Shown: positions 1 to 64,000 of the stretch, one piece after another | Layout: each line of letters opens with the position of its first letter | Numbering within the stretch: the stretch's first letter is position 1 | Assembly: GCA_937128795.1 (NCBI GenBank) | Contig: CAKZMQ010000019.1 | Location: 45,571 to 109,570, forward strand | From: an uncultured Solirubrobacterales bacterium | GTDB lineage: Bacteria > Actinomycetota > Thermoleophilia > Solirubrobacterales > JACPNS01 | Direction: 5' to 3' | Length of the DNA: 64,000 nt | Translations under genes and position numbers: made by a program | Notes under the pieces: generated by a model | What the model saw: the letters and a program-made list of their open reading frames with translations, nothing else | What the model was told of the DNA's origin: nothing | Database searches by the model: none

Positions 1-1188
1 CGCCGTCCGAACAATCGCACTCCAAACCGGTATGAGATCGACGAAATCGCGAGTGAACTCGTGGTGCTCTACGGCGGGGTGATCATGCAGGACGCCCAGC
101 GGTACAGCCTTTGTCGCGCGGATGCCGAAGATGCGTACCAACGCGCGCTTGAGATCCTTGTGACCAAGGCACCGACCACGGACCCTGAACACCTTGTCCC
201 TTGGATCAGAACTGTGGTTCGCCGGGAGGCAGTCGCGATTGCCAAGTCGACGCACAATCAACGTTCGGTCTCGTTTGAGCGGTCGGCCGATGCGGTTGCG
301 CGGGCCGAATCCGTCGACGCGCTTCCCGATGAACGAGTCGACGTGATTTCAGACCTTGAAGTGGGGAATGAGGCGCTGAAGCGAATCTCTCGAGATCAGG
401 TGCGATGCCTTCTGGCTCAGGCTGAAGGCCTCACGTACGACGAGATCGCCGAAGTCACCGGGTTCTCCCAGCGCAAAGTTTCTCGATGCATCAATGACGG
501 TCGTCAAGCGTTCTTGAAGAAAGTTGATGCGATCGAGTCTGGATCGGAATGCGATCGAGTCCAACCCTTGCTTCACCAGCTCATCGACGGCGATGCCGAC
601 GCTGCAGTCGAAGCCAGACCTCATCTGTCGAGCTGCGCGTCATGCCGTTCGCGTCTGCATTCGTACCGACGTGCACCGAAGACGACTGCCGCGTATTTTC
701 CGCCAGCAGTTGTGCTCGTTCACCCGTTCGGCGGTGTGTTTTCGTCGGCTGTCAGCCATCTGCGATCGCTATTGAACGAACGGCTTGCAACGGTCTCGTA
801 CAAGACCCATCAATGGTCCGAGCTGTCGCTAGCCAAAAAGTTGAGCCTCGGAATCGGCTTGACTGCGGCAGCAGTTGGCGGCGGTGTAGCTGCGCAGAAT
901 GAAATCCGAGACGCCGGGCGGGCGGACCAACATCCTTCGACTCCAGCCGCCGATTCCGCATCATCCAAAACAGTTTCCGGCGAGCGACTTACGCCAGCCA
1001 GAAAAAGCAAAGCAACAGCACGAGAGTCGAGGCGCACTCCGCGCACGCGACGCTCGAAGACCGAAAAGCCCTCCTCCGCATCAAAAACGCAGACCAGGCC
1101 GCCGCCGTCAAAAGGCCCTGCGCCGGTCAATGCACCATCGACTCCGGTCGACGACGGCTCGAGCGAGTTCCTACCAGAGGCGCGATGA
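1..1188 (+). CDS. ECF-type sigma-70 factor fused in one polypeptide to a zf-HC2 anti-sigma domain, one TM helix and a Pro/Ser/Lys/Arg-rich tail (5' end runs off the window)
   Basis: Frame 1 is open from nt 1, so the gene starts upstream of the window. Region-2-like DAEDAYQRAL...VPWIRTVVRREAVAI. Region-4 HTH LTYDEIAEVTGFSQRKVSRCINDGRQAF. Then CDRVQPLLHQLIDGD...HLSSCASC (C..H-x3-C-x2-C, nt ~550-660), hydrophobic LSLGIGLTAAAVGGGVAA (nt ~841-894) and a low-complexity basic tail. Confidence 0.8.
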   Translation, partial: RRPNNRTPNRYEIDEIASELVVLYGGVIMQDAQRYSLCRADAEDAYQRALEILVTKAPTTDPEHLVPWIRTVVRREAVAIAKSTHNQRSVSFERSADAVARAESVDALPDERVDVISDLEVGNEALKRISRDQVRCLLAQAEGLTYDEIAEVTGFSQRKVSRCINDGRQAFLKKVDAIESGSECDRVQPLLHQLIDGDADAAVEARPHLSSCASCRSRLHSYRRAPKTTAAYFPPAVVLVHPFGGVFSSAVSHLRSLLNERLATVSYKTHQWSELSLAKKLSLGIGLTAAAVGGGVAAQNEIRDAGRADQHPSTPAADSASSKTVSGERLTPARKSKATARESRRTPRTRRSKTEKPSSASKTQTRPPPSKGPAPVNAPSTPVDDGSSEFLPEAR

Positions 1189-1255
1189 GCGCAGTCGTCG
1201 ATCACCCAACACCACCAACCGTCACATCGCACCAAGCGGCAGGAGATCAGAAACC

Positions 1256-4201
1256 ATGAAAAGCGTCACACGCGCACTTATCGTCGGGGCAATCGTCGTC
1301 ACGTTTTGCGCCATTCCCAGTTCGGCCAACGCCGGCTCTTACAACGTAAGCCAATGCAACGCGTCAACCGGTGCGTCACTTTCACCGCAGTGGTGGACTC
1401 AGCTCAATGGCAGTTGGGCAGCCCAGAATCTCTGCGGCGCCGGACTGCAAGTGGCAGGGAATGGATTGCCCGGCGTTTGGGCAATCCACACGCTTTCGCT
1501 TCCTACCGGCCTGTCGTTCAATTCGGTGGTCTTCGGCGGGCAGGGCCAAGGTGCCAGCAGCGACGTCGGGTTGTTCGCCGTGCTTTGCGCTGCCAATGGT
1601 CTGCCTGCTTGCGTTTTTAGCGACTACGAGGATATGAATCGCGCCGCTACCGCGTCCATCCCGCTTGTGGCCCCAGGCACCACGACCTTCCAGTTCGGTA
1701 TGTCTGCCGGTTGTTGCACGAACATTCCGAGCAGCGCCACGGCGTCAATTTGGAATCTCGATATATCGCTCAACGACAGCGCCAATCCTGCAGTGGGCGC
1801 GCCGACCGGCACGCTAAAGGTCGCAGCTGGTAACAACTGGAATCGCGGCACCGTTTCCAGCGGAATTACGGCTACCGACGGTCAATCCGGTGTTCAGTCG
1901 GCCTCTGCGGTCGTCAACAGCAATCCAGTTGGTCCCGCCAGCAACAGCACGACGCTCTCATGTAGCAACCTCAACGTTCTGCCGTGCCCGTCGACACTCG
2001 CCAACTGGTCCGGCAACATCGCGACGAATGCTCTGGGCGACGGAGCTCACACGATTCGCTATTCGGCTTCTGACTACAGCGGCAACGTCACAAACGGACC
2101 GACCTACAACTTCAAGGTCGACAACACCAATCCGGCTGCGCCAGCAGACTTTGAGCTTGAGAACACTCAGGCAGGCTGGAGCCAGGCCAACTCGTTTGAC
2201 GCTAACTGGATTAACCCGGTCGAAGACGAAGAGACTGAAACGCAGTCGGGCGTCGGTTCTGTTGTCATCGATGTCGAGCCGACCAACGGGTCTCAGAGCG
2301 ACCCAGCGCCGATCACCATTCCGGTTGGCACGACGGTCGGCGGGATCTCCGCAACGAAGGACTCGATCGCCGGTCTTACCGTGCCGGATGTTGGTCGCTG
2401 GACGCTCAAGCTCAGCGTGGTCGACCGCGCCGGCAACACTTCTCCGCTCGCGACAGGCACTGAAGGCGCAAGTGACGAGGACGGCAATCCGATTGTCGGG
2501 TATGACCCGAATCCGCCAGCTGCTCCTGGATTACAGAACAATGGTTGGGTCAGCAAAGATCAGTTGATCGCCGGATACAGCCAGGAATGGATTCAGCCTG
2601 ACCCACAGAGCGGTGCTCCGATTTGCGGCTACGCGGGTCTTGTCGACACCAGCTCCAACGCAAACCCCGGCACCACGATCAACATCAACGGTCCCGTCAA
2701 TCAGTGGACACTTCCGTCAAGCCTTGCCGAAGGCACTCATTGGGTACACATTCGCTCAATTGCATGCAACGGTCTCGCTTCGCCGACTGTCAGCTCGGTG
2801 GACGTCAAGGTCGACCGCACAGAACCCGTCTCATACTTCTCTGGCGTGACGCCGGGACGTTGGTACCAAAATGGCTCCGTTGTCACGATCGGGGCGAATG
2901 ATGCGCCTTCCGGGATGGCACCTGCCGGACCGTTTGATCCATATAACTTCGGCGCTTACCTCGATTACTCAATCAACGCAACAAAGCCTGCTGAACCCGC
3001 TCGAGGCGGACAAGCTCAGATTCCCGTCTCCGGCGAAGGCGCGAAGGAGCTGCGCTTTGCGGCTGTCGACCTAGCCGGCAACCGCAATAGCGACACAGTC
3101 GTCAACTTCGGCATCGACGCATCAAATCCGACTGGCTTTCTCAACAATCAGGACGCCGCAAGGCCAACACTGCTCTCGGCACCTTTGGGCGACGAGGTCT
3201 CGGGACTTGAATCAGCCGTGATTGATGTTCAGCGAGTTTCGGGTGGCGACTGGATCACATTGCCGACCGGGCTTGCCGACCTTTCTGGCAACGCTGTCGC
3301 TGGAAACCCCAAGAGCGCGCTCGCCTCTGCGCGCTTCCCCGACACGACGTTGCCAGAAGATCGCTACCGCGTTCGCGTTCGCGCCTCCGACCAGGCGGGC
3401 AATCCGCTTGTCACCGATCGCGACAAGAGCGGCAATCCATTGATCGTCGACAGCGGCGCGATGCGCTCGTTCTCAGGTCTCTCGGCATCTCTGTTCAAGT
3501 CAAAGCGCACATGCAAGAATCGCTCAAAGCGCAAGACCCGCAAGGGTCGTAGCCGTCACCGCGTGATTCGCTGCACCAAAAGGCACCGCGGGAAGGTCAT
3601 CTTCATCGGCGGCAAGTCGACTGTGAACGTCGGTTTCAAGCGCGGCGCCGTCGTTCAGGGTTACCTGACCAACCAGCGCTACGGCGCACTCGCGCGCCAA
3701 CCGATCGAGATCTACACGACGGCGCGCGGCAAGGCCGAAGTGCTCGCGGGCGTCACGTCGACCAAAGCTGACGGCTCGTACCTGTTCAAGCTCAAGCCGG
3801 GAGTCTCGCGCTCTGTTCGCGTCTACTACCCGGGCACTGAAACTCGCCGCGACACTTCTGCGCGCGTGACCCTCGGAACAGGTGCCAAGCTCGTTCTGCG
3901 CGTCTCCAGGCGCAAGGCTCGCACCGGCCAGACCGTCACCTTCCGCGGCACCGTCAGGAGTTTTGATCGCACATTTCCCGCAAGCGGCAAGATCATTGCC
4001 CTGCAGTTCTACGCAGGCAAGAAATGGCGCCCAGCTGTGGCGATCGCGCGCACCAACAGCAAGGGCCGCTTTGCCGTCAAGTACAAGTTCGATGGCAAGC
4101 GCGTGAAGGCCCGCCTTGTCTTCCGCGTAATCGCACCGACCGAGGAGGGATGGGGCCACGCAACAAGCGCGTCACGCCGCTTGACGCTGAAACTCAATTG
4201 A
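1256..4201 (+). CDS. Secreted ~980-aa protein with Ig-like modules and a strongly basic C-terminal beta-sandwich region (carboxypeptidase-regulatory-like)
   Basis: ATG 1256 is preceded by AGGAG (1241-1245). Signal peptide MKSVTRALIVGAIVVTFCAIPSSANA. Recurrent module ends GDGAHTIRYSASDYSGN..VDNTNP, EGTHWVHIRS..VDRTEP, ELRFAAVDLAGN..IDASNP, RVRVRASDQAGN. The last ~230 aa are K/R-rich and include VQGYLTN...ADGSYLFKLKPG. The ORF-track start at 899 overlaps the sigma gene and is rejected. Confidence 0.75.
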   Translation: MKSVTRALIVGAIVVTFCAIPSSANAGSYNVSQCNASTGASLSPQWWTQLNGSWAAQNLCGAGLQVAGNGLPGVWAIHTLSLPTGLSFNSVVFGGQGQGASSDVGLFAVLCAANGLPACVFSDYEDMNRAATASIPLVAPGTTTFQFGMSAGCCTNIPSSATASIWNLDISLNDSANPAVGAPTGTLKVAAGNNWNRGTVSSGITATDGQSGVQSASAVVNSNPVGPASNSTTLSCSNLNVLPCPSTLANWSGNIATNALGDGAHTIRYSASDYSGNVTNGPTYNFKVDNTNPAAPADFELENTQAGWSQANSFDANWINPVEDEETETQSGVGSVVIDVEPTNGSQSDPAPITIPVGTTVGGISATKDSIAGLTVPDVGRWTLKLSVVDRAGNTSPLATGTEGASDEDGNPIVGYDPNPPAAPGLQNNGWVSKDQLIAGYSQEWIQPDPQSGAPICGYAGLVDTSSNANPGTTININGPVNQWTLPSSLAEGTHWVHIRSIACNGLASPTVSSVDVKVDRTEPVSYFSGVTPGRWYQNGSVVTIGANDAPSGMAPAGPFDPYNFGAYLDYSINATKPAEPARGGQAQIPVSGEGAKELRFAAVDLAGNRNSDTVVNFGIDASNPTGFLNNQDAARPTLLSAPLGDEVSGLESAVIDVQRVSGGDWITLPTGLADLSGNAVAGNPKSALASARFPDTTLPEDRYRVRVRASDQAGNPLVTDRDKSGNPLIVDSGAMRSFSGLSASLFKSKRTCKNRSKRKTRKGRSRHRVIRCTKRHRGKVIFIGGKSTVNVGFKRGAVVQGYLTNQRYGALARQPIEIYTTARGKAEVLAGVTSTKADGSYLFKLKPGVSRSVRVYYPGTETRRDTSARVTLGTGAKLVLRVSRRKARTGQTVTFRGTVRSFDRTFPASGKIIALQFYAGKKWRPAVAIARTNSKGRFAVKYKFDGKRVKARLVFRVIAPTEEGWGHATSASRRLTLKLN

Positions 4202-4334
4202 CAACGGTGCGAAGTGACGCATGCGCAATCAAACATGGAACTGACAGGCGAAGTAGAACAATTCACAGTGTGAATCCCTGCAGACTCATATCTGAGGTCC
4301 GAACTATTCCCGTTGCGCAAGAATTCCGACACTA

Positions 4335-7300
4335 GTGCCAGGAATGAGTTTTACGGACTTCGACACCCGCCGCCTTATTGCGATCATCTGCGCCGCAGTT
4401 CTGATTACTGCCAGCGCAGCTCCGCACCTTCTTCGCTCTGCCGGTGCCGCTTCGATCGTTCCGACGTCAAAGGCTGATCAGCGCCTCTCTGCGGCCACAG
4501 GTGACGTGCGCATCTATATCGGTCTCTCAAGCAACAACCTATCCAAGGATCTTGCCAAGCGTCAATCGGCGCAGCTCGTCCGGCAAGCACGCATTACTAC
4601 CCGCGCCAGAGCCCGAGCATCTGCAAACCCTTACATGCTCACCAAGCAGGAGCGCGACGCGGCTAGAAACGTTGAAGCGCTTCGCAACCAAGGACTGCCT
4701 GCACTTCGCAGAGCTGCAGAGCCGGACGCACTAGCAAATGAGCTCGTTGCGGCGCTGATCAAGCACGGCGGGGGAGAGGTGCACCAGTCTTCGCCACTGC
4801 CCAACTCGATCACGGCAACCGTTCCGGCTCAATTGATCCCGATCCTTTCGCGCAGCGCACTGGTGGCCAGCATCATCCCAGCCGGCGGCGAGGCTTTCCC
4901 GATGAACTCCCCAGTCGATGGATCCGAGACCTGGCACCAGAACGGCTTCATCGGCAATGGACCGTCAGCTGACGGAAACGGCGGGCCAGACTTCGCAGCA
5001 ATCGACGCCGGCATCCGCACCACGCACCTTGCCTTCAGGACTCGTCTTCCTGGCGACCCAACAAACGGGCCAGCCACCGGACCGTCGCGAATAACTTCAC
5101 CGCCAGGCCGCACATTCTTCGGCGGCAGCGACCATGGGAACACCGTCGCCGCCACGGTCGCCAACACCGACCTGACACAACCCGTTTGGCCTTACTACAA
5201 AGGCCTCGCATACGGCATCGACAAGGTCTATGACCCATACCAGGCTCAAAGCGCCGGTTTCTGGCTAACTGGCATCACTTATGCAGCTGAGACCGGCGTC
5301 ACCGACCTTCCCGAGGCAATCAACTACAGCGCTGGTCTGTATGAAGACACAACTGATTTCAATCCCGCTTGGGTCTACATGGACAACCATGTCGCATCCT
5401 TCGGCATCACCTACTCGATCAGCGGCGGCAACTGCGGCGTCGAAGGCGGCGGCTACACAGGCTGCAGCGTTATGGGCCAGGGCCCTCACCGCGTGTCTAC
5501 TCCCGGCAACTTGCACAACACGATTACGATGGGCGGTCTCGACTACAACGGGGACATCTACAACTCAAGCGTTTGGATTCCTTGGGCGAATAGCTCTCCG
5601 GGCCCGACGTGGGGCGGACGAAAGAAGCCCGATCTCATTCACAAGGTCACCGGATCCGGAGGCGGTCCCAGCCAACTCAGCGACACCGACTACGTAAACA
5701 CCGGGGAAGGCACCAGTTTCTCTGCACCCCACGCCTCCGCCGGCGCCCTCCTCCTAGCCTCTACCGGCGTCTACCAACCAACCGCCCAAAAGGCGATCCT
5801 CATCAACACAGCAACGCCAATCCAAGGTCAGACTTATTGGACCCCGCGGAGCGGCTGGGGCGCGCTCGAGCTCGACGGAGCTTTCCATCAACGTGCCAAC
5901 TACGCGAACGGCACGATCACAGGCTCAACTGACAACGGAGTCCGTTTTTTCCTTGCCACGGGCATCGAATCCAACGATCGCTCAACGCTCGTCTGGAATC
6001 GCCGCACCGCAACTGCAAACACCTACCACCCACTCACGGACCTCGACCTCTCACAGCACAACGAAGCGACGGGCGTTTCTACGGCCACAGGTGGTTCTGA
6101 CGCGGCTGACTCTGTCGACACCGATCAGACCGCCAGCACGGACAATCCGATGCCAGGAAGCGGCACTGATGGCGGCGACAACGTAGAGCAGATCCGCGCG
6201 ACGAGCCACGGCACGCAGGTGCTCAAAGTCAAGGCGCTTTCCGCAGTGACGGGTATCGCAGCCGAACCTTTTTCGATCGCATCTGCCAAACCGTTGACAG
6301 CACTCGAGACGCCGGTGCCAAATGTTGAGCTTGCAGTCGCGCCTACGACAGCTGGGGTCGGGGGCACGACAGTCGTCACCGCCACCGTCACCAATACATC
6401 AAGCGACATCGCGCTCACCGGTGCATCGGTCACGCTCAATCCGCCCAGTGGAGTTTCAATCACGTCCGGCAGTGCCACCCAGGCGTTCGGCACTCTTGGC
6501 GTCGATTCCGCTGCAGTGGCCATATGGCAGGTCGAAGGCAGCACGAGCGGTGTGAAAACGCTCATGGCCACGGCAAACGGCACTGCATACGGCGAAGACT
6601 TCGACGGTGAGGGCGAAGCAACTCTCAACGTCGACGGCACGCCTCCAGTCGTTCAAATCAATGGGCCTGGCCAGTGGTCGGCTCATGCAAACGCCCATAT
6701 TTCTTGGACCGCAACTGACGATAGTGCGGTCGCCAGTTACGACGTGTCGACTTCGATCAACGATGCGCCGGCCCAGCTGATCCTCGACGACACGACCAGC
6801 ACCAGCTCTAGTTTCACCGCACCCGAAGGTGCCAGACTCACGGTGTACGTCACCGCCAGAGACGTCGCCGACAACGAGTCTGCGCCCATTTCGGTATCCA
6901 CGGTCATCGATGCCATCGCTCCAGTCGTTTCGGTGACACCCACCGAAATCGTCCGTGGCCGATCGGCAGCGACGGTATCTGGCCACAACGTTGGATCTCC
7001 GATTACGCTTCACGGCGTCTTCAGCGCCGACGCCAGTGCGCCGCTCACGGCCCTCTCGAGCCTCACCGTCACATATTTCAACTCGAGTCGTTCGACGCAA
7101 CGAGCAACTGCGCGCGCAACTGCCACGGATGCGCTCGGGCGAGTTGCGTCCGCAGCCGCATCAGTCGACGTGCCAAGCAGATACTCGCCAGCTCGATTGA
7201 AGCTCGGCAAGCCGAGAGTTCGCAAGCGATCGTTGTGGATCTCCGGCAAGATCAGCAGGTCCGCGCGTGGACGAGTGACTATCAAGATCACCCGCATCGG

Positions 7301-7472
7301 CAGAACGGGCACGAAGCGCAAAGTCATACGCGCATCGATCCGAGCTGGCAAGTTCTCTGCGCGGACGAAGCTTCGCGAAGGTCGATACAGAATTCGCGCA
7401 AGCTACTCGGGTTCGCCCGTACTTGCTCGGGCCTCGGCGAGCAGACGGATCGAATTCAAATACGGTGGCTGA
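4335..7472 (+). CDS. Secreted subtilisin-like serine protease (peptidase S8) with C-terminal Ig-like modules and basic tail
   Basis: Triad motifs AIDAGIRTTH (Asp), GSDHGNTVAATVA (His), GEGTSFSAPHASAGALLL (Ser). N-terminal hydrophobic segment LIAIICAAVLITASAAP. C-terminal modules ISWTATDDSAVASYDV / VTARDVADNES. K/R-rich last ~95 aa ending RIRASYSGSPVLARASASRRIEFKYGG. Start GTG 4335 versus ATG 4344 is unresolved. Confidence 0.85.
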   Translation: MPGMSFTDFDTRRLIAIICAAVLITASAAPHLLRSAGAASIVPTSKADQRLSAATGDVRIYIGLSSNNLSKDLAKRQSAQLVRQARITTRARARASANPYMLTKQERDAARNVEALRNQGLPALRRAAEPDALANELVAALIKHGGGEVHQSSPLPNSITATVPAQLIPILSRSALVASIIPAGGEAFPMNSPVDGSETWHQNGFIGNGPSADGNGGPDFAAIDAGIRTTHLAFRTRLPGDPTNGPATGPSRITSPPGRTFFGGSDHGNTVAATVANTDLTQPVWPYYKGLAYGIDKVYDPYQAQSAGFWLTGITYAAETGVTDLPEAINYSAGLYEDTTDFNPAWVYMDNHVASFGITYSISGGNCGVEGGGYTGCSVMGQGPHRVSTPGNLHNTITMGGLDYNGDIYNSSVWIPWANSSPGPTWGGRKKPDLIHKVTGSGGGPSQLSDTDYVNTGEGTSFSAPHASAGALLLASTGVYQPTAQKAILINTATPIQGQTYWTPRSGWGALELDGAFHQRANYANGTITGSTDNGVRFFLATGIESNDRSTLVWNRRTATANTYHPLTDLDLSQHNEATGVSTATGGSDAADSVDTDQTASTDNPMPGSGTDGGDNVEQIRATSHGTQVLKVKALSAVTGIAAEPFSIASAKPLTALETPVPNVELAVAPTTAGVGGTTVVTATVTNTSSDIALTGASVTLNPPSGVSITSGSATQAFGTLGVDSAAVAIWQVEGSTSGVKTLMATANGTAYGEDFDGEGEATLNVDGTPPVVQINGPGQWSAHANAHISWTATDDSAVASYDVSTSINDAPAQLILDDTTSTSSSFTAPEGARLTVYVTARDVADNESAPISVSTVIDAIAPVVSVTPTEIVRGRSAATVSGHNVGSPITLHGVFSADASAPLTALSSLTVTYFNSSRSTQRATARATATDALGRVASAAASVDVPSRYSPARLKLGKPRVRKRSLWISGKISRSARGRVTIKITRIGRTGTKRKVIRASIRAGKFSARTKLREGRYRIRASYSGSPVLARASASRRIEFKYGG

Positions 7473-7841
7473 GGGCGCTTCAGCAGCGTCTTGAATCCAC
7501 CAACACAGGCGCGGCAAGCCAATTACGGGCTTCAAGCACCGGCGGGGCTTCGAGGCCGCGAAAAACAACGTTCTGACGCCCCCAAACATCCGTCCACCAC
7601 AACTACCCGATTACTTAGACGCCTCATATTCTGATTCCAGGACGGATTTCACGGGGGGTTCCGTGGATTTGCGCGGCGTTGGGGTGTTGGCCTGGGCGCT
7701 CTGGATCGACACCCCCGCCGCGACGTCCGCCTAACTGAGCCTCCGTTTTTTCCGGTTCAAATGGTCCCCGCTTCGGCGGGGAACCAACCGGTTCACTTTG
7801 CCGGGTACGCCGATCGGCAATTTCGGGCATACTGCACCTCA

Positions 7842-8513
7842 ATGGACGTCGCAGAGCTCAACCCAGTCCGCCTGCGTTCGGTGACAGTTGCCGAGGCAAT
7901 GGGGCCGATCACGACGGTGTCGTCAAGCACGCCGATGGTCGAGGCCGCGGCAATCATCAAGACACGACGCGGGCGGGCTCTGGTTGTTGAGACGGGCGAC
8001 GACTCACCCTCGATCTTCACCGAATTCGACATCGTCAAGGTGATCGCCGATGGTGGAACGGTCGAGAACCGCACCGTCGGTGACCATCACACACGGATCG
8101 CGATCGCCGCCACGCCGGACTGGACGCTCGACCGCGCGATGGAGACGATGATGCGCGGGCAGTTCCGTCACCTCGTGGTTGTCGAAGATGGCGTGACCGT
8201 GGGCATGCTCGCCATGCGCGACATCATCGACGCGATCCTTGAGCCGTCCGAGCAGCCGGAATTTGACCCGGACGAGACGGTCGAGATTGCCGCGATCGTG
8301 CCGGCAGAAGCAGAGCGCCTGCTGCACGACCTGCGCCGTAGCGCCAAGCAGCATCTGGTTGCGGCCAAGTGCGACTGCGAGCTCGATTGGATCGAGGTCG
8401 TGATCGGCCAGGCCGAAGAGCGCGCCAACCTCACCGCGGGCGAACTTCAAGAGATCTGGGAACAGCGCCAGCCCTGCCCCACCCTGCACGCCATGGGCGG
8501 CGGCGGAGACTGA
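7842..8513 (+). CDS. CBS-domain pair protein with a Cys-containing C-terminal region
   Basis: ATG 7842. Two CBS-type repeats: VAEAMGPITTVSSSTPMVEAAAIIKTRRGRALVV and RAMETMMRGQFRHLVVVEDGVTVGMLAMRDI. The upstream part of ORF 7761.. has no support. Confidence 0.7.
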   Translation: MDVAELNPVRLRSVTVAEAMGPITTVSSSTPMVEAAAIIKTRRGRALVVETGDDSPSIFTEFDIVKVIADGGTVENRTVGDHHTRIAIAATPDWTLDRAMETMMRGQFRHLVVVEDGVTVGMLAMRDIIDAILEPSEQPEFDPDETVEIAAIVPAEAERLLHDLRRSAKQHLVAAKCDCELDWIEVVIGQAEERANLTAGELQEIWEQRQPCPTLHAMGGGGD

Positions 8514-8588
8514 CCCAAATCCGCCAAACAAGGTTTGCCAAGCGGGGAACCTTGTTCAGTTCGTGTGGCGTGGGTAGACTGGCGCGCC

Positions 8589-9419
8589 ATGGGCGGTGAA
8601 TTTTCGGGGAAGACGGCGATCGTCACTGGCGCGGCGAGTGGCATCGGTCGACAGATTGCGCTGCAGCTTGGTGCCGCGGGCGCGACTGTGCTCGTCACCG
8701 ACGTGGCCGACGGCATCGATGCGGTCGTGGATGAGATCACGACCGCTGGCGGCAACGCAGCCGCTCGCAAGGTCGACGTCTCCAGCCGTGATGCCGTCGC
8801 TTCGGCTATCAGCGACTTTGTCGCCGAGCACGGCCGTCTCGACCTGATCTTCAACAACGCCGGCGTGGCGATCTTCGGTGAGTACGAGGAGGTCTCGCTC
8901 GACGACTGGGACAAGATCATCAACGTAAACCTCAAGGGCGTCGCATACGGCAGCAAGCTCGCCTACGACCAGATGGTCAAGCAGGGCGGCGGGCACATCA
9001 TCAACACCGCGTCTGTGGCCGGATTGGTTCCCGTTCCGTTGCAGGCCCACTACGTCGCCACCAAGCACGCGATCGTCGGTATGGACAAGACGCTGCGCAT
9101 TGAATCCGCCCGGCACAACATCCACGTCACCACCTTCTGCCCCGCCTTCATCGAGACCGGCATGTTCGAGACTGCCGAGTTCAAAGGCCGTCTCAAAGGC
9201 GTCGACACCCACTCGCTGGTGCCGATCAAACCGCTCGGCGCCGACAAAGCCGTCGAACGCCTGCTCGACGGCGTGGCAAAGCACAAGCCGATTGTGATCA
9301 CGCCGTTCTATGGGCGGCTCGGGTGGTGGATCGAGCGATACCTTCCGCCGCTGGCGAACCTTCAACACCGCGTGCTCTATCGCGAAACGGTGCGGCGGGC
9401 CAAGAAGCAGAGCCGTTAG
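8589..9419 (+). CDS. Short-chain dehydrogenase/reductase (SDR family)
   Basis: GKTAIVTGAASGIGRQIA (TGxxxGIG), NNAG, catalytic Y-x3-K in AHYVATKHA. ATG 8589 sits 8 nt after a TAGACT -10-like hexamer. Confidence 0.85.
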   Translation: MGGEFSGKTAIVTGAASGIGRQIALQLGAAGATVLVTDVADGIDAVVDEITTAGGNAAARKVDVSSRDAVASAISDFVAEHGRLDLIFNNAGVAIFGEYEEVSLDDWDKIINVNLKGVAYGSKLAYDQMVKQGGGHIINTASVAGLVPVPLQAHYVATKHAIVGMDKTLRIESARHNIHVTTFCPAFIETGMFETAEFKGRLKGVDTHSLVPIKPLGADKAVERLLDGVAKHKPIVITPFYGRLGWWIERYLPPLANLQHRVLYRETVRRAKKQSR

Positions 9420-9436
9420 GGCCGTACGAGCGCGGC

Positions 9437-10084
9437 TCAGTAGCGCCGCTGGGCGCGCCCGGCCACCTCAAGTTCGGGGCTCAGCTCGCCCCAGTTCAGT
9501 CGTGGCAACTCATACGCGGCCGCCAGCGTCGACTGCCCCAACTGCTCAACGGCGCGCACCGCTATCTGACCGCACGCCTGGGCATCGGAAAGCGCATTGT
9601 GGTGGTCCAGCTCGATCTGCAGAAACTCGCTCAGCGTGCTCAGCTTGTGGTTTTCTGGTGCGGCGCGCAGATCACCGTCAGCCGCCTCCTCCACGTCGCG
9701 CAGGCGTCGCTTGGGCCAGGCCGATCGCGCCAGTTGCATCGAGCAGCCGTAGCGAATCGTCGGTGTCTGAAGACTTGCCCGCTGCAGCTCGCCGCGCAGC
9801 ACGCCGATGTCGAAGTTTGCGTTGTGCGCGACCAGCGGATAGCAGGCGGCGTAGTGGATCAGTTCGGGCCAGATGTCCTCAAACGTCGGCGAGTCGATCA
9901 CCTGGTCTGGCGTGATCCCGTGAATGCGAATCGCCCCTCTGTCCCAACGGCGCGCGCTGATCTTTGGATTGAGCAGCGTGTAGAGCTCGTCGATCGCCAC
10001 ACCGTCCTCGAAGTGAACGATGCCAATCGCGCAGGCCGCACCCCACGAGGCAGTCTCGAAGTCGATCGCTACGAACGAATCCAT
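9437..10084 (-). CDS. DnaQ-like DEDDh 3'-5' exonuclease
   Basis: Exo motifs AIDFETAS, VAHNANFDIGVL, HHNALSDAQA in a 215-aa ORF. Confidence 0.8.
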   Translation of the reverse strand: MDSFVAIDFETASWGAACAIGIVHFEDGVAIDELYTLLNPKISARRWDRGAIRIHGITPDQVIDSPTFEDIWPELIHYAACYPLVAHNANFDIGVLRGELQRASLQTPTIRYGCSMQLARSAWPKRRLRDVEEAADGDLRAAPENHKLSTLSEFLQIELDHHNALSDAQACGQIAVRAVEQLGQSTLAAAYELPRLNWGELSPELEVAGRAQRRY

Positions 10085-10162
10085 TGGCGTGCCGTGCGCG
10101 TGATCATCAACTGAACGCTACCGCCACGACTGGTCAGCTGCAGCCGCCAAGGCGCGGCTCGG

Positions 10163-11683
10163 TCAGCGCAGTCTGAGCACGAAGGACTTGATTCTCGACT
10201 CGACTCGGGGATTACCGGAGAACGTCGCCGTCGCGCGAATGCGCTTGCGAAGAACGCGCTTGGGCAGTTTGTAGACGTGCCGCGAGACGCAATAGCCAGC
10301 TGAGTCGCGCACGAGCGAACGCTTGACGTAACGCTTACGAACACCGCTGATCGCGAGCGAGAGTCGCATGCTGCCTGCGCATGCCTCGGCAGCCGAAACG
10401 CCACGCGGCACTCGGTACCGGATGACCATCGACGACCGAAATCGACTAGAACGCTTCTTTCGTTTCGGACGCTTGGCCGTTTTCAACCGCATCACGCCGG
10501 TCGAGAACACCGCCGGGCTGGCGGCGCCCGTCAGCACAACTGACGCCCCCGTTGAATCCGCACCCACGGTGAGCACGTTCATCACGGTCGAGTGATTGCC
10601 CTCGGCGCGCGGAAAAAAGAGCACGTCGATACTGCAGGACGATCCGGGAACCAGTGTGAGGCCGCCGCAGCCGTCACGCATCACGTTGAATTCGGAGGAC
10701 AACAACCGCCCGATTGGCTGCACCGTGACCGGTTCCTCGCCGGTGCTCGTGAACAGAATTGATTTCGTCTCGCCGAGCTTTCCTGCAGAGACGGTCGCGA
10801 AACCGACCACCGGAGTCGCAGTCGTCAGCGACTTGCCCGTGAACGTCGAGATCCAACTGGTGAACGACGAAACACGCGTGTACACACCTGGCTTCGCCGG
10901 CTGGGCGCATGGGTCAGAACCCCAGCTGGTGATTCCGACCAGCCGCAGGCTCGGCCCGCTGCCGGTCACGAGCGGCCCGCCGCTGTCGCCAAAGCAGGTG
11001 TCGGCAGGCGACGACGTTGCGCACGTGTTGGAGGCGAAAATCGCGCCGACACCCCACGCGTTGGTGCAGTCAAAGTTCCCGACCGAGGCGAGCGTGGCTT
11101 GGTAGAGATCAATCGGATAGTCGCCGGGATCATTGCCGTCTGGGTCCACCGACCCCCAGCCCGCGACGTTGACGGGGTCTCCGAACGCAGGGTCCTCGTT
11201 GGGCGCGGCGAGCTGAATCCAGCTCGGCGCCGCCGGGGCGCTCGCGAGCTTCACCAGCGCGATGTCGTTCTCGGCCGACGCCGGGTTGTATTGAGGATGG
11301 ATGTGGACCGACGCCACTCCGAGGGTTTCGCCGCCCAGCGCTGTGAGCGATTTGCGTCCGTAGAGCACCGCGCCCGGCGTCAATCCACCGTTTGCCGTGT
11401 CGACGCAGTGGGCGGCGGTCACGACCCAGCGGGGCTTGATCAACGAGCCGCCGCAGTACTGCGAACCGCCGGATGTATTTTGCAGCAACGCGACGACGAA
11501 CGGCCACTGTGCCGGGTCATTTGGCACGACGGTGCCATTGATGATGTCTGCACCGGGAGGCGAAGCGCCAGCACCCGGGGGCGCAGCATCGGCATTGGCG
11601 CGCGGGGCACCGGCGAGCAAGGCAATCATCGCGAGGCAGAGCAGCGCGATCGAAGAACGACTTGGACCAAAAGGATTCGTCAT
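10163..11683 (-). CDS. Secreted trypsin-like serine protease (S1) + choice-of-anchor-D/HYDIN-like beta domain + basic C-terminal tail
   Basis: Signal peptide ...LLAGAPRANA. IINGT start of the mature domain. WVVTAAHC (His), NDIALVKL (Asp), CFGDSGGPLV (Ser). Middle domain ..MRDGCGGLTLVPGSSCSIDVLFFP... K/R-rich tail ending ATATFSGNPRVESRIKSFVLRLR. Confidence 0.85.
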   Translation of the reverse strand: MTNPFGPSRSSIALLCLAMIALLAGAPRANADAAPPGAGASPPGADIINGTVVPNDPAQWPFVVALLQNTSGGSQYCGGSLIKPRWVVTAAHCVDTANGGLTPGAVLYGRKSLTALGGETLGVASVHIHPQYNPASAENDIALVKLASAPAAPSWIQLAAPNEDPAFGDPVNVAGWGSVDPDGNDPGDYPIDLYQATLASVGNFDCTNAWGVGAIFASNTCATSSPADTCFGDSGGPLVTGSGPSLRLVGITSWGSDPCAQPAKPGVYTRVSSFTSWISTFTGKSLTTATPVVGFATVSAGKLGETKSILFTSTGEEPVTVQPIGRLLSSEFNVMRDGCGGLTLVPGSSCSIDVLFFPRAEGNHSTVMNVLTVGADSTGASVVLTGAASPAVFSTGVMRLKTAKRPKRKKRSSRFRSSMVIRYRVPRGVSAAEACAGSMRLSLAISGVRKRYVKRSLVRDSAGYCVSRHVYKLPKRVLRKRIRATATFSGNPRVESRIKSFVLRLR

Positions 11684-11733
11684 CTAGCGGTGAAGTTTGA
11701 CGGATCGGTTTGGCGACCGCGTCCGATAACGAA

Positions 11734-13242
11734 CTACTTGACTCTCAGGGTCTTCGCCACGCGACCGGCGATCATCGCGTCGTTACCACTGAAGTTCGCG
11801 GTGACCCTGGTCTTCTTGCGCTTCACGCGTTTGGGCAGCCTGACCTTCACCACCGCGAGGCAGGTCGATCCATTCGCCTTCACCCTGCCCTTGCTGATCA
11901 GCAACCTGCGACCACGCGGAATCTTCACCCACACGCGAACGGTGCCCTTGCACATCACGGTTCGCGGCGTGCCGGGCGGTGGTTTGAAAGTCACGTTGTA
12001 ACGCGCGAGGATCTGGTTACGGCGCTTCTTGATCCGCTTCGCTTTTCTTGACTGCTTGACGGTCAGCTTCAGCGACTTCGAGTCGAATCCACTGCCGCTA
12101 CCGAAGACGTTGACCTTGATCGACGGCACTGTTGGCGCATCGGTCACGAACTTGACGTATCCGCTGCGCGCGATGACTGCACTCGGATCGAACGCAACGT
12201 CGACGTTGCAGAACGCACCGGGTGCAAGTTGCACGCCCGAGCAGCCATCGGCGACGACGGCAAAGTCAAGCCCGGCCTGTTCAATTCCGTGGATCGTGAT
12301 CGGCTGCGAGCCCGTGCTCACGACCGTGATCGGTTTCACGTAGGCACCCGCGAGCACGCTGATCGGCCCGAAATCGACGCTTGACTGAGCGGGCTTCGCG
12401 GCCTTGCCGGTGTAGCCCAGCACCCAACCAACGAAAGACGAGACGCGCGCGTAGACGCCGGGGTAAGGCTCCTCCGCGCAGCCTTCGCCCCAGCTGGTGA
12501 TGCCCGCAAGACGGGGACCGTTGGGAGAGTCGTACACAAGTGGTCCGCCGCTGTCGCCCTGGCAGGTATCACGCGAGTCGCCGCCGTCGAAATGTCCGGC
12601 GCAGAGACTCGAACCGATGATCAGCCCCGGGCCATAGAGCGATGAGTAGGCCGATTCGCAGGCGGCATTGCTGAAGACGTCGACCGTGGCCTCTTGGAGT
12701 TCGTCGGGGAAGATGTCTGCGGTCGTGCTCGTATTGCCCCATCCGGCGATCGAGACCTGAGCGCCCGGTGGTGGATCCTCGCTGGGAAGGGCCGGCTGGA
12801 GTGGCGTGGCCGAAGTCACCGGCTCGGCGAGGCGTAGAAGTGAGATGTCGTTGTAGGCGGTGTCTGCGTTGTACTGCGGGTGTGGGATCGTCTGGGCGAC
12901 TTGGATCGTCTGGCCGCCCGACCCGGCGAGGTTTTTCTGCCCGATCAGAATGTAATTCGGCGATCCGCAGTGCGCCGCGGTGACCACCCAGGTCGGTGCG
13001 ACGAGCGTGCCGCCACAGAACTGTGAGAGCGGATTCGTGCTGCTGAGCAGCGCGACGATGTACGGCCATTGGTCGGGATCATTTGGAACGGTCGTTCCGT
13101 TGATGACCTTCGCCGACGGTGCCGCCGCGTCCGCATTTGCCGTAGACGTTTGAAACGTTGCTGCCAGCGCCATCACGGCGAGCGTCGTCGCGACGAGAAC
13201 GGCGAGGACGTACGAGCTCTTGGAGGTGAGGGTGGTCGGCAT
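11734..13242 (-). CDS. Secreted trypsin-like serine protease (S1), tandem paralog with the same three-part architecture
   Basis: Signal peptide ...FQTSTANA. VINGT. WVVTAAHC, NDISLLRL, CQGDSGGPLV. Middle domain ..ADGCSGVQLAPGAFCNVDVAFDP... Basic tail ending VTANFSGNDAMIAGRVAKTLRVK. Confidence 0.85.
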   Translation of the reverse strand: MPTTLTSKSSYVLAVLVATTLAVMALAATFQTSTANADAAAPSAKVINGTTVPNDPDQWPYIVALLSSTNPLSQFCGGTLVAPTWVVTAAHCGSPNYILIGQKNLAGSGGQTIQVAQTIPHPQYNADTAYNDISLLRLAEPVTSATPLQPALPSEDPPPGAQVSIAGWGNTSTTADIFPDELQEATVDVFSNAACESAYSSLYGPGLIIGSSLCAGHFDGGDSRDTCQGDSGGPLVYDSPNGPRLAGITSWGEGCAEEPYPGVYARVSSFVGWVLGYTGKAAKPAQSSVDFGPISVLAGAYVKPITVVSTGSQPITIHGIEQAGLDFAVVADGCSGVQLAPGAFCNVDVAFDPSAVIARSGYVKFVTDAPTVPSIKVNVFGSGSGFDSKSLKLTVKQSRKAKRIKKRRNQILARYNVTFKPPPGTPRTVMCKGTVRVWVKIPRGRRLLISKGRVKANGSTCLAVVKVRLPKRVKRKKTRVTANFSGNDAMIAGRVAKTLRVK

Positions 13243-13320
13243 CCGTGCGGAAGTGGATCGCTTCGGCCCGCGAACAGGCCGCTACTTCAGTTAGGTATCG
13301 GCACCCGAACCAAAACATTT

Positions 13321-13355
13321 ACCCAAAAACACGAAAACCCGGCGATCGCCGGGTT
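13321..13355 (-). terminator. Rho-independent terminator downstream of ahcY
   Basis: Perfect 20-nt palindrome AACCCGGCGATCGCCGGGTT (13336-13355). On the minus strand it is followed by TTTCGTGTTTTTGGGT. It lies 33 nt after the ahcY stop. Confidence 0.65.
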
Positions 13356-13387
13356 CTCGTTCAACTCCTATGTGCTGGATCGCTGGC

Positions 13388-14836
<1,449 letters not shown>

Positions 14837-14896
14837 TGCTTTGGGTCTCCTTGGGGTGCTGGTCTTGTTGGGGTGAGGCCGAAAATCTTGCTTGGA

Positions 14897-15313
14897 TTAG
14901 TTGGTCGGGGCTGCGAGTGAACTGATCAGCCGCTTGTGCTTTTCCTGCTCCCAGCTGAGCCAATCGCCGGGCGAGACATCCTCCGGCTTCTCGGCCTGCT
15001 GGTCGAGCCACTCATTGACGGCCCTGTCGATCTCGGGTTCATCGCGAAGGCGCTGAACGAAGCCGACGTCCGCGATTTCGAGCTTGTTCTGCTTGAGCAG
15101 CTCACGAAGAGTTCGCAGGCGCTGTAGCTCGGCCGGCCCGTAAAGGCGATAACCGCCTGTCGAGCGAGGGGGCTGGACCAGCCCGACGCTCTCGATGTAA
15201 CGAAGCATGCGCGACGACCAGCCTGTGGTCTCCGCGGCTTCGTTGATCGTAAGTGCCTTCGCGCCGCTGCCGGCATGCGAGTCTGACGCGTGAGCGGGTG
15301 CCTCCGTAGCCAT
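14897..15313 (-). CDS. MerR-family transcriptional regulator
   Basis: HTH LTINEAAETTGWSSRMLRYIESVGLVQPPRSTGGYRLY. ATG at 15313 (MATEAPAH..). The longer ORF start at 15385 is unsupported. Confidence 0.8.
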   Translation of the reverse strand: MATEAPAHASDSHAGSGAKALTINEAAETTGWSSRMLRYIESVGLVQPPRSTGGYRLYGPAELQRLRTLRELLKQNKLEIADVGFVQRLRDEPEIDRAVNEWLDQQAEKPEDVSPGDWLSWEQEKHKRLISSLAAPTN

Positions 15314-15402
15314 CTCGGAGAACCTTATCAAAGCTGTGTGAAGGTTTGCAAGGCAGGACCTTGTTTGCAGGACCGGACCTCGCAAGGCGGTGGCTTTGTG
15401 GC

Positions 15403-16455
15403 TTAGGCGGTGATCGAGATCATCCGCTCGATCGGTACTCGCGCTCGCTCGGCGATCGCCGGATCGATTTCGACGGTGAACTTGTCGTCGCGAAGCGAAT
15501 CCCGCAGGCGTTCGAGGGTGATCGTCTTCATGAAGCCGCAGACGGCGCCGTCGCTGGCCGGAACGAACTCACGGTCGGGCGCCGCCAGGCGCAGTGGGTG
15601 AAAAATCCCCTCCTCGGTGGCGACGATGAACTTCTTCGCCTTGCTTTTCTTGACGTGCTCGATCATGCCGCCTGTGCTGAGGATGAACGTGCGGTCCGGG
15701 TCGATGTCGCCGCAGGCTAGGTATTCCATCGCGCTGGTCGAGCAGCCGCATTCGGGGTGGATCATCAAGTCCGCCTCAGGACTGTCGTCGAGCATCTTCT
15801 GCAGATCGGCCGGGCGGATGCCGGCATGCACATGGCACTCCCCCATCCAGACCTTCATCGGGCGCTTGGTCATCTTCTCGACGTAGCTGCCGAGGAACAT
15901 GTCCGGGCCGAAGAGGATTTCCTTGTCCTGGGGTATCGCGTTGACGACGTTGACGGCGTTGCTGCTGGTGACGCAGTAGTCGGTCTCGGCCTTGACCTCC
16001 GCAGTTGTGTTGACGTACATCACGACAACGGCGCCCGGGTTCTCTGCCTTCCAGTCGCGCACCTGCTGCGCGGTGATGCCGCTGGCGAGCGAGCATCCAG
16101 CGCGAGTGTCGGGAATCAACACGGTCTTCTCTGGACTGAGGACCTTCGCGCTTTCGGCCATGAAGTGGACGCCGCAAAAGACGATTCGCTCGGCATCGGT
16201 CTTTGATGCCTCGATCGACAAACCCAGCGAGTCGCCGGTGTAGTCGGCGACGTCCTGCACCTCTGGCACCTGATAGTTGTGCGCAAGAATCACCGCGTTC
16301 TTCTGCGCCGCGAGGCCTCGTATCTCGGCCGAGAGTTCGGCGATCCGCTCGGCCGAGGGTGCCTCGGGCAGCGGCGGTGGCATCACCGGAAGCATGAATG
16401 CCTCGGCGCGTTTGGAGTCCTCGCGTTCGGGAGTGACTGTCGGTGGTGGTGTCAT
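15403..16455 (-). CDS. nadA: Quinolinate synthase
   Basis: 350 aa with ILAHNYQVPEVQDVADYTGDSLGLS, VFCGVHFMAESAKVL, MIHPECGC. Confidence 0.95.
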   Translation of the reverse strand: MTPPPTVTPEREDSKRAEAFMLPVMPPPLPEAPSAERIAELSAEIRGLAAQKNAVILAHNYQVPEVQDVADYTGDSLGLSIEASKTDAERIVFCGVHFMAESAKVLSPEKTVLIPDTRAGCSLASGITAQQVRDWKAENPGAVVVMYVNTTAEVKAETDYCVTSSNAVNVVNAIPQDKEILFGPDMFLGSYVEKMTKRPMKVWMGECHVHAGIRPADLQKMLDDSPEADLMIHPECGCSTSAMEYLACGDIDPDRTFILSTGGMIEHVKKSKAKKFIVATEEGIFHPLRLAAPDREFVPASDGAVCGFMKTITLERLRDSLRDDKFTVEIDPAIAERARVPIERMISITA

Positions 16456-16586
16456 CCGATGTCCCGTCGTTTACGTAAATATGTTCCGCCGCGGTACCCG
16501 GGGTGAGGGTCGCCAGTCGGAATGTCTTGATCGCTAGATCCTACCGCGCCGTAACTCAAACGCGTCCCGGCAGCGGCTGAATGCGC

Positions 16587-17420
16587 TCAGCGTTGCTCGA
16601 CAATCATGCTCAGGTCCAGTGCCTGCGCGCCATGCGTGATCGACCCCATCGAGATGAAGTCAACGCCGGTCTCTGCCGCTGAGCGGACGTTTTCGAGTGT
16701 GTAGCCGCCGGAGGCTTCCAGCTTGGCTCGACCGTCGACCCGCGCCACCGCAGCTTGCAGCTCGTCGTCGCTCATGTTGTCGAGCAGCAGATGGTCTGCG
16801 CCGGCGGCCAATGCCTGGTCGATCTCGTCGGAATTGCGAACCTCGACCTCGAGCGACAGGTCGGATCCATCGCGACAACGCTCGATTGCTGCCGCGATCC
16901 CGCCCGCCGCGGCGCTGTGGTTCTCCTTGATCAGGATCGCGTCGTACAGGCCGGCTCGGTGATTGGTCGCCCCACCCGCCGCGACGGCCGCTTTCTCAAG
17001 CGCGCGCATGCCCGGTGTGGTTTTGCGGGTGTCGAGGATCTGCGCAGTGGTCCCGGCAACTGCCTGTGCGGCTCGCGCGGCAGCGGTCGCCACGCCGGAG
17101 AGATGCATCAAGAAGTTCAGCGCGGTTCGTTCGCCCGTGAGCAAGGCCGCGGCCTGTCCGGAGATCGTCGCCACCTCGCCGTCTTCACGCCACACGCCCT
17201 CGTCGACGACGCGGGCGTACTCGGTCGTGGGATCGATCTCGTGGAACACGTACTCGGCCACGTCGTGACCAAAGATCACTCCCGGAGCTTTTTGCCGTAT
17301 CGCCGCGTGTGCGGGTTGGACGAGTTCGACGGTGAGGTTCGTCGTGACGTCGCCGCTGCCGACGTCCTCGGCAATCGCCAGCGCGACGAGCTGCGCGTAG
17401 TCGTCCCTCTTCAGGCCCAC
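16587..17420 (-). CDS. nadC: Nicotinate-nucleotide pyrophosphorylase (quinolinate phosphoribosyltransferase)
   Basis: 277 aa. ALAEDVGSGDVTT N-terminal motif, ..LDTRKTTPGMRALEKAAV.., ..ILIKENH.., C-terminal ..VDFISMGSITH. Confidence 0.9.
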   Translation of the reverse strand: MGLKRDDYAQLVALAIAEDVGSGDVTTNLTVELVQPAHAAIRQKAPGVIFGHDVAEYVFHEIDPTTEYARVVDEGVWREDGEVATISGQAAALLTGERTALNFLMHLSGVATAAARAAQAVAGTTAQILDTRKTTPGMRALEKAAVAAGGATNHRAGLYDAILIKENHSAAAGGIAAAIERCRDGSDLSLEVEVRNSDEIDQALAAGADHLLLDNMSDDELQAAVARVDGRAKLEASGGYTLENVRSAAETGVDFISMGSITHGAQALDLSMIVEQR

Positions 17421-17424
17421 GCCG

Positions 17425-18576
17425 CTATTCGTCTTCCCGAATCGATCGTTCGCTGCCGGCGCGCTCAGACGGCCGGCCGGCCGCGCGACGCGTCAGCTCT
17501 GCATGCACAAAACCATCAAGATCGCCGTCGAGCACGCGCTGCACGTCGCCGACTTCGAAGTTGGTGCGGTGATCCTTGACCATCGAATACGGGTGCAGCA
17601 CGTAGGAGCGAATCTGCGAACCAAAGTTGACGTCGAAAGCCTCGCCCTTCTCGGCCGACATCTCGGCCGCGCGCTTCTGCTCCTCAAGCGCAACCATCTG
17701 CGCGCGGAGCATCTTCATCGCGGTGTTCTTGTTGGCGCCCTGCGAGCGCTCGTCCTGGCACTGAACAACGATGCCCGTCGGTCGATGCGTGATGCGCACG
17801 GCGCTGTCGGTCTTGTTGACGTGCTGTCCGCCGGCTCCGGACGCGCGATAGGTGTCGATCTGCAGATCGGAGTCGTCGATCTCGATGTCGATGTCGTCGT
17901 CGACCAACGGGGCGACCTCGACAGCGGCAAACGACGTCTGACGACGGTGCGCGCTGTCGAATGGCGACAGTCTGACCAAGCGATGCACACCACGCTCGGC
18001 GGTGAACAGGCCGTACGCGTTCTCGCCGTGCACCAAGAAGGTCGCATGCGTGATGCCGGCCTCCTGACCGGGCGAAACCTCTTTGAGCTCAACCTTCATT
18101 CCGCGGCCTTCGGCCCAGCGCATCTGCATCCGCAGCAACATCTCGGACCAGTCCTGGGCGTCGGTGCCGCCAGCGCCGTCCTGGATTGACACCACAGCGT
18201 CGCCGTTGTCGTATCGACCGGTGAACAGGCGCTCCTCCTCGAGTACCGCCATGCGCTTCTCGATGTCGGCGAGCTGCTGGTCGAACTCCGCCGCCAATGA
18301 CTCGTCCTCGACCGCCATCTCTGCAAGCGTCGTGAGATCCTCGATTTCGTTGGATACCGCGTCGAACTCTTCGAGCTTCTTGTTCAGTCGCGAGTACTCG
18401 GCGTTGACCTTGGCCGCTGCGTCTGCGTCGTCCCAGAATCCCGCCTCGCCCATCTGCGATTCGAGTTCTGCGGCACGCTCGGCCACCGTCGGGCGATCGA
18501 GTGCGTCGGAAAGCAAGTCGAGCTGCCGCTTGAGGGCATCGATTCTTGTTGACAGTTCGTGGGCGTCCACAGCCAT
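17425..18576 (-). CDS. prfB: Peptide chain release factor 2
   Basis: GGQ motif SGAGGQHVNKT and RF2-specific SPF (RLSPFDS). Single uninterrupted 383-aa ORF. Confidence 0.95.
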   Translation of the reverse strand: MAVDAHELSTRIDALKRQLDLLSDALDRPTVAERAAELESQMGEAGFWDDADAAAKVNAEYSRLNKKLEEFDAVSNEIEDLTTLAEMAVEDESLAAEFDQQLADIEKRMAVLEEERLFTGRYDNGDAVVSIQDGAGGTDAQDWSEMLLRMQMRWAEGRGMKVELKEVSPGQEAGITHATFLVHGENAYGLFTAERGVHRLVRLSPFDSAHRRQTSFAAVEVAPLVDDDIDIEIDDSDLQIDTYRASGAGGQHVNKTDSAVRITHRPTGIVVQCQDERSQGANKNTAMKMLRAQMVALEEQKRAAEMSAEKGEAFDVNFGSQIRSYVLHPYSMVKDHRTNFEVGDVQRVLDGDLDGFVHAELTRRAAGRPSERAGSERSIREDE

Positions 18577-18639
18577 GCGTGCGGAAGGCTACTCCTGCCA
18601 TTCACCCGAGTCGTCCACGCAAGGTCATAACCTTGGCGA

Positions 18640-19359
18640 ATGGGAACAGGTGTTCGTACTCTGCCGGATCGACCGGACCGTGTCGTCGCCGTCAGCGTCG
18701 GCGTGCTCTGGGGCCGCAAGCATCGAGAGAACCGTCCCGAGCTACTGCCGGTGACCGGCGTCGGCGTGGTTGTGGCAGACATCGCCACAGGCGATGTGAT
18801 CGTCGAACGTCGTGACCTGCTCGAGGCGGACGACTTGAAGATTGTCGCCGAACATCTGCTCGACCTGAAACTGCCGATCATCACCTACAACGGCCTTCGA
18901 TTCGATTTGGTTGCGCTCGGCTCGGTCGTCGACGTCGATCGTTTGATCCCGCACACGATCGACGTCTACTCGGCGCTGTATCGCTGCGCCGCCGAGATCG
19001 TCAACGCGGAAGGTGCCTCGGGATTTCCGGTCAGGGGCGACTACGGCGTGCTGCACCCGCAGCGCGTCGCCGAGACGAACATCGGCCACGTGCCCGGAAG
19101 CAATGAGGATGCAATTGGCGAAGCCGAGCTTGCGCTCGCGCTGTGGCATCACTTCGTGACGTACGAACGGGCAATCGTCGCGGGTCGTACGCATGTTCTC
19201 GACGACAGCGGTTTGGAGCTGCTTCGCGGCGAGCAGCCAGCCTTTGCGGATGCCGACGAATGGCGCACTGCGCTTGCCGATCGCCCGGAGCCCAAGCCAT
19301 ATCGACGCCGTGATCGCAATCAGATCACTTTCCCGCGTGTCGATCAGCGTTACGTCTGA
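18640..19359 (+). CDS. Hypothetical protein, possibly RNase H-fold PolB-like 3'-5' exonuclease
   Basis: ATG 18640, GC3-rich 239-aa ORF divergent from prfB. LPIITYNGLRFDLVAL resembles the (t/y)NGxxFD motif of the predicted PolB-like exonuclease family. The function is tentative. Confidence 0.5.
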   Translation: MGTGVRTLPDRPDRVVAVSVGVLWGRKHRENRPELLPVTGVGVVVADIATGDVIVERRDLLEADDLKIVAEHLLDLKLPIITYNGLRFDLVALGSVVDVDRLIPHTIDVYSALYRCAAEIVNAEGASGFPVRGDYGVLHPQRVAETNIGHVPGSNEDAIGEAELALALWHHFVTYERAIVAGRTHVLDDSGLELLRGEQPAFADADEWRTALADRPEPKPYRRRDRNQITFPRVDQRYV

Positions 19360-19376
19360 GTTTTAAAGCTGATTAG

Positions 19377-19428
19377 TAGCGCTTTTGTAACGCTTTTAGC
19401 GCTTTTTTAGCGCTGTTATCGGTATAGT
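19377..19428 (+). promoter_or_regulatory. Candidate vapBC promoter/operator: four helically phased TA(G/A)CGCT repeats plus a TATAGT -10 box
   Basis: TAGCGCT at 19377, 19397 and 19408, and TAACGCT at 19388 (spacing 11/9/11 bp; the core AGCGCT is palindromic). TATAGT at 19423-19428 sits 6 nt before ATG 19435. The stretch is AT-rich in a GC-rich genome. Confidence 0.45.
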
Positions 19429-19431
19429 GAG

Positions 19432-19668
19432 ATGATGGGCACGATCCAGATCAGAAATATCCCCGACGATGTCATCCGAACACTGAAAGTTCGCGCGGCA
19501 AAATCTGGGCAATCGCTTCAGGAGTACATGCGAGAGCACCTGATTGAAGATGCCAGCAAACCGACCGTTCGCGAATTGATGGAAGAAGTGCGATCAAGAC
19601 ACGACGCGTCCGCTCCTGACCTGGATCTTGAAACCACATTGAAGGCGATCGACGAGGGTTGGGAGTGA
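19432..19668 (+). CDS. Ribbon-helix-helix antitoxin (VapB/FitA-like)
   Basis: 78 aa. MGTIQIRNIPDDVIRTLKVRAAKSGQSLQEYMREHL is typical of RHH 'plasmid stability' antitoxins. The stop overlaps the start of the PIN gene (GTGA). Start is ATG 19432 or 19435. Confidence 0.75.
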   Translation: MMGTIQIRNIPDDVIRTLKVRAAKSGQSLQEYMREHLIEDASKPTVRELMEEVRSRHDASAPDLDLETTLKAIDEGWE

Positions 19669-20057
19669 AGGTCGTCGATGCGTCGGTAGTTGTCGACGCA
19701 TTCTCTTCAACTGGTCGACGGGGCCTCGCGGCAACGTACGCGCTCGAATCATCCCCGCTCGCCGCCCCCCAGCACATGGACCTCGAAGCAATTTCGGGCT
19801 GGCGAAAACAAGTGCGACTCAACGCAATGTCGTCGATGGACGCAGTTCTCGCTATTGACGGTTTGCGGCGACTTCGTGTCAAAAGGTTGGACCACACACC
19901 GCTCTACTGGCGAATGTGGGAACTTCGCGACAACCTGTCGATTCAAGATGCAGCCTACGTCGCGTTGGCCGAGTTGCTCGGCGCGCCGCTGATCACCTCC
20001 GACGTCCGGCTTACCAACGCGCCCGGCACGAAGTGCGAATTCGAACTGATCAGCTAG
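19665..20057 (+). CDS. vapC: PIN-domain toxin (VapC family)
   Basis: VKVVDASVVVDAF (first acidic residue), ..IQDAAYVALAELLGAPLITSD... GTG 19665 overlaps the antitoxin stop by 4 nt. Confidence 0.8.
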   Translation: MKVVDASVVVDAFSSTGRRGLAATYALESSPLAAPQHMDLEAISGWRKQVRLNAMSSMDAVLAIDGLRRLRVKRLDHTPLYWRMWELRDNLSIQDAAYVALAELLGAPLITSDVRLTNAPGTKCEFELIS

Positions 20058-20078
20058 CTGCGCTGGATCCGGCTGCGA

Positions 20079-22949
<2,871 letters not shown>

Positions 22950-23010
22950 AGAGGCTTACTTTACCCCCCCGATGCTTTGCTCCTGCCTGTCGGCGCGGTC
23001 TGACTGACGG

Positions 23011-23367
23011 CTACGCGGCCGGCTGCGCTCCCGTGGCCTTGTTCGAGAGCCGATGCATCGTCTTGCGATTGCGTCGCTTGGATCGAAACTTGTCGACTTG
23101 ACGCGAGAGTTCATCGGAGACCTCATGCACTGCGTGCTTCATCTCGAATGAACGGTCGCTGGCGCGCAACGTTGCGCCCTTCATGTAGAGCACCGCATCG
23201 ACCACGAAGTGCTCCGCGATCGACGGATTGTGTTCTTCCTTGAACTCGAGCTCCAGCCGCGCCGGGTCGGAGACCTTGTTCGACAGCTTTTCGAAGCGCA
23301 TCTTCGCGTAGCCGCGAATCTCTTCGGTGACCTTGGTGCCGTTGCGTGCTCTGATGTCGATCTGCAT
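23011..23367 (-). CDS. hpf: Ribosome hibernation-promoting factor / RaiA family (short form)
   Basis: 118 aa. MQIDIRARNGTKVTEEIRGYAKMRFEKLSNKV... Conserved position between comF and secA. Confidence 0.8.
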   Translation of the reverse strand: MQIDIRARNGTKVTEEIRGYAKMRFEKLSNKVSDPARLELEFKEEHNPSIAEHFVVDAVLYMKGATLRASDRSFEMKHAVHEVSDELSRQVDKFRSKRRNRKTMHRLSNKATGAQPAA

Positions 23368-23472
23368 GTTCCGTGTGCTCCTTACTCGTTTGAAGCCGAT
23401 CGGATCACCATGCAGCCGACGCGTTGAGCAACGGCCAAGCAGTTGGGCGATCCGGTCAGTCGTGCCGTCGGA

Positions 23473-24282
23473 TCACCCGCCGTGTGAGGGTGAGGTCTGT
23501 CTCGCGCTCGCGAATGCCAGACCCTTGATCTGGACGGGCCGATCTTCCAGCCCGTATCGCTCGCGTATGGCAAAAGCGCATACCTCCAATGTAACGCCTG
23601 TGGTCGTTACGTCGTCGCACACCACAACATTCGGCGGAAATTCGGCTAAAGGATTCCTCCGCCACGGTCGAAGGCGGGCGTATCTCATGCGTACGGCGTC
23701 GTCGGGCATTGTCAGCCGTTCGGCGCGCGAGAGTTTCGCCTGCGGCGGCCTTGAGCCGTCGCGCGCCAGTTGATCGGCGAACGCCAGTCCGTGGCGGTTG
23801 GCCAACGCCTTGGCAAACAGCGCGGCCGGATTGAAGCCTCTGGCGCGGTGCGATGCCGGATGCGAAGGCGCAGGCACCAAAACGGCGCCAGGAGCAAGGA
23901 AGTCGCTGGGCAAACGACGCGACGCCATTTCGGACATCACCCCGGCAAGTGCGACGGCCCCGCGATACTTCAGCGCCTTGACCATCTCGCTGACGGTTCC
24001 GGCGTAGTCAAAGGCGGCAAAGGCGGCATCGAGGCCGCTGTGATTCAACTGGATTGCGCCCGGCGGTGTCAGCCGGGCTCGCTGCTGGCATTGCGTGCAG
24101 AGCGGTTGGTCTGGCTCGGTCGTGGCCAGGCAAAGAGAGCATCGTGGCGGGATGAAGAGTGCTGCGAACCGCGATGCGCGGCTGTAGGCGGCATCGTGCA
24201 CGGAACGATCGTTCCCGAACAGGAGTTGCGAATCAAGACAGAAATGCGAAGATTCGGCCAATGCATCGCGAAGACACTGCAA
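23473..24282 (-). CDS. ComF-family phosphoribosyltransferase-like protein
   Basis: N-terminal CxxC..CxxC (CSLCLATTEPDQPLCTQCQQ) and the PRTase motif VVVCDDVTTTGVTL. The start codon is uncertain: the ORF-track start is a TTG. Confidence 0.7.
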   Translation of the reverse strand: MQCLRDALAESSHFCLDSQLLFGNDRSVHDAAYSRASRFAALFIPPRCSLCLATTEPDQPLCTQCQQRARLTPPGAIQLNHSGLDAAFAAFDYAGTVSEMVKALKYRGAVALAGVMSEMASRRLPSDFLAPGAVLVPAPSHPASHRARGFNPAALFAKALANRHGLAFADQLARDGSRPPQAKLSRAERLTMPDDAVRMRYARLRPWRRNPLAEFPPNVVVCDDVTTTGVTLEVCAFAIRERYGLEDRPVQIKGLAFASARQTSPSHGG

Positions 24283-24578
24283 TGGGCGGATCCGAGAATG
24301 AGATCGTTACCGCGGCCGGAGTCGTCCAGTTCTTCTGGGACTCAGGCGACGTCGAAAGACATCTCCTGGTCAACATCGAGCCCGACGACCACCACAAGCC
24401 AGATGCCTACGAGCTAGTCGACGAGCTACGTGACGCGGTGATCGGCGAGATCGACGAGGGCGTCCGGATCGAAATCGACTACCTGGTGGTCCACCACGAA
24501 GTCGTCGACCCCGACGCTGCGACGACGGTCGACAGCCATAGACCGAAGATTCTCGACGTGAGAATCATCGGTCGATGA
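24282..24578 (+). CDS. Hypothetical small acidic protein (98 aa)
   Basis: ATG 24282, GC3-rich codons, ends just before the palindromic terminator. No recognisable motif. Confidence 0.35.
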   Translation: MGGSENEIVTAAGVVQFFWDSGDVERHLLVNIEPDDHHKPDAYELVDELRDAVIGEIDEGVRIEIDYLVVHHEVVDPDAATTVDSHRPKILDVRIIGR

Positions 24579-24609
24579 TCGGCAACAATCGATCCAACAA
24601 AGAGTCTCT

Positions 24610-24664
24610 CTTGCAAGGTCCGAGGTTGCAAGCGGATTCCTCTTGCAACCTCGGACCTTGCAAG
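24610..24664. repeat. REP-like palindromic element copy 1 (perfect 23-bp stem), bidirectional terminator between convergent genes
   Basis: CTTGCAAGGTCCGAGGTTGCAAG (24610-24632), 9-nt loop, CTTGCAACCTCGGACCTTGCAAG (24642-24664), which is the exact reverse complement. It sits between the stops at 24578 (+) and 24666 (-). Confidence 0.8.
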
Positions 24665-24665
24665 G

Positions 24666-25136
24666 CTAGGCGCAGGCCGGCAACGTGGCTGTGTCGAGCT
24701 CGGCCGCCGTCGGGATCGTGTCGGGAATCTTCGCCTTTGCAGTGACCTTCTTGCGCGTCCGCGGTGCGCGGTATGTGGAGACAAGGTTGTAGGTGATCGA
24801 GGCACCTGCCGGCACGCTGACGTACTTCGACTTGTTCTTGAACTTGTTGCGCGGCGTCAGCGTGACGACGCCACTGTTGTACTGCCCACCGGTCGCATTG
24901 TCAATGACTTTGTAGGTCACACGGACGCTCTTGGGCTTCGCTGAATTTCTGCGCTTGATCGTCGCCTTGAAATTGAGTTTGTAACTGAGGAAATCCGCGC
25001 TGGGGCGACAGAAATCCGTTGCGGAGGTCAGCTTGGTGGTGACGAGTATGTAGCTGGATTTCGCATTTGCGCTGGGGGCGACGGCTAGCGAGGCAACCAC
25101 CGCGACGGCTGCGAGCAGAGCGAGCTTCGTACGCAT
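24666..25136 (-). CDS. Small secreted basic beta-rich protein (hypothetical)
   Basis: Signal peptide MRTKLALLAAVAVVASLAVAPSANA. K/R-rich 130-aa mature part. No recognised domain. Confidence 0.6.
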   Translation of the reverse strand: MRTKLALLAAVAVVASLAVAPSANAKSSYILVTTKLTSATDFCRPSADFLSYKLNFKATIKRRNSAKPKSVRVTYKVIDNATGGQYNSGVVTLTPRNKFKNKSKYVSVPAGASITYNLVSTYRAPRTRKKVTAKAKIPDTIPTAAELDTATLPACA

Positions 25137-25191
25137 GAAAGACCTTTCGGAAAGCTTTGAGCAATGGGAGTCGTGAGCAAACGGAGCTCGG

Positions 25192-26211
25192 TCAGAGTGC
25201 CGCGGCAGGCCGTAGATTGGCTACGACGTCGCCCTGTCCAAGAATCGCTCCGATAGCAATCGTACCGCCAGGTACCTCACCGCCGGGAAAAATGATCGAA
25301 TCCCGAACTGCCGCACCGGCGCCGACCTTTGCCCCGTCGCCGATCACGACCGGGCCCTGAAGCTTGACTCCGTCGCCGATCTGCACCTCTTGGCCGATCC
25401 AAACCGGGCCTTCGACGAGCTCAGCGTTGTCCAGCGCGCCCGGCGTCGAGCTGTGCACGCCGTCGCGGGCCCCGGTTCCCTCGATGCCGAGTTCCAACGC
25501 ACCGGTCAGGGCGTCGAATGTACCGCTGCGCAGTTCGCCGAGCGAGCCGACGTCGTTCCAGTACTCGTCGATCTCGTGGATGAAGAAGGGAACGTCTTTT
25601 TCTAGCAGCACCGGAAATACGTCCTGCGCCCAGTCGACGAAGTCCGTTTCCGGGAAGTAGTCGAAGATTTCTGGGCTGAACACGTAGATACCGCAGTTGC
25701 CAAGGTCGCTCAATGCGTCTTCTGGTTCGGGCTTTTCTTGAAATCCCGTGATGCGACCGTCGGCGTCGTGCAGCACAACGCCGTATTCGCGTGTGTCCGG
25801 CACCCTCTTGACTGTCAGCGTCGCGACTCCGCCGGAGGTCTTGTGGCGCTCGACCAGCTTCGTCAGATCGATGTCGGTGAGCGCGTCGCCGCTGATGATC
25901 AAGAATGGCTCGCCACCCGCGGTAAGAGATTCGGACACCGCCCGAACGCCGCCGGCCGTGCCCAGCAGTTCGGGCTCGAAGTTGTACTCGATGTTCACGC
26001 CGAAGTCCGATCCGTCGCCGAAGTAGTCGCGGATCGTGTCGGGAAAGTAGTGGAGATTGGCGACTACGTCACGAAAGCCGTGCTTGGCAACCAACGTGAG
26101 CAAATGCGCCATCGCAGGACGGTCGATCACCGGCACCATCGGCTTCGGAATTCCGAAGGTGATCGGCTTGAGACGTGTGCCGAGTCCGGCGGCGAGAACC
26201 ATTGCTTTCAT
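25192..26211 (-). CDS. NDP-sugar pyrophosphorylase (mannose-1-P guanylyltransferase / glucose-1-P nucleotidyltransferase-like) with C-terminal left-handed beta-helix
   Basis: MKAMVLAAGLGTRLKPITFGIPKPMVPV (G-x-G-T-R-L signature). Hexapeptide-repeat C-terminus (..IGDGVKLQGPVVIGDGAKVGAGA..). Confidence 0.85.
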   Translation of the reverse strand: MKAMVLAAGLGTRLKPITFGIPKPMVPVIDRPAMAHLLTLVAKHGFRDVVANLHYFPDTIRDYFGDGSDFGVNIEYNFEPELLGTAGGVRAVSESLTAGGEPFLIISGDALTDIDLTKLVERHKTSGGVATLTVKRVPDTREYGVVLHDADGRITGFQEKPEPEDALSDLGNCGIYVFSPEIFDYFPETDFVDWAQDVFPVLLEKDVPFFIHEIDEYWNDVGSLGELRSGTFDALTGALELGIEGTGARDGVHSSTPGALDNAELVEGPVWIGQEVQIGDGVKLQGPVVIGDGAKVGAGAAVRDSIIFPGGEVPGGTIAIGAILGQGDVVANLRPAAAL

Positions 26212-26250
26212 CGTGGTTTTGTTCCTTTCGATTGCAGTCGGGTACGGGGG

Positions 26251-27516
26251 TCAGGTTCCCTGATCCCATGAAGTTAGGTAGTTGCGCTGGGCCTCGGTCA
26301 ATTCATCGATGTTGACCTCCAGCGACTCGAGTTTGAGGCGAGCGATTTCGGTGTCGATTGCCGGCGGAACTTCATGCACGCGCTTTTCCAGCTGGGCGCC
26401 GTGCTTGACCAGGTGTTCGACGGCGAGCGCTTGGTTGGCGAAGCTCATGTCCATCACGGCGGCCGGATGGCCCTCGGCGGCAGAGAGGTTGACGAGGCGG
26501 CCGTCGGCCAATAGGTAGATGCGACGGCCGTCGCTGGTCGTGAATCGTTCAACGAGCGGCCGGACGATCGCGCGGTCGGTCGCGACTGCGGCCAGATCGT
26601 CTTTGTTTATTTCGACATCGAAGTGGCCGGCATTGCAGATGATCGTGCCATCTCCCATGGCGTCGAACATCTCACCGGCGATCGCGTCACGATTGCCGGT
26701 GACACTGACCATCACGTCGGCCTTGGCTGCGGCGGCCATCGCAGGCAGCACCTCGAATCCGTCCATCACGGCTTCGAGTGCGCGGAGCGGGTCGACCTCA
26801 CAAACAACAACATGCGCGCCCATGCCCTTCGCGCGCATCGCCACTCCCTTGCCGCACCAGCCATAGCCGAGTACCGCCACCACTCGACCGGCGATCAGCA
26901 CGTTGGTAGCGCGCAGGATGCCATCCATCGTCGATTGACCGGTGCCGTAGCGATTGTCGAATAGGTGTTTGGTCTCGGCTTCGTTGACGGCGATGATCGG
27001 GTACTCAAGATTGCCCTCTTGCTGAAGCGCCTTCAACCTGATGATCCCGGTCGTGGTCTCTTCGGTACCGCCGATTATGCCGTCGATCAGTTCGCGCCGG
27101 GCGCTGTGGACGGTGCTGATCACATCGGCGCCGTCGTCCATCGTGATCTGCGGCTGGATGTCGCAGACGGCGTCGATGTGTCGGTAGTAGGTTGCGGTGT
27201 CCTCGCCGTGGATCGCGTGGACTTCAGTGTCGTAACGCTCGGCCAGGGCTGCGGCGACTTCGTCCTGCGTCGACAGCGGATTGCTTGCGCAGAGCGCAAC
27301 CTCGGCACCGCCTGCAACCAGCGTTCGCATCAAGTTCGCGGTTTCGGTCGTCACGTGCAGGCAGGCGCCAACGCGTGTTCCCGCCAGCGGACGCTCCTTC
27401 GCGAAGCGTTCGCGAATGCGTGCGAGCACCGGCATTTCGTTGTCGGCCCAGTCGACGCGCAGAACACCGTCGTCGGCGAGCGCGGCGTCGGCGATGTCAC
27501 GCGGGGCCGGGGTCAT
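26251..27516 (-). CDS. ahcY: S-adenosyl-L-homocysteine hydrolase, short (421-aa) form: second paralog
   Basis: ..NEMPVL.., ACLHVTTETANLMRTL, NAD site GYGWCGKGVA, NAGHFDVEI. It lacks the ~40-aa insertion of the 482-aa copy. The start overlaps the upstream stop (ATGA). Confidence 0.9.
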   Translation of the reverse strand: MTPAPRDIADAALADDGVLRVDWADNEMPVLARIRERFAKERPLAGTRVGACLHVTTETANLMRTLVAGGAEVALCASNPLSTQDEVAAALAERYDTEVHAIHGEDTATYYRHIDAVCDIQPQITMDDGADVISTVHSARRELIDGIIGGTEETTTGIIRLKALQQEGNLEYPIIAVNEAETKHLFDNRYGTGQSTMDGILRATNVLIAGRVVAVLGYGWCGKGVAMRAKGMGAHVVVCEVDPLRALEAVMDGFEVLPAMAAAAKADVMVSVTGNRDAIAGEMFDAMGDGTIICNAGHFDVEINKDDLAAVATDRAIVRPLVERFTTSDGRRIYLLADGRLVNLSAAEGHPAAVMDMSFANQALAVEHLVKHGAQLEKRVHEVPPAIDTEIARLKLESLEVNIDELTEAQRNYLTSWDQGT

Positions 27517-28589
27517 CAGCTTTCCGCGGGGCGGCCCAGCGAATCCTTCAGTCCCTCAATCACCGGCACGGGGGAAGGATCCACTCCGCGCAAGACCGCC
27601 AAGTACAGGGACATCAGGTCACCGAGCATGATCGCAGCGAACAGCCGGTCGAAGCGGCTCGTGCCGATCGTGTCGATCACTTCGGCCTTTGCTCCGTGGG
27701 CGCTGGCAATCTCGGCAGTCAACTCGATGCGACGGCGTTCGCGTTCGTTTTGATCGCTGTCGCGCAGGAACCAAGCCGTCTGATCGACTATCTCTCCGGC
27801 GCCATCCCACGCGCAGATCTCGTTGTGGTTGGCCTCGGGCAATACGTAGTCGGCAGCGGGGACCTTCGCGTTTTCGTTGATCTGGCAACGCCAGCGATAC
27901 GCGATCGGGGCAGTCAATCCCGCGCCGTAGATCACTGCCACGCGGCCATATGCCTCGCGCGCAAGACGCTTCGGCAGTGCATCGCCCGCCGCATCCGGTC
28001 CCCACGACGCGACGGACTCGCGCAGTGTTGCCGCGCTGGCGGCCAGTTCACTGCGAACGTCGGAATCGACGATTCCGGCGGCGATGGAGACCTCAACCGT
28101 CGCGACCACACCGTACGCCACCGCCGCTCGCGGTTGAAAGATTCCCGGCAGGCCGATCACCGGTTGACCGGCCGCGTGCGCAAGCTCGGAGACCCTCCCG
28201 CCAGAGCTGGTCACAAATATTTTGCAGCCGCGGGCGGTCGCCTGCTCGTAGCAAGACAGCGTTTCCTCGGTCCCGCCGGAGTAGCTTGAGATCAATACCG
28301 CGCTTTCCGATGTGACCCAGCTGGGAAGGTCGTAGCCGCGAACCACGTGCAGCGGCTTGTTCAGTCGCGAGCCGAGTGCGGCCGCGGCGAGGTCACTGCC
28401 AACCGCCGATCCACCCATCCCGCAAACGATCAGTCCCTGTGATTCAGTGGGTGGGAGCATCGCCGATTCGGCGCGCCAGAGGGCGTCGTCGATGTGGTCG
28501 GGCATCGCGAGGATGTCGTCGACCAGGTTCGCCGCGTCGACGGCCTTGATCGAATCGCGTTCGAGAGCGTTCGCGGCCACGTCACTCAT
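27516..28589 (-). CDS. Bifunctional phosphoglucose/phosphomannose isomerase-type SIS protein
   Basis: SIS motif LIVCGMGGSAVGSDLAAAA. 357 aa. ATGA overlaps with both neighbours. Confidence 0.8.
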   Translation of the reverse strand: MSDVAANALERDSIKAVDAANLVDDILAMPDHIDDALWRAESAMLPPTESQGLIVCGMGGSAVGSDLAAAALGSRLNKPLHVVRGYDLPSWVTSESAVLISSYSGGTEETLSCYEQATARGCKIFVTSSGGRVSELAHAAGQPVIGLPGIFQPRAAVAYGVVATVEVSIAAGIVDSDVRSELAASAATLRESVASWGPDAAGDALPKRLAREAYGRVAVIYGAGLTAPIAYRWRCQINENAKVPAADYVLPEANHNEICAWDGAGEIVDQTAWFLRDSDQNERERRRIELTAEIASAHGAKAEVIDTIGTSRFDRLFAAIMLGDLMSLYLAVLRGVDPSPVPVIEGLKDSLGRPAES

Positions 28590-29677
28590 GCGGTCACCGC
28601 CGCCTTGGCGTCGATTCGACTGCCCGCAGCGATGCGTGCGCCGGGTTCGACGACCGCTCCCTCACCGATCACAACGTCGGACTCGATTCGCGCTCTGGCA
28701 CCGATCGACACGCCGGGTCCGATCAACGCCTGCGCTATGTCGACGCCTTCGCCGACGCTGCACCCGCGCATCAGCACGGAACCTGCGAGCGCAGCGTTCG
28801 AACCGATCGAAACGTCTGGGCCGACGACGCAGTACGCGCCAAGCGTTGCGCCGGCATCGACGGTCACGTTCTCGTCAATCGCGACCGGGTCGCGGATGAT
28901 GCCGAGTTCAGTTTTGGCGGACGCGGCGATCGCGCTTCCTGAAGCCTCGAGTTCGGGCGAGAGCCATGAAGTGAGGTTGTTCGCGAGCAGGTCGCGCGTT
29001 GCTTCGACGTAGCGCTCGGGCGTTCCGAGATCCAGCCAGTATCCGTCTGCGTCGTATCCGTAGATGCCGTTGTCGATCAGCGCCGGGAACACCTCTCGCT
29101 CGAACGAAACGGCTTTGCCGGCCGGGATCAAATCCATCACATCGCGCTCAAGGACGTATGCGCCGGCGTTGATGCGCGGATTCGGCGGAACCTCTTCGGC
29201 GCTCGGCTTCTCCAGGAACGAGAGCACGCGTTGATCTGCATCGGTCAGGACGAGGCCGTACGCCGTCGGGTCCTCGACCGGCACCAGCGCCAGCGTTGCT
29301 CGAGCGCCGGTTGATTCGTGCTGCGCGATCTCGGCGGAGATGTCGAAGTCGGTCAAAATGTCGCCGTTGAGCACGAGGAAGCGTTCGTCGAGATGCTGCT
29401 CGGCGTACTTGACCGCGCCGGCCGTGCCTAGCGGTTCCGGTTCCTCGACGTAGCGAATGTTTACACCCTCGTGGCCGGTCTCGTCGAGCGCGGCGCGCAG
29501 TCCGTCGGCGAGAAAGCCGACCGACATGACGATGTCCTCCACGCCGTGGCGCGCGAGCCAGTCGACCATGTACCAGAGCATCGGACGGTTGACCATCGGC
29601 ACGGCGGGTTTGGGCATGGTCGAGGTCAGCGGCCTCAGCCGCGTGCCTTGGCCTCCCGAAAGGATGACCGCTTGCAC
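28586..29677 (-). CDS. NDP-sugar pyrophosphorylase (mannose-1-phosphate guanylyltransferase-like) with LbH C-terminus
   Basis: MQAVILSGGQGTRLRPLTSTMPKPAVPM. C-terminal hexapeptide repeats. Confidence 0.85.
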   Translation of the reverse strand: MQAVILSGGQGTRLRPLTSTMPKPAVPMVNRPMLWYMVDWLARHGVEDIVMSVGFLADGLRAALDETGHEGVNIRYVEEPEPLGTAGAVKYAEQHLDERFLVLNGDILTDFDISAEIAQHESTGARATLALVPVEDPTAYGLVLTDADQRVLSFLEKPSAEEVPPNPRINAGAYVLERDVMDLIPAGKAVSFEREVFPALIDNGIYGYDADGYWLDLGTPERYVEATRDLLANNLTSWLSPELEASGSAIAASAKTELGIIRDPVAIDENVTVDAGATLGAYCVVGPDVSIGSNAALAGSVLMRGCSVGEGVDIAQALIGPGVSIGARARIESDVVIGEGAVVEPGARIAAGSRIDAKAAVTA

Positions 29678-29688
29678 GGAACCTCCCC

Positions 29689-31047
29689 CTACTCGGCGGC
29701 TGCGCTCGCGGCGACCGCGGTCGGTTCGGCGTCGCCGCCAAGAGCCGGCCGCCCGACGCCTTCATAGACGAACCCAGCGGCGGCGACTGCCGCGCCATCG
29801 AGCAGGTTGCGACCGTCAATGATCAACGGTGTGGCCATCGTGCTGCGCACTGCGGCGAGATCCAGTTCTGCGAACTCCGGCCATTCGGTGACGATCACCG
29901 CAGCATCCGCGCCTTCCAATGCGGCGAGCGGATTGTCCTTGATCATCACTCCGGGGAGCAATTCGGCCGCGCGTTCGGATGCAACGGGGTCGAAGGCAGA
30001 CACCTCGGCACCCTCGCCGCGCAGGCGCGAACTGAGCACGAGCGAAGAGGCCTCGCGCATGTCGTCGGTGTGCGGCTTGAAGGAGAGCCCGAGCAAAGCG
30101 ATTTTCTTGCCGACGAGGTTGTCGCCCAAATGCTTCTTCAGCTTGCCGATCACGCGGCGCTTCTGCAGCTCATTGACCTCGATCACGGCGTTGAGCAGCT
30201 GGAAGTGGTATCCGCTGTTGCCCGCCAGTTGCTTGAGCGCGGTGACGTCCTTCGGGAAGCAGCTTCCGCCGTAGCCGATGCCGGCATGGAGAAACTTCGA
30301 GCCGATGCGCTCGTCGAGGCCCATGCCCTTGGCGACCTCGGTCACATCTGCGCCTACTTCTTCGCAGACGTTGGCGATCTCGTTGATGAAACTGATCTTG
30401 GTTGCGAGAAAGGCGTTGCTTGCAAGCTTGATCATCTCGGCACTGGCGATGTCGGTGCGGACCATCTCGCCGCCGAGTGGCCGGTAGATCGCCTCGACGG
30501 CGTCGCCGGCCCAGCTCCCCGGAAACTCTGCTCGGTTGTCGGCTCCGATCACGACACGGTCCGGGTGCATGAAATCTGCGACGGCGGTGCCTTCTTTGAG
30601 AAACTCCGGACACGACACATAAGCCAAGTCGTGCTTGTCGCGACGAATTGCCGAGCCGGTGCCGACCGGCACGGTGCTCTTCATGATCAGCGCGTGTTCG
30701 GTCGAATCGCCGACTTCGCTGACGACTGTCTGCACGCGCGAGAGGTCGGCGTCGCCGCTGTAAGTCGGCGGAGTGTCGACGCAGACAAACATCAGGCGGG
30801 TGCGGTCGAGCAACTCCCCCATGTCGGTGGTGAAGGTCATGTGGTCGAGGTTCTTGCGCAGCAGCTCGGGAAGGTCGGGTTCGTGGATCGTCAAGTCGCC
30901 GCGCGAAAGCACGTCGACCTTGTCCTGAACGATCTCGCGGACGACGACCTCGTGGCCGAGTTCGGCGAAGCAGGTGGCGGTCACAAGACCGACCCATCCT
31001 GCACCGATCACACCGATCGGCGGCTTGTCTGAAGTGGTGTTTGACAT
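29689..31047 (-). CDS. UDP-glucose/GDP-mannose dehydrogenase family enzyme (UDP-glucose 6-dehydrogenase-like)
   Basis: Rossmann IGVIGAGWVGLVTATCFAELGH and catalytic-Cys motif GYGGSCFPKDV. ATG 31047 (MSNTTSDK..) is preferred over ORF start 31089, which would abut the LCP stop. Confidence 0.9.
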   Translation of the reverse strand: MSNTTSDKPPIGVIGAGWVGLVTATCFAELGHEVVVREIVQDKVDVLSRGDLTIHEPDLPELLRKNLDHMTFTTDMGELLDRTRLMFVCVDTPPTYSGDADLSRVQTVVSEVGDSTEHALIMKSTVPVGTGSAIRRDKHDLAYVSCPEFLKEGTAVADFMHPDRVVIGADNRAEFPGSWAGDAVEAIYRPLGGEMVRTDIASAEMIKLASNAFLATKISFINEIANVCEEVGADVTEVAKGMGLDERIGSKFLHAGIGYGGSCFPKDVTALKQLAGNSGYHFQLLNAVIEVNELQKRRVIGKLKKHLGDNLVGKKIALLGLSFKPHTDDMREASSLVLSSRLRGEGAEVSAFDPVASERAAELLPGVMIKDNPLAALEGADAAVIVTEWPEFAELDLAAVRSTMATPLIIDGRNLLDGAAVAAAGFVYEGVGRPALGGDAEPTAVAASAAAE

Positions 31048-31089
31048 CGCGGGCAGGGTAGTAGAACGGCGCCTTTCGGCGACTCGCAA

Positions 31090-32595
31090 CTACCCGCCCT
31101 TCTTGCGCAATCGCAGCGACTTGGCGATCGCCATCATCTGCCGCTCATTGAGCTTGCGGCTGAGCGTGTTGGAGACCCAGTAGGAGGCGCCGTCGCGTTT
31201 GAAGGCAACGAGTCCGAGCTTGCCGCCCTCGTAGTAGAGGTCGAAGGTGCGGCCGCCGACTTTGCGCGACTCGGACGGGTTCTTGAGGATCGGTGGATCG
31301 TCCCAGTAAACGCCTTGGATTCCGTAGTAGTCACCGTTGCTGTTGGGCATCTTGGCGACGATTCGATAGGCCGAAACGCGCTTGCCGTCCGCGGTCTGCA
31401 TGCGATACGGGCGGGTGGATCCGTCCTGGTAACTGGCGCCGGAGATCTTGGCGGTGGGGTAAAAGACCGGAAGGCCGATGCGAAAACCGGCGAGCACGGC
31501 TTGGTTGCGGCCTTCAGTTTTGGCATAGACGGTGCCTCTGGGGAGGCCCTTGGAGGTCTTTACCCGCTTCACCTTGCGCTTGGGCTCGGCGTCTTTTTCG
31601 GCCGCTGGTTCTGTAGCCACCGCGCCCTTCTGCTTGGGGCCCTTCATGAACACGCGCGCCGCCTTCTTGAGGCTCGCGTTCGACGCTTCGACGTAGGCGA
31701 CTCCGCCTTGGGTCGGCGTCGTCAGGTTGGGAATCTCGACCTGGTAGACCGGCTTGCCTGCAGACTTGACGGCCAACGTGAGGAATCGCTGAAGGTTGGC
31801 GCCGTTGGCAAGACCCTTGTCGACCCGAACGTTTTTGGCGATGATCTTCTTGATGTCCTTGGCGCTGGCAAAGAGGCCGGTCACGCCAACCTGCTGCTTG
31901 GCCTGGCGCAGGAACGCCTGTTGGCGGGCGCCGCGAAAGACGTCGCTGTCGTAGTGGCGGAATCGCACATAGTCGAGGGCCCTGGTGCCACACAACTTCT
32001 GGTATCCCGCCTTGATGTTGATCGTCGCGAACTGTTCGCGCACGTATGCGCCGGTGTTTGAGTTGAAGTACTTGCGGTCGACGTCGGTGTAGACGCAGTC
32101 GATCGCGTCAACCCCGCGGCGGAAACCGGCAAAGCTGACGTTGGCGACGTGGTTGGCGCGAATGCCGGTCGCCTCCTCGATCGTCCTGACGACGAGCGTC
32201 GGACCGCCGTACGCGTATGCCTCGTTGATCCTGCCGACGCCGTGGCCGGGGATCTGGACCTTCAAGTCGCGCGGGAACGACATCACGGTCGTGACCGGTT
32301 TGTTCGGATTCAGCCGGACCAGCATCATCGTGTCCGAGCGCGCTGGGTAGCCGTACTTGCGGTCGGCCTTGCGCCGGTCGGACCCGAGCAGCAGAATCGT
32401 CTGCGGGCCACCGGTGGCGCCGTCGAGATACTTGCTGAGGCCGTTGCCGATCGCGTTCTGTTCGAAGGCGGCGACGACATCCTCGCGTTGACTGAACGCA
32501 GCAAGCGTCGCGACCGTGGCAGCGATCAACACCATCACGACCGATCCCGTGAGGAAGCGCTTCCAGGGCGCAAACTTTTCTTGTTCGTCAAACAC
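31090..32595 (-). CDS. LytR-CpsA-Psr (LCP) family glycopolymer ligase with C-terminal extra domain
   Basis: N-terminal TM, LLLGSDRR, RSDTMMLVRLNP, SFPRDLKV motifs. ~150-aa C-terminal extension. Confidence 0.85.
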   Translation of the reverse strand: MFDEQEKFAPWKRFLTGSVVMVLIAATVATLAAFSQREDVVAAFEQNAIGNGLSKYLDGATGGPQTILLLGSDRRKADRKYGYPARSDTMMLVRLNPNKPVTTVMSFPRDLKVQIPGHGVGRINEAYAYGGPTLVVRTIEEATGIRANHVANVSFAGFRRGVDAIDCVYTDVDRKYFNSNTGAYVREQFATINIKAGYQKLCGTRALDYVRFRHYDSDVFRGARQQAFLRQAKQQVGVTGLFASAKDIKKIIAKNVRVDKGLANGANLQRFLTLAVKSAGKPVYQVEIPNLTTPTQGGVAYVEASNASLKKAARVFMKGPKQKGAVATEPAAEKDAEPKRKVKRVKTSKGLPRGTVYAKTEGRNQAVLAGFRIGLPVFYPTAKISGASYQDGSTRPYRMQTADGKRVSAYRIVAKMPNSNGDYYGIQGVYWDDPPILKNPSESRKVGGRTFDLYYEGGKLGLVAFKRDGASYWVSNTLSRKLNERQMMAIAKSLRLRKKGG

Positions 32596-32713
32596 GTGAG
32601 AGTTAAGTTAGAGGCAGCGGGCGCGGCAAGGCTGCGGTGGGCAGCACACAATTCGGTAGAGCAATTTTCGACCCGTCGAACAGTGAAACACGCTTGAGGA
32701 TGAAAACGAGCGG

Positions 32714-33835
32714 TTAGACGGCGCGAATGTGCCGAATCGGCGGGTCTTCCTCATTGGATTCGCCGTTCTGAGCGGCGATCCGCTTTGCGAAGCCGACGAG
32801 TGCGCGCCTGTAGTCGGCCAGCGAACGGAGGGAGACGTATTCGTGCGGGCCGTGGTGGCCGGCTCCCACGGGGCCGAATTCGACTGCCGGGATGCCCTGG
32901 CCGAGGAACGCGGTGGCTTCGGAACTTCCGTCGCGACCGACCAACTGAGCGCCGTCGACTCCGCAGTCTGCCAGCGACTGGTGCAATGCCGCGACAAACT
33001 CGTTGTCGTTGGCGACGTAGGCGGGTTCGCGTTCGAAGACGACCTCGACGGCGATGTCGTCGATCGCCTTGATGTCGGCGAGGATTGCCTCTGGGTCTTG
33101 GCCCGGGACGTAGCGGATGTCGACCTCCATGATGCAGGTGTCGGGCACTTTGTTGATCGCGTCGCCGCCCTCGATGCGGCCGAGGTTGATGCTCGGGCGG
33201 TCGAAGAAGTCGGAGGAGGCGCGTGCGAACTCCATGCCCTCGATGCGGCGGAAGACGTCTGCCGCTTTGAGGACGGCGTTGTCGCCGAGCCACGGGGTTG
33301 AGCCGTGGGCGGCGGTACCGCTGACGCTGAGCCTGAGGGCGAGAACACCTTTGGCCTGTACGCCCACGTGAAGGTTGGTCGGTTCGCCGGTGATCGCGAA
33401 GTCGCCGCCGTAGCCGCGCTCGACAAGGACGTCGGTGCCGCGGATGCCCATCGACTCGGACTCCTCGTCGGCGACGCAGAGAAAGCGCACCTCCACACCT
33501 TGCTCGTCGCGCAGGTCGCGGAGCGCGCACATCATCGCGGCGAGGGCTGCCTTCATGTCGTAGGCGCCGCGGCCGATCAACTCATCCCCCTCGACGCGCG
33601 GCTTGAACTGACCCGGCTTTCCGGGGACGACGTCGATGTGGCCGTGAAAAACGATGATCGGTCCGTTGCCCTGAGTGCTCGTTATCAGCACAGGCAGACC
33701 GGCGACCTCCATCTCCTCAATCTCAAATCCGTTCGACTCCAGCCAGCCCTTGATGAAGCTGACGCCGGTCGTGATCCCCGCCGGCGTCGAGGTGTCATAC
33801 GCCATCAGGCGCTTCGCCAGATCATGCTCGTCCAT
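32714..33835 (-). CDS. M20-family metallopeptidase (ArgE/DapE-like deacylase)
   Basis: HGHIDVVPG, CVADEESES (metal-ligand DEE region). 373 aa. Confidence 0.8.
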   Translation of the reverse strand: MDEHDLAKRLMAYDTSTPAGITTGVSFIKGWLESNGFEIEEMEVAGLPVLITSTQGNGPIIVFHGHIDVVPGKPGQFKPRVEGDELIGRGAYDMKAALAAMMCALRDLRDEQGVEVRFLCVADEESESMGIRGTDVLVERGYGGDFAITGEPTNLHVGVQAKGVLALRLSVSGTAAHGSTPWLGDNAVLKAADVFRRIEGMEFARASSDFFDRPSINLGRIEGGDAINKVPDTCIMEVDIRYVPGQDPEAILADIKAIDDIAVEVVFEREPAYVANDNEFVAALHQSLADCGVDGAQLVGRDGSSEATAFLGQGIPAVEFGPVGAGHHGPHEYVSLRSLADYRRALVGFAKRIAAQNGESNEEDPPIRHIRAV

Positions 33836-33850
33836 CTACTCAGCCTACCC

Positions 33851-33914
33851 CTTGCAAGGTCCGAGGTTGCAAGCCAAATCAGGCGAATCCCGCTTGCAAC
33901 CTCGGACCTTGCAA
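33851..33914. repeat. REP-like palindromic element copy 2; terminator after atpC
   Basis: CTTGCAAGGTCCGAGGTTGCAAGC (33851-33874), 17-nt loop, GCTTGCAACCTCGGACCTTGCAA (33892-33914). The arm sequences are the same as copy 1. It lies directly downstream of the atpC stop (33917). Confidence 0.8.
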
Positions 33915-33916
33915 TG

Positions 33917-34330
33917 TTAGGTTTGGGCTTCGGCGATTTCTATGAAGCGTTGGATGCGGTGGATGTCGCGTTCGGCGAGGTCGTGGGCGGCTGAGCCGTC
34001 CTCGGATGCTTCCAGGCGAGTGGTTGCTTCTTCGAGCTTGGCGTTCAAATCGTCGAGCTTGAGGTCGGCGATTGGGGTCGCCTCCTCAACCAGAAGCAAC
34101 GCTTGGTTGTTGGCCATCTGCAGGTAGCCCTCGCCCTGGGCGAAGCTGACGACTTCTGAGTCGTCGACGTGCAACCGCAGCTCGGCCGGGTTGAGCATCG
34201 CCATCAGCGGCTCGTGGTTGGCCTTGATGCCGAGCGAGCCATCGACGGTGCGGGTCGAGACCATCTCGACCTCGCCGCTGTAGGCGGCGCCATCGGGGGT
34301 CATCACTTCAACTGGGAATGTTGTTGCCAT
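33917..34330 (-). CDS. atpC: F1 ATP synthase epsilon subunit
   Basis: 137 aa. Position after atpD. ..VEVMTPDG..VSTRTVDGSLGIKANHEPLMA... Confidence 0.9.
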   Translation of the reverse strand: MATTFPVEVMTPDGAAYSGEVEMVSTRTVDGSLGIKANHEPLMAMLNPAELRLHVDDSEVVSFAQGEGYLQMANNQALLLVEEATPIADLKLDDLNAKLEEATTRLEASEDGSAAHDLAERDIHRIQRFIEIAEAQT

Positions 34331-34357
34331 GGTGGTTGGTTACCTGCGAGCCCTCGC

Positions 34358-35782
<1,425 letters not shown>

Positions 35783-35850
35783 CTAGGTGCTCCTCGGTCT
35801 TTAATTAGACGCTGTTTCTCTTGGTCGTGGGCGGTCGCTGCGGGATATCC

Positions 35851-36777
35851 CTACAGACCTTCCGCACCGCCGACGACTTCCAAAATCTCTTGCGTGATCG
35901 CAGCCTGACGCTGCCTGTTCATTTCCAAAGTGAGGTTCTTGATCATCTCGCTGGCGTTGTCCGACGCACTGCGCATCGCCGTCATCTTCGCGCCCATTTC
36001 ACTGGCTGCGCTTTCGAGCAGCGCGCGGTAGATCGTGATCTCTACGAAGTCGGGGATCAGGCGCTTGAGCAGCTCTTCCGGCGCGGGCTCGTAGTCCCAG
36101 AGCGGCTCGGTCTCGCCCTCGACCATTTCGTGTTGCTCGTCGAGCGATTCGGCGTCGTCATCGTCCGACAGTCCCCCGTGAAGGATCTGCGCCTCGGCGA
36201 GCGGCAGAATGCGCTGACGCGTGACGACCTGGGTAAGCGGCGAGAGGTAGCTGTTGTAGACGATGTCGACCTGGTCGACCTTGCCGTCGATGTACTGGGC
36301 GATCAATTCGGTGGCGATCTCGCGAGCGTTGTGGTATTCGGGGCGATCGGTGAAACCGGTGAAGGCACGCGACGGCTCCATGTCGCGGAAGTTCAGCGAG
36401 CTGTCGATGCGGCGGCCGACGGCGAACAGCGTGACGTCGCGGCCCTCGTCGATCTCTTCCTGGCGCGCAGCCACGCCTGAACGAATGATCTGGGTGTTGA
36501 ATGACCCCGCCAATCCGCGATCGCCGGCCATCAGCAGCAGGCCGACGTTGTTGACTTCCTCGTGCGGATTCAGAATCGGCAGATCGGGAATCGATCCGGC
36601 GGCGGCCGCAGCCGTGCGCGTCATCGTCTCGATCGTGTCGGCATAGGGCCGGAGCGCCTGGATGCGCTGCTCGGCACGGCGCAGGCGAGCGGCCGCAACC
36701 ATCTGCATCGCAGAAGTGATCTTCTGGATGTTCTTGACCGAACCAATGCGGTTCGCTGTGTCCTTCTGGGATGCCAC
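35851..36777 (-). CDS. atpG: F1 ATP synthase gamma subunit
   Basis: N-terminal RIGSVKNIQKITSAMQMVAAARLRRAE and C-terminal ..NRQRQAAITQEILEVV... Confidence 0.93.
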   Translation of the reverse strand: MASQKDTANRIGSVKNIQKITSAMQMVAAARLRRAEQRIQALRPYADTIETMTRTAAAAAGSIPDLPILNPHEEVNNVGLLLMAGDRGLAGSFNTQIIRSGVAARQEEIDEGRDVTLFAVGRRIDSSLNFRDMEPSRAFTGFTDRPEYHNAREIATELIAQYIDGKVDQVDIVYNSYLSPLTQVVTRQRILPLAEAQILHGGLSDDDDAESLDEQHEMVEGETEPLWDYEPAPEELLKRLIPDFVEITIYRALLESAASEMGAKMTAMRSASDNASEMIKNLTLEMNRQRQAAITQEILEVVGGAEGL

Positions 36778-36801
36778 GGGTGCGGGTTTCCGTCAATCGC
36801 G

Positions 36802-38430
<1,629 letters not shown>

Positions 38431-38496
38431 TTTGCTCTTGCTCCTAATTAAGGAATTGAATTTGCGGCGACCCGACCTGTCAAATGAACAGGTGGA

Positions 38497-39030
38497 TCAG
38501 GCCGCCGTTGCTACCTGCCTGCGCAGGCGTTCAAGACTTCCGCGGATTGACGCGTCCAACACGAGATTTCCAACCTGAAGCACGATGCCGCCGACCACCG
38601 AGTCGTCGACGCGGCCGTCCAGCTCGACCTTGCGGCCGGTCTGCGCCTCGACGCTCTTGCCGATCATCTCGATCGTTTCCCGGGGGAGTTCGACGGCGCT
38701 CGTGACCGTCACCGGGAGCAACTTGTGATGCTCGGCCCAGTGGGTTTCGTACTGATCGCGAATCCTCGAGATCGCCGGTAGGCGGTGCTTCTCGACCAGC
38801 AGGTCGAGGAAGTTCGTGAACTCGGGCGTCGCACCCTCGATCACGCGCGACAGACCTTCCGCCTTTTCCTTGTTCGAGAAGTACGGCGAGAACAGGAAGA
38901 GGCGCAGGTCATCGCTGCCATCGATGGCGGCGGTGAACTGTTCGAGCTCGGTCTTGAGCTCGTCCACCTTGCCCGACGACTCGGCAGCTTCGAAAAGCGA
39001 CCTTGCGTAGATGCGTGCGATTTCTTCCAT
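38497..39030 (-). CDS. atpH: F1 ATP synthase delta (OSCP) subunit
   Basis: 177 aa. IARIYARSLFEAA.. N-terminus. Position between atpF and atpA. Confidence 0.88.
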   Translation of the reverse strand: MEEIARIYARSLFEAAESSGKVDELKTELEQFTAAIDGSDDLRLFLFSPYFSNKEKAEGLSRVIEGATPEFTNFLDLLVEKHRLPAISRIRDQYETHWAEHHKLLPVTVTSAVELPRETIEMIGKSVEAQTGRKVELDGRVDDSVVGGIVLQVGNLVLDASIRGSLERLRRQVATAA

Positions 39031-39069
39031 GGTCTGTGTTGGCCTATTGGTTTCTGTTGGACTGCTTGA

Positions 39070-39657
39070 TTAGTTGTTCTTCGCGTCACCGGCGAGGGCG
39101 GAGAAGTCCACCTCGGCCAGTGCCTCTTCGATCAGGCGCTGTTGGTCGTCGCCCGTGAGCGACTTGCGCGTGACCTTTTCGGTTGCGATGACCGTGAGGT
39201 TTGCCACCTCGCGGCGGAGGTCCTGGAGCGACTTCTCGGTCTCCAGTTGGATCTCGCGACGAGTCTGCTCGAGCAGCTCCTCGCGCTCCTTCTTGCCGAG
39301 CTCGATTGCGTCGACTTCGCGCTGGTCTGCCGTCTTGCGGGCGCGGGCGAGGATCTCGTCCGCCTGCTCGCGCGCCTCGGCGAGACGCTGGCGGTAGTCG
39401 GCCAGTAGCGAGTCGGCTTCGACGCGCTGCGTCTCCGCGTACTTGATCGATTCATCGATCATGTTCGTACGCGCGTCGATCGCCTCTTGAATGCGCGGCA
39501 GCGCCACCTTCGTCAGGACGATGAAAACGATCCCGAAGGTGATCAGCGTCCAGATCATCAAGCCCCAGCTGGGCGAGACCAGGAACGACGAGGATTCCTC
39601 CTCGGCGCCCGGCGCAGTCGCTGCCAGAGGCACGATTGTGTTGATCAGGTTGATCAT
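39070..39657 (-). CDS. atpF: Fo ATP synthase b subunit
   Basis: Single N-terminal TM (GLMIWTLITFGIVFIVL) followed by a long charged helix. Operon position. Confidence 0.88.
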   Translation of the reverse strand: MINLINTIVPLAATAPGAEEESSSFLVSPSWGLMIWTLITFGIVFIVLTKVALPRIQEAIDARTNMIDESIKYAETQRVEADSLLADYRQRLAEAREQADEILARARKTADQREVDAIELGKKEREELLEQTRREIQLETEKSLQDLRREVANLTVIATEKVTRKSLTGDDQQRLIEEALAEVDFSALAGDAKNN

Positions 39658-39690
39658 CGCTTCTTACTCCTAAACGGTTGCTTGATCGCT

Positions 39691-40008
<318 letters not shown>

Positions 40009-40024
40009 TTAGTGGTCGAGCTGG

Positions 40025-40963
40025 CTAATGGTCATGGGAGACGGCGCTACCCATGTAGATGGCGGAAAGAATCGCGAAGATGAAGGCCTGCAGACTGGCG
40101 ATCAGGCCGACTTCGAAGAGGTAGAAGGCGATGCCGATGATCAGCGACGGGAAGACGAACACGCTGCCGAGCAGCACGATCATTCCGCCGGACATGATCA
40201 GGATCAGCATGTGGCCGGCGAGCATGTTGGCGAACAGTCGAACCGACAGCGACACGAGACGCAGGAAGTGCGAGAGCGCTTCGATCATCCAGACGACGAT
40301 CGCGATGCCCTTGCCCAGTCCCGACGGCGACCAGGTCTTGAGATAGCCGATCGGACCGTGTTCGCGAACGCCCTCGATGTGGTAGGCGATCCAGACGACG
40401 ATCGCGAGCGCCAGCGGCACGGAAATGTTCGAGGTGGCGGCGTAAAGCTGGAAGGTCGGCAGGCTCAGACCGAAGACGTCAACACTGTGCTCGGTGTTGA
40501 TCGGGAGCGGGATGTAACTGAGGATGTTCGAGAACCAGACGAAGAAGAACAGCGTCGCGATGAATCCGAACCATTTCTGTGCGATGCCGACGTTCTTGAT
40601 GTTCGCCGCGACGATCGTCTTCTCGACCAGTTCGTAGCCAGCCTCCACGACGAACTGGATACGTCCCGGCTTCTTAGTGGGGTTGGCGACCATCTTCTTC
40701 GAGATGTAGACAAGCGTGAGAACGGTCGCAAGCCCAGCGAACCAGAGCATGAACACGGCCTTGTTGATCGACATGTCGAACGGACCGATGTTGATCTCGA
40801 CCCACGGGTCGAGGCGAAACTCGTTCTGCGGTTTGAAGTCCTCGTTGATCTCGATCGCGTGCGCGGCGACGGGGTTCGAGAGCAAGAATGCGCCGATCGG
40901 CAGCGTGATCGCGAGGTAGCGAGCGCGGGCGCTCGAACGAAGACTGGAAATCCTCCCGATCAC
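40025..40963 (-). CDS. atpB: Fo ATP synthase a subunit
   Basis: Conserved Arg region LSVRLFANMLAGH. GTG 40963 overlaps the stop of the upstream membrane gene (GTGA) and follows GGGAGCAGGGAA. The ORF-track extension to 41251 is Arg/Pro-rich junk in another gene's space. Confidence 0.9.
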   Translation of the reverse strand: MIGRISSLRSSARARYLAITLPIGAFLLSNPVAAHAIEINEDFKPQNEFRLDPWVEINIGPFDMSINKAVFMLWFAGLATVLTLVYISKKMVANPTKKPGRIQFVVEAGYELVEKTIVAANIKNVGIAQKWFGFIATLFFFVWFSNILSYIPLPINTEHSVDVFGLSLPTFQLYAATSNISVPLALAIVVWIAYHIEGVREHGPIGYLKTWSPSGLGKGIAIVVWMIEALSHFLRLVSLSVRLFANMLAGHMLILIMSGGMIVLLGSVFVFPSLIIGIAFYLFEVGLIASLQAFIFAILSAIYMGSAVSHDH

Positions 40964-41400
40964 TTCCCTGCTCCCTTGACGGCCTCGGACTCTTCGAAGA
41001 GCCGGCCGATCACGCGTGCTGCGAAGTATGCGGTGAAGACGACCATCATCAGGATCACGCCGTAGACGCCGGCGTCGCGGTCGATCAGACCGAGGATTAG
41101 CAGGGCGGTTGCGACCGTCCATGCGCGCGCGAGCGCACCGCCGGCGAGGATGCCGATGACCTTTTTCGGGTCGGTCGCGCCTTCGACGCGGCTGTCGAGA
41201 AAGACTTGGAGGGCGAACTGCAGGATCCAGACGAGGGTTACGGCGCCCCACGCAAGTACTGGCCAGCCAGCGGCAAGAAAGATTGGAAGCGCGATCGCGA
41301 GAACGACGAAGTCAGGACGACGGAGTAAAAAGCGGAAGACGGTGCCGCCCGCAGAGCCCGAACCGGCAGAGCCGGTGGTCGTCAGGACGGCGGAAGACAT
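40960..41400 (-). CDS. Small 4-TM membrane protein in the AtpI position of the atp operon
   Basis: 146 aa with four hydrophobic segments. Translationally coupled to atpB. Family not recognised from sequence alone. Confidence 0.6.
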   Translation of the reverse strand: MSSAVLTTTGSAGSGSAGGTVFRFLLRRPDFVVLAIALPIFLAAGWPVLAWGAVTLVWILQFALQVFLDSRVEGATDPKKVIGILAGGALARAWTVATALLILGLIDRDAGVYGVILMMVVFTAYFAARVIGRLFEESEAVKGAGK

Positions 41401-41953
41401 GCACGCACTCCGCGGCGATCCAAGTAGTTGAGCAAGCTGGCCTTGCGGACATTCTCAAGCGAGGTGCCGGCAGGGCGCAGGCCTTTCATCCGCACCTCGC
41501 CACAACGCGTACGCGCTGACCGCTCGTCGCGGTCACGTTTGCTGAGGAATGCCCAACAGTCTGCATGGCTGCGCGCGGATGATCCATCGTTGTGGGGAAA
41601 GGTGTTCATGAGTGATGTACGGAACGCGTGCTGCGCCGGTCGAGTCCGTTTCAGTTCGTAGATCTCGCCGTGTGAAGCGACAGAACGTTGCGGGGGCTCA
41701 GTTGGCGACTCGGTAGGGCGGCTAGGCCACATGCCTCGTCGTGTTCCGTTGAGAAAGATACAACATCGCACAAAGTCTTCTGGTGCCTTTTGTGACTAGG
41801 TTTGATGCGGGTTTCCACCGGTTTGCGAACTTGAGCTGCGTCGCAAGCTCATGGAAAACTCGCAAATATCGATTGCTCGCCGTACCTAGGAAGTGGACGG
41901 GGCAGACTAGGCCTGACTTTCTAGACACCGATGCCCGCTGCCATAGAAGGTCG

Positions 41954-42547
41954 CTACCTGAGTGAGGCAGCGCCGGATTGCGGCCTAATCCCTTTGAATG
42001 CGGTTATCGAGGCATCGTCCTCCGGAAAGCTGGCTATCAGCGCGTCTGTGAGCACGTAAGTCGGGACCGGGGCGCTGACCGGGCGCTTAGTACCAACGAT
42101 TTTCCGCCAGTAAAGCGCCGGGGCGACATTGCCAATCACACCGACGAACCCAGCGTTCGGTTCCGACTCGTCGACGTGGTCACCACTAGACCAATCGCGC
42201 AGATCAAAAAATGGCAACACCGTCGCTCCAAACTTATTTGCAGCTTTTCGGTCGGGAAAAACGGCGAATTCAAAGTCCACTTCGGACCCGTACTTGTCAG
42301 CTGCCGTACCTGAAACAACTTTGGCACGACCGCCCCGAGCTAACCGCGTTCGATTCATCTCGAGCTCTAGACCGGCCTCCGAGGTGAACGATTTGAGTTC
42401 AGTCACAACTTGCTCGACCGAAACGACACTGTTGGATGAACCGGGGACTTCTAGCGGTTGAACTGTCCCGCAACCAGACGAGATGAGTGCGTAGGCAAGG
42501 AGCATCACAATCGCCGCTGTGGCGCCGATGCGTTCAATTCGATTCAT
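41954..42547 (-). CDS. Lipoprotein (hypothetical), third gene of the giant-protein module
   Basis: ATG 42547. MNRIERIGATAAIVMLLAYALISSGCG is a signal peptide with lipobox L-I-S-S-G-C. Lower-GC codons. 14-nt gap after the upstream stop. Confidence 0.65.
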   Translation of the reverse strand: MNRIERIGATAAIVMLLAYALISSGCGTVQPLEVPGSSNSVVSVEQVVTELKSFTSEAGLELEMNRTRLARGGRAKVVSGTAADKYGSEVDFEFAVFPDRKAANKFGATVLPFFDLRDWSSGDHVDESEPNAGFVGVIGNVAPALYWRKIVGTKRPVSAPVPTYVLTDALIASFPEDDASITAFKGIRPQSGAASLR

Positions 42548-42561
42548 GTCGCTACCGCCGC

Positions 42562-43134
42562 TCAATTCTGCGTCACCAATGAATCGATCCCTACTTGGCC
42601 GGCAACCGACGTGAGCAGGTCCGTTGCGAGCCTGATTCTATTTGCTGTGATCGTCTCGTACTGCTCGAGGTTTTCACCAAATGCTCTCTCGGCGTTTGGA
42701 TAGAACTCAAGATTTCGCACTGAGTCGCGGTACGCCAATTGAAGCGATGAGTACGGGACGAATGGCCTCCATTGATTGATGCTGCTATTGGCAGACGGCC
42801 GATCACGATCCCAGATCACTATGGCAAAATCCAGCGTGTTTTCAGGAGTCTCCTCCCCCCTCACGGCCGACCCCAAAATTACTCCCTCGAGAGGGAGCGA
42901 CGACGGTGGATCCATGAGGTAGGCGTGCACGCGAGCATTGGGCGTTTCTCGGAGCCCTTCGAACACTGTTTCGACCGTAAAGGGGGTCGACTCAGATCCA
43001 CGAGTGCTCACGTAGATGGCACCGAACGCGCAAACAAGAACTGTTGCGAACAATGCGGCAATATAGGCCTTCTTTTTGGAGGAGCGCATTGTGGCGGAAG
43101 CGTCATCGTCGATGCGTGAAAAAATCGATTTCAT
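42562..43134 (-). CDS. Signal-anchored exported protein (hypothetical), second gene of the giant-protein module
   Basis: ATG 43134 shares its A with the TAA stop of the giant gene (TAATG). KKKAYIAALFATVLVCAFGAIYV is a basic n-region plus TM. Lower GC. Confidence 0.6.
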   Translation of the reverse strand: MKSIFSRIDDDASATMRSSKKKAYIAALFATVLVCAFGAIYVSTRGSESTPFTVETVFEGLRETPNARVHAYLMDPPSSLPLEGVILGSAVRGEETPENTLDFAIVIWDRDRPSANSSINQWRPFVPYSSLQLAYRDSVRNLEFYPNAERAFGENLEQYETITANRIRLATDLLTSVAGQVGIDSLVTQN

Positions 43135-46100
43135 TAGGTACACCAATGCGCTGTGTACTCCCCCGCAATTGGAGCGCCCCTGAAGGTCCCTTCAGTATCG
43201 ACGTAGTCTCCGTTCGTACCTTTCCACCTGATTGTGGGCGTGATCTCATACTCGTAGTCAGTGGGGTACCTACAGGTCTGATTCGGATTGTTCAGCCAAA
43301 GCGTCCGGTTGAGCGTTGACGGAATAACCTCACTGGGCGCGGTGTTCTCGGGAACATTGAACGACCAGCTTGAAGACTCGGGGGGGAGCCCGAACAACGG
43401 GTCATCAAATTCATCTCCGCATGTGTTTGTGTCACAAATTGGGACCATTCTGCAGTTCGAAAGAACATCACCCACGGCGCCGAAACCGACGTATCGATCG
43501 CATACCTCGTACTCCAGCTTCATTTCGTATGCGGTGTCCTCGGGCATTGTGTACGAACCGAAATTAGTGGACGTGTCCACATGGAACGTATGCAGACCAC
43601 CTCCCGTTTCTCCCGAGCCCGCGACGGTGATCGCTGGATTCTCTTCAGCCGCAACGGCACCGTCAGTCTCCTCGCTCTCGGAATCCGACGAGTTGCCGCT
43701 TTGCTGAGCACTCTGTGTGATCGAAGATGAATTGAAACGCGTATTTACGACGCGATAGCGGTCAAACGTCCACGTGTTCGTTCCGTCGCCGTCCCAACCG
43801 GGTGTGTTCGGCGAATAGCCGTCATCCTCGCTTTTGTTCCATCGATCGAAGTATGATCTCCACGGGTAATCAGTTCGATCCTTGCTGTGCTGAGCGATTT
43901 TCGGAAGTCGCCTGCCGGAAATCGGATCGTCCGTTGTGGAGGTCACGAATGCGAGATGGTTGACGTTGGGGGGATTCTTGCCTGGGAGATAGTCTTGCCA
44001 ACGGCGTTTATCTGCCGCATCGATTGAAATGATGTCGCCAGGCCTTGTATTAATTTGTGTCAACTGCGATTTTCTAGGGCGATCCGCGTACTTTTCAATC
44101 AGTTCGCGTGACTCGAAGTATTCAATGAAGCGCGTCGCGCGCATCCAGGACGTCGTTCTCTCACGCACCTTGTTTGCACCCGGCCGTCCATCCTTGAGGA
44201 ACCAGAACGCGAAGTAGTTCCTGTTGTCCTCGTCGTCCGTGTCTGCCTTCGGCCATGTGTAGTAAAGCGTCCCGTCCCTTTTCCGTCGCGGGAGGCCCGT
44301 CCAGCGTTCGTGAGCGAATGAGACACCGCCGGCCCTCAGAATTTGGGACAGAAAGTTCGTGCAGTCGTTGTCACCTTCTTTTCCGTACAAGGAATTCGAG
44401 TAATCAAGCCCTTGCGCAGGAGCAATTTCAGGCGCGTCTCGATCGATCTGGTCCGCCTCTCGCACCTGATCGCCGGCTGAATAACCCCCGTACTCGAGCG
44501 CATAGTCCACGGCTTTGGCAACGTTAAACCGGCCGCAGTGTTTTCCACGAACGATTCTGTTACCTGGGCCTGCGCAATCCGCTAGGTCGCGTCCTCCGTA
44601 CTGTCCCGCCCAGGCGCTCGTAACTCGTCCTTCACGCACCCTAATCGTTTTAAAGTAATACTTCTTTCCATTGATAGGCGATCGCCACGCCGTCGGCATT
44701 GGATCCCTCGTGCCGGCCTCGGGAGCGTCACGGCCGTTGATCTTGTATGCATAAATCCTGTAGATTCCTGGATTCAACTCCATCAACACTTCGCCTCGTT
44801 TAATGCTGACCCCAGACGCTTTGTGGTGAAGCGTCCCCGATAACTCCCGGGACCTCAATGAGTTACACCGGTCACGTTGGCCCTCAATCTTCCTGCAGAC
44901 CTTCATCAGCGCACCAGGTACGCTTCGAACCGTTGCGGCATGGCCGAGCGCGTCGTCGAATGCCATATGAATGTACCCAGTGCTATGGGGGTCATACTCG
45001 ACCGTCTCAGAGAACGTGGCTACCGCCGACTCATTACCGACCTGATCAATAGACCGAAACTCGGCGTCGATGACATCACCGATGTCGACATTGTTGAACT
45101 GAATCATTGGATCATCCGTAACCGTCCATTCGCTCCAGCTCGAACCATTAAGCCGATAACGGATCAACGATGACTCGACGCCAGACCCTTGCGTCAAGTC
45201 ATCAATCGACGGGTCTTCGGGTTCGTCCCAGTCGAGCTCGGCAATCTTCGCGTCGCCGTTGTATGACACGTCGAATTCAGCGGGCGCTAGCGGCGCGGTT
45301 GTGTCAATTCGGATCGTCGCCAGAACTCGATTCGTCGCATTTCCGGCCCGATCCGACGCAGTACCGATTAGTCGCCACGCACCTTCGGCGAGGTTGTGAG
45401 TTTGTCCCGGAAATGACGCGAGAAACACATTTGAGCATCGCTGGTCATCGCAGTCGGAGTTAGTTTGGCTTTGGAGATCTTGAAGCGACGGGCCAGGGTC
45501 ATCGACTCGATCGGCTGTGATGGCAACCGACTTCACCCCCGAATCATCATCGGAGACCGTCAAATTGCTCGCAAGTAGGCTCAATGACTGCAAATACTCG
45601 CCGTCGAGCTTTGTCAATTCCGGCCCCGGGTCGGCGATATCTGGTGGTGATCCGGACACGATGCCGCCCGCGAAAGTTGACATAGACCGATTTCCCCGGC
45701 TATCGGACGCTCTAATTTCAACCGCGGCGGCGGTACCAGCACTGAGCAGGCCGTCTCCAATTTTTTTGGTTGGCTCCTCCGACGGCTGCCAATCCGACCA
45801 TCGGTCTTCGGAGGCAAAATCGCACTCCGTAGCAAAGTCGTCTACCGGAGCACTGCAAGCCCGGGTTTCGTATGAATCAAAGTCCTCAGCGTGGGTTGCA
45901 CTGTCGTCCCATTGAACTGTCAACTCACCTTCTCGATTCTCGAATGCATTCGCCCACAGTATTTGCGGCGGTGGTTCCGCATCTTGCGTCCAACTTGCCT
46001 GTGTCACCGCCGATTCGTTTCCAGCACGATCGACTGACTTAGCTTGAAACTCGTGTGCACCGCTGCTCAACCCTGAGTCCCGGAAATCTCCATCACATTC

Positions 46101-49100
46101 CGACCACGGACCGAAGTCGAGTTTGCACTTGGTGATGAACGAATCCGCAGGCGGCGTTAGTTCAATCTCGATCGAACTGCCCGCGACGTACTCAGGTATT
46201 TGCGAATCCAAGCTCGGCGCAGCCGGTGCAATCGTGTCGATGACAAATACCGAAGATGCCGGTGAAGAATCAACGTTACCCGCTATGTCTCTTGCACGAA
46301 CTTCAACACTGTGTTCACCATCGATCAAGCCCATAGCAGCGGTATCCATCGCGGATTCACAGTCTTCAAATTCGGTGTTGTCGACCGAGCATTCGAACTC
46401 GACTGGCTCGGAAGCCGAGAACGTGAACTGAGGCGAGACTGAGCTGGACACGTTCAGAGCCGGACCATCAACGATCCAAGTCTGCGGAGCCGTAGTGTCG
46501 GACACGAGTTCGCCAGCAGTGTCGACGATAAACCTTCGAGTTGCACTGCTTCCGACATTTCCAGCGGCGTCGATATACCGGATCGCGAACGTATGCGGAC
46601 CATCGTCGAGATCGACCATCGAGACGGGAGAGGCACAACTCGTGAACGGCGCGCTATCGATCGAGCAACTCGCGATGGCGTCGATCGGGGGGTCCTGAAA
46701 AGCGAACTCGATCGAGTCCTCAGTCAGCACTTGGTCATTGTCCGGAGTCACTGTCAATAACGGCGTCACCGGCGCAGTTCGATCGAGTTGGTACTCCAAA
46801 ACGTCGCTCGACGGACCAACCGCATCTCCAACGATGCTGCGAACACTGAAACCAACATTCCCGTCGTTCGCTGCGTGGGGCAAGTTGAATTTGTGGGGCG
46901 ATACGCACGGCTCCCACGGCCTCCCCTGCGCCTTGCACTCGAAACCGTCCGGCTGGTCGCCAAGCGATTCAAACCCAACTATTGGATTCGTTCCCCGATG
47001 TGGATTCGGGACCAATAGTTCTGACTGCACTGCTGGCGCGGGTGGCCCCGAAACCTCGGTATCAAACGAGATCTCAGCCGGATCGGAGTCAGTATTTCCC
47101 GCTCCATCAACTGCTCGAACTCTGAGGACATGAGGGCCATTTGCGAGCCTGGCGGTCTTGCCCCCCGCGGGACAGTGACTGAACGGCTCAGCGTCGACAG
47201 AGCATTCAAACCAAGAAGGTTCATTAGCCAAAGCTCGATATGGCAAACTTGGCTCGGTCAGGGTCGAGCCTTGGCTCGGCGTCACTTGCTCGTCGAACGA
47301 CGTTTCAGGTGGCACCGAATCAGATGAGGGCGGAGTGACTTCGACCTGAAGAACCAATGGCGTTGGATCCTCATTGCCGACCGCGTCGACAGCTTTCGTC
47401 TCAATCGAGTGAAGCCCAGCCGCGAGGTTGATCGATTGCCCGTCAGGACATGATCGAAATGGTCCGCCGTCCAGTCTGCATATAAAACTCACAGCCCATT
47501 CGGACGAACTCCAGCCAAAGCGTATGTTCTCTGAGTCGACTTGAATTACGGGTGCATGGATGTCCGAAAGGGCGTTGCTTACTGAATCAAGCATCGTTTC
47601 AGGCGCGGTCGCGTCCACAATAAAGTTTCTAGTTACAGGTGTCGGGTCCGTTCCGCCAGCGTTATTGCGCGCACGGACGGAGACCGAGTAGTTCCCGTCT
47701 GGAACTGAACTAAGACTGAGCTCGCGGTCGCAAATCTCGAATTCGCCACCATTGAAAGAGCATTCAAACCCGGCGTTTGCCTCCCCATCAAACTCGAACA
47801 GAACTGGAAGCGTCACGACTTCATTCTCGCCTGGCCCTGCAACGATCCGAGTAAACAGCGGCGGCGATGTCATGAGCACTACTGCAAGTTCGTCGCCGAT
47901 CAGGTCGTGATTGCCAGCTTCATCAACAGATCTTACGCGGATAGTGTTTGTGCCCTCTATCAGGCTCGCGAGCCGCTGACCAGGCGCGCATCGAATAAAG
48001 GGGGCCAAGTTGACGGAGCACTCAAAGCGGGCAGGAGACTCCGAAGACGAATACTCGATCCGAATGGATGCAAGCGACGAGTACACCAATTCCTGATCAG
48101 GAAGCGTGATCGCCGTGGTCGGTGGAACCGTATCGACAATGAAACTGACTGAAGCTGGCGTGGGGTCTGCGTTCGCATCCTCATCGACCGCGTAGGCCGC
48201 GAACGTATTGGCACCCTCTTCCAAGTTCGACAACTGCATCTCCGCCGAACATTCGCTGAACTCCGCCGCATTTATCGAGCAGTGGAATGTTGAAGTTTCG
48301 GAAGCTTCCAGAGTCAACGCGAGTTCATTTTCACGAATCCGCTCGCCTGGAGGCAGACCATGAATCGTCGTTTCCGGCGGTAGGACGTCAACGTTCGGTG
48401 ACGCCCCCGAAATGACATTGAATTCAACGCGGACCCATCTCGAAACGTTTCCTGCGGCGTCGATGGCCCGAACGGCAAGCGAATGGTTACCAGCCGTGAG
48501 ATCAGAAAAGGTTTCGTCCTGTGAGCAAGATGCGACGAATCCATCTAGTGAGCATTCAAACCAAGAACTCGACTCGTTTGAGCCCAATGTGAGTTGAAGC
48601 TCCCCAGACATCAGTTGACTGTTCGTGTCGAGGTTTGTTTGGATCGTTGGCGACGGGGCCTCGGTGTCCAAGATGTAGGAGATTTCAAGGGGCGACGGAT
48701 CTACCATCTCGCCATTCCGTGCCCTGGCAAAGAACGTGTACGTTCCATCAGTCGATTCGGCTCCAATCATCCATGTGAAAGGCGCAGCGCAGGGTGCCCA
48801 AGACTCTGCATCTTCACTGCATTCAAAACCAGCGCTCGAATCATTCGATGTCAGCTCGACATCCAATCGCCGCGAACTGCCTGCGGCGGGTATTGGCTGA
48901 ACGAGGGAAGTTGTCAGATCTTCCTCACCTTCCTCGAGTGAGAAACTGAGCGTCGTCGTCGGTCCAGGGACTCCTAGGTATGACATGGCGCGTGCACTGA
49001 TGGTGTGTTCGCCGGCGGCAAGCGATTCGACGGGATACGACATTTCGCAGTCAGCGAATGGTTCGTCGTCGATTCGACACTCCACTGCCGAGCGTTCCGG

Positions 49101-51353
49101 GACAGTGTGAAAGTCAAAAGTCATGGCCTGAGGAATTTCCTCTGACGAAGTTTGCTGGGAGATTTCGACCGTAGGAGCCACACCGATGACAAAAAACTCG
49201 AATTCAAATGACGTAGAAGAATTGAAGGCCGCGTCAATTGCCACGACCCGAAGCGCGTGAGCCCCGTCCTCAAGCATTGGGGGAGCGAGCGGCGACTCGC
49301 ATGGCAGGTACTCCCCATCGTCAATACTGCAAATAAACTCGGCAGGCTCATCCGCGCTGAACTGAATCGAAACGTCCTCGGGTTCGAAGTATCTCTGCGA
49401 GCGTTCGCTCTTTTCGAACGTGACCATCGGAGGTCCGGTCTCAATGAGAATCGTGAACAGCGCAGGTGTAGCGTCCTTTGCGCCGTTTTCCGAAACAGCC
49501 CTAGCACGGACCTCGTGCTCACCGTCAACGAGCGGTGGAGTGAAAGAGCTCGCACAAATCTCAAATGGAGCGGCGTCCACCGAACACTCGAAGGTTGCTG
49601 ACGGATCCGAAGACGTAATGATAAGTTGCGGCGTGCGGTCATCCGATGGGGATGACGGACCCGCGATTGAGGTATCGGGCCCCTCGTCAACAACAAACTC
49701 CGCAACCGCCGGCGTCGGGTCATGCCCAAACTGATTGAGCGAGCGAACAGAGATCGAATGCACTCCGTCGGCGAGTGCGCTCGGCACCGTCCAAGGCGAC
49801 TCGCAGGCCGCGAAGGTGCCGTCGTCGATCTTGCATTCAAATGAGTCGGCCTGACCGGTCGGGTCTGAGTCGAACTCGATCGTCGGCTGGTTGTCGTTGG
49901 TCTCTGCTGGCGGCGCAGAGGTGATCTGCGTGTCGACAGGTGAGCCTGAGTTGCAGCCCATCAGGCTCAGTGACTCGGTTCGCGTTGCCGTCGTCCAGTT
50001 CGCGTATGTGGCGACCAGCATGCGAACGTCGTTGGGAGAGACGCAGCCCATTTCGGACGGGGAAACGATCCGCAGGATGTGCGGCGAGAGCGGTGTGCCG
50101 CTGGTGTTGACGCGGCCCTCCTGCCCCAAGTCGAGCTCCAACTTCGTGGCCGGGATCGACGGCAGCTGGAAGGTCATCAACGTCTCGACTTCGCAGTACT
50201 CCCAGAAGCTGTCGCAGCTTGGGTCGATCTGCGGGAAACTGAGCCAACCTGCAGCCCTGATCGATCTGTTCGACTCGCCGATGTCGATCGCAAAGACCGG
50301 GATCGGTGACATATTCACGACCCAGAGCTTGCCGTCGATCGGCTCGCGGAACATTGGCGTCGTCAGGCGGACCGTTCCGACCTGGGCCTGCGCGGGACAG
50401 GAGTCTGGGTTGAAGCGGCTGAGCGTCGTAACCGAGCTGGTGGGACACATGTCGGCCGTCGCCCCGTAAGCGACGGTGTTCAGCCAGATCGCGGTGCCAA
50501 GCTTCAGCACGATCGCTCGAAGCGCGCTGCTCTCTGGAGCAACGGTCGCTGTGAACCGGGCTCCTGTCGGTGCGTTGGCCGTCGGGTTGGTGAGCGACGC
50601 AGAGAATGTGGGGTCGATCGTCTGCGGAGCACAATCGGTCACCGGATACTGAGCAATGGCGGTCGCCGAGGAGAGGTCATCGGCCACCAAGGTTGCCGAA
50701 GCGGTGTCGGCGACGGCCGGACAAGCGCTCGGGTTGGTGATCAACGGGAAGCTGCCGCCAAGCGCGCCGGTGAACGACATCGAGAGCTGCGTCAGCTGGA
50801 TCGAGACACCTGTCGATGAGGTCAACGGGAGCTCGGGAAAGGTGATCCGCTGGTGTTGGTCAGAGGTCGGCGCGCCGGACACGGTGAATGCGCCGTTGAG
50901 GTTCAGGTCAAGGCCTGCTTGTGCGATGAACGAACCGTCGCCGCCGGGAAGTTCGACGTTCAGCGAGACACCAGCCACAAGGTTGGACGACGGCGCCTCG
51001 GTGAGGAAGAGTTCACCGGCTGCCGGTGAGCCCGAGGCCAGCGTGACGGAGGCCGAGCCGATCAAGGTGCTCGGGTCGCAGTCGCCTGCTTCGGCATCTG
51101 CAATGGGGCACGGCGTTTCGATAGCGCCAGGAGCGATCCGCAGTCCTGCCGGGAGCTTCAGAGTCACATCACTGGGCTTGGGCGTGCCGACGAAGTCGGT
51201 GGTCAGCGTGAGGTCTGGGTGGGCGTTGACTGCTGTGGTTGAGGGCGTGAGAGTGAGGGTGGCGCCGAACTGCGCTGACGCAGAAGCTGCGAATCCGAAA
51301 CCTGCGACCGCCGCCAACGTAAGAATTAGCGCAAAGCGTGCCAACCGATACAT
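43134..51353 (-). CDS. Giant (2739-aa) secreted multidomain protein: signal peptide, ~470-aa N-domain, 15 two-Cys Ig-like modules, FN3-like modules, papain-like Amidase_6-type domain, orphan C-terminal domain
   Basis: Signal peptide MYRLARFALILTLAAVAGFGFAASASAQ. 15 repeats of F-x-C-x9-C...G-x-H-x-[FVIL]-x-V-R-A-x-D-x-A-G-N...D-T-x-P-P between aa ~473 and 1797 (nt 45963-49937). FN3-like AELDWDEPED..IRYRLNGSSWSEW. Amidase signature KAVDYALEYGG..GDNDCTNFLSQILRAGG..TSWMRATRF..GDIISID..VNHLAFVTS (nt ~43854-44528). Confidence 0.85.
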   Translation of the reverse strand: MYRLARFALILTLAAVAGFGFAASASAQFGATLTLTPSTTAVNAHPDLTLTTDFVGTPKPSDVTLKLPAGLRIAPGAIETPCPIADAEAGDCDPSTLIGSASVTLASGSPAAGELFLTEAPSSNLVAGVSLNVELPGGDGSFIAQAGLDLNLNGAFTVSGAPTSDQHQRITFPELPLTSSTGVSIQLTQLSMSFTGALGGSFPLITNPSACPAVADTASATLVADDLSSATAIAQYPVTDCAPQTIDPTFSASLTNPTANAPTGARFTATVAPESSALRAIVLKLGTAIWLNTVAYGATADMCPTSSVTTLSRFNPDSCPAQAQVGTVRLTTPMFREPIDGKLWVVNMSPIPVFAIDIGESNRSIRAAGWLSFPQIDPSCDSFWEYCEVETLMTFQLPSIPATKLELDLGQEGRVNTSGTPLSPHILRIVSPSEMGCVSPNDVRMLVATYANWTTATRTESLSLMGCNSGSPVDTQITSAPPAETNDNQPTIEFDSDPTGQADSFECKIDDGTFAACESPWTVPSALADGVHSISVRSLNQFGHDPTPAVAEFVVDEGPDTSIAGPSSPSDDRTPQLIITSSDPSATFECSVDAAPFEICASSFTPPLVDGEHEVRARAVSENGAKDATPALFTILIETGPPMVTFEKSERSQRYFEPEDVSIQFSADEPAEFICSIDDGEYLPCESPLAPPMLEDGAHALRVVAIDAAFNSSTSFEFEFFVIGVAPTVEISQQTSSEEIPQAMTFDFHTVPERSAVECRIDDEPFADCEMSYPVESLAAGEHTISARAMSYLGVPGPTTTLSFSLEEGEEDLTTSLVQPIPAAGSSRRLDVELTSNDSSAGFECSEDAESWAPCAAPFTWMIGAESTDGTYTFFARARNGEMVDPSPLEISYILDTEAPSPTIQTNLDTNSQLMSGELQLTLGSNESSSWFECSLDGFVASCSQDETFSDLTAGNHSLAVRAIDAAGNVSRWVRVEFNVISGASPNVDVLPPETTIHGLPPGERIRENELALTLEASETSTFHCSINAAEFSECSAEMQLSNLEEGANTFAAYAVDEDANADPTPASVSFIVDTVPPTTAITLPDQELVYSSLASIRIEYSSSESPARFECSVNLAPFIRCAPGQRLASLIEGTNTIRVRSVDEAGNHDLIGDELAVVLMTSPPLFTRIVAGPGENEVVTLPVLFEFDGEANAGFECSFNGGEFEICDRELSLSSVPDGNYSVSVRARNNAGGTDPTPVTRNFIVDATAPETMLDSVSNALSDIHAPVIQVDSENIRFGWSSSEWAVSFICRLDGGPFRSCPDGQSINLAAGLHSIETKAVDAVGNEDPTPLVLQVEVTPPSSDSVPPETSFDEQVTPSQGSTLTEPSLPYRALANEPSWFECSVDAEPFSHCPAGGKTARLANGPHVLRVRAVDGAGNTDSDPAEISFDTEVSGPPAPAVQSELLVPNPHRGTNPIVGFESLGDQPDGFECKAQGRPWEPCVSPHKFNLPHAANDGNVGFSVRSIVGDAVGPSSDVLEYQLDRTAPVTPLLTVTPDNDQVLTEDSIEFAFQDPPIDAIASCSIDSAPFTSCASPVSMVDLDDGPHTFAIRYIDAAGNVGSSATRRFIVDTAGELVSDTTAPQTWIVDGPALNVSSSVSPQFTFSASEPVEFECSVDNTEFEDCESAMDTAAMGLIDGEHSVEVRARDIAGNVDSSPASSVFVIDTIAPAAPSLDSQIPEYVAGSSIEIELTPPADSFITKCKLDFGPWSECDGDFRDSGLSSGAHEFQAKSVDRAGNESAVTQASWTQDAEPPPQILWANAFENREGELTVQWDDSATHAEDFDSYETRACSAPVDDFATECDFASEDRWSDWQPSEEPTKKIGDGLLSAGTAAAVEIRASDSRGNRSMSTFAGGIVSGSPPDIADPGPELTKLDGEYLQSLSLLASNLTVSDDDSGVKSVAITADRVDDPGPSLQDLQSQTNSDCDDQRCSNVFLASFPGQTHNLAEGAWRLIGTASDRAGNATNRVLATIRIDTTAPLAPAEFDVSYNGDAKIAELDWDEPEDPSIDDLTQGSGVESSLIRYRLNGSSWSEWTVTDDPMIQFNNVDIGDVIDAEFRSIDQVGNESAVATFSETVEYDPHSTGYIHMAFDDALGHAATVRSVPGALMKVCRKIEGQRDRCNSLRSRELSGTLHHKASGVSIKRGEVLMELNPGIYRIYAYKINGRDAPEAGTRDPMPTAWRSPINGKKYYFKTIRVREGRVTSAWAGQYGGRDLADCAGPGNRIVRGKHCGRFNVAKAVDYALEYGGYSAGDQVREADQIDRDAPEIAPAQGLDYSNSLYGKEGDNDCTNFLSQILRAGGVSFAHERWTGLPRRKRDGTLYYTWPKADTDDEDNRNYFAFWFLKDGRPGANKVRERTTSWMRATRFIEYFESRELIEKYADRPRKSQLTQINTRPGDIISIDAADKRRWQDYLPGKNPPNVNHLAFVTSTTDDPISGRRLPKIAQHSKDRTDYPWRSYFDRWNKSEDDGYSPNTPGWDGDGTNTWTFDRYRVVNTRFNSSSITQSAQQSGNSSDSESEETDGAVAAEENPAITVAGSGETGGGLHTFHVDTSTNFGSYTMPEDTAYEMKLEYEVCDRYVGFGAVGDVLSNCRMVPICDTNTCGDEFDDPLFGLPPESSSWSFNVPENTAPSEVIPSTLNRTLWLNNPNQTCRYPTDYEYEITPTIRWKGTNGDYVDTEGTFRGAPIAGEYTAHWCT

Positions 51354-51498
51354 AAATTTTCTTCCCCATTATTCATACTGAATTTGACAACCATTAAGGC
51401 AGCCTTAACACGATCTGATTTATAGTACCCGAATCGGATGGCGCTGTTTGGTGTATTTCTGACGTCGTGGTTGACCCCGCTGCTGTAGCCTCCCCACC

Positions 51499-51927
51499 AT
51501 GTCAACCAGCGTCACCTACGAGATGCGCCAGGCCCCGCCCTTCTGGGTGCGTGTGCTGGCAACCGCGGTCATCTGCTTCCTCGGTCTTTGGATCGCCAGC
51601 CTGCTTGATCTCGTCTACTACGGCGAGAACATTCTCAACCTCGTAATCGCGTCGCTGGTGCTGGCGGCTATCAACTTGACGATTCGCCCGGTGATGATGC
51701 TGCTGTCGATTCCATTCATCATCGTCACGCTTGGCCTGTTCATCTGGTTGGTGAACGCGTTGATGTTGTGGCTGACGGCACTGTTGGTGCCGCCGTTCGA
51801 CCTCGACGGATTCTGGAAGACGATCGGTGCGGCATTCATTCTTTGGATCTTCAACATGCTGCTCGGCGGCGTGATGCGTGACTTCACCGAGAAGCCGCAG
51901 CGCGAGACCTTCGAGATCGTCGACTGA
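51499..51927 (+). CDS. DUF360 / phage-holin-family-4-like 4-TM membrane protein
   Basis: NLTIRPVMMLLSIPFIIVTLGLFIWLVNALMLWLTALLVPPFDLDGFWKTIGAAFILW matches the N..IRP..L.lP...VTLGLF...NA..L....P.F...GFW signature of YvlD-type proteins. Confidence 0.8.
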   Translation: MSTSVTYEMRQAPPFWVRVLATAVICFLGLWIASLLDLVYYGENILNLVIASLVLAAINLTIRPVMMLLSIPFIIVTLGLFIWLVNALMLWLTALLVPPFDLDGFWKTIGAAFILWIFNMLLGGVMRDFTEKPQRETFEIVD

Positions 51928-51997
51928 CCAACGTTTCTGCGGGTCGGCCGTCCCGTCGGTTGTCGCTGCGTCCGATCCCTCCTACGCTGCAGTACGC

Positions 51998-52879
51998 ATG
52001 ATCAAGTCGGAGTCCCCCATTCTTGCGCGAGCAGTCGCCGCGACTGTGCTTTGCGCCGTGCTCGCCCTTGCGCTGTTTGCCGCTGACCGCGGCAGGGCGG
52101 CCAATCGTGTGGCAGCTGGCGAAGTTGACGCCGCGAGCCTCGTGCCGCGCAATCCTGCCGTGTCCCAGGCCGCAGACTGGAATCTGATTTTCCACGACGA
52201 ATTCAACGGTTCATTCCTGAACACGAGAAAATGGTCACGTCTGCGGGGAGATCGACACAAGTACGGCTCGCCTTTCAATCGTTCACTCGAATCTGCCGCG
52301 TACTCGATTCGAAACGTGACGCAGAACCGCGGAAGCGCTGTGCTCACGCTCAAACGTCGTCCGGCAAAGGGCTACCGGCGTTTTCCGTACAGCTCGGGGA
52401 TGATCCAGAGCGGTCCCAAGTTTGCATTTCGCTACGGCTACGTTGAAGCTCGTGTGAAGGTGCCGCGCTGTTCCGGGTGCTGGCCGGCGTTCTGGCTACT
52501 CGAAGATCCGCCGGACAGCTCGTGGCCGCCGGAAATCGACGTGTTCGAGTTCTTCGACACCGCCAAGGAGAAGCGTCCGCATTTCAATTTCCATTGGAAG
52601 CAGGGCAGCAGGCGCCGTCAGACCGGCATCAAGCCCTACGGTGAACCACGTCGCTCCTACGTCGGCTCTTGGCACACTTACGCGATGCTCTGGACGCCAG
52701 AGACGATCCAAGTATTCATCGACAACCAGCCCGGCCCCACCTACAACAACGCCGCGCGAATCCCGCACAAAGCGAGCTACTTGATCTTCAACCTAGCTCT
52801 GCAGCGAGGCAACAGGCCGCGAAGCGGACGAAAGATGCTGATCGACTTCGTGCGCGTCTGGCAGCCGGCCACCGGCTGA
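51998..52879 (+). CDS. Glycoside hydrolase family 16 (beta-glucanase-like), signal-anchored
   Basis: ATG 51998. N-terminal ILARAVAATVLCAVLALALFAA. DEFNG, SGMIQSG, GYVEARVKVP, WPAFWLL, catalytic E-I-D-V-F-E at 52532-52549. Confidence 0.8.
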   Translation: MIKSESPILARAVAATVLCAVLALALFAADRGRAANRVAAGEVDAASLVPRNPAVSQAADWNLIFHDEFNGSFLNTRKWSRLRGDRHKYGSPFNRSLESAAYSIRNVTQNRGSAVLTLKRRPAKGYRRFPYSSGMIQSGPKFAFRYGYVEARVKVPRCSGCWPAFWLLEDPPDSSWPPEIDVFEFFDTAKEKRPHFNFHWKQGSRRRQTGIKPYGEPRRSYVGSWHTYAMLWTPETIQVFIDNQPGPTYNNAARIPHKASYLIFNLALQRGNRPRSGRKMLIDFVRVWQPATG

Positions 52880-52885
52880 ACCCGT

Positions 52886-54052
52886 TCATTCGCGTTCGAT
52901 CGCCGGAAACTCCCCCGTTGCCAGCTGCTCGGCGACGTCGGCATCCACCTGATCCTCGGTGATGGCCCCCTTGCGGCGCAGCCGTCGTCCGCTGAAGCGA
53001 CGCAGCTTGAGGATCTCAAGCACGACGACGAGATAGAAACTCGCCGCGAGCACCACCAGTCCGAGGCCCACCAGTACCAGCGTCCAACCGGTGTCGAGGT
53101 TGCCATGGCCGTCTGAATACGGGATGAACCGCAGCGCGAGGGCGAGGGCCGCCAGACAGAGCGTCCACGCGTAGAGATAGAGCACGGTTCTTCGCTGCGA
53201 GAAACCGATGTTCACGAAGCGGTGATGAAAATGCCAACGGTCTGCGGCATAGATCGGTTTGCCGTACTTCAGTCGCTTGGCCACCACGAAACCGGTGTCG
53301 AGGATCGGCACCGCGAGAATCACCAGCGGGAAAAACAGCGCGACGGCGGCGGCCGTCTTCAGCACGCCCTGAATCGCGATACAGGCGAGCAGATAGCCGA
53401 GCAGGTTCGATCCAGCGTCGCCCATGAAGATCGTCGCCGGATGGAAGTTGTGAAAGAGAAACCCGAGCGACGCCCCGGCTGTGCATGCGGCGAGGATGCC
53501 CGCCGAGTAGCGGTTGAGCGACAGCGCGATCGCGGCAAACGTTGCAGCACCGATGAAACATACGCCGGCCGCCAGGCCGTCGGCACCGTCGGTGAGATTC
53601 ACAACGTTGATGACCGCGACAATGCCGAGCATCGTCAGCGGTTCTGCCAGCTCACCGAGGTCGACTGGAGCGATGAACGGCAGTGTGAAGTTCTGAACGA
53701 CAACGCCGCTCATCACCGGCACGGCCGATCCGAGGAACTGCCCGACCAGTTTGGCGAACGGCGAAAGATTGAAGATGTCGTCCATCGCACCAACGAAAAC
53801 GATGATCAGGGCGCCGAGAATGATCCCTTCGGTCTCGCCCGTATCCGGCATGAAAAAGAGACTCGACACCAGCAGCCCGGCAAGAATTGCGAGCCCGCCG
53901 AGGCTCGGCATGTCTTGGTCGTGCAACGAGCGGTCTTCGACTTCCGCAACCGCCCCCACGCGGACGGCGAATCGAGCCGCCAGCGGCGTCAGGGCAAACG
54001 AGACGGCTGTGGCTACGGCGAAGCCAGCAAGTGCTTGAAGTTCAGATGACAA
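52886..54052 (-). CDS. wecA: Polyprenyl-phosphate GlcNAc-1-phosphate transferase (WecA/Rfe, MraY-family GT4)
   Basis: GAMDDIFNLSP, NVVNLTDGADGLA, IFMGDAGSNLLGY motifs. The stop is firm. The start is uncertain: the maximal ORF reaches 54214, but that ATG lies 6 nt from the divergent gene's ATG. TTG 54052, just before the first TM, is my preferred guess. Confidence 0.8.
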   Translation of the reverse strand: MSSELQALAGFAVATAVSFALTPLAARFAVRVGAVAEVEDRSLHDQDMPSLGGLAILAGLLVSSLFFMPDTGETEGIILGALIIVFVGAMDDIFNLSPFAKLVGQFLGSAVPVMSGVVVQNFTLPFIAPVDLGELAEPLTMLGIVAVINVVNLTDGADGLAAGVCFIGAATFAAIALSLNRYSAGILAACTAGASLGFLFHNFHPATIFMGDAGSNLLGYLLACIAIQGVLKTAAAVALFFPLVILAVPILDTGFVVAKRLKYGKPIYAADRWHFHHRFVNIGFSQRRTVLYLYAWTLCLAALALALRFIPYSDGHGNLDTGWTLVLVGLGLVVLAASFYLVVVLEILKLRRFSGRRLRRKGAITEDQVDADVAEQLATGEFPAIERE

Positions 54053-54219
54053 GGGCGCTCGCGGCAAATCATGGCGCAAAGCTCGGAGAGCGTCTGCGGA
54101 TAGCCCAGAAAAAGCGCAACCCTGCCAACATTTACCTGTTTTTGAGTGGCAACTCGGCGTCGGTTCCCTTACCTTTATTGTGCCTTGCCTTGAAGGTGGC
54201 TTGTTTACCGGCATTCAGG

Positions 54220-57200
54220 ATGAATTCCGCGATTTCCCCTACGACAAAACTCGGGCTCATGAGGAGCGTCTTCTTGACCGCGATCTTCGCGGCGCTGTTG
54301 CTTGCCGCGACGGCACCGGCCGCGATGGCCGATCCGCCGGCGGTTTCGGTCACTTCGCCGACCGCATTTGCGTCGATCAACAGCGCTGATGTGACGGTCG
54401 CGTTCGACGCTTCCGGCGACGCGCCATTGACCATCGAATGCGCACTCGACGGCGGTACACCGGTTGCCTGTGCGGACGAGATCGCCTACACCGGGTTGAG
54501 CGAGGGCACGCACACTGTGGAAGTTTCGGCCACCGACGAGCTGCTGAACTCGGCGATGGCGTCCGTGACGTTCACCGTGGATTTGACTCCGCCGACGATC
54601 GCACTGAGTTCTCCGGTCGCCGGCGCGACGAACGACGACACGCCGACGGTCGCCGGAACAACCGACGTGCCTGACGGCAGTTCTGTGGAAGTCACCGAGG
54701 GCGCGAACCCGGTCTGCACCGCGACGGTCGCCTCCGGCGCCTTCACGTGCGACGCCGCTGCGCTCGGCGAGGGCACGTTCACGCTGTTGGCAACTGTCAG
54801 TGACGCCGCTACCAACTCCGCGTCGGACACCGTGACGATCGACGTCGACCTGACCGCTCCGGTGGTCGACTTCGACACGCCTGCAGGCGGCTCTTGGAGC
54901 CAGAGCGACTCAGTCGCCACGACCTTCAGCGTGATCGAAGTCAACGTCGCCAGCGTCGAATGCCGGGCCGACTCCGATGCTGCGGTGCCGTGTGGTTCGG
55001 AGACCGACTTCACGTTCGCTGGGCTCGCCGATGGCGCTCGGGTGTTGAAGGTGCTTGTGATCGACGCGGCCGGCAACTCCGACGAGGCATCGATCACGGT
55101 GAACGTCGACACGATCGATCCTGCGTTGACGGTGACCGCGCCGACGGGCGGCGAGTGGATCACGTCGGGCACAGTCGATCTTGAGTTTTCTGCGACCGAC
55201 GCGAACGCGCTCGAGTTCAGCTGTCAGCTCGACGCCGAGAGCCCGGTCGCCTGCACCAGCGCCACATCGCACAGCTTCACCGACGTTGCCGACGGCAACG
55301 ACCGCACGGTGACCGTCACTGCAACTGACGCCTCTGGCCGCAGCGACACCGAGACGATCGCCTTCCAGGTGGACAAGACCGCGCCGGTGGTCAGCTTCAC
55401 TTCTCCGGCAGACAACTCGTGGAGCCAGAGCAACTCTGTCGACACAACTTTCACGGTCACCGAGGCGAACGTCGCCAGCGTCACATGCCAGGTTGATTCG
55501 GACGCCGCAGTGCCGTGTGGGTCGGAGACCGGCTTCACGTTCGCTGGACTCGACGAAGGTGCTCGGGTCTTGAAGGTCTTGGTGACCGACCAGGCCGGCA
55601 ACTTCGATGAGGCGTCGCTCACCGTGAACGTCGACACGATCGACCCGGCTCTGACGATCACCTCTCCGCTTGCCGGTGCCTGGCTTGATTCGGGCAGCGT
55701 CGACGTGAGTTTCTCCGCAACCGACGCGAACTCGCTCAGTTTGACTTGCGAGATCACCGGCCAGAGCGCGGTGCCGTGCGACTCCGGTGCTGACCACACT
55801 TTCAGCGGCGTGGCTGACGGCTCGCGGACGATCAGCGTCACGGCGACCGATCCTTCGGGTCGCAGCGTGACTGAGAGCGTCGTCGTGAACGTCGACCAGA
55901 CCGATCCAGTCGTTGCGTTCACCTCGCCGAGCGACAACTCCTGGAGCCAGAGCGATTCCGTTGCCACGACTTTCACCGTAACCGAAGCCAACGTCGCCAG
56001 CGTGACCTGCCAAGTCGATTCAGACGCGGCAGTGCCGTGTGGGTCGGAGACCGGCTTCACGTTCGCCGGGCTCGCCGACGGCGCACGTGAATTGACGGTG
56101 CTCGTATCCGACCAGGCGGGCAACAGCGCAGAGGCAACGCGCATCGTGAACGTCGACACGATCGACCCATTGCTTTCGATCAGCTCGCCGCTCGCAGGTG
56201 CCTGGATCGACTCGAACAGCGTGAGTGTGAGCTTTTCAGCCACCGACGCCAACTCGCTGACTTTGACCTGCGAGATCAGCGGGCAGACTGCAGTTGCATG
56301 TGATTCCGGCTCTTCGCACACCATCACCGGCGTGACCGACGGTTCGCGAACGATCACCGTGACGGCAACTGATGTCTCGGGTCGCAGCGTGACTGAGAGC
56401 GTCGTCGTGAACGTCGACCAGACCGATCCGGTTGTGGCGTTCGCCTCGCCCGCCGACAACTCGTGGAGCCAGAGTTCGTCGGTCGCGACAACATTCGGCG
56501 TGACCGAGGCCAATGTCGCCAGCGTCGAATGCCAGGTCGATTCGGCGTCGCCGGTTTCCTGCGACTCGCAAACAGGATTCACTTTCGCAGGTCTTGCCGA
56601 GGGTGATCGGGTCCTGAAGGTCTTGGTCACCGACCTGGCTGGCAACTCAGCCGAGGCAACACGGACGGTGAGAATCGACACGATCGATCCTGCGTTGTCG
56701 ATCAGCTCCCCGCTTGCCGGCGCCTGGCTTGACTCGGGCAGCGTGCCAGTGAGTTTCTCTGCCAGCGACACGAACCCGCTGACATTGGCCTGCGAGATCA
56801 CCGACCAGAGCGCGGTGCCATGCGAGGCCGGATCGTCACACACTTTCCTCGGCGTGACTGACGGTGCGCGAACGATCACCGTGACTGCGACCGATCCTTC
56901 GGGTCGCAGCGTCACCGAGAACGTCGTAGTTAACGTCGACCAGACTGATCCGATCGTCGCCTTCGATTCGCCGGCCCACAACTCCTGGAGCCAGAGCGAT
57001 TCGGTCGCCGCGACTTTCACGGTGGATGAGGCCAACGTCGCAAGTGTCGAATGCCAGGTCGATTCTGATGGCGCTGTGCCATGTGGCTCTGAGACCGAAT
57101 TCACGTTCAGCGGCCTCGCGGACGGCGCTCGGGTGTTGAAGGTGCTTGTGATCGACGCGGCCGGCAACTCCGACGAGGCATCGATCACGGTGAACGTCGA

Positions 57201-60200
57201 CACGATCGATCCTGCGTTGACGGTGACCGCGCCGACGGGCGGCGAGTGGATCACGTCGGGCACAGTCGATCTTGAGTTTTCTGCGACCGACGCGAACGCG
57301 CTCGAGTTCAGCTGTCAGCTCGACGCCGAGAGCCCGGTCGCCTGCACCAGCGCCACATCGCACAGCTTCACCGACGTTGCCGACGGCAACGACCGCACGG
57401 TGACCGTCACTGCAACTGACGCCTCTGGCCGCAGCGACACCGAGACGATCGCCTTCCAGGTGGACAAGACCGCGCCGGTGGTCAGCTTCACTTCTCCGGC
57501 AGACAACTCGTGGAGCCAGAGCAACTCTGTCGACACAACTTTCACGGTCACCGAGGCGAACGTCGCCAGCGTCACATGCCAGGTTGATTCGGACGCCGCA
57601 GTGCCGTGTGGGTCGGAGACCGGCTTCACGTTCGCTGGACTCGACGAAGGTGCTCGGGTCTTGAAGGTCTTGGTGACCGACCAGGCCGGCAACTTCGATG
57701 AGGCGTCGCTCACCGTGAACGTCGACACGATCGACCCGGCTCTGACGATCACCTCTCCGCTTGCCGGTGCCTGGCTTGATTCGGGCAGCGTCGACGTGAG
57801 TTTCTCCGCAACCGACGCGAACTCGCTCAGTTTGACTTGCGAGATCACCGGCCAGAGCGCGGTGCCGTGCGACTCCGGTGCTGACCACACTTTCAGCGGC
57901 GTGGCTGACGGCTCGCGGACGATCAGCGTCACGGCGACCGACCCTTCCGGTCGCAGCGTGACCGAAAACGTCGCCGTGAACGTCGACCAGACCGATCCGG
58001 TTGTTGCGTTCACCTCGCCCGCCAACAACTCCTGGAGCCAGAGCGCCTCCGTCGATTCGACCTTCACTGTCACCGAAGCCAACGTCGCCAGTGTGGAGTG
58101 CCAGGTCGACTCGGACGCCGCTGAGCCGTGTGGTTCAGAAACTGAATTCACGTTCAACGTCCTCGCCGACGGCGCGCGCGTGTTGAAGGTGCTCGTGACC
58201 GACCAGGCCGGCAACTCGGCTGAAGTGTCGCTGACGGTGAACGTTGACACGATCGACCCAGTTCTGTCAATCAGCTCGCCGGCCGCCGGAGCCTGGCTTG
58301 ATTCGAGCAGCGTCGGCGTGAGCTTCTCCGCAACCGACGCGAACTCGCTCAGTTTGACTTGCCAGATCTCCGGCCAGAGTGCGCTGCCGTGCGACTCCGG
58401 TTCTGGCCACACCTTCACCGGTGTCGGCGATGGCTCGCGGACGATCACCGTGACGGCGACCGATCCTTCTGGGCGCAGCGTGACCGACAGCGTCGCGGTG
58501 AGCGTCGACAACTCGGAGCCAGAGGTTGCGTTTACCTCGCCCGCCAACAATTCATGGAGCCAGAGCGCATCCGTCACCACGACTTTCGCCGTGACCGAGG
58601 TCAACGTCTCCAGCGTCACCTGCCAAGTGGATTCGGCGACACCGATCGCATGCGGTTCGCAGACTGGATTCACGTTTACCGATCTGGCTGACGGATCGCG
58701 AACCTTGAAGGTTTCGGTGACTGACGAAGCCGGCAACTCCACGCAGGCAACGCGGACGGTGCGAGTCGACACGATTGATCCAACTCTCTCGATCACCAGT
58801 CCGACTGATGGTTTCTTCGCCGACGACACGACCACGGCGACTGCGTTCACCGCAGCGGACACAAACGGAGTCACCACGTCTTGCAAGCTCGACGATGGCG
58901 CGTTCGCCGCATGCACGAGTCCTGCCAGCCAAACCGGTCTGTCGCAAGGCAATCACACGGTGACTGTCCGCGCCACCGATCCATCGGGCCGGTCCATTGA
59001 GGACGACGTCACCTTCACCGTGGACACAGTCGACCCAGCAGTCGCGATTTCGTACCCACACGACGACGACCATGAATACGTCAACAACGAAACGAACCCC
59101 GACGCCCTATACAGCGCGACCGACGTGAACATTGATCAGATCGTTTGCAAGATCAACGACGTGGAAGTCGACGACAACTGCAGCCCCTCGAGTTTTGACA
59201 TCTCGACCTTGCCCGATGGTCAGCACACGTTCAGGGTCGAAGCCACCGACCGCGCCGGAAATCACTTCGGCGTGGAGTCCACCTTCGTTGTCGACACGAT
59301 CGACCCGACGGTTGCGATCAGCTCACCGGTCGCGGGCAGCTTCATCGCCCAGAAGAGCATCAGCAAAGCTTTCACCACCGACGACACGCATCCGGACTCG
59401 GTGGACTGTCGCCTCGATGGCGGTGCATACGAACCGTGCACGAATCCGCGTACATATGGCGGCCTCGGCGAAGGCGCGCACACTGCGTTCGTTCGTGCCC
59501 GCGACCTCGCCGGAAACGAGACGGTCCGAAGCGTTCAATTCGTGATCGACACGATCAAACCGGCGGTATCGATCGGTTCGCCGGCGAATGGTCAGACTTT
59601 GTTCGGCTCGTCGGTTGGCGTGACCTTCGGAGCGGCCGACGCAACTGCGGTGCGCTACGAATGCAGCGCAAACGACGGCGCGTTCGTGCCCTGCGTAAGC
59701 CCCTTCTCGATCAGCGGGCTCGACGACGGCGTGCACACATCGACAGTTCGCGCGATCGACCAAGCCGGCAACAGCAGCGCAAACGGCGTGCAGTTCGCGG
59801 TCGATTTGACGTCACCGGACACCGCCGAAAAGTTTGGCGTCGCCAAACCGAAGGGCCGGACTCCGCGCAAGCTGACCAGGCGGAGCAAGTTGATCTTCCG
59901 CGACGAGTTCAGTGGCAATGCGCTGAACCGTCGAAAGTGGTCGAATCTACGCGGGACCCTGAAGTTTCCGTACACATCCGCATATAACGCCAAAAAGGAA
60001 TCTGCGAGCTACGCACGCGAAAACGCGAACGTGCAGAACGGCAAAGCGGTGCTCACGCTCAAGCGCAAGCCGTCGAGCACGGACCGGAGAAATCCCTACA
60101 CCTCCGGCATGATCCACAGCGGCAATCACTTCAGCTTCCGCCACGGATACGTGGAGGCACGCGTGAAGGTTCCGTCGTGCAGTGGTTGCTGGCCTGCATT

Positions 60201-60576
60201 CTGGATGCTGAACGCTCCAGTCGATGAGGAGTGGCCACCCGAGATCGACATCTTTGAGTTCTTCAACACCCGCAAGGACAAGCGTCCGAAGTTCAACGTG
60301 CACTGGAAGGCCGGTAAGCGCAACAGACAGTGGGGATCGAAGAAGTACGGCGCCAAGCGACGCAATTACACGAAGGGTTGGCACACCTACGGTCTCGCCT
60401 GGAACAAACGACGCGCGCAGGTGTTCGTCGACGGTCGCCCCGGTCCGATCTACAAGACCGGCCGCAACCTACCCAAGAAGGCCAACTACCTGATCTTCAA
60501 CCTCGCGCTGCAGAAGGGCTTCAAGCCGCGCGGAGAGAATCGGATGTACATCGATTACGTGCGTGTGTGGAAGTAG
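54220..60576 (+). CDS. Secreted ~2100-aa protein: 22 tandem two-Cys Ig-like modules fused to a C-terminal GH16 glycoside hydrolase domain
   Basis: Signal peptide MRSVFLTAIFAALLLAATAPAAMA (alternative ATG 54259). Eight 522-bp di-module units (..SWSQS..ASV[ET]C..C..DxAGN.. / ..S[CL].C..C..TATDxSGRS..) plus 6 further modules. GH16 domain 59890-60573 with E-I-D-I-F-E at 60241-60258. Confidence 0.85.
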   Translation: MNSAISPTTKLGLMRSVFLTAIFAALLLAATAPAAMADPPAVSVTSPTAFASINSADVTVAFDASGDAPLTIECALDGGTPVACADEIAYTGLSEGTHTVEVSATDELLNSAMASVTFTVDLTPPTIALSSPVAGATNDDTPTVAGTTDVPDGSSVEVTEGANPVCTATVASGAFTCDAAALGEGTFTLLATVSDAATNSASDTVTIDVDLTAPVVDFDTPAGGSWSQSDSVATTFSVIEVNVASVECRADSDAAVPCGSETDFTFAGLADGARVLKVLVIDAAGNSDEASITVNVDTIDPALTVTAPTGGEWITSGTVDLEFSATDANALEFSCQLDAESPVACTSATSHSFTDVADGNDRTVTVTATDASGRSDTETIAFQVDKTAPVVSFTSPADNSWSQSNSVDTTFTVTEANVASVTCQVDSDAAVPCGSETGFTFAGLDEGARVLKVLVTDQAGNFDEASLTVNVDTIDPALTITSPLAGAWLDSGSVDVSFSATDANSLSLTCEITGQSAVPCDSGADHTFSGVADGSRTISVTATDPSGRSVTESVVVNVDQTDPVVAFTSPSDNSWSQSDSVATTFTVTEANVASVTCQVDSDAAVPCGSETGFTFAGLADGARELTVLVSDQAGNSAEATRIVNVDTIDPLLSISSPLAGAWIDSNSVSVSFSATDANSLTLTCEISGQTAVACDSGSSHTITGVTDGSRTITVTATDVSGRSVTESVVVNVDQTDPVVAFASPADNSWSQSSSVATTFGVTEANVASVECQVDSASPVSCDSQTGFTFAGLAEGDRVLKVLVTDLAGNSAEATRTVRIDTIDPALSISSPLAGAWLDSGSVPVSFSASDTNPLTLACEITDQSAVPCEAGSSHTFLGVTDGARTITVTATDPSGRSVTENVVVNVDQTDPIVAFDSPAHNSWSQSDSVAATFTVDEANVASVECQVDSDGAVPCGSETEFTFSGLADGARVLKVLVIDAAGNSDEASITVNVDTIDPALTVTAPTGGEWITSGTVDLEFSATDANALEFSCQLDAESPVACTSATSHSFTDVADGNDRTVTVTATDASGRSDTETIAFQVDKTAPVVSFTSPADNSWSQSNSVDTTFTVTEANVASVTCQVDSDAAVPCGSETGFTFAGLDEGARVLKVLVTDQAGNFDEASLTVNVDTIDPALTITSPLAGAWLDSGSVDVSFSATDANSLSLTCEITGQSAVPCDSGADHTFSGVADGSRTISVTATDPSGRSVTENVAVNVDQTDPVVAFTSPANNSWSQSASVDSTFTVTEANVASVECQVDSDAAEPCGSETEFTFNVLADGARVLKVLVTDQAGNSAEVSLTVNVDTIDPVLSISSPAAGAWLDSSSVGVSFSATDANSLSLTCQISGQSALPCDSGSGHTFTGVGDGSRTITVTATDPSGRSVTDSVAVSVDNSEPEVAFTSPANNSWSQSASVTTTFAVTEVNVSSVTCQVDSATPIACGSQTGFTFTDLADGSRTLKVSVTDEAGNSTQATRTVRVDTIDPTLSITSPTDGFFADDTTTATAFTAADTNGVTTSCKLDDGAFAACTSPASQTGLSQGNHTVTVRATDPSGRSIEDDVTFTVDTVDPAVAISYPHDDDHEYVNNETNPDALYSATDVNIDQIVCKINDVEVDDNCSPSSFDISTLPDGQHTFRVEATDRAGNHFGVESTFVVDTIDPTVAISSPVAGSFIAQKSISKAFTTDDTHPDSVDCRLDGGAYEPCTNPRTYGGLGEGAHTAFVRARDLAGNETVRSVQFVIDTIKPAVSIGSPANGQTLFGSSVGVTFGAADATAVRYECSANDGAFVPCVSPFSISGLDDGVHTSTVRAIDQAGNSSANGVQFAVDLTSPDTAEKFGVAKPKGRTPRKLTRRSKLIFRDEFSGNALNRRKWSNLRGTLKFPYTSAYNAKKESASYARENANVQNGKAVLTLKRKPSSTDRRNPYTSGMIHSGNHFSFRHGYVEARVKVPSCSGCWPAFWMLNAPVDEEWPPEIDIFEFFNTRKDKRPKFNVHWKAGKRNRQWGSKKYGAKRRNYTKGWHTYGLAWNKRRAQVFVDGRPGPIYKTGRNLPKKANYLIFNLALQKGFKPRGENRMYIDYVRVWK
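55033..55850 (+). repeat. 818-bp perfect in-frame direct repeat, copy 1
   Basis: Line-by-line comparison shows identity with 57124-57941. The encoded peptide (GARVLKVLVIDAAGNSDEAS...SVTATD) is identical in the ORF track. Confidence 0.9.
57124..57941 (+). repeat. 818-bp perfect in-frame direct repeat, copy 2 (offset 2091 bp = 697 codons)
   Basis: Identical to 55033-55850. First mismatches are at 55032/57123 and 55851/57942. Flanks continue at lower identity. Confidence 0.9.
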
Positions 60577-60589
60577 CGCGGCCTGAGGT

Positions 60590-60608
60590 GGTCCGCGCAC
60601 CGCGGACC
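60590..60608. terminator. GC hairpin between convergent genes (candidate bidirectional terminator)
   Basis: GGTCCGCG-cac-CGCGGACC (8-bp stem), between the stop at 60576 (+) and the glyA stop at 60628 (-). No clear U-tract. Confidence 0.4.
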
Positions 60609-60627
60609 TTGACCCGACCGGGCGTTG

Positions 60628-61917
60628 CTACGCCAGCGCCGACTCGTTGAGAAACTCGTAGAGCGGGAACTTCTCAGCCAACGTAGTAACTCGCGCACGC
60701 AGTTCGTCGCGCTTCGCGGGGTTCCAATCCTCGGCAGCCAACGCGGTTGCGATGATCTCGCCGACTTCGGTGAAGTCCTCGTCCTGGAATCCACGCGTCG
60801 CCAGCGCCGGCGTTCCTATCCGCAGGCCACTGCTGACGGCCGGAGGGAGCGGGTCGAACGGGATCGAGTTGCGGTTGACGGTGATGTCGATCTCATGCAG
60901 ACGATCCTCGGCCTCCTGGCCGTTGAGACCAGAGCCCTGCAGGTCTGCGAGCACGAGGTGAACGTCGGTGCCGCCGGTCAGAACGTTCACACCCTGCGCG
61001 AGCATCTGATCGGCCAGGATTGACGCGCCGCGGCGGGTGCGCTGTTGGCGTTCCTTGAATTGCTCGGACGCGGCGATCTTGAATGCCACTGCCTTTCCCG
61101 CGATGATGTGCATCAGCGGACCACCCTGTTGCCCTGGGAACACCGCCGAGTTGAGCGCCTTGCCGTGCTCCTCCTTGGCGAGGATCATGCCGCTGCGACC
61201 GCCGCCGATCGTCTTGTGGATCGTCGTCGTGACGACATCGGCATGCGGCACAGGGTTGGGGTGTTCTCCGGCGGCCACGAGCCCAGCGAAGTGGGCCATG
61301 TCGACCATCAGCAACGCGCCAACCTCGTCGGCGATCGCGCGGAAGGCCTCAAAGTCGAGTTGGCGGGGGTAGGCGCTCCAACCGGCAACGATCAGCCTGG
61401 GTTTGCGTTCGCGGGCGATCTGTGCGACGTCTTCCATGTGGATCAGACAGTCCTCTTGCCGCACGCCGTAGGCGGCGATGTCGTAGAGGCGACCGGACAC
61501 GTTGATCTTCATCCCGTGGCTGAGGTGACCGCCGTGCGCCAGTTCAAGCCCGAGCAATGTCTCGCCGGGCTTGAGCAGCGCGTGGTAAACGGCAGTGTTT
61601 GCTTGCGCGCCGGAGTGCGGCTGGACGTTGGCGTACTCGGCGCCAAAGAGATCCTTGGCGCGGTCGATCGCGAGCTGTTCGGCAACATCAACGTGCTCGC
61701 AGCCGCCGTAGTAGCGCTTGCCGGGGTAACCCTCCGCGTACTTGTTGGTCAGCACCGAACCCTGGGCCTCAAGCACCGCTCGCGGCACGAAGTTCTCGCT
61801 GGCAATCATCTCCAGCGTGTCCTGTTGGCGGCCGAGTTCACTCTTCAGAACTTCGGCGATCGCCGGGTCGACCTCTTCGAGCGGGCGATTGAAGTAGTCG
61901 TCGGGTAGTTCGGCCAT
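60628..61917 (-). CDS. glyA: Serine hydroxymethyltransferase
   Basis: 429 aa. ..LEMIASENF.., ..[15 protein letters not shown].. (PLP-Lys region), ..[14 protein letters not shown]... Confidence 0.97.
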
Positions 61918-61958
61918 GGCGCTGGGGATCTCCTGTGGTGCTGGTGGGGCTGAAAAAT

Positions 61959-62426
61959 TCAGTCGGGTTCGGTCAAGGCCTGGGCACTGTGGCGTTCGAT
62001 CGCGGTGATCTTCTCTACGCGGCGCTCGTGCCGTCCGCCCTCGAAATCAGTGCTGAGAAATCGGTCAACGATCTTCAACGCCGTGTCGGCGTCGGTCGTA
62101 CGCTCGCCAAGCGTGAGCACATTGGCGTTGTTGTGGCGACGACTCAGCTCTGCCTCGTCCGGGTCGTGCGCGTGGACGGCGCGCACGCCGTCGACCTTGT
62201 TGGCTGCGATCGAAACGCCGACGCCACTCCCGCATACGAGCACGCCTTTGTCGGCTGCGCCGGAAGCGACTTCACGAGACGCAGGCTCGGCGAAATCCGG
62301 ATAGTCGACCGACTCCTCAGATGTCGTGCCGAAGTCTTCGATCTCATGGCCCTGCTCGCGCAACGCAGCGGCAATTTGCTCCTTCAGAGCAAATCCAGCG
62401 TGGTCGGATGCAAGCGAGATCTTCAC
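61959..62426 (-). CDS. rpiB: Ribose-5-phosphate isomerase B (RpiB/LacAB family)
   Basis: [18 protein letters not shown].., ..[17 protein letters not shown].., 155 aa. Confidence 0.9.
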
Positions 62427-62472
62427 CGTTTCACCGTAGCAATCCGGCTAGCGGCCACGGCGCGGCCGCGAG

Positions 62473-63330
62473 CTACGCCGCGTGCGTCAAGCGGGGCTGC
62501 GAATCGCCGGACGACTCGCCCGACTCAGTCGCATCAGATACGCGGCCGGCAAATTCGTCGCGTTCGTAGCAGCGGATGCCCGTGCCCATTTCGTTCTGGA
62601 GATTGCGCAGGGCGAGCCTTGCGTTGTCGACTACGTGCGTGGGATCGACTGTGTCCTCGTCGAACGCGGCGATGCCAACGGACAGCGTCATCGGTCGCGT
62701 GACGTGCGCGTACTCGCTGTGCCCGCAGCTCTGGAAGAAGAATCGCTCGCACGCTCGCTCGCAACCAATCACGGCACCTTTGGCCAACGTGTCAACCAGC
62801 AACACCGCGACTTGGCGCTCCCCGATCCGACCGAGCGAGTCGGTCTTGCGGATCGATTCGCCTAGCGACTCGGCAAGCAATTTCAATCCATTTACCTGGT
62901 CCTCGTCGGACAGCAACGCGAAGCCGTCGATCTCGAAGATGGCCACCGAATAGCGGACGTTGGTGCGCTTGGTGCGCGAATGCTCGGCCGCGAGGCGTTC
63001 CTGAAAGAGACGCTCGTTCGGCAGGCCGGTGACGATGTCCACACGCTGCTCCTCGGCGAAGCGCTTGAACACCTCGGACTCCCTCGATTGCCGGGCCAGC
63101 CCGGTGGCAAGCAACAGCATTCCAAAGGTGAGCGCGATCAGGAGCGGCGCCACGCTGTCGAGTGGTATCGACAAACCTGCGCCCACGGCGACCAGCAGGC
63201 TCGTTCGAACGAACATCGAGCTTGAGCGCGCATAGCTGTCAGAACCGGCGTTTCGGGACTGCGAGATGCCGACGAGCACCGGAACGAGTGCAGTGGCCAG
63301 GACCACGTAAATGAGTGCTGTTTCTTCCAT
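62473..63330 (-). CDS. Membrane-anchored GGDEF-domain protein with degenerate active site
   Basis: Three N-terminal TM segments. TGLPNERLF (for LTGLxNRR), FEIDGFALLSD (for DxDxFKxxND), and RIGERQ at 62812-62829 in place of RxGG[DE]EF. Confidence 0.75.
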   Translation of the reverse strand: MEETALIYVVLATALVPVLVGISQSRNAGSDSYARSSSMFVRTSLLVAVGAGLSIPLDSVAPLLIALTFGMLLLATGLARQSRESEVFKRFAEEQRVDIVTGLPNERLFQERLAAEHSRTKRTNVRYSVAIFEIDGFALLSDEDQVNGLKLLAESLGESIRKTDSLGRIGERQVAVLLVDTLAKGAVIGCERACERFFFQSCGHSEYAHVTRPMTLSVGIAAFDEDTVDPTHVVDNARLALRNLQNEMGTGIRCYERDEFAGRVSDATESGESSGDSQPRLTHAA

Positions 63331-63430
63331 CTGAGGTGACGCGCGGACCGCATCGATTCGCGCACTGTGTACTTATCGGTAAGTCGGCGGGTTCCTCAAG
63401 CTCGCAAGCGAACGTGCCGCGCCGCTCTGG

Positions 63431-64000
63431 CTAATCGGACGGCGGAAAACCGATCAGCTCGGTCAGACGACCCGAAATGCGCGGCTGTTCGGCGCGGAGG
63501 AGCCGCCAGCGACCGTCTGACAACTCGGAGACGTCGGCCACCGTCGAGGCGTATCCCAGCAATGGCCCTCCGTCGAGCGCGAGATCGACGCCCGCGACTA
63601 TCGACGGATCGATGTCTTCGAGCGCGGTCGGATGCGCCCCACCGCTGAGGTTTGCGCTCGTCTGCATCACGCATGCATCGACCGCTGAGAGCGGCTCGAG
63701 GTACCCCTCCAGTTTCGGAACGCGCAGACCGAGCTTTTCGGGCGTCGAGGCGCACGCTGCGGCGTATCTGTGGTGGGGATTGGCCACGACCAGCGTGAAC
63801 GGCCCCGGCAACAGCTGTTCGGCGAGCACGCGGACCGCGGGATCGAGTTCATCGCCGATTTCCCGGAGCAGCCGATCGAGACTGAAGAACATCACTGCGG
63901 ACGGCTTCACCGACGGGCGGCCTTTCAGTGCATAGATGCGGTCTGCCGCGGATTGATCGTCGGGATCACAGGCGATCCCGTAGAGCGTGTCGGTGGGGAA
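63431..64000 (-). CDS. YrdC/Sua5-family threonylcarbamoyl-AMP synthase (5' end beyond window)
   Basis: The minus-strand frame is open to nt 64000. It reads ..PTDTLYGIACDPDDQSAADRIYALKGRPSVKPSAVMFFS..PGPFTLVV..LGLRVP.., typical YrdC-domain motifs. Confidence 0.8.
   Translation of the reverse strand, partial: FPTDTLYGIACDPDDQSAADRIYALKGRPSVKPSAVMFFSLDRLLREIGDELDPAVRVLAEQLLPGPFTLVVANPHHRYAAACASTPEKLGLRVPKLEGYLEPLSAVDACVMQTSANLSGGAHPTALEDIDPSIVAGVDLALDGGPLLGYASTVADVSELSDGRWRLLRAEQPRISGRLTELIGFPPSD

Follow-up and report, generated by a model that had tools for sequence, protein, structure and literature searches.

What do three adjoining genes do that encode one giant secreted protein with a C-terminal enzyme and two small exported proteins? 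They lie in a 64,000-nucleotide window (the whole stretch of DNA that was analyzed) from a soil-type actinobacterium of the order Solirubrobacterales. The locus looks like a toxin plus its antidote, with a function that is putative. The reading that we favor, at a little under even confidence, is a mobile, Sec-exported, stalked putative peptidoglycan hydrolase accompanied by its own exported partner, a cognate immunity protein or inhibitor.

The three-gene module is accessory. All three genes fall within the interval originally delimited (41954-51353), but what sets this genome apart from relatives is a slightly wider unit, a strain-specific islet of 9.68 kb (41805-51483) between a Phage_holin_4_2-family gene and an atpI-like gene. 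A sister MAG (L002), with flanks of 87-93% DNA identity, has only 56 bp at this position (blastn of L002 against the window aligns its position 4799 to 51484 and its position 4856 to 41804). The spacing between the holin-family and atpI-like genes is 363-475 bp in L002, L004, L005, L006 and L009 versus 10.1 kb here, and the islet is also absent from the other relatives in which this interval was recovered. Neither a clean target-site duplication nor clean end repeats were seen at its borders, no mobility genes lie inside it, and no phage or plasmid relatives were found. A mobile context is present at the locus of one relative of the enzyme (P0004, described below), where a tRNA-Ala and an IS3 transposase lie directly upstream.

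The module looks acquired from elsewhere. Its GC content is 0.566, compared to 0.621 in the rest of the window, and the codon composition of the islet is deviant (a milder deviation occurs in locus L077). The designation "low-GC module" does not hold for the opening ~529 codons of the giant gene, which are host-like: GC3 is 0.78 upstream and 0.59 downstream of a maximum-likelihood change point at codon ~529 (49764-49768, minus strand; LLR 34, reached by 0/200 permutations). A compositional break within the giant gene is the footprint expected of 3'-end replacement, and in this the locus resembles the polymorphic toxins of monoderms (WapA/Rhs, LXG), in which a giant secreted protein likewise has repeats in its middle and an enzyme at its C-terminus, with a small gene directly downstream. 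The polymorphic-toxin layout that had been proposed was recovered in its long repeats, C-terminal enzyme and coupled exported gene, but not in its other hallmarks: the giant protein has no RHS/YD, LXG, PT-HINT or other pre-toxin or demarcation domains, and no array of orphan toxin/immunity cassettes was found at the locus. The data examined contain no orthologue that pairs this N-terminus with another C-terminus. Unlike in polymorphic toxins, the putative target here is extracellular (the wall), so that a translocation step would be unneeded.

The giant gene (43134-51353, minus strand) encodes 2739 amino acids, as established from its ORF, translation and profile matches, and begins as predicted with a canonical Sec signal peptide (MYRLARFALILTLAAVAGFGFAASASA, followed by Q; aa 1-27, 51273-51353, minus strand, ASA-Q cleavage in the translation). 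This is its sole hydrophobic segment, and the protein has no sortase motif or C-terminal anchor; judged by these signals, it would be Sec-exported and unanchored. The original prediction had seen no secretion-system genes in the window, Sec accessory genes included, but a housekeeping SecA gene is located at 20079-22949. The N-terminal domain (aa 28-470; 49944-51272, minus strand) has the host-like codon composition (GC3 0.78), no Pfam match at E≤10, and no paralogue, either within the window or among the 73 related loci. It is followed by the anticipated repeat stalk (aa 476-1850; 45804-49928, minus strand), comprising 15-16 Ig-like repeats of ~85 aa, each with a Cys pair; the stalk as a whole is very acidic, with a net charge of about -168. 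The repeats are defined by 16 cysteine pairs (C-x8-11-C) with a period of ~85 aa between aa 507 and 1844, and by matches to Pfam Big_13 (1.3e-36) and the NCBIfam "OmpL47-type beta-barrel domain" (4e-48). The strong likeness to Leptospira OmpL47 and other Big_13 surface proteins is limited to the repeat fold and does not extend to the unrelated N-terminal, amidase and orphan domains.

The papain-like amidase proposed for the C-terminus was substantiated by a Pfam match to Amidase_6 (PF12671; aa 2277-2501, 43851-44525, minus strand; E 5.8e-15, 56.2 bits versus a cut-off of 23.2). Judged by this profile, the enzyme is a papain-like/NlpC-P60-group amidase domain with its predicted catalytic residues intact: Cys2331 (NDCTNF; codon 44361-44363), His2466 and His2489 are invariant across three relatives. 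Sequence similarity to any solved structure, Tae3 included, was undetectable. When 1.84 billion representative proteins were searched exhaustively, only two relatives of the amidase module emerged, P0004 and P0006, each of ~1000 aa, giving three amidase loci in all, two of them on short contigs. Their C-terminal two thirds are collinear with a ~780-aa module of the giant protein (aa 1765-2541; 43731-46061, minus strand) in which FN3/Ig-like domains are followed by a beta-rich region and then by the amidase (blastp: 28% identity and E 6e-63 for P0004, E 3e-52 for P0006). This module is the shared part; the N-termini of the three proteins differ, and P0004 and P0006 have neither the long stalk nor the orphan domain.

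Directly behind the giant gene lies small1 (42562-43134, minus strand), whose translation shows an exported protein of 190 aa that has a signal anchor at its N-terminus. The TAA stop of the giant gene and the ATG of small1 share one base, just as had been read from the sequence (TAATG, 43132-43136). The gene for a 197-aa lipoprotein, small2, follows where it was expected (41954-42547, minus strand), its ATG at 42547 lying 14 nt past the small1 stop, with the lipoprotein signal LISSGC followed by G. From these signals small1 is predicted to be membrane-anchored and small2 to be a lipoprotein. When all three proteins were compared with Pfam and NCBIfam, as the original prediction had proposed, the repeats and Amidase_6 were matched, and neither small protein had a match in either library.

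The stop codons of P0004 and P0006 are each overlapped by a lipoprotein gene as well (Lp77 and Lp80; the overlap in L077 and L080 is ATGA(C/G)T(G/A)(A/G)). Small1 is similar to Lp77 (pairwise E 5e-6) and scores 8.6 bits against an HMM of Lp77 and Lp80, a score reached by 0/3000 shuffles; no other small1 relatives were found in a word-limited search of 5.8 billion clusters. By this similarity, small1 and the downstream lipoproteins Lp77 and Lp80 form a new family that adjoins the amidase at every known amidase locus. Because these lipoproteins are homologous to small1, the enzyme and its coupled exported partner form a conserved cassette: the overlapping gene pair is retained in 3/3 known loci, including this one, so that the predicted link between the enzyme and a downstream exported protein is no accident of the locus. 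Since P0004 and P0006 keep the partner gene without having the orphan domain, the partner goes with the amidase module. Small2 resembles the small1 family weakly (7-49 of 3000 shuffles reach its score) and may be a paralogue of small1 that has diverged greatly.

That both partners are membrane-tethered, while the giant protein has no anchor of its own, also suits a surface fiber or adhesin, its C-terminal domains docked, and the protein thereby tethered to the cell, by transmembrane small1 and lipid-anchored small2, and its amidase fold serving for binding or a secondary role. The likeness of the repeats to those of OmpL47, Ca-stabilized adhesins and similar surface proteins is in keeping with such a fiber. 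We consider it distinctly improbable: none of the three relatives departs from the catalytic Cys or from either His, and the ~1000-aa relatives keep the partner gene without a long stalk or orphan domain.

The final segment of the giant protein consists of a Ser/Asp/Glu-rich linker (aa 2542-2585; 43599-43730, minus strand), which begins exactly where P0004 and P0006 end (..RFN[DE], then stop), and an orphan domain of 154 aa with six Cys (aa 2586-2739; 43137-43598, minus strand). The latter has no Pfam or NCBIfam match and no catalytic motif. Its sole known relative is P0005, a stand-alone 200-aa ORF (phmmer E 8e-6 against the full library; blastp E 4e-13 over aa 2573-2716). The AF2 model is all-beta at low confidence (local pLDDT 50-70), with Foldseek matches to generic beta-sandwiches only. 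Structure models here are unreliable (pLDDT 45 and 51), and hence provide no fold evidence for an inhibitor or a wall-binding domain. Placed after the catalytic domain and set off from it by a linker, the orphan domain would more probably target the wall than act as a second toxin.

The original prediction had also allowed the orphan domain to be an effector. In its fullest form the protein would be two-headed, with small1 covering the amidase and small2 as specific immunity to a second toxin; the orphan domain and small2 are both additions relative to P0004 and P0006, gene order mirrors domain order, and the domain also exists as a separate ORF elsewhere (P0005). This seems very improbable for a domain that has no catalytic motif or family match and is modeled, at low confidence, as a plain beta-sandwich. 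Moreover, no small2-like gene lies downstream of P0005, and small2 is weakly similar to the small1 family instead.

Under the favored reading of a stalked hydrolase with its inhibitor, the amidase would cut peptidoglycan outside the producer, and the terminal beta domain would most likely be a wall-targeting module. Translational coupling would ensure that small1 is made in fixed proportion to the enzyme, and small1, on the outer face of the producer membrane, would bind and block the enzyme near the cell's own wall, as an immunity protein or inhibitor. Small2 may be either a second copy that has diverged or a protein dedicated to the added domain. The cassette would spread horizontally, and its role would most likely be lysis of neighboring bacteria, as a stalked bacteriolysin-like effector.

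Bacteriolysins (class III bacteriocins such as lysostaphin, zoocin A and enterolysin A) are Sec-exported wall hydrolases whose genes are accessory and sporadic, as is also the case here. Their classic immunity is FemABX-type cross-bridge modification; no FemABX-type gene is present here, and a coupled exported protein is found instead. MliC/PliC are lysozyme-inhibitor lipoproteins that act outside the membrane. The giant protein shares with bacteriolysins and phage endolysins the order of catalytic domain, linker and candidate wall-targeting C-terminal domain, a layout exemplified by Amidase_5 plus ZoocinA_TRD (PMC10318531), but it is ten times larger and carries an Ig-repeat stalk. In Bacillus subtilis, the exported protein IseA blocks the wall hydrolase LytE outside the membrane (PMC12700454), much as the candidate inhibitor would here; unlike IseA and MliC/PliC, this candidate has a gene in translational coupling with that of the enzyme, and no sequence or reliable fold similarity of the small proteins to IseA/MliC was found.

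Type VI secretion (T6SS) pairs (Tae3-Tai3, PDB 4HZ9; TseH-TsiH) also employ a papain-like/NlpC-P60-group peptidoglycan amidase. Amidase_6 is grouped with the effector Tae3 (PMC10318531), and TseH has an HHpred match to amidase_6 (PMC4453574). In these pairs, as here, the adjacent gene has an exported product that would encounter the enzyme within the wall compartment; Tai3, the immunity protein of Tae3, is exported, belongs to the IseA family and blocks the active site (PMC12700454). In contrast to these pairs, no T6SS is involved here, since a Sec signal serves for export and the organism is a monoderm actinobacterium; the enzyme ends a 2,700-aa protein, and the partner family has no detectable relation to Tai3/IseA (for small1, undetectable by sequence).

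Coupled enzyme and partner genes would fit equally well with an autolysin, a self-directed wall-remodeling enzyme whose dedicated exported regulators, small1 and small2, restrain or position it on the cell's own peptidoglycan. Exported inhibitors of endogenous NlpC/P60 enzymes do exist, such as IseA restraining LytE-type endopeptidases in Bacillus (PMC12700454), and the B. subtilis Amidase_6 proteins YhbB and YjcM are listed among candidate endogenous, housekeeping wall hydrolases and not as toxins (PMC10653849), which counts against the toxin reading. We nevertheless regard an autolysin as unlikely: a compositionally foreign module, near-unique in public data, that neither a very close sister genome nor the other relatives recovered at this site possess is ill-suited to a core growth function, and trimming of the cell's own wall is difficult to square with a stalk of ~1,400 aa, which would place the enzyme well away from the membrane.

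A neighboring giant gene (about 54.2-60.6 kb) encodes repeats of the type found in the amidase giant, with a GH16 glucanase domain at the C-terminus. It has no partner gene, as would be expected if only enzymes able to attack the wall of their own producer require a partner. Together with a second GH16 gene and two genes for secreted trypsin-like proteases, which the window also holds, this neighbor would suit an extracellular foraging enzyme, in which the stalk-displayed amidase digests peptidoglycan debris or dead cells for nutrients and the small proteins merely shield the producer. Foraging seems rather improbable, in that the sister genome keeps the GH16 giant, whereas the amidase giant is a sporadic insert; its mechanism would be the same as that of the stalked hydrolase with its inhibitor, the difference being one of ecological purpose only.

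The largest of the three minus-strand genes that make up the module (window 43134-51353) encodes a 2739-aa protein, hereafter the giant protein, whose architecture is much as had been predicted from the sequence. It carries a canonical Sec-type signal peptide (…AASASA before Q), the sole hydrophobic stretch in the protein; a check of the whole 2739-aa sequence revealed neither a sortase motif nor a C-terminal anchor. The expected repetitive stalk consists of 15-16 Ig-like repeats between aa ~476 and ~1850, includes 16 Cys pairs spaced ~85 aa apart, and matches Pfam Big_13 (1.3e-36) and the NCBIfam 'OmpL47-type beta-barrel domain' (4e-48). The papain-like amidase was recovered as Amidase_6 (PF12671; papain-like, NlpC-P60 group) at aa 2277-2501, with a score of 56.2 bits (E 5.8e-15) against a gathering cut-off of 23.2 bits. 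Behind it lie the acidic linker (Ser/Asp/Glu-rich, aa 2542-2585) and the orphan domain, which spans 154 aa, contains six Cys and is matched by no Pfam or NCBIfam family even when hits up to E<=10 are admitted. The giant protein thus combines a Sec signal and a long repeat region upstream of a C-terminal enzyme, as polymorphic toxins do. Pfam and NCBIfam scans of the module detected no pre-toxin, demarcation or trafficking domain (RHS/YD, LXG, PT-HINT, PT-TG, VENN, etc.).

Relatives of the C-terminal region are very rare. An exhaustive phmmer search with aa 2130-2739 against 1.84 billion representatives returned three non-self matches: two proteins, P0004 (1025 aa) and P0006 (1000 aa), that match in the amidase region at their C-termini and carry PF12671, and a third, P0005 (200 aa), that matches the orphan domain only. 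By BLASTP, aa 1765-2541 of the giant protein are collinear with P0004 343-1024 (28% identity, 6e-63) and with P0006 334-999. Cys2331 (in D-C-T-N-F), His2466 and His2489, the presumed catalytic residues, are invariant in all three. Both relatives end in RFN, then D or E, then the stop, exactly at the position where the acidic linker of the giant protein starts. Their N-terminal thirds are unrelated to its N-terminus; the C-terminal module is common to all three.

No orthologue of the giant protein was found by word-based search, by exhaustive search or in 73 related genomic loci. In a word-indexed search of 5.8 billion clusters, its C-terminal 480 aa retrieved nothing, and the two small proteins encoded downstream, small1 and small2, each matched only themselves. 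Genome contigs scanned with the C-terminal cassette contained no relative, and searches of plasmids, phages, viral contigs and the 73 related loci revealed nothing similar; because the plasmid, phage and viral searches were empty, an origin as a prophage endolysin or from a plasmid was dropped. A metagenome scan with the amidase alignment yielded four distant, generic Amidase_6 genes in unrelated contexts (25% identity over ~200 aa, or just a ~40-aa stretch aligned), which were uninformative. P0005, the sole relative known for the orphan domain, is a free-standing ORF of 200 aa that lacks a visible signal peptide (161-763 of locus L075, and in L076), on contigs of ~1.2 kb (1185 and 1157 bp) from the same two assemblies as P0004 (GCA_040960765.1 and GCA_040961225.1); whether as a gene in its own right or as a remnant, either origin is conceivable.

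The original prediction tied both small proteins to the C-terminal cassette. This holds for small1, whose family is represented by a lipoprotein or membrane protein coupled to the amidase gene in all three loci, whereas small2 is only weakly similar. As first noted, the TAA stop of the giant gene shares one base with the ATG of small1 (TAATG at 43132-43136; small1, 42562-43134, 190 aa), the product of which combines a positively charged N-terminus with a single transmembrane helix. In L080, the locus that holds P0006, a gene for a 160-aa lipoprotein (LTSGC), Lp80, overlaps the P0006 stop by 8 nt. In L077, which holds P0004, a 187-aa lipoprotein ORF (LAGC), Lp77, lies on the plus strand at 13071-13634, and its ATG overlaps the P0004 stop; stop and ATG overlap in the same manner in the two loci (TTCAATGACTGA in L077, TTCAATGAGTAG in L080). 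The gene caller annotated an antisense ORF there instead (13143-13814, minus strand), as it did in L078 and L079, and the Lp77 sequence is absent from a 15-billion-protein collection. Miscalled genes such as this one lead the small1 family to be under-counted.

Lp77 is homologous to Lp80 (E 9e-8) and to small1 (E 5e-6), with a common core of ..G.A......F..VIWD..R.PS......W.P., and an HMM built from mature Lp77 and Lp80 scores mature small1 at 8.6 bits, a value reached by none of 3000 shuffles. As judged from gene overlap and homology, every known member of this amidase branch, three of three, shows translational coupling to an exported partner, and the partners form one new family. Neither this partner family nor the orphan domain corresponds to an annotated family. 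The P0004 cassette lies directly downstream of a tRNA-Ala and an IS3-family transposase (L077 8425-9752). In L080, ~230 nt downstream of the lipoprotein gene, we spotted by eye a sequence resembling a tRNA 3' half (…GGTTCGATCCCGGCTAGCTCCA, minus strand, ~4080-4120); ARAGORN reported no complete tRNA in this fragment, which may be an att remnant.

The third gene of the module, small2 (41954-42547), begins 14 nt past the small1 stop and, as predicted, encodes a lipoprotein (197 aa, LISSGC). Neither small1 nor small2 has a Pfam match at E<=0.1, nor do Lp77 and Lp80 at E<=10; at these thresholds Pfam gave no IseA-type match for any of them. Similarity of small2 to the small1 family is weak, its score being reached by 7-49 of 3000 shuffles, and direct BLASTP of small2 against small1 was not significant. 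We therefore rejected the two as clear paralogues, given the non-significant BLASTP and an only weakly suggestive profile test; paralogy is possible on the profile scores.

AlphaFold2 models built from tiny alignments were too poor to serve as functional evidence (pLDDT 45 for the amidase and orphan region, 51 for small1) and were set aside as such. The orphan domain was modeled as all-beta, and at pLDDT 45 Foldseek matched it just to generic beta-sandwiches such as ApaG and arrestin. The small1 model has a helix and three-stranded core at pLDDT ~70 (51 overall), and Foldseek found no fold match for it, with nothing at E<0.4. PDB sequence searches gave nothing beyond noise at E<=1 (profile) or E<=10 (single sequence). 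As they stand, these results neither favor nor oppose an inhibitor fold or a wall-binding fold.

Housekeeping genes flank the module. On one side stand glyA, a gene for another giant protein that is built of repeats and ends in a GH16 domain, a GT4/WecA-type transferase, a GH16 gene and a Phage_holin_4_2-family membrane protein; on the other, an atpI-like gene and atpBEFHAGDC. SecA, prfA, nadA and sugar-nucleotide genes lie farther out in the window. A scan with AtpB, using one genome per species, retrieved 73 loci, nearly all from Thermoleophilia. The nearest, from the Solirubrobacterales MAG L002 (96% AtpB identity), is collinear with the window on both sides of the module at 87-93% DNA identity: position 4799 of L002 matches window 51484 and position 4856 matches window 41804, which leaves 56 bp there in place of 9,679 bp here. 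Since the spacing between the holin-family and atpI-like genes is similarly short (363-475 bp) in L002, L004, L005, L006 and L009, the empty site is taken to be ancestral. In another Thermoleophilia MAG, L003, the site is occupied by an unrelated-looking segment of ~3 kb (6441-9480) with genes for a two-component system (a histidine kinase and a LuxR-type response regulator) and for a membrane protein. The content of the site thus varies, and it appears to be a hotspot for accessory genes.

No integrase, transposase or convincing end repeats were found in the insert, nor any tRNA in the window. A ~25-bp imperfect similarity between the two insert junctions was considered as an att site or target duplication and judged unconvincing. 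Downstream there are no orphan toxin-tip/immunity cassettes, as 150 bp separate small2 from the insert end, after which comes atpI, and no part of the module recurs elsewhere in the window. We also rejected a functional connection with the neighboring Phage_holin_4_2-family and GH16 genes, because relatives without the module have both of them conserved beside atpI. The giant gene is preceded by a divergent intergenic region of 145 bp (51354-51498) that is markedly AT-rich (…GGTACTATAAATCAG…TTGTCAAATTCAGTATGAATAATGGGGAAG…) and belongs to the insert, not to the conserved flank. A simple sigma-70 scan of it found no consensus promoter, and promoter/terminator, Rfam and tRNA scans of the module region gave nothing above background.

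The module had been described as low in GC. Its overall GC content bears this out (0.566 versus 0.621 for the rest of the window), with the exception of the first ~529 codons of the giant gene, which are host-like. GC3 is 0.59-0.61 in small1, in small2 and over the greater part of the giant gene, compared with 0.72-0.86 for host genes. Within the giant ORF it changes at window position ~49766, codon ~529 (LLR 34; reached by 0 of 200 permutations), from 0.78 over the signal peptide, N-terminal domain and first repeat to 0.59 over the remaining 2,200 giant codons and both small genes. This sharp break suggests that the giant gene is chimeric, with the joint within the first repeat. Codon composition supports a foreign origin, and the module shows both marks of an acquired islet, namely presence/absence between close relatives and deviant composition.

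We regard the conserved enzyme/partner cassette and the clean indel as firmly established, and the biology of the module as inferred. The most economical mechanism would be that a Sec-exported predicted peptidoglycan hydrolase is accompanied by a co-translated, membrane-tethered binding partner that guards the producer's wall, and that enzyme and partner travel on a mobile accessory cassette. Its accessory distribution, its rarity, its foreign composition and the mobile surroundings of its relatives speak for an antagonistic or ecological role rather than for housekeeping.

Other systems already offer well-known examples of the general logic, in which a wall hydrolase is paired with a protective protein encoded next to it. 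Amidase_6 has been placed in the NlpC/P60-CHAP-amidase group of papain-like enzymes and linked to the T6SS wall amidase Tae3 (PMC10318531); TseH of Vibrio has an HHpred match to amidase_6 (PMC4453574); and the Amidase_6 proteins YhbB and YjcM of Bacillus subtilis count as candidate wall hydrolases that are uncharacterised (PMC10653849). Enzymes of this kind are known to be plugged by exported proteins, LytE by IseA and Tae3 by Tai3 (PMC12700454). PDB searches detected no sequence relation between the module and Tae3/Tai3, the grouping of Amidase_6 with Tae3 being taken solely from PMC10318531, and no T6SS-related Pfam match was found among the window genes scanned. Compared with classical polymorphic toxins, the module shares the Sec signal and repeats but has no pre-toxin domain and no orphan cassettes, and the searches found no orthologues in which variation of the C-terminal domain, and of the downstream gene with it, could be seen. 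Of the features that define a bacteriolysin (class III bacteriocin), a signal peptide and a hydrolase domain are present and the orphan domain may be a C-terminal target-recognition domain; there is no FemABX-like gene of the bacteriolysin immunity type among the three genes of the insert. By analogy, we infer that it would resemble an effector-immunity pair or a bacteriolysin in its working.

Endolysins and bacteriolysins bear their wall-binding module at a terminal position. The orphan domain occupies this position, and P0004 and P0006 keep the partner gene yet have no such domain; for both reasons we read it as a putative wall-targeting module. It could alternatively be a second effector, which would make the giant protein a carrier of two toxins, and the orphan domain and small2 are indeed both extras relative to the basic cassette; we assign this a low probability. 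A bolder scheme, which we regard as improbable as a whole, is a contact-range weapon of monoderm Actinomycetota that is independent of any secretion system. The N-terminal domain would fix the stalk, a strongly acidic series of Ig repeats with a length of tens of nanometres, to the producer surface; the far end of the stalk would offer the peptidoglycan amidase and the targeting domain to neighbor cells; self-immunity would come from the new membrane- or lipid-anchored family that is translationally coupled to the enzyme; and new tips would be gained through recombination within the repeats, which would account for the GC3 break at codon ~529.

If our main reading is right, a very rare Amidase_6 wall-hydrolase branch would gain a new family of exported partners, candidates for immunity or inhibitor proteins, and Thermoleophilia, a little-studied class with mostly uncultured members, would gain an example of antagonism between bacteria, or of wall attack, by Sec export and a giant stalk alone. 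The enzyme/partner pair is small enough for direct in vitro tests. The window genome, which has the islet, and its sister MAG L002, which does not, also offer a clean natural comparison for studying the contribution of such islets.

A second giant secreted protein is encoded nearby on the plus strand (~54220-60576, ~2,100 aa). It shares with the module's giant protein the Ig-like repeats with Cys pairs (here Big_13, Glucodextran_B), and it ends in a GH16 glucanase. Counted from an upstream TTG, its ORF spans 53887-60576 (2229 aa), but this version runs into the GT4 gene; translation therefore probably begins at the Met that precedes the signal peptide, near 54.2 kb. Its gene has a host-like GC3 (0.78), is found in L002 and has no small gene downstream. 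It shows that the lineage routinely places hydrolases at the ends of such stalks, and its lack of a partner is expected if a partner is required only where the enzyme can attack the producer's own wall.

Elsewhere in the window, the minus strand encodes two tandem ~500-aa trypsin-family proteases (10163-13242) and two S-adenosylhomocysteine-hydrolase paralogues ~12 kb apart (13388-14836 and 26251-27516). Two neighboring plus-strand ORFs of 1100 aa (899-4201) and 1045 aa (4335-7472) have a lowish GC3 of 0.66-0.68. No Pfam match was found for the second; the first has weak Big_13/Big_3_2 matches and an FN3-like stretch resembling aa ~1927-2123 of the giant protein (E 2e-6). Both may be further surface or secreted proteins.

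Follow-up and report, generated by a model that had tools for sequence, protein, structure and literature searches.

A giant Ig-stalked protein with an Amidase_6 domain and a coupled membrane-tethered partner on a strain-specific island of a Solirubrobacterales bacterium

Among the closest described systems, WapA/WapI of Bacillus subtilis is a toxin system that is exported via Sec and associated with the wall. Papain-like Cys-His peptidoglycan amidases act against other bacteria in the T6SS effector pairs Tae3/Tai3 (PDB 4HZ9) and TseH/TsiH (Vibrio cholerae), each made up of the enzyme and a small, exported immunity protein that neutralises it and is encoded beside it. Polymorphic toxins with NlpC/P60-clade heads have also been described, and in several polymorphic toxin families papain-like domains directly upstream of C-terminal toxin modules are releasing peptidases (PMC3482391). 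The Amidase_6 family (PF12671) is large, with more than 2500 matches in one search, and its name is still 'putative'. It has been placed with Tae3, to which it is likened, within the NlpC/P60-CHAP-amidase group of peptidoglycan enzymes (PMC10318531), and TseH is related to Amidase_6 by HHpred.

The window analysed here, a stretch of 64,000 nucleotides from an uncultured Solirubrobacterales bacterium, holds a giant gene whose product carries an Amidase_6 domain, followed by two smaller genes, d1 and d2 (Table 1). Tae3 and TseH are small, T6SS-injected effectors of Gram-negative bacteria, whereas the giant has a predicted Sec signal, no T6SS and a monoderm actinobacterial host; by analogy with Tai3 and TsiH, d1 is the candidate for its immunity protein. 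The giant falls outside Tae1-4, which are defined by T6SS delivery and sequence, and the Amidase_6 profile gave no match to Tae3 (4HZ9). With WapA and the polymorphic toxins it shares the build of an exported giant with a long repetitive stalk and a near-C-terminal head, and its locus, like theirs, has a protective gene directly downstream (putative here) and is accessory and horizontally mobile. Polymorphic-toxin stalks, however, are made of RHS/YD or haemagglutinin repeats and the giant's of Ig-like repeats. Its head, moreover, is not at the extreme C-terminus, and the pattern of variation is reversed: because the N-termini vary while the head is conserved and trailed by a domain of about 200 aa, we do not class the giant as a classical polymorphic toxin, and neither a pre-toxin nor a releasing domain could be detected in it. 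What the locus has in common with effector-immunity pairs is a small downstream gene conserved with the head (three of three loci; protective role putative) and an accessory, mobile setting.

Table 1. Features of the giant gene, its partners and the island, in positions of the window
Feature	Positions	Strand	Basis or remark
Giant ORF, 2739 aa, ATG start, TAA stop	43134..51353	minus	ORF list and translation
Predicted cleavable signal peptide, residues 1-27, cleavage between MYRLARFALILTLAAVAGFGFAASASA and Q	51273..51353	minus	read from sequence
N-terminal domain, residues 28-467 (440 aa)	49953..51272	minus	without known family
15 tandem Ig-like repeats of ~86 aa each, residues 468-1789	45987..49952	minus	Pfam, NCBIfam, self-built HMM
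Upstream half of cassette, residues ~1790-2272, beta-sandwich modules	44538..45986	minus	common to P0002 and P0004
Amidase_6 (PF12671) papain-like cysteine-hydrolase domain, residues 2277-2501	43851..44525	minus	HMM and alignments
Cys2331 codon, predicted nucleophile in DCTNF	44361..44363	minus	invariant in 122/122
His2466 codon (NHLAFV), predicted general base	43956..43958	minus	invariant in 122/122
His2489 codon (AQHSKDR), second invariant His	43887..43889	minus	alignments
C-terminal Cys-rich domain, residues 2573-2716	43206..43637	minus	homologous to stand-alone P0003
d1, 190 aa, N-terminal membrane anchor	42562..43134	minus	ATG overlaps the giant's TAA (TAATG)
d2, 197-aa predicted lipoprotein (…LISSGC)	41954..42547	minus	starts 14 nt after d1, same insertion
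Strain-specific insertion, 9.68 kb (giant, d1 and d2)	41805..51483		blastn against L012, composition

The giant's product is, by prediction, a modular secreted protein of the Sec type, and an identical protein is recorded on ENA contig ERZ650162 NODE_61. Its signal peptide was called from the n-, h- and c-region pattern, assessed by eye. The N-terminal domain that follows has zero matches in Pfam or PHROGs and no BLASTP similarity to the N-termini of the giant's two relatives, P0002 and P0004. The stalk repeats are of the Big_13/OmpL47-barrel type (Pfam Big_13, E=1.3e-36; NCBIfam NF047446, E=4e-48), and a self-built HMM recovered all 15 copies at E values of 1e-21 to 1e-30. These copies are divergent, with a mean pairwise identity of 25% and a maximum of 39%, and each carries a cysteine pair spaced C-x9-C, except one with C-x8-C. 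Beyond the stalk, the ~480 aa of modules in the upstream half of the cassette have weak Big_13 matches only in Pfam, and no fn3 model matched the giant at E<=1 (Pfam), so that the FN3-like look of the modules is unconfirmed. The sequence-only reading had placed the amidase behind more than 2000 aa of Ig/FN3 modules; the Ig-like part of that description stands, the FN3 part is unconfirmed, and 440 aa of the upstream span belong to the unmatched N-terminal domain. The Cys-rich domain at the C-terminus has no Pfam or PHROGs match; its homologue P0003 is a stand-alone protein of 200 aa (phmmer E=6e-6, BLASTP E=4e-13). No LPXTG, SLH, LysM or SH3 anchor was detected in the giant.

The giant almost certainly carries a genuine Amidase_6 domain with a predicted intact Cys-His active site. 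PF12671, the family to which the domain had been assigned from its motifs, matched the whole protein at 56.2 bits (E=5.8e-15) and the excised domain at 63.6 bits (E=3.2e-17), against a gathering score of 23.2, with an alignment covering profile positions 3-151 of 163. About 75 of the domain's 225 residues are insertions relative to the profile (2294-2312, 2349-2384, 2449-2462, 2501-2517), and sub-family conservation runs on to a WTFDRYRVV strand (residues 2528-2541; reaching down to window 43731). All the motifs quoted in that assignment are present inside the giant ORF: FNVAKAV begins with residue 2276 (window position 44528), DCTNF occupies 2330-2334, and TSWMRATRF, GDIISID, NHLAFV and IAQHSKD start at 2401, 2439, 2465 and 2486. 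The quoted peptide lies on the minus strand; translating 43854-44528 on the plus strand runs into stop codons throughout.

Canonical PF12671 members, among them Bacillota 'amidase domain-containing proteins' and B. subtilis YhbB and YjcM (both listed as uncharacterised), have the same motif order as the giant: A-x-x-Y-A … D-C-T-N-F-x-S-Q-x-L-x-x-G-G … W … G-D … H-x-x-x-V-T … H-[TSN]-x-D-R-x-x-x-P. The family-signature residues, about 23 in number, are all kept in the giant's domain, at an overall identity to these members of only 25-33%; single-sequence searches with the giant did not recover them. The canonical proteins retrieved measure 308-419 aa and have one N-terminal accessory domain, whereas in the giant the domain is a small part of 2739 residues. 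With the best 120 family matches all at 308-419 aa and the close relatives at ~1000 aa, the placement is as unusual as had been supposed, as far as this is testable.

Cys2331, correctly located beforehand at its codon, is the sole Cys within residues 2273-2618. Together with His2466, D2330, N2333, Q2337, D2440, H2489 and P2497 it is unchanged in all of the 122 aligned family members; 120 of these, the outgroup, are the top matches of a profile that itself contains these motifs. The Cys/His pair is thus conserved in the aligned homologues, as the sequence-only reading had anticipated. His2489, with the conserved D2492 and R2493 after it, may be a third catalytic residue or take part in substrate binding. 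The strand, this second invariant His, which falls within the quoted IAQHSKD, the partner gene and the island had all gone unmentioned in that reading.

Two AlphaFold runs on the amidase domain, with full-length and trimmed alignments, gave a pLDDT of 62-63. Model m12e95653de1d has a core at 75-88, and ~40% of it, in the insertions, lies below 50. In its predicted secondary structure the Cys (model residue 59) begins helix 58-69, the His (194) opens strand 194-203, and the second His (217) sits just past strand 210-215. A Cys at a helix N-terminus and a His at a strand start is, in the model, a papain-like arrangement. Foldseek with the two models (PDB twice, BFVD once) returned nothing significant, with no PDB match at E<=0.001; many of the weak PDB matches (E 0.5-7) are papain-fold proteins, including dionain, cathepsins, calpains, Mac-1/IdeS and bleomycin hydrolase. 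The proposed kinship with the papain-like amidase clan is supported by the significant PF12671 HMM match. Other HMMs of the clan (NlpC/P60, CHAP) did not match the giant's domain at E<=10, and for P0002, the closest relative, the CHAP HMM scored 20.7 bits (E=6e-4), short of its 26-bit cut-off. Sequence searches of the PDB with the giant protein and with the Amidase_6 profile gave nothing relevant, the profile having a single chance match at E<=10; the matches 7on8 and 3qb8 were dismissed as chance or short-motif matches.

The sub-family to which the amidase domain belongs is divergent and rare. Searched exhaustively, 1.84 billion proteins yielded two relatives of the domain, both about 1000 aa long: P0002 (1025 aa; NCBI metagenome assemblies GCA_040960765.1 and GCA_040961225.1) and P0004 (1000 aa; Logan SRR22388340). 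A single-sequence word-indexed search with the giant's C-terminal 499 aa gave 0 matches, and a search with the three-member alignment gave 2 only; scanning GTDB genomes found no member of the sub-family, and a metagenome scan found ordinary ~370-aa Amidase_6 proteins only. Residues 343-1024 of P0002 align with 1765-2541 of the giant at 28% identity (BLASTP E=6e-63), and a cassette of ~780 aa is common to all three proteins. P0002 and P0004 have, as the giant does, the sub-family insertions, the terminal WTFD[RM]YR strand and an overlapping downstream partner gene. Unlike the giant, they begin with another N-terminal domain, of ~340 aa, and lack the 15-repeat stalk, the Cys-rich C-terminal domain and the second lipoprotein gene. 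Because both stop right after the amidase domain yet retain the partner, the amidase is the terminal functional head in two of the three members. The P0002 gene adjoins an IS3-type transposase and has a GC below that of its flank; mfd-eno-divIC synteny only suggests that its contig is from Actinomycetota.

At each of the three cassette loci, a downstream overlapping gene encodes a small exported, membrane-tethered protein, and the three partner proteins are homologous. BLASTP links d1 to the lipoprotein encoded downstream of P0002 (locus L002; E=1.4e-5) and the partner at locus L009 to the same lipoprotein (E=1e-8), and the mature parts of the partners score z=8.4-9.6 with 0/2000 shuffles (d1 against the P0002 partner, z=8.4). 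Compared directly, d1 and the L009 partner are marginal (p~0.04), and their homology is transitive via the L002 partner. The conserved linkage of cassette and partner rests on a small sample, since only three loci exist. Because P0002 and P0004 are without the C-terminal domain, the partner goes with the amidase cassette rather than with that domain. For d2 there are no detectable relatives. It was rejected as a d1 paralogue (mature parts z~0; an hhalign E of 0.044 was driven by the signal peptide), and the idea that it serves the C-terminal domain as partner found no support, since P0003 has no gene resembling d1 or d2 beside it. A PDB match of the partner profile, 4n01, covers the signal-peptide region only and was dismissed.

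The locus is accessory, foreign and horizontally mobile. In the nearest relative (L012), blastn finds colinear flanks at 87-92% nucleotide identity, with 56 nt in place of the insert. The insertion has a GC of 56.6% and a GC3 of 0.59-0.63, against a GC3 of 0.72-0.85 in the flanking core genes. The giant gene is missing from this relative and from five further syntenic ones, and is therefore dispensable. Relatives carry other variable cargo at the same chromosomal site, including a Tle1-like phospholipase. No terminal direct or inverted repeats and no att-like sites were found at the island borders. A phage origin was rejected, with 0 PHROGs matches for the head, the C-terminal and N-terminal domains, d1, d2 and the PF04020 protein. 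The neighbouring genes are envelope-related, encoding a WecA-like GT4, a GH16 and a PF04020 membrane protein. The same 64-kb window also encodes a 2229-aa Ig-repeat protein with a GH16 glycosidase at its end, two trypsin-like proteases and further secreted proteins of large size. The GH16 giant has native composition and is conserved in relatives; neither holds for the amidase giant gene.

We propose, tentatively, that the giant is a stalk-mounted peptidoglycan hydrolase directed against other cells, with d1 as its immunity or inhibitor protein. In this mechanism the giant would be exported via Sec, and its rigid Ig stalk would keep the amidase head tens of nanometres off the producer. Cys2331, activated by His2466 and aided by His2489, Asp2492 and Arg2493, would attack an amide bond in a peptidoglycan stem peptide or cross-link where the wall of a neighbouring cell is exposed, for antagonism, lysis or scavenging. 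The translationally coupled d1, on the outer face of the producer membrane, would neutralise the amidase there. We infer all three of the central elements, namely the peptidoglycan substrate, the non-self targeting and the immunity role of d1; the first of these is probably right. Against this mechanism stand the position of the amidase domain, which is followed by the Cys-rich domain of ~200 aa, the reversed pattern of variation, the absence of significant Foldseek matches for the predicted fold, and the PF12671 family itself, for whose members no demonstrated activity or biochemical data were found in the searchable literature and no solved structure was found. An anchoring or regulatory role would suit a membrane-tethered partner just as well. 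The broader claim is possible but doubtful: that the giant and d1 form an undescribed actinobacterial antagonism module, in which a Sec-exported, peptidoglycan-cleaving Amidase_6 cassette on differing carriers (here a ~60-nm stalk of 15 Ig repeats) is paired with a dedicated membrane-tethered immunity protein on a small mobile island, independent of T6SS, T7SS and RHS.

Enzymes of the NlpC/P60, CHAP and amidase types are mostly housekeeping wall hydrolases, and the giant may be one too: a self-directed autolysin or wall-remodelling enzyme on the producer surface, trimming the cell's own peptidoglycan in growth, separation or surface-layer assembly, with d1 as anchor or activity regulator. The envelope-related neighbours fit such a role, as does a membrane-tethered d1 family, which suits an anchor as well, and the canonical Amidase_6 proteins retrieved are small and annotated only as 'amidase domain-containing'. 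We nevertheless consider it rather unlikely: a gene of foreign codon composition that the nearest and five syntenic relatives lack is a poor candidate for such upkeep, no wall-binding module was detected, and we infer that a 15-Ig stalk would put the head well past the producer's own wall.

It is unlikely that the head is instead a cysteine hydrolase or transferase that acts on a non-peptidoglycan target, such as a protein or an amide in a polyglutamate or exopolymer, or that carries out cross-linking of the transglutaminase type, which would make the giant an adhesin or a nutrient-scavenging enzyme like the Ig-stalked GH16 protein. The 'putative' in the Pfam name leaves room for this, the papain-like superfamily includes proteases, transglutaminases and acyltransferases, and the large insertions unique to the sub-family, beside the active-site helix, could alter specificity. 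The GH16 giant, the trypsin-like proteases and the other large secreted proteins of the window suggest a habit of displaying degradative enzymes on stalks; the GH16 giant, however, is native and conserved in relatives, and the amidase giant is not. The nearest classified neighbours of Amidase_6 are peptidoglycan enzymes, and a conserved, translationally coupled, membrane-tethered partner would be unexpected for a simple scavenging enzyme.

Highly improbable, finally, is a releasing peptidase, in which the papain-like domain would cut the polypeptide to free the Cys-rich domain as the true effector, with the downstream lipoproteins protecting the producer: the precedent in several polymorphic toxin families (PMC3482391), the mobility of the C-terminal module with its stand-alone homologue P0003, and the presence of d2, a further and unrelated lipoprotein gene missing from the shorter relatives, all favour it, but P0002 and P0004 keep a d1-type partner with nothing after the amidase domain, P0003 has no neighbour resembling d1 or d2, and among known toxin families the C-terminal domain has no match.

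The reading of the giant and d1 as effector and immunity protein, if true, would extend wall-targeting antagonism between bacteria to Ig-stalked proteins that soil Thermoleophilia secrete via Sec and would add a new immunity-protein family; as an antagonism module, the locus would be the first functional setting for the Amidase_6 family. If that reading is wrong, the locus is one more enzyme-on-a-stalk surface protein of a kind common in this genome. With its predicted intact active site, its dispensable island and its coupled candidate inhibitor, the locus offers a natural handle on Amidase_6 function.

The interval 43854-44528 yields a translation riddled with stops on the plus strand. The amidase-like peptide picked out there by a sequence-only reading lies instead on the minus strand, within a 2739-codon ORF (43134-51353) whose product we call giant, and every motif, along with the codon of Cys2331, sits where that reading had placed it. 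Searched against Pfam, the whole protein matched PF12671 (Amidase_6) at residues 2277-2501 with 56.2 bits (E=5.8e-15; gathering score 23.2), and the excised domain scored 63.6 bits (E=3.2e-17), far beyond chance. This profile match, together with residue conservation, supports the predicted membership in PF12671 that had been proposed.

Features of giant and neighboring genes in the window
Feature	Location	Strand	Basis
Sec signal peptide, cleavable-looking	residues 1-27	-	sequence
440-aa domain	after signal peptide	-	no family match
15 tandem ~86-aa Ig-like repeats	residues 468-1789	-	Big_13 1.3e-36; OmpL47-type barrel 4e-48
Further β-modules, ~480 aa	between Ig-like repeats and amidase domain	-	
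FNVAKAV	residue 2276 onward; window 44528	-	motif location in ORF
Cys2331 (DCTNF)	codon 44361-44363	-	motif location in ORF
His2466 (NHLAFV)	codon 43956-43958	-	motif location in ORF
IAQHSKD	residue 2486 onward	-	motif location in ORF
Cys-rich C-terminal domain, ~200 aa	after amidase domain (residues 2573-2716; window 43206-43637)	-	
Large ORF, 1100 aa	899-4201	+	weak Big_3_2 and Big_13 matches
Large ORF, 1045 aa	4335-7472	+	no Pfam match
Tandem pair, ~500 aa	10163-11683 and 11734-13242	-	N-terminal trypsin, E=3e-48 and 4e-56; uncharacterised C-terminal half, ~220 aa
ATP synthase a-subunit ORF, 408 aa	40025-41251	-	ATP-synt_A at residues 167-400 only
orf129, 129 aa	41382-41771, upstream of a-subunit	-	no Pfam match
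d2, 197 aa	41954-42547	-	predicted lipoprotein
PF04020 'Phage_holin_4_2' membrane protein, 142 aa	51499-51927	+	E=9e-22
Separate GH16 gene	51998-52879	+	
Second giant secreted protein, 2229 aa	53887-60576	+	Big_13, Glucodextran_B and Big_7 Ig-like repeats; terminal GH16 glycoside hydrolase

A profile search returned at least 2537 Amidase_6 matches, and the best 120, all 308-419 aa long and mostly YhbB-like proteins of Bacillota, were aligned with the window's domain (122 sequences in total). D2330, C2331, N2333, Q2337, D2440, H2466, H2489, and P2497 are invariant, bearing out the expected conservation of the Cys/His pair, C2331 and H2466. The second invariant histidine, H2489, lies inside the IAQHSKD motif of the earlier reading, which had not singled it out. 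About 15 further signature positions, conserved at ≥90%, are all kept in giant, among them A2281, Y2284, A2285, G2290, Y2318, S2336, G2343, G2439, T2471, D2492, R2493, G2519, and W2520. Cys2331 is the sole cysteine within residues 2273 to 2618, and four insertions relative to canonical members (2294-2312, 2349-2384, 2449-2462, and 2501-2517) add ~75 residues. By alignment, the Amidase_6 active-site signature is intact.

Neither giant nor the domain profile found a match in a PDB sequence search. Two AlphaFold models of the domain reached mean pLDDT 62-63, with the conserved core at 75-93 and the insertions below 50. The modeled cysteine sits at a helix N-terminus and His2466 opens a β-strand, a predicted papain-like arrangement. 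Foldseek searches of the models against PDB and BFVD gave nothing at E≤0.001; weak sub-threshold PDB matches, which include many papain-fold enzymes, offer a hint. The closest relative, P0002 (1025 aa), matched the CHAP model weakly, at E=6e-4, with a score that falls short of the CHAP cut-off.

Upstream of the amidase, giant carries a long stalk. The description of this region as Ig/FN3 modules holds for its Ig part; the FN3 label is unconfirmed because no fn3 model matched. Each Ig-like repeat carries one C-x9-C pair (C-x8-C in a single repeat), and with a mean pairwise identity of 25% the 15 repeats are old and divergent. Giant shows no detectable wall anchor of the LPXTG, SLH, LysM, or SH3 type. 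Mounting hydrolases on Ig stalks seems habitual in this genome: the second giant secreted protein ends in a GH16 domain, has native GC3 (0.77), and has a homologue in L012, the locus of the nearest available relative.

With the C-terminal 499 aa of giant as query, an exhaustive phmmer search of 1.84 billion representative proteins retrieved only giant itself and three others. In two, P0002 and P0004 (1000 aa), the similarity covers the amidase region; in the third, P0003 (200 aa), it is confined to the C-terminal domain. By BLASTP, P0002 residues 343-1024 align with giant 1765-2541 (28% identity, E=6e-63), and the conserved unit is therefore a ~780-aa cassette of β-modules plus amidase. In giant, this cassette sits behind another N-terminus and a long stalk, and the Cys-rich C-terminal module lengthens it. 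That Cys-rich domain, without a family match, appears mobile; its stand-alone homologue P0003 (L010 161-763) comes from the same metagenome assemblies as P0002, on tiny contigs. A scan of 185,579 GTDB species representatives found the sub-family in none. A word-indexed search of 5.8 billion proteins (query 43134-44633, minus strand) missed giant itself, P0002, and P0004, all present in the 1.84-billion library and an exact-match collection, so its 'no match' here does not mean absence.

Giant's stop codon overlaps the start of d1 (TAATG), whose 190-aa product carries a membrane anchor at its N-terminus; d2 begins 14 nt past d1. Directly after P0004 lies an overlapping 160-aa lipoprotein gene. 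Downstream of P0002, the public automatic annotation calls a 223-aa antisense ORF; the sense strand (L002 ~13070-13640, plus; also L003 and L004) encodes a 187-aa lipoprotein (…AVLAGCGDD…) whose start overlaps the P0002 end and which is homologous to d1 and the P0004 (L009) partner. The L009 and L002 partners match at E=1e-8 (30% identity across 97 aa), and d1 matches the L002 partner at E=1.4e-5. With signal peptides removed, these pairs retain z=9.6 and z=8.4, respectively, with 0/2000 shuffles reaching the score; d1 against the L009 partner directly is marginal (74/2000 shuffles). For all three known cassette members, translational coupling is thus predicted with a small protein that is exported and tethered to the membrane; these partners form one family, which has no relative in Pfam, PHROGs, or PDB. 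The mature part of d2 shows no detectable similarity to this family, and d2 has no detectable homologues; a further protective role is conceivable for it, perhaps against the extra C-terminal domain.

The window derives from a Solirubrobacterales (Thermoleophilia) metagenome-assembled genome. Its nearest available relative, MAG ME_XS_2208_bin_78 (L012), is colinear on both flanks at 87-92% nucleotide identity and has 56 nt in place of the 9,679 nt (41805-51483) that hold giant, d1, and d2. Five more relatives keep the order glyA–wecA-like–PF04020–orf129–atpB without giant. The insert has GC 56.6% and GC3 0.59-0.63, against 0.72-0.85 in flanking core genes and 0.77 in the native GH16 giant. No terminal repeats were found at its borders. 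The P0002 gene adjoins an IS3-type transposase, with GC below its flank. The island is dispensable and compositionally foreign.

This insertion site, flanked by the PF04020 gene on one side and orf129/atpB on the other, varies within the lineage: empty in L012, L014, L015, and L017, it holds a 610-aa Ig-repeat secreted protein and a Tle1-like phospholipase (PF09994, E=3e-81) in L018 (5783-9023), and a two-component system, LuxR-type regulator plus histidine kinase, in L013 (6734-8565). The PF04020 gene is divergent from the giant gene, outside the insertion, beside a WecA-like GT4 gene; it is kept in L012-L018 and 99% identical in L012. Its product has no PHROGs match and so probably serves a housekeeping function as a DUF360-type protein instead of assisting the amidase in lysis. 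On the other side, orf129 is kept in relatives and, judged from position, may be AtpI-like; the a-subunit ORF aligns with L012 across residues 1-408, and its ~165-aa N-terminal extension may partly be an ORF-calling artefact.

What might this assembly do? We tentatively favor, at somewhat short of even likelihood, an extracellular peptidoglycan hydrolase acting against other cells: the Amidase_6 head would cut a peptide or amide bond of peptidoglycan, and d1 would protect the producer. The aim at other cells is suggested by an accessory gene with a membrane-tethered partner. The same partner could instead be an anchor or regulator of a self-directed autolysin, which we consider unlikely. A substrate other than peptidoglycan, which would fit the other stalk-mounted hydrolases of this genome, is rather improbable. 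A role of the amidase as a peptidase that releases the C-terminal domain is very doubtful, since the partner is retained with P0002 and P0004, in both of which the amidase is the last domain.

WapA/WapI is a Sec-exported stalked toxin system, and giant resembles such toxins. Giant and d1 are proposed to work like the effector-immunity pairs Tae/Tai and TseH/TsiH without belonging to them; giant comes with no T6SS, and it does not match these effectors in sequence. Amidase_6 has been placed with NlpC/P60-CHAP-amidase peptidoglycan enzymes and likened to the T6SS effector Tae3 (PMC10318531), and HHpred has linked Amidase_6 to TseH, a T6SS effector that degrades the wall and is paired with an immunity protein (PMC4453574). 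Polymorphic toxins may bear NlpC/P60-clade heads (PMC3482391), but they combine a conserved N-terminus with a variable head at the extreme C-terminus, whereas here the head is conserved, its carriers vary, and it is sub-terminal. B. subtilis YhbB and YjcM are classed as uncharacterised (PMC10653849), and the searchable literature yielded no activity assay of any Amidase_6 member. Giant appears to represent a rare, divergent Amidase_6 sub-family set in a very large carrier, accompanied by partners of a new family and located on a mobile island. The domain assignment is routine; the novelty lies in the partner and the island context, which are testable and draw on three loci.
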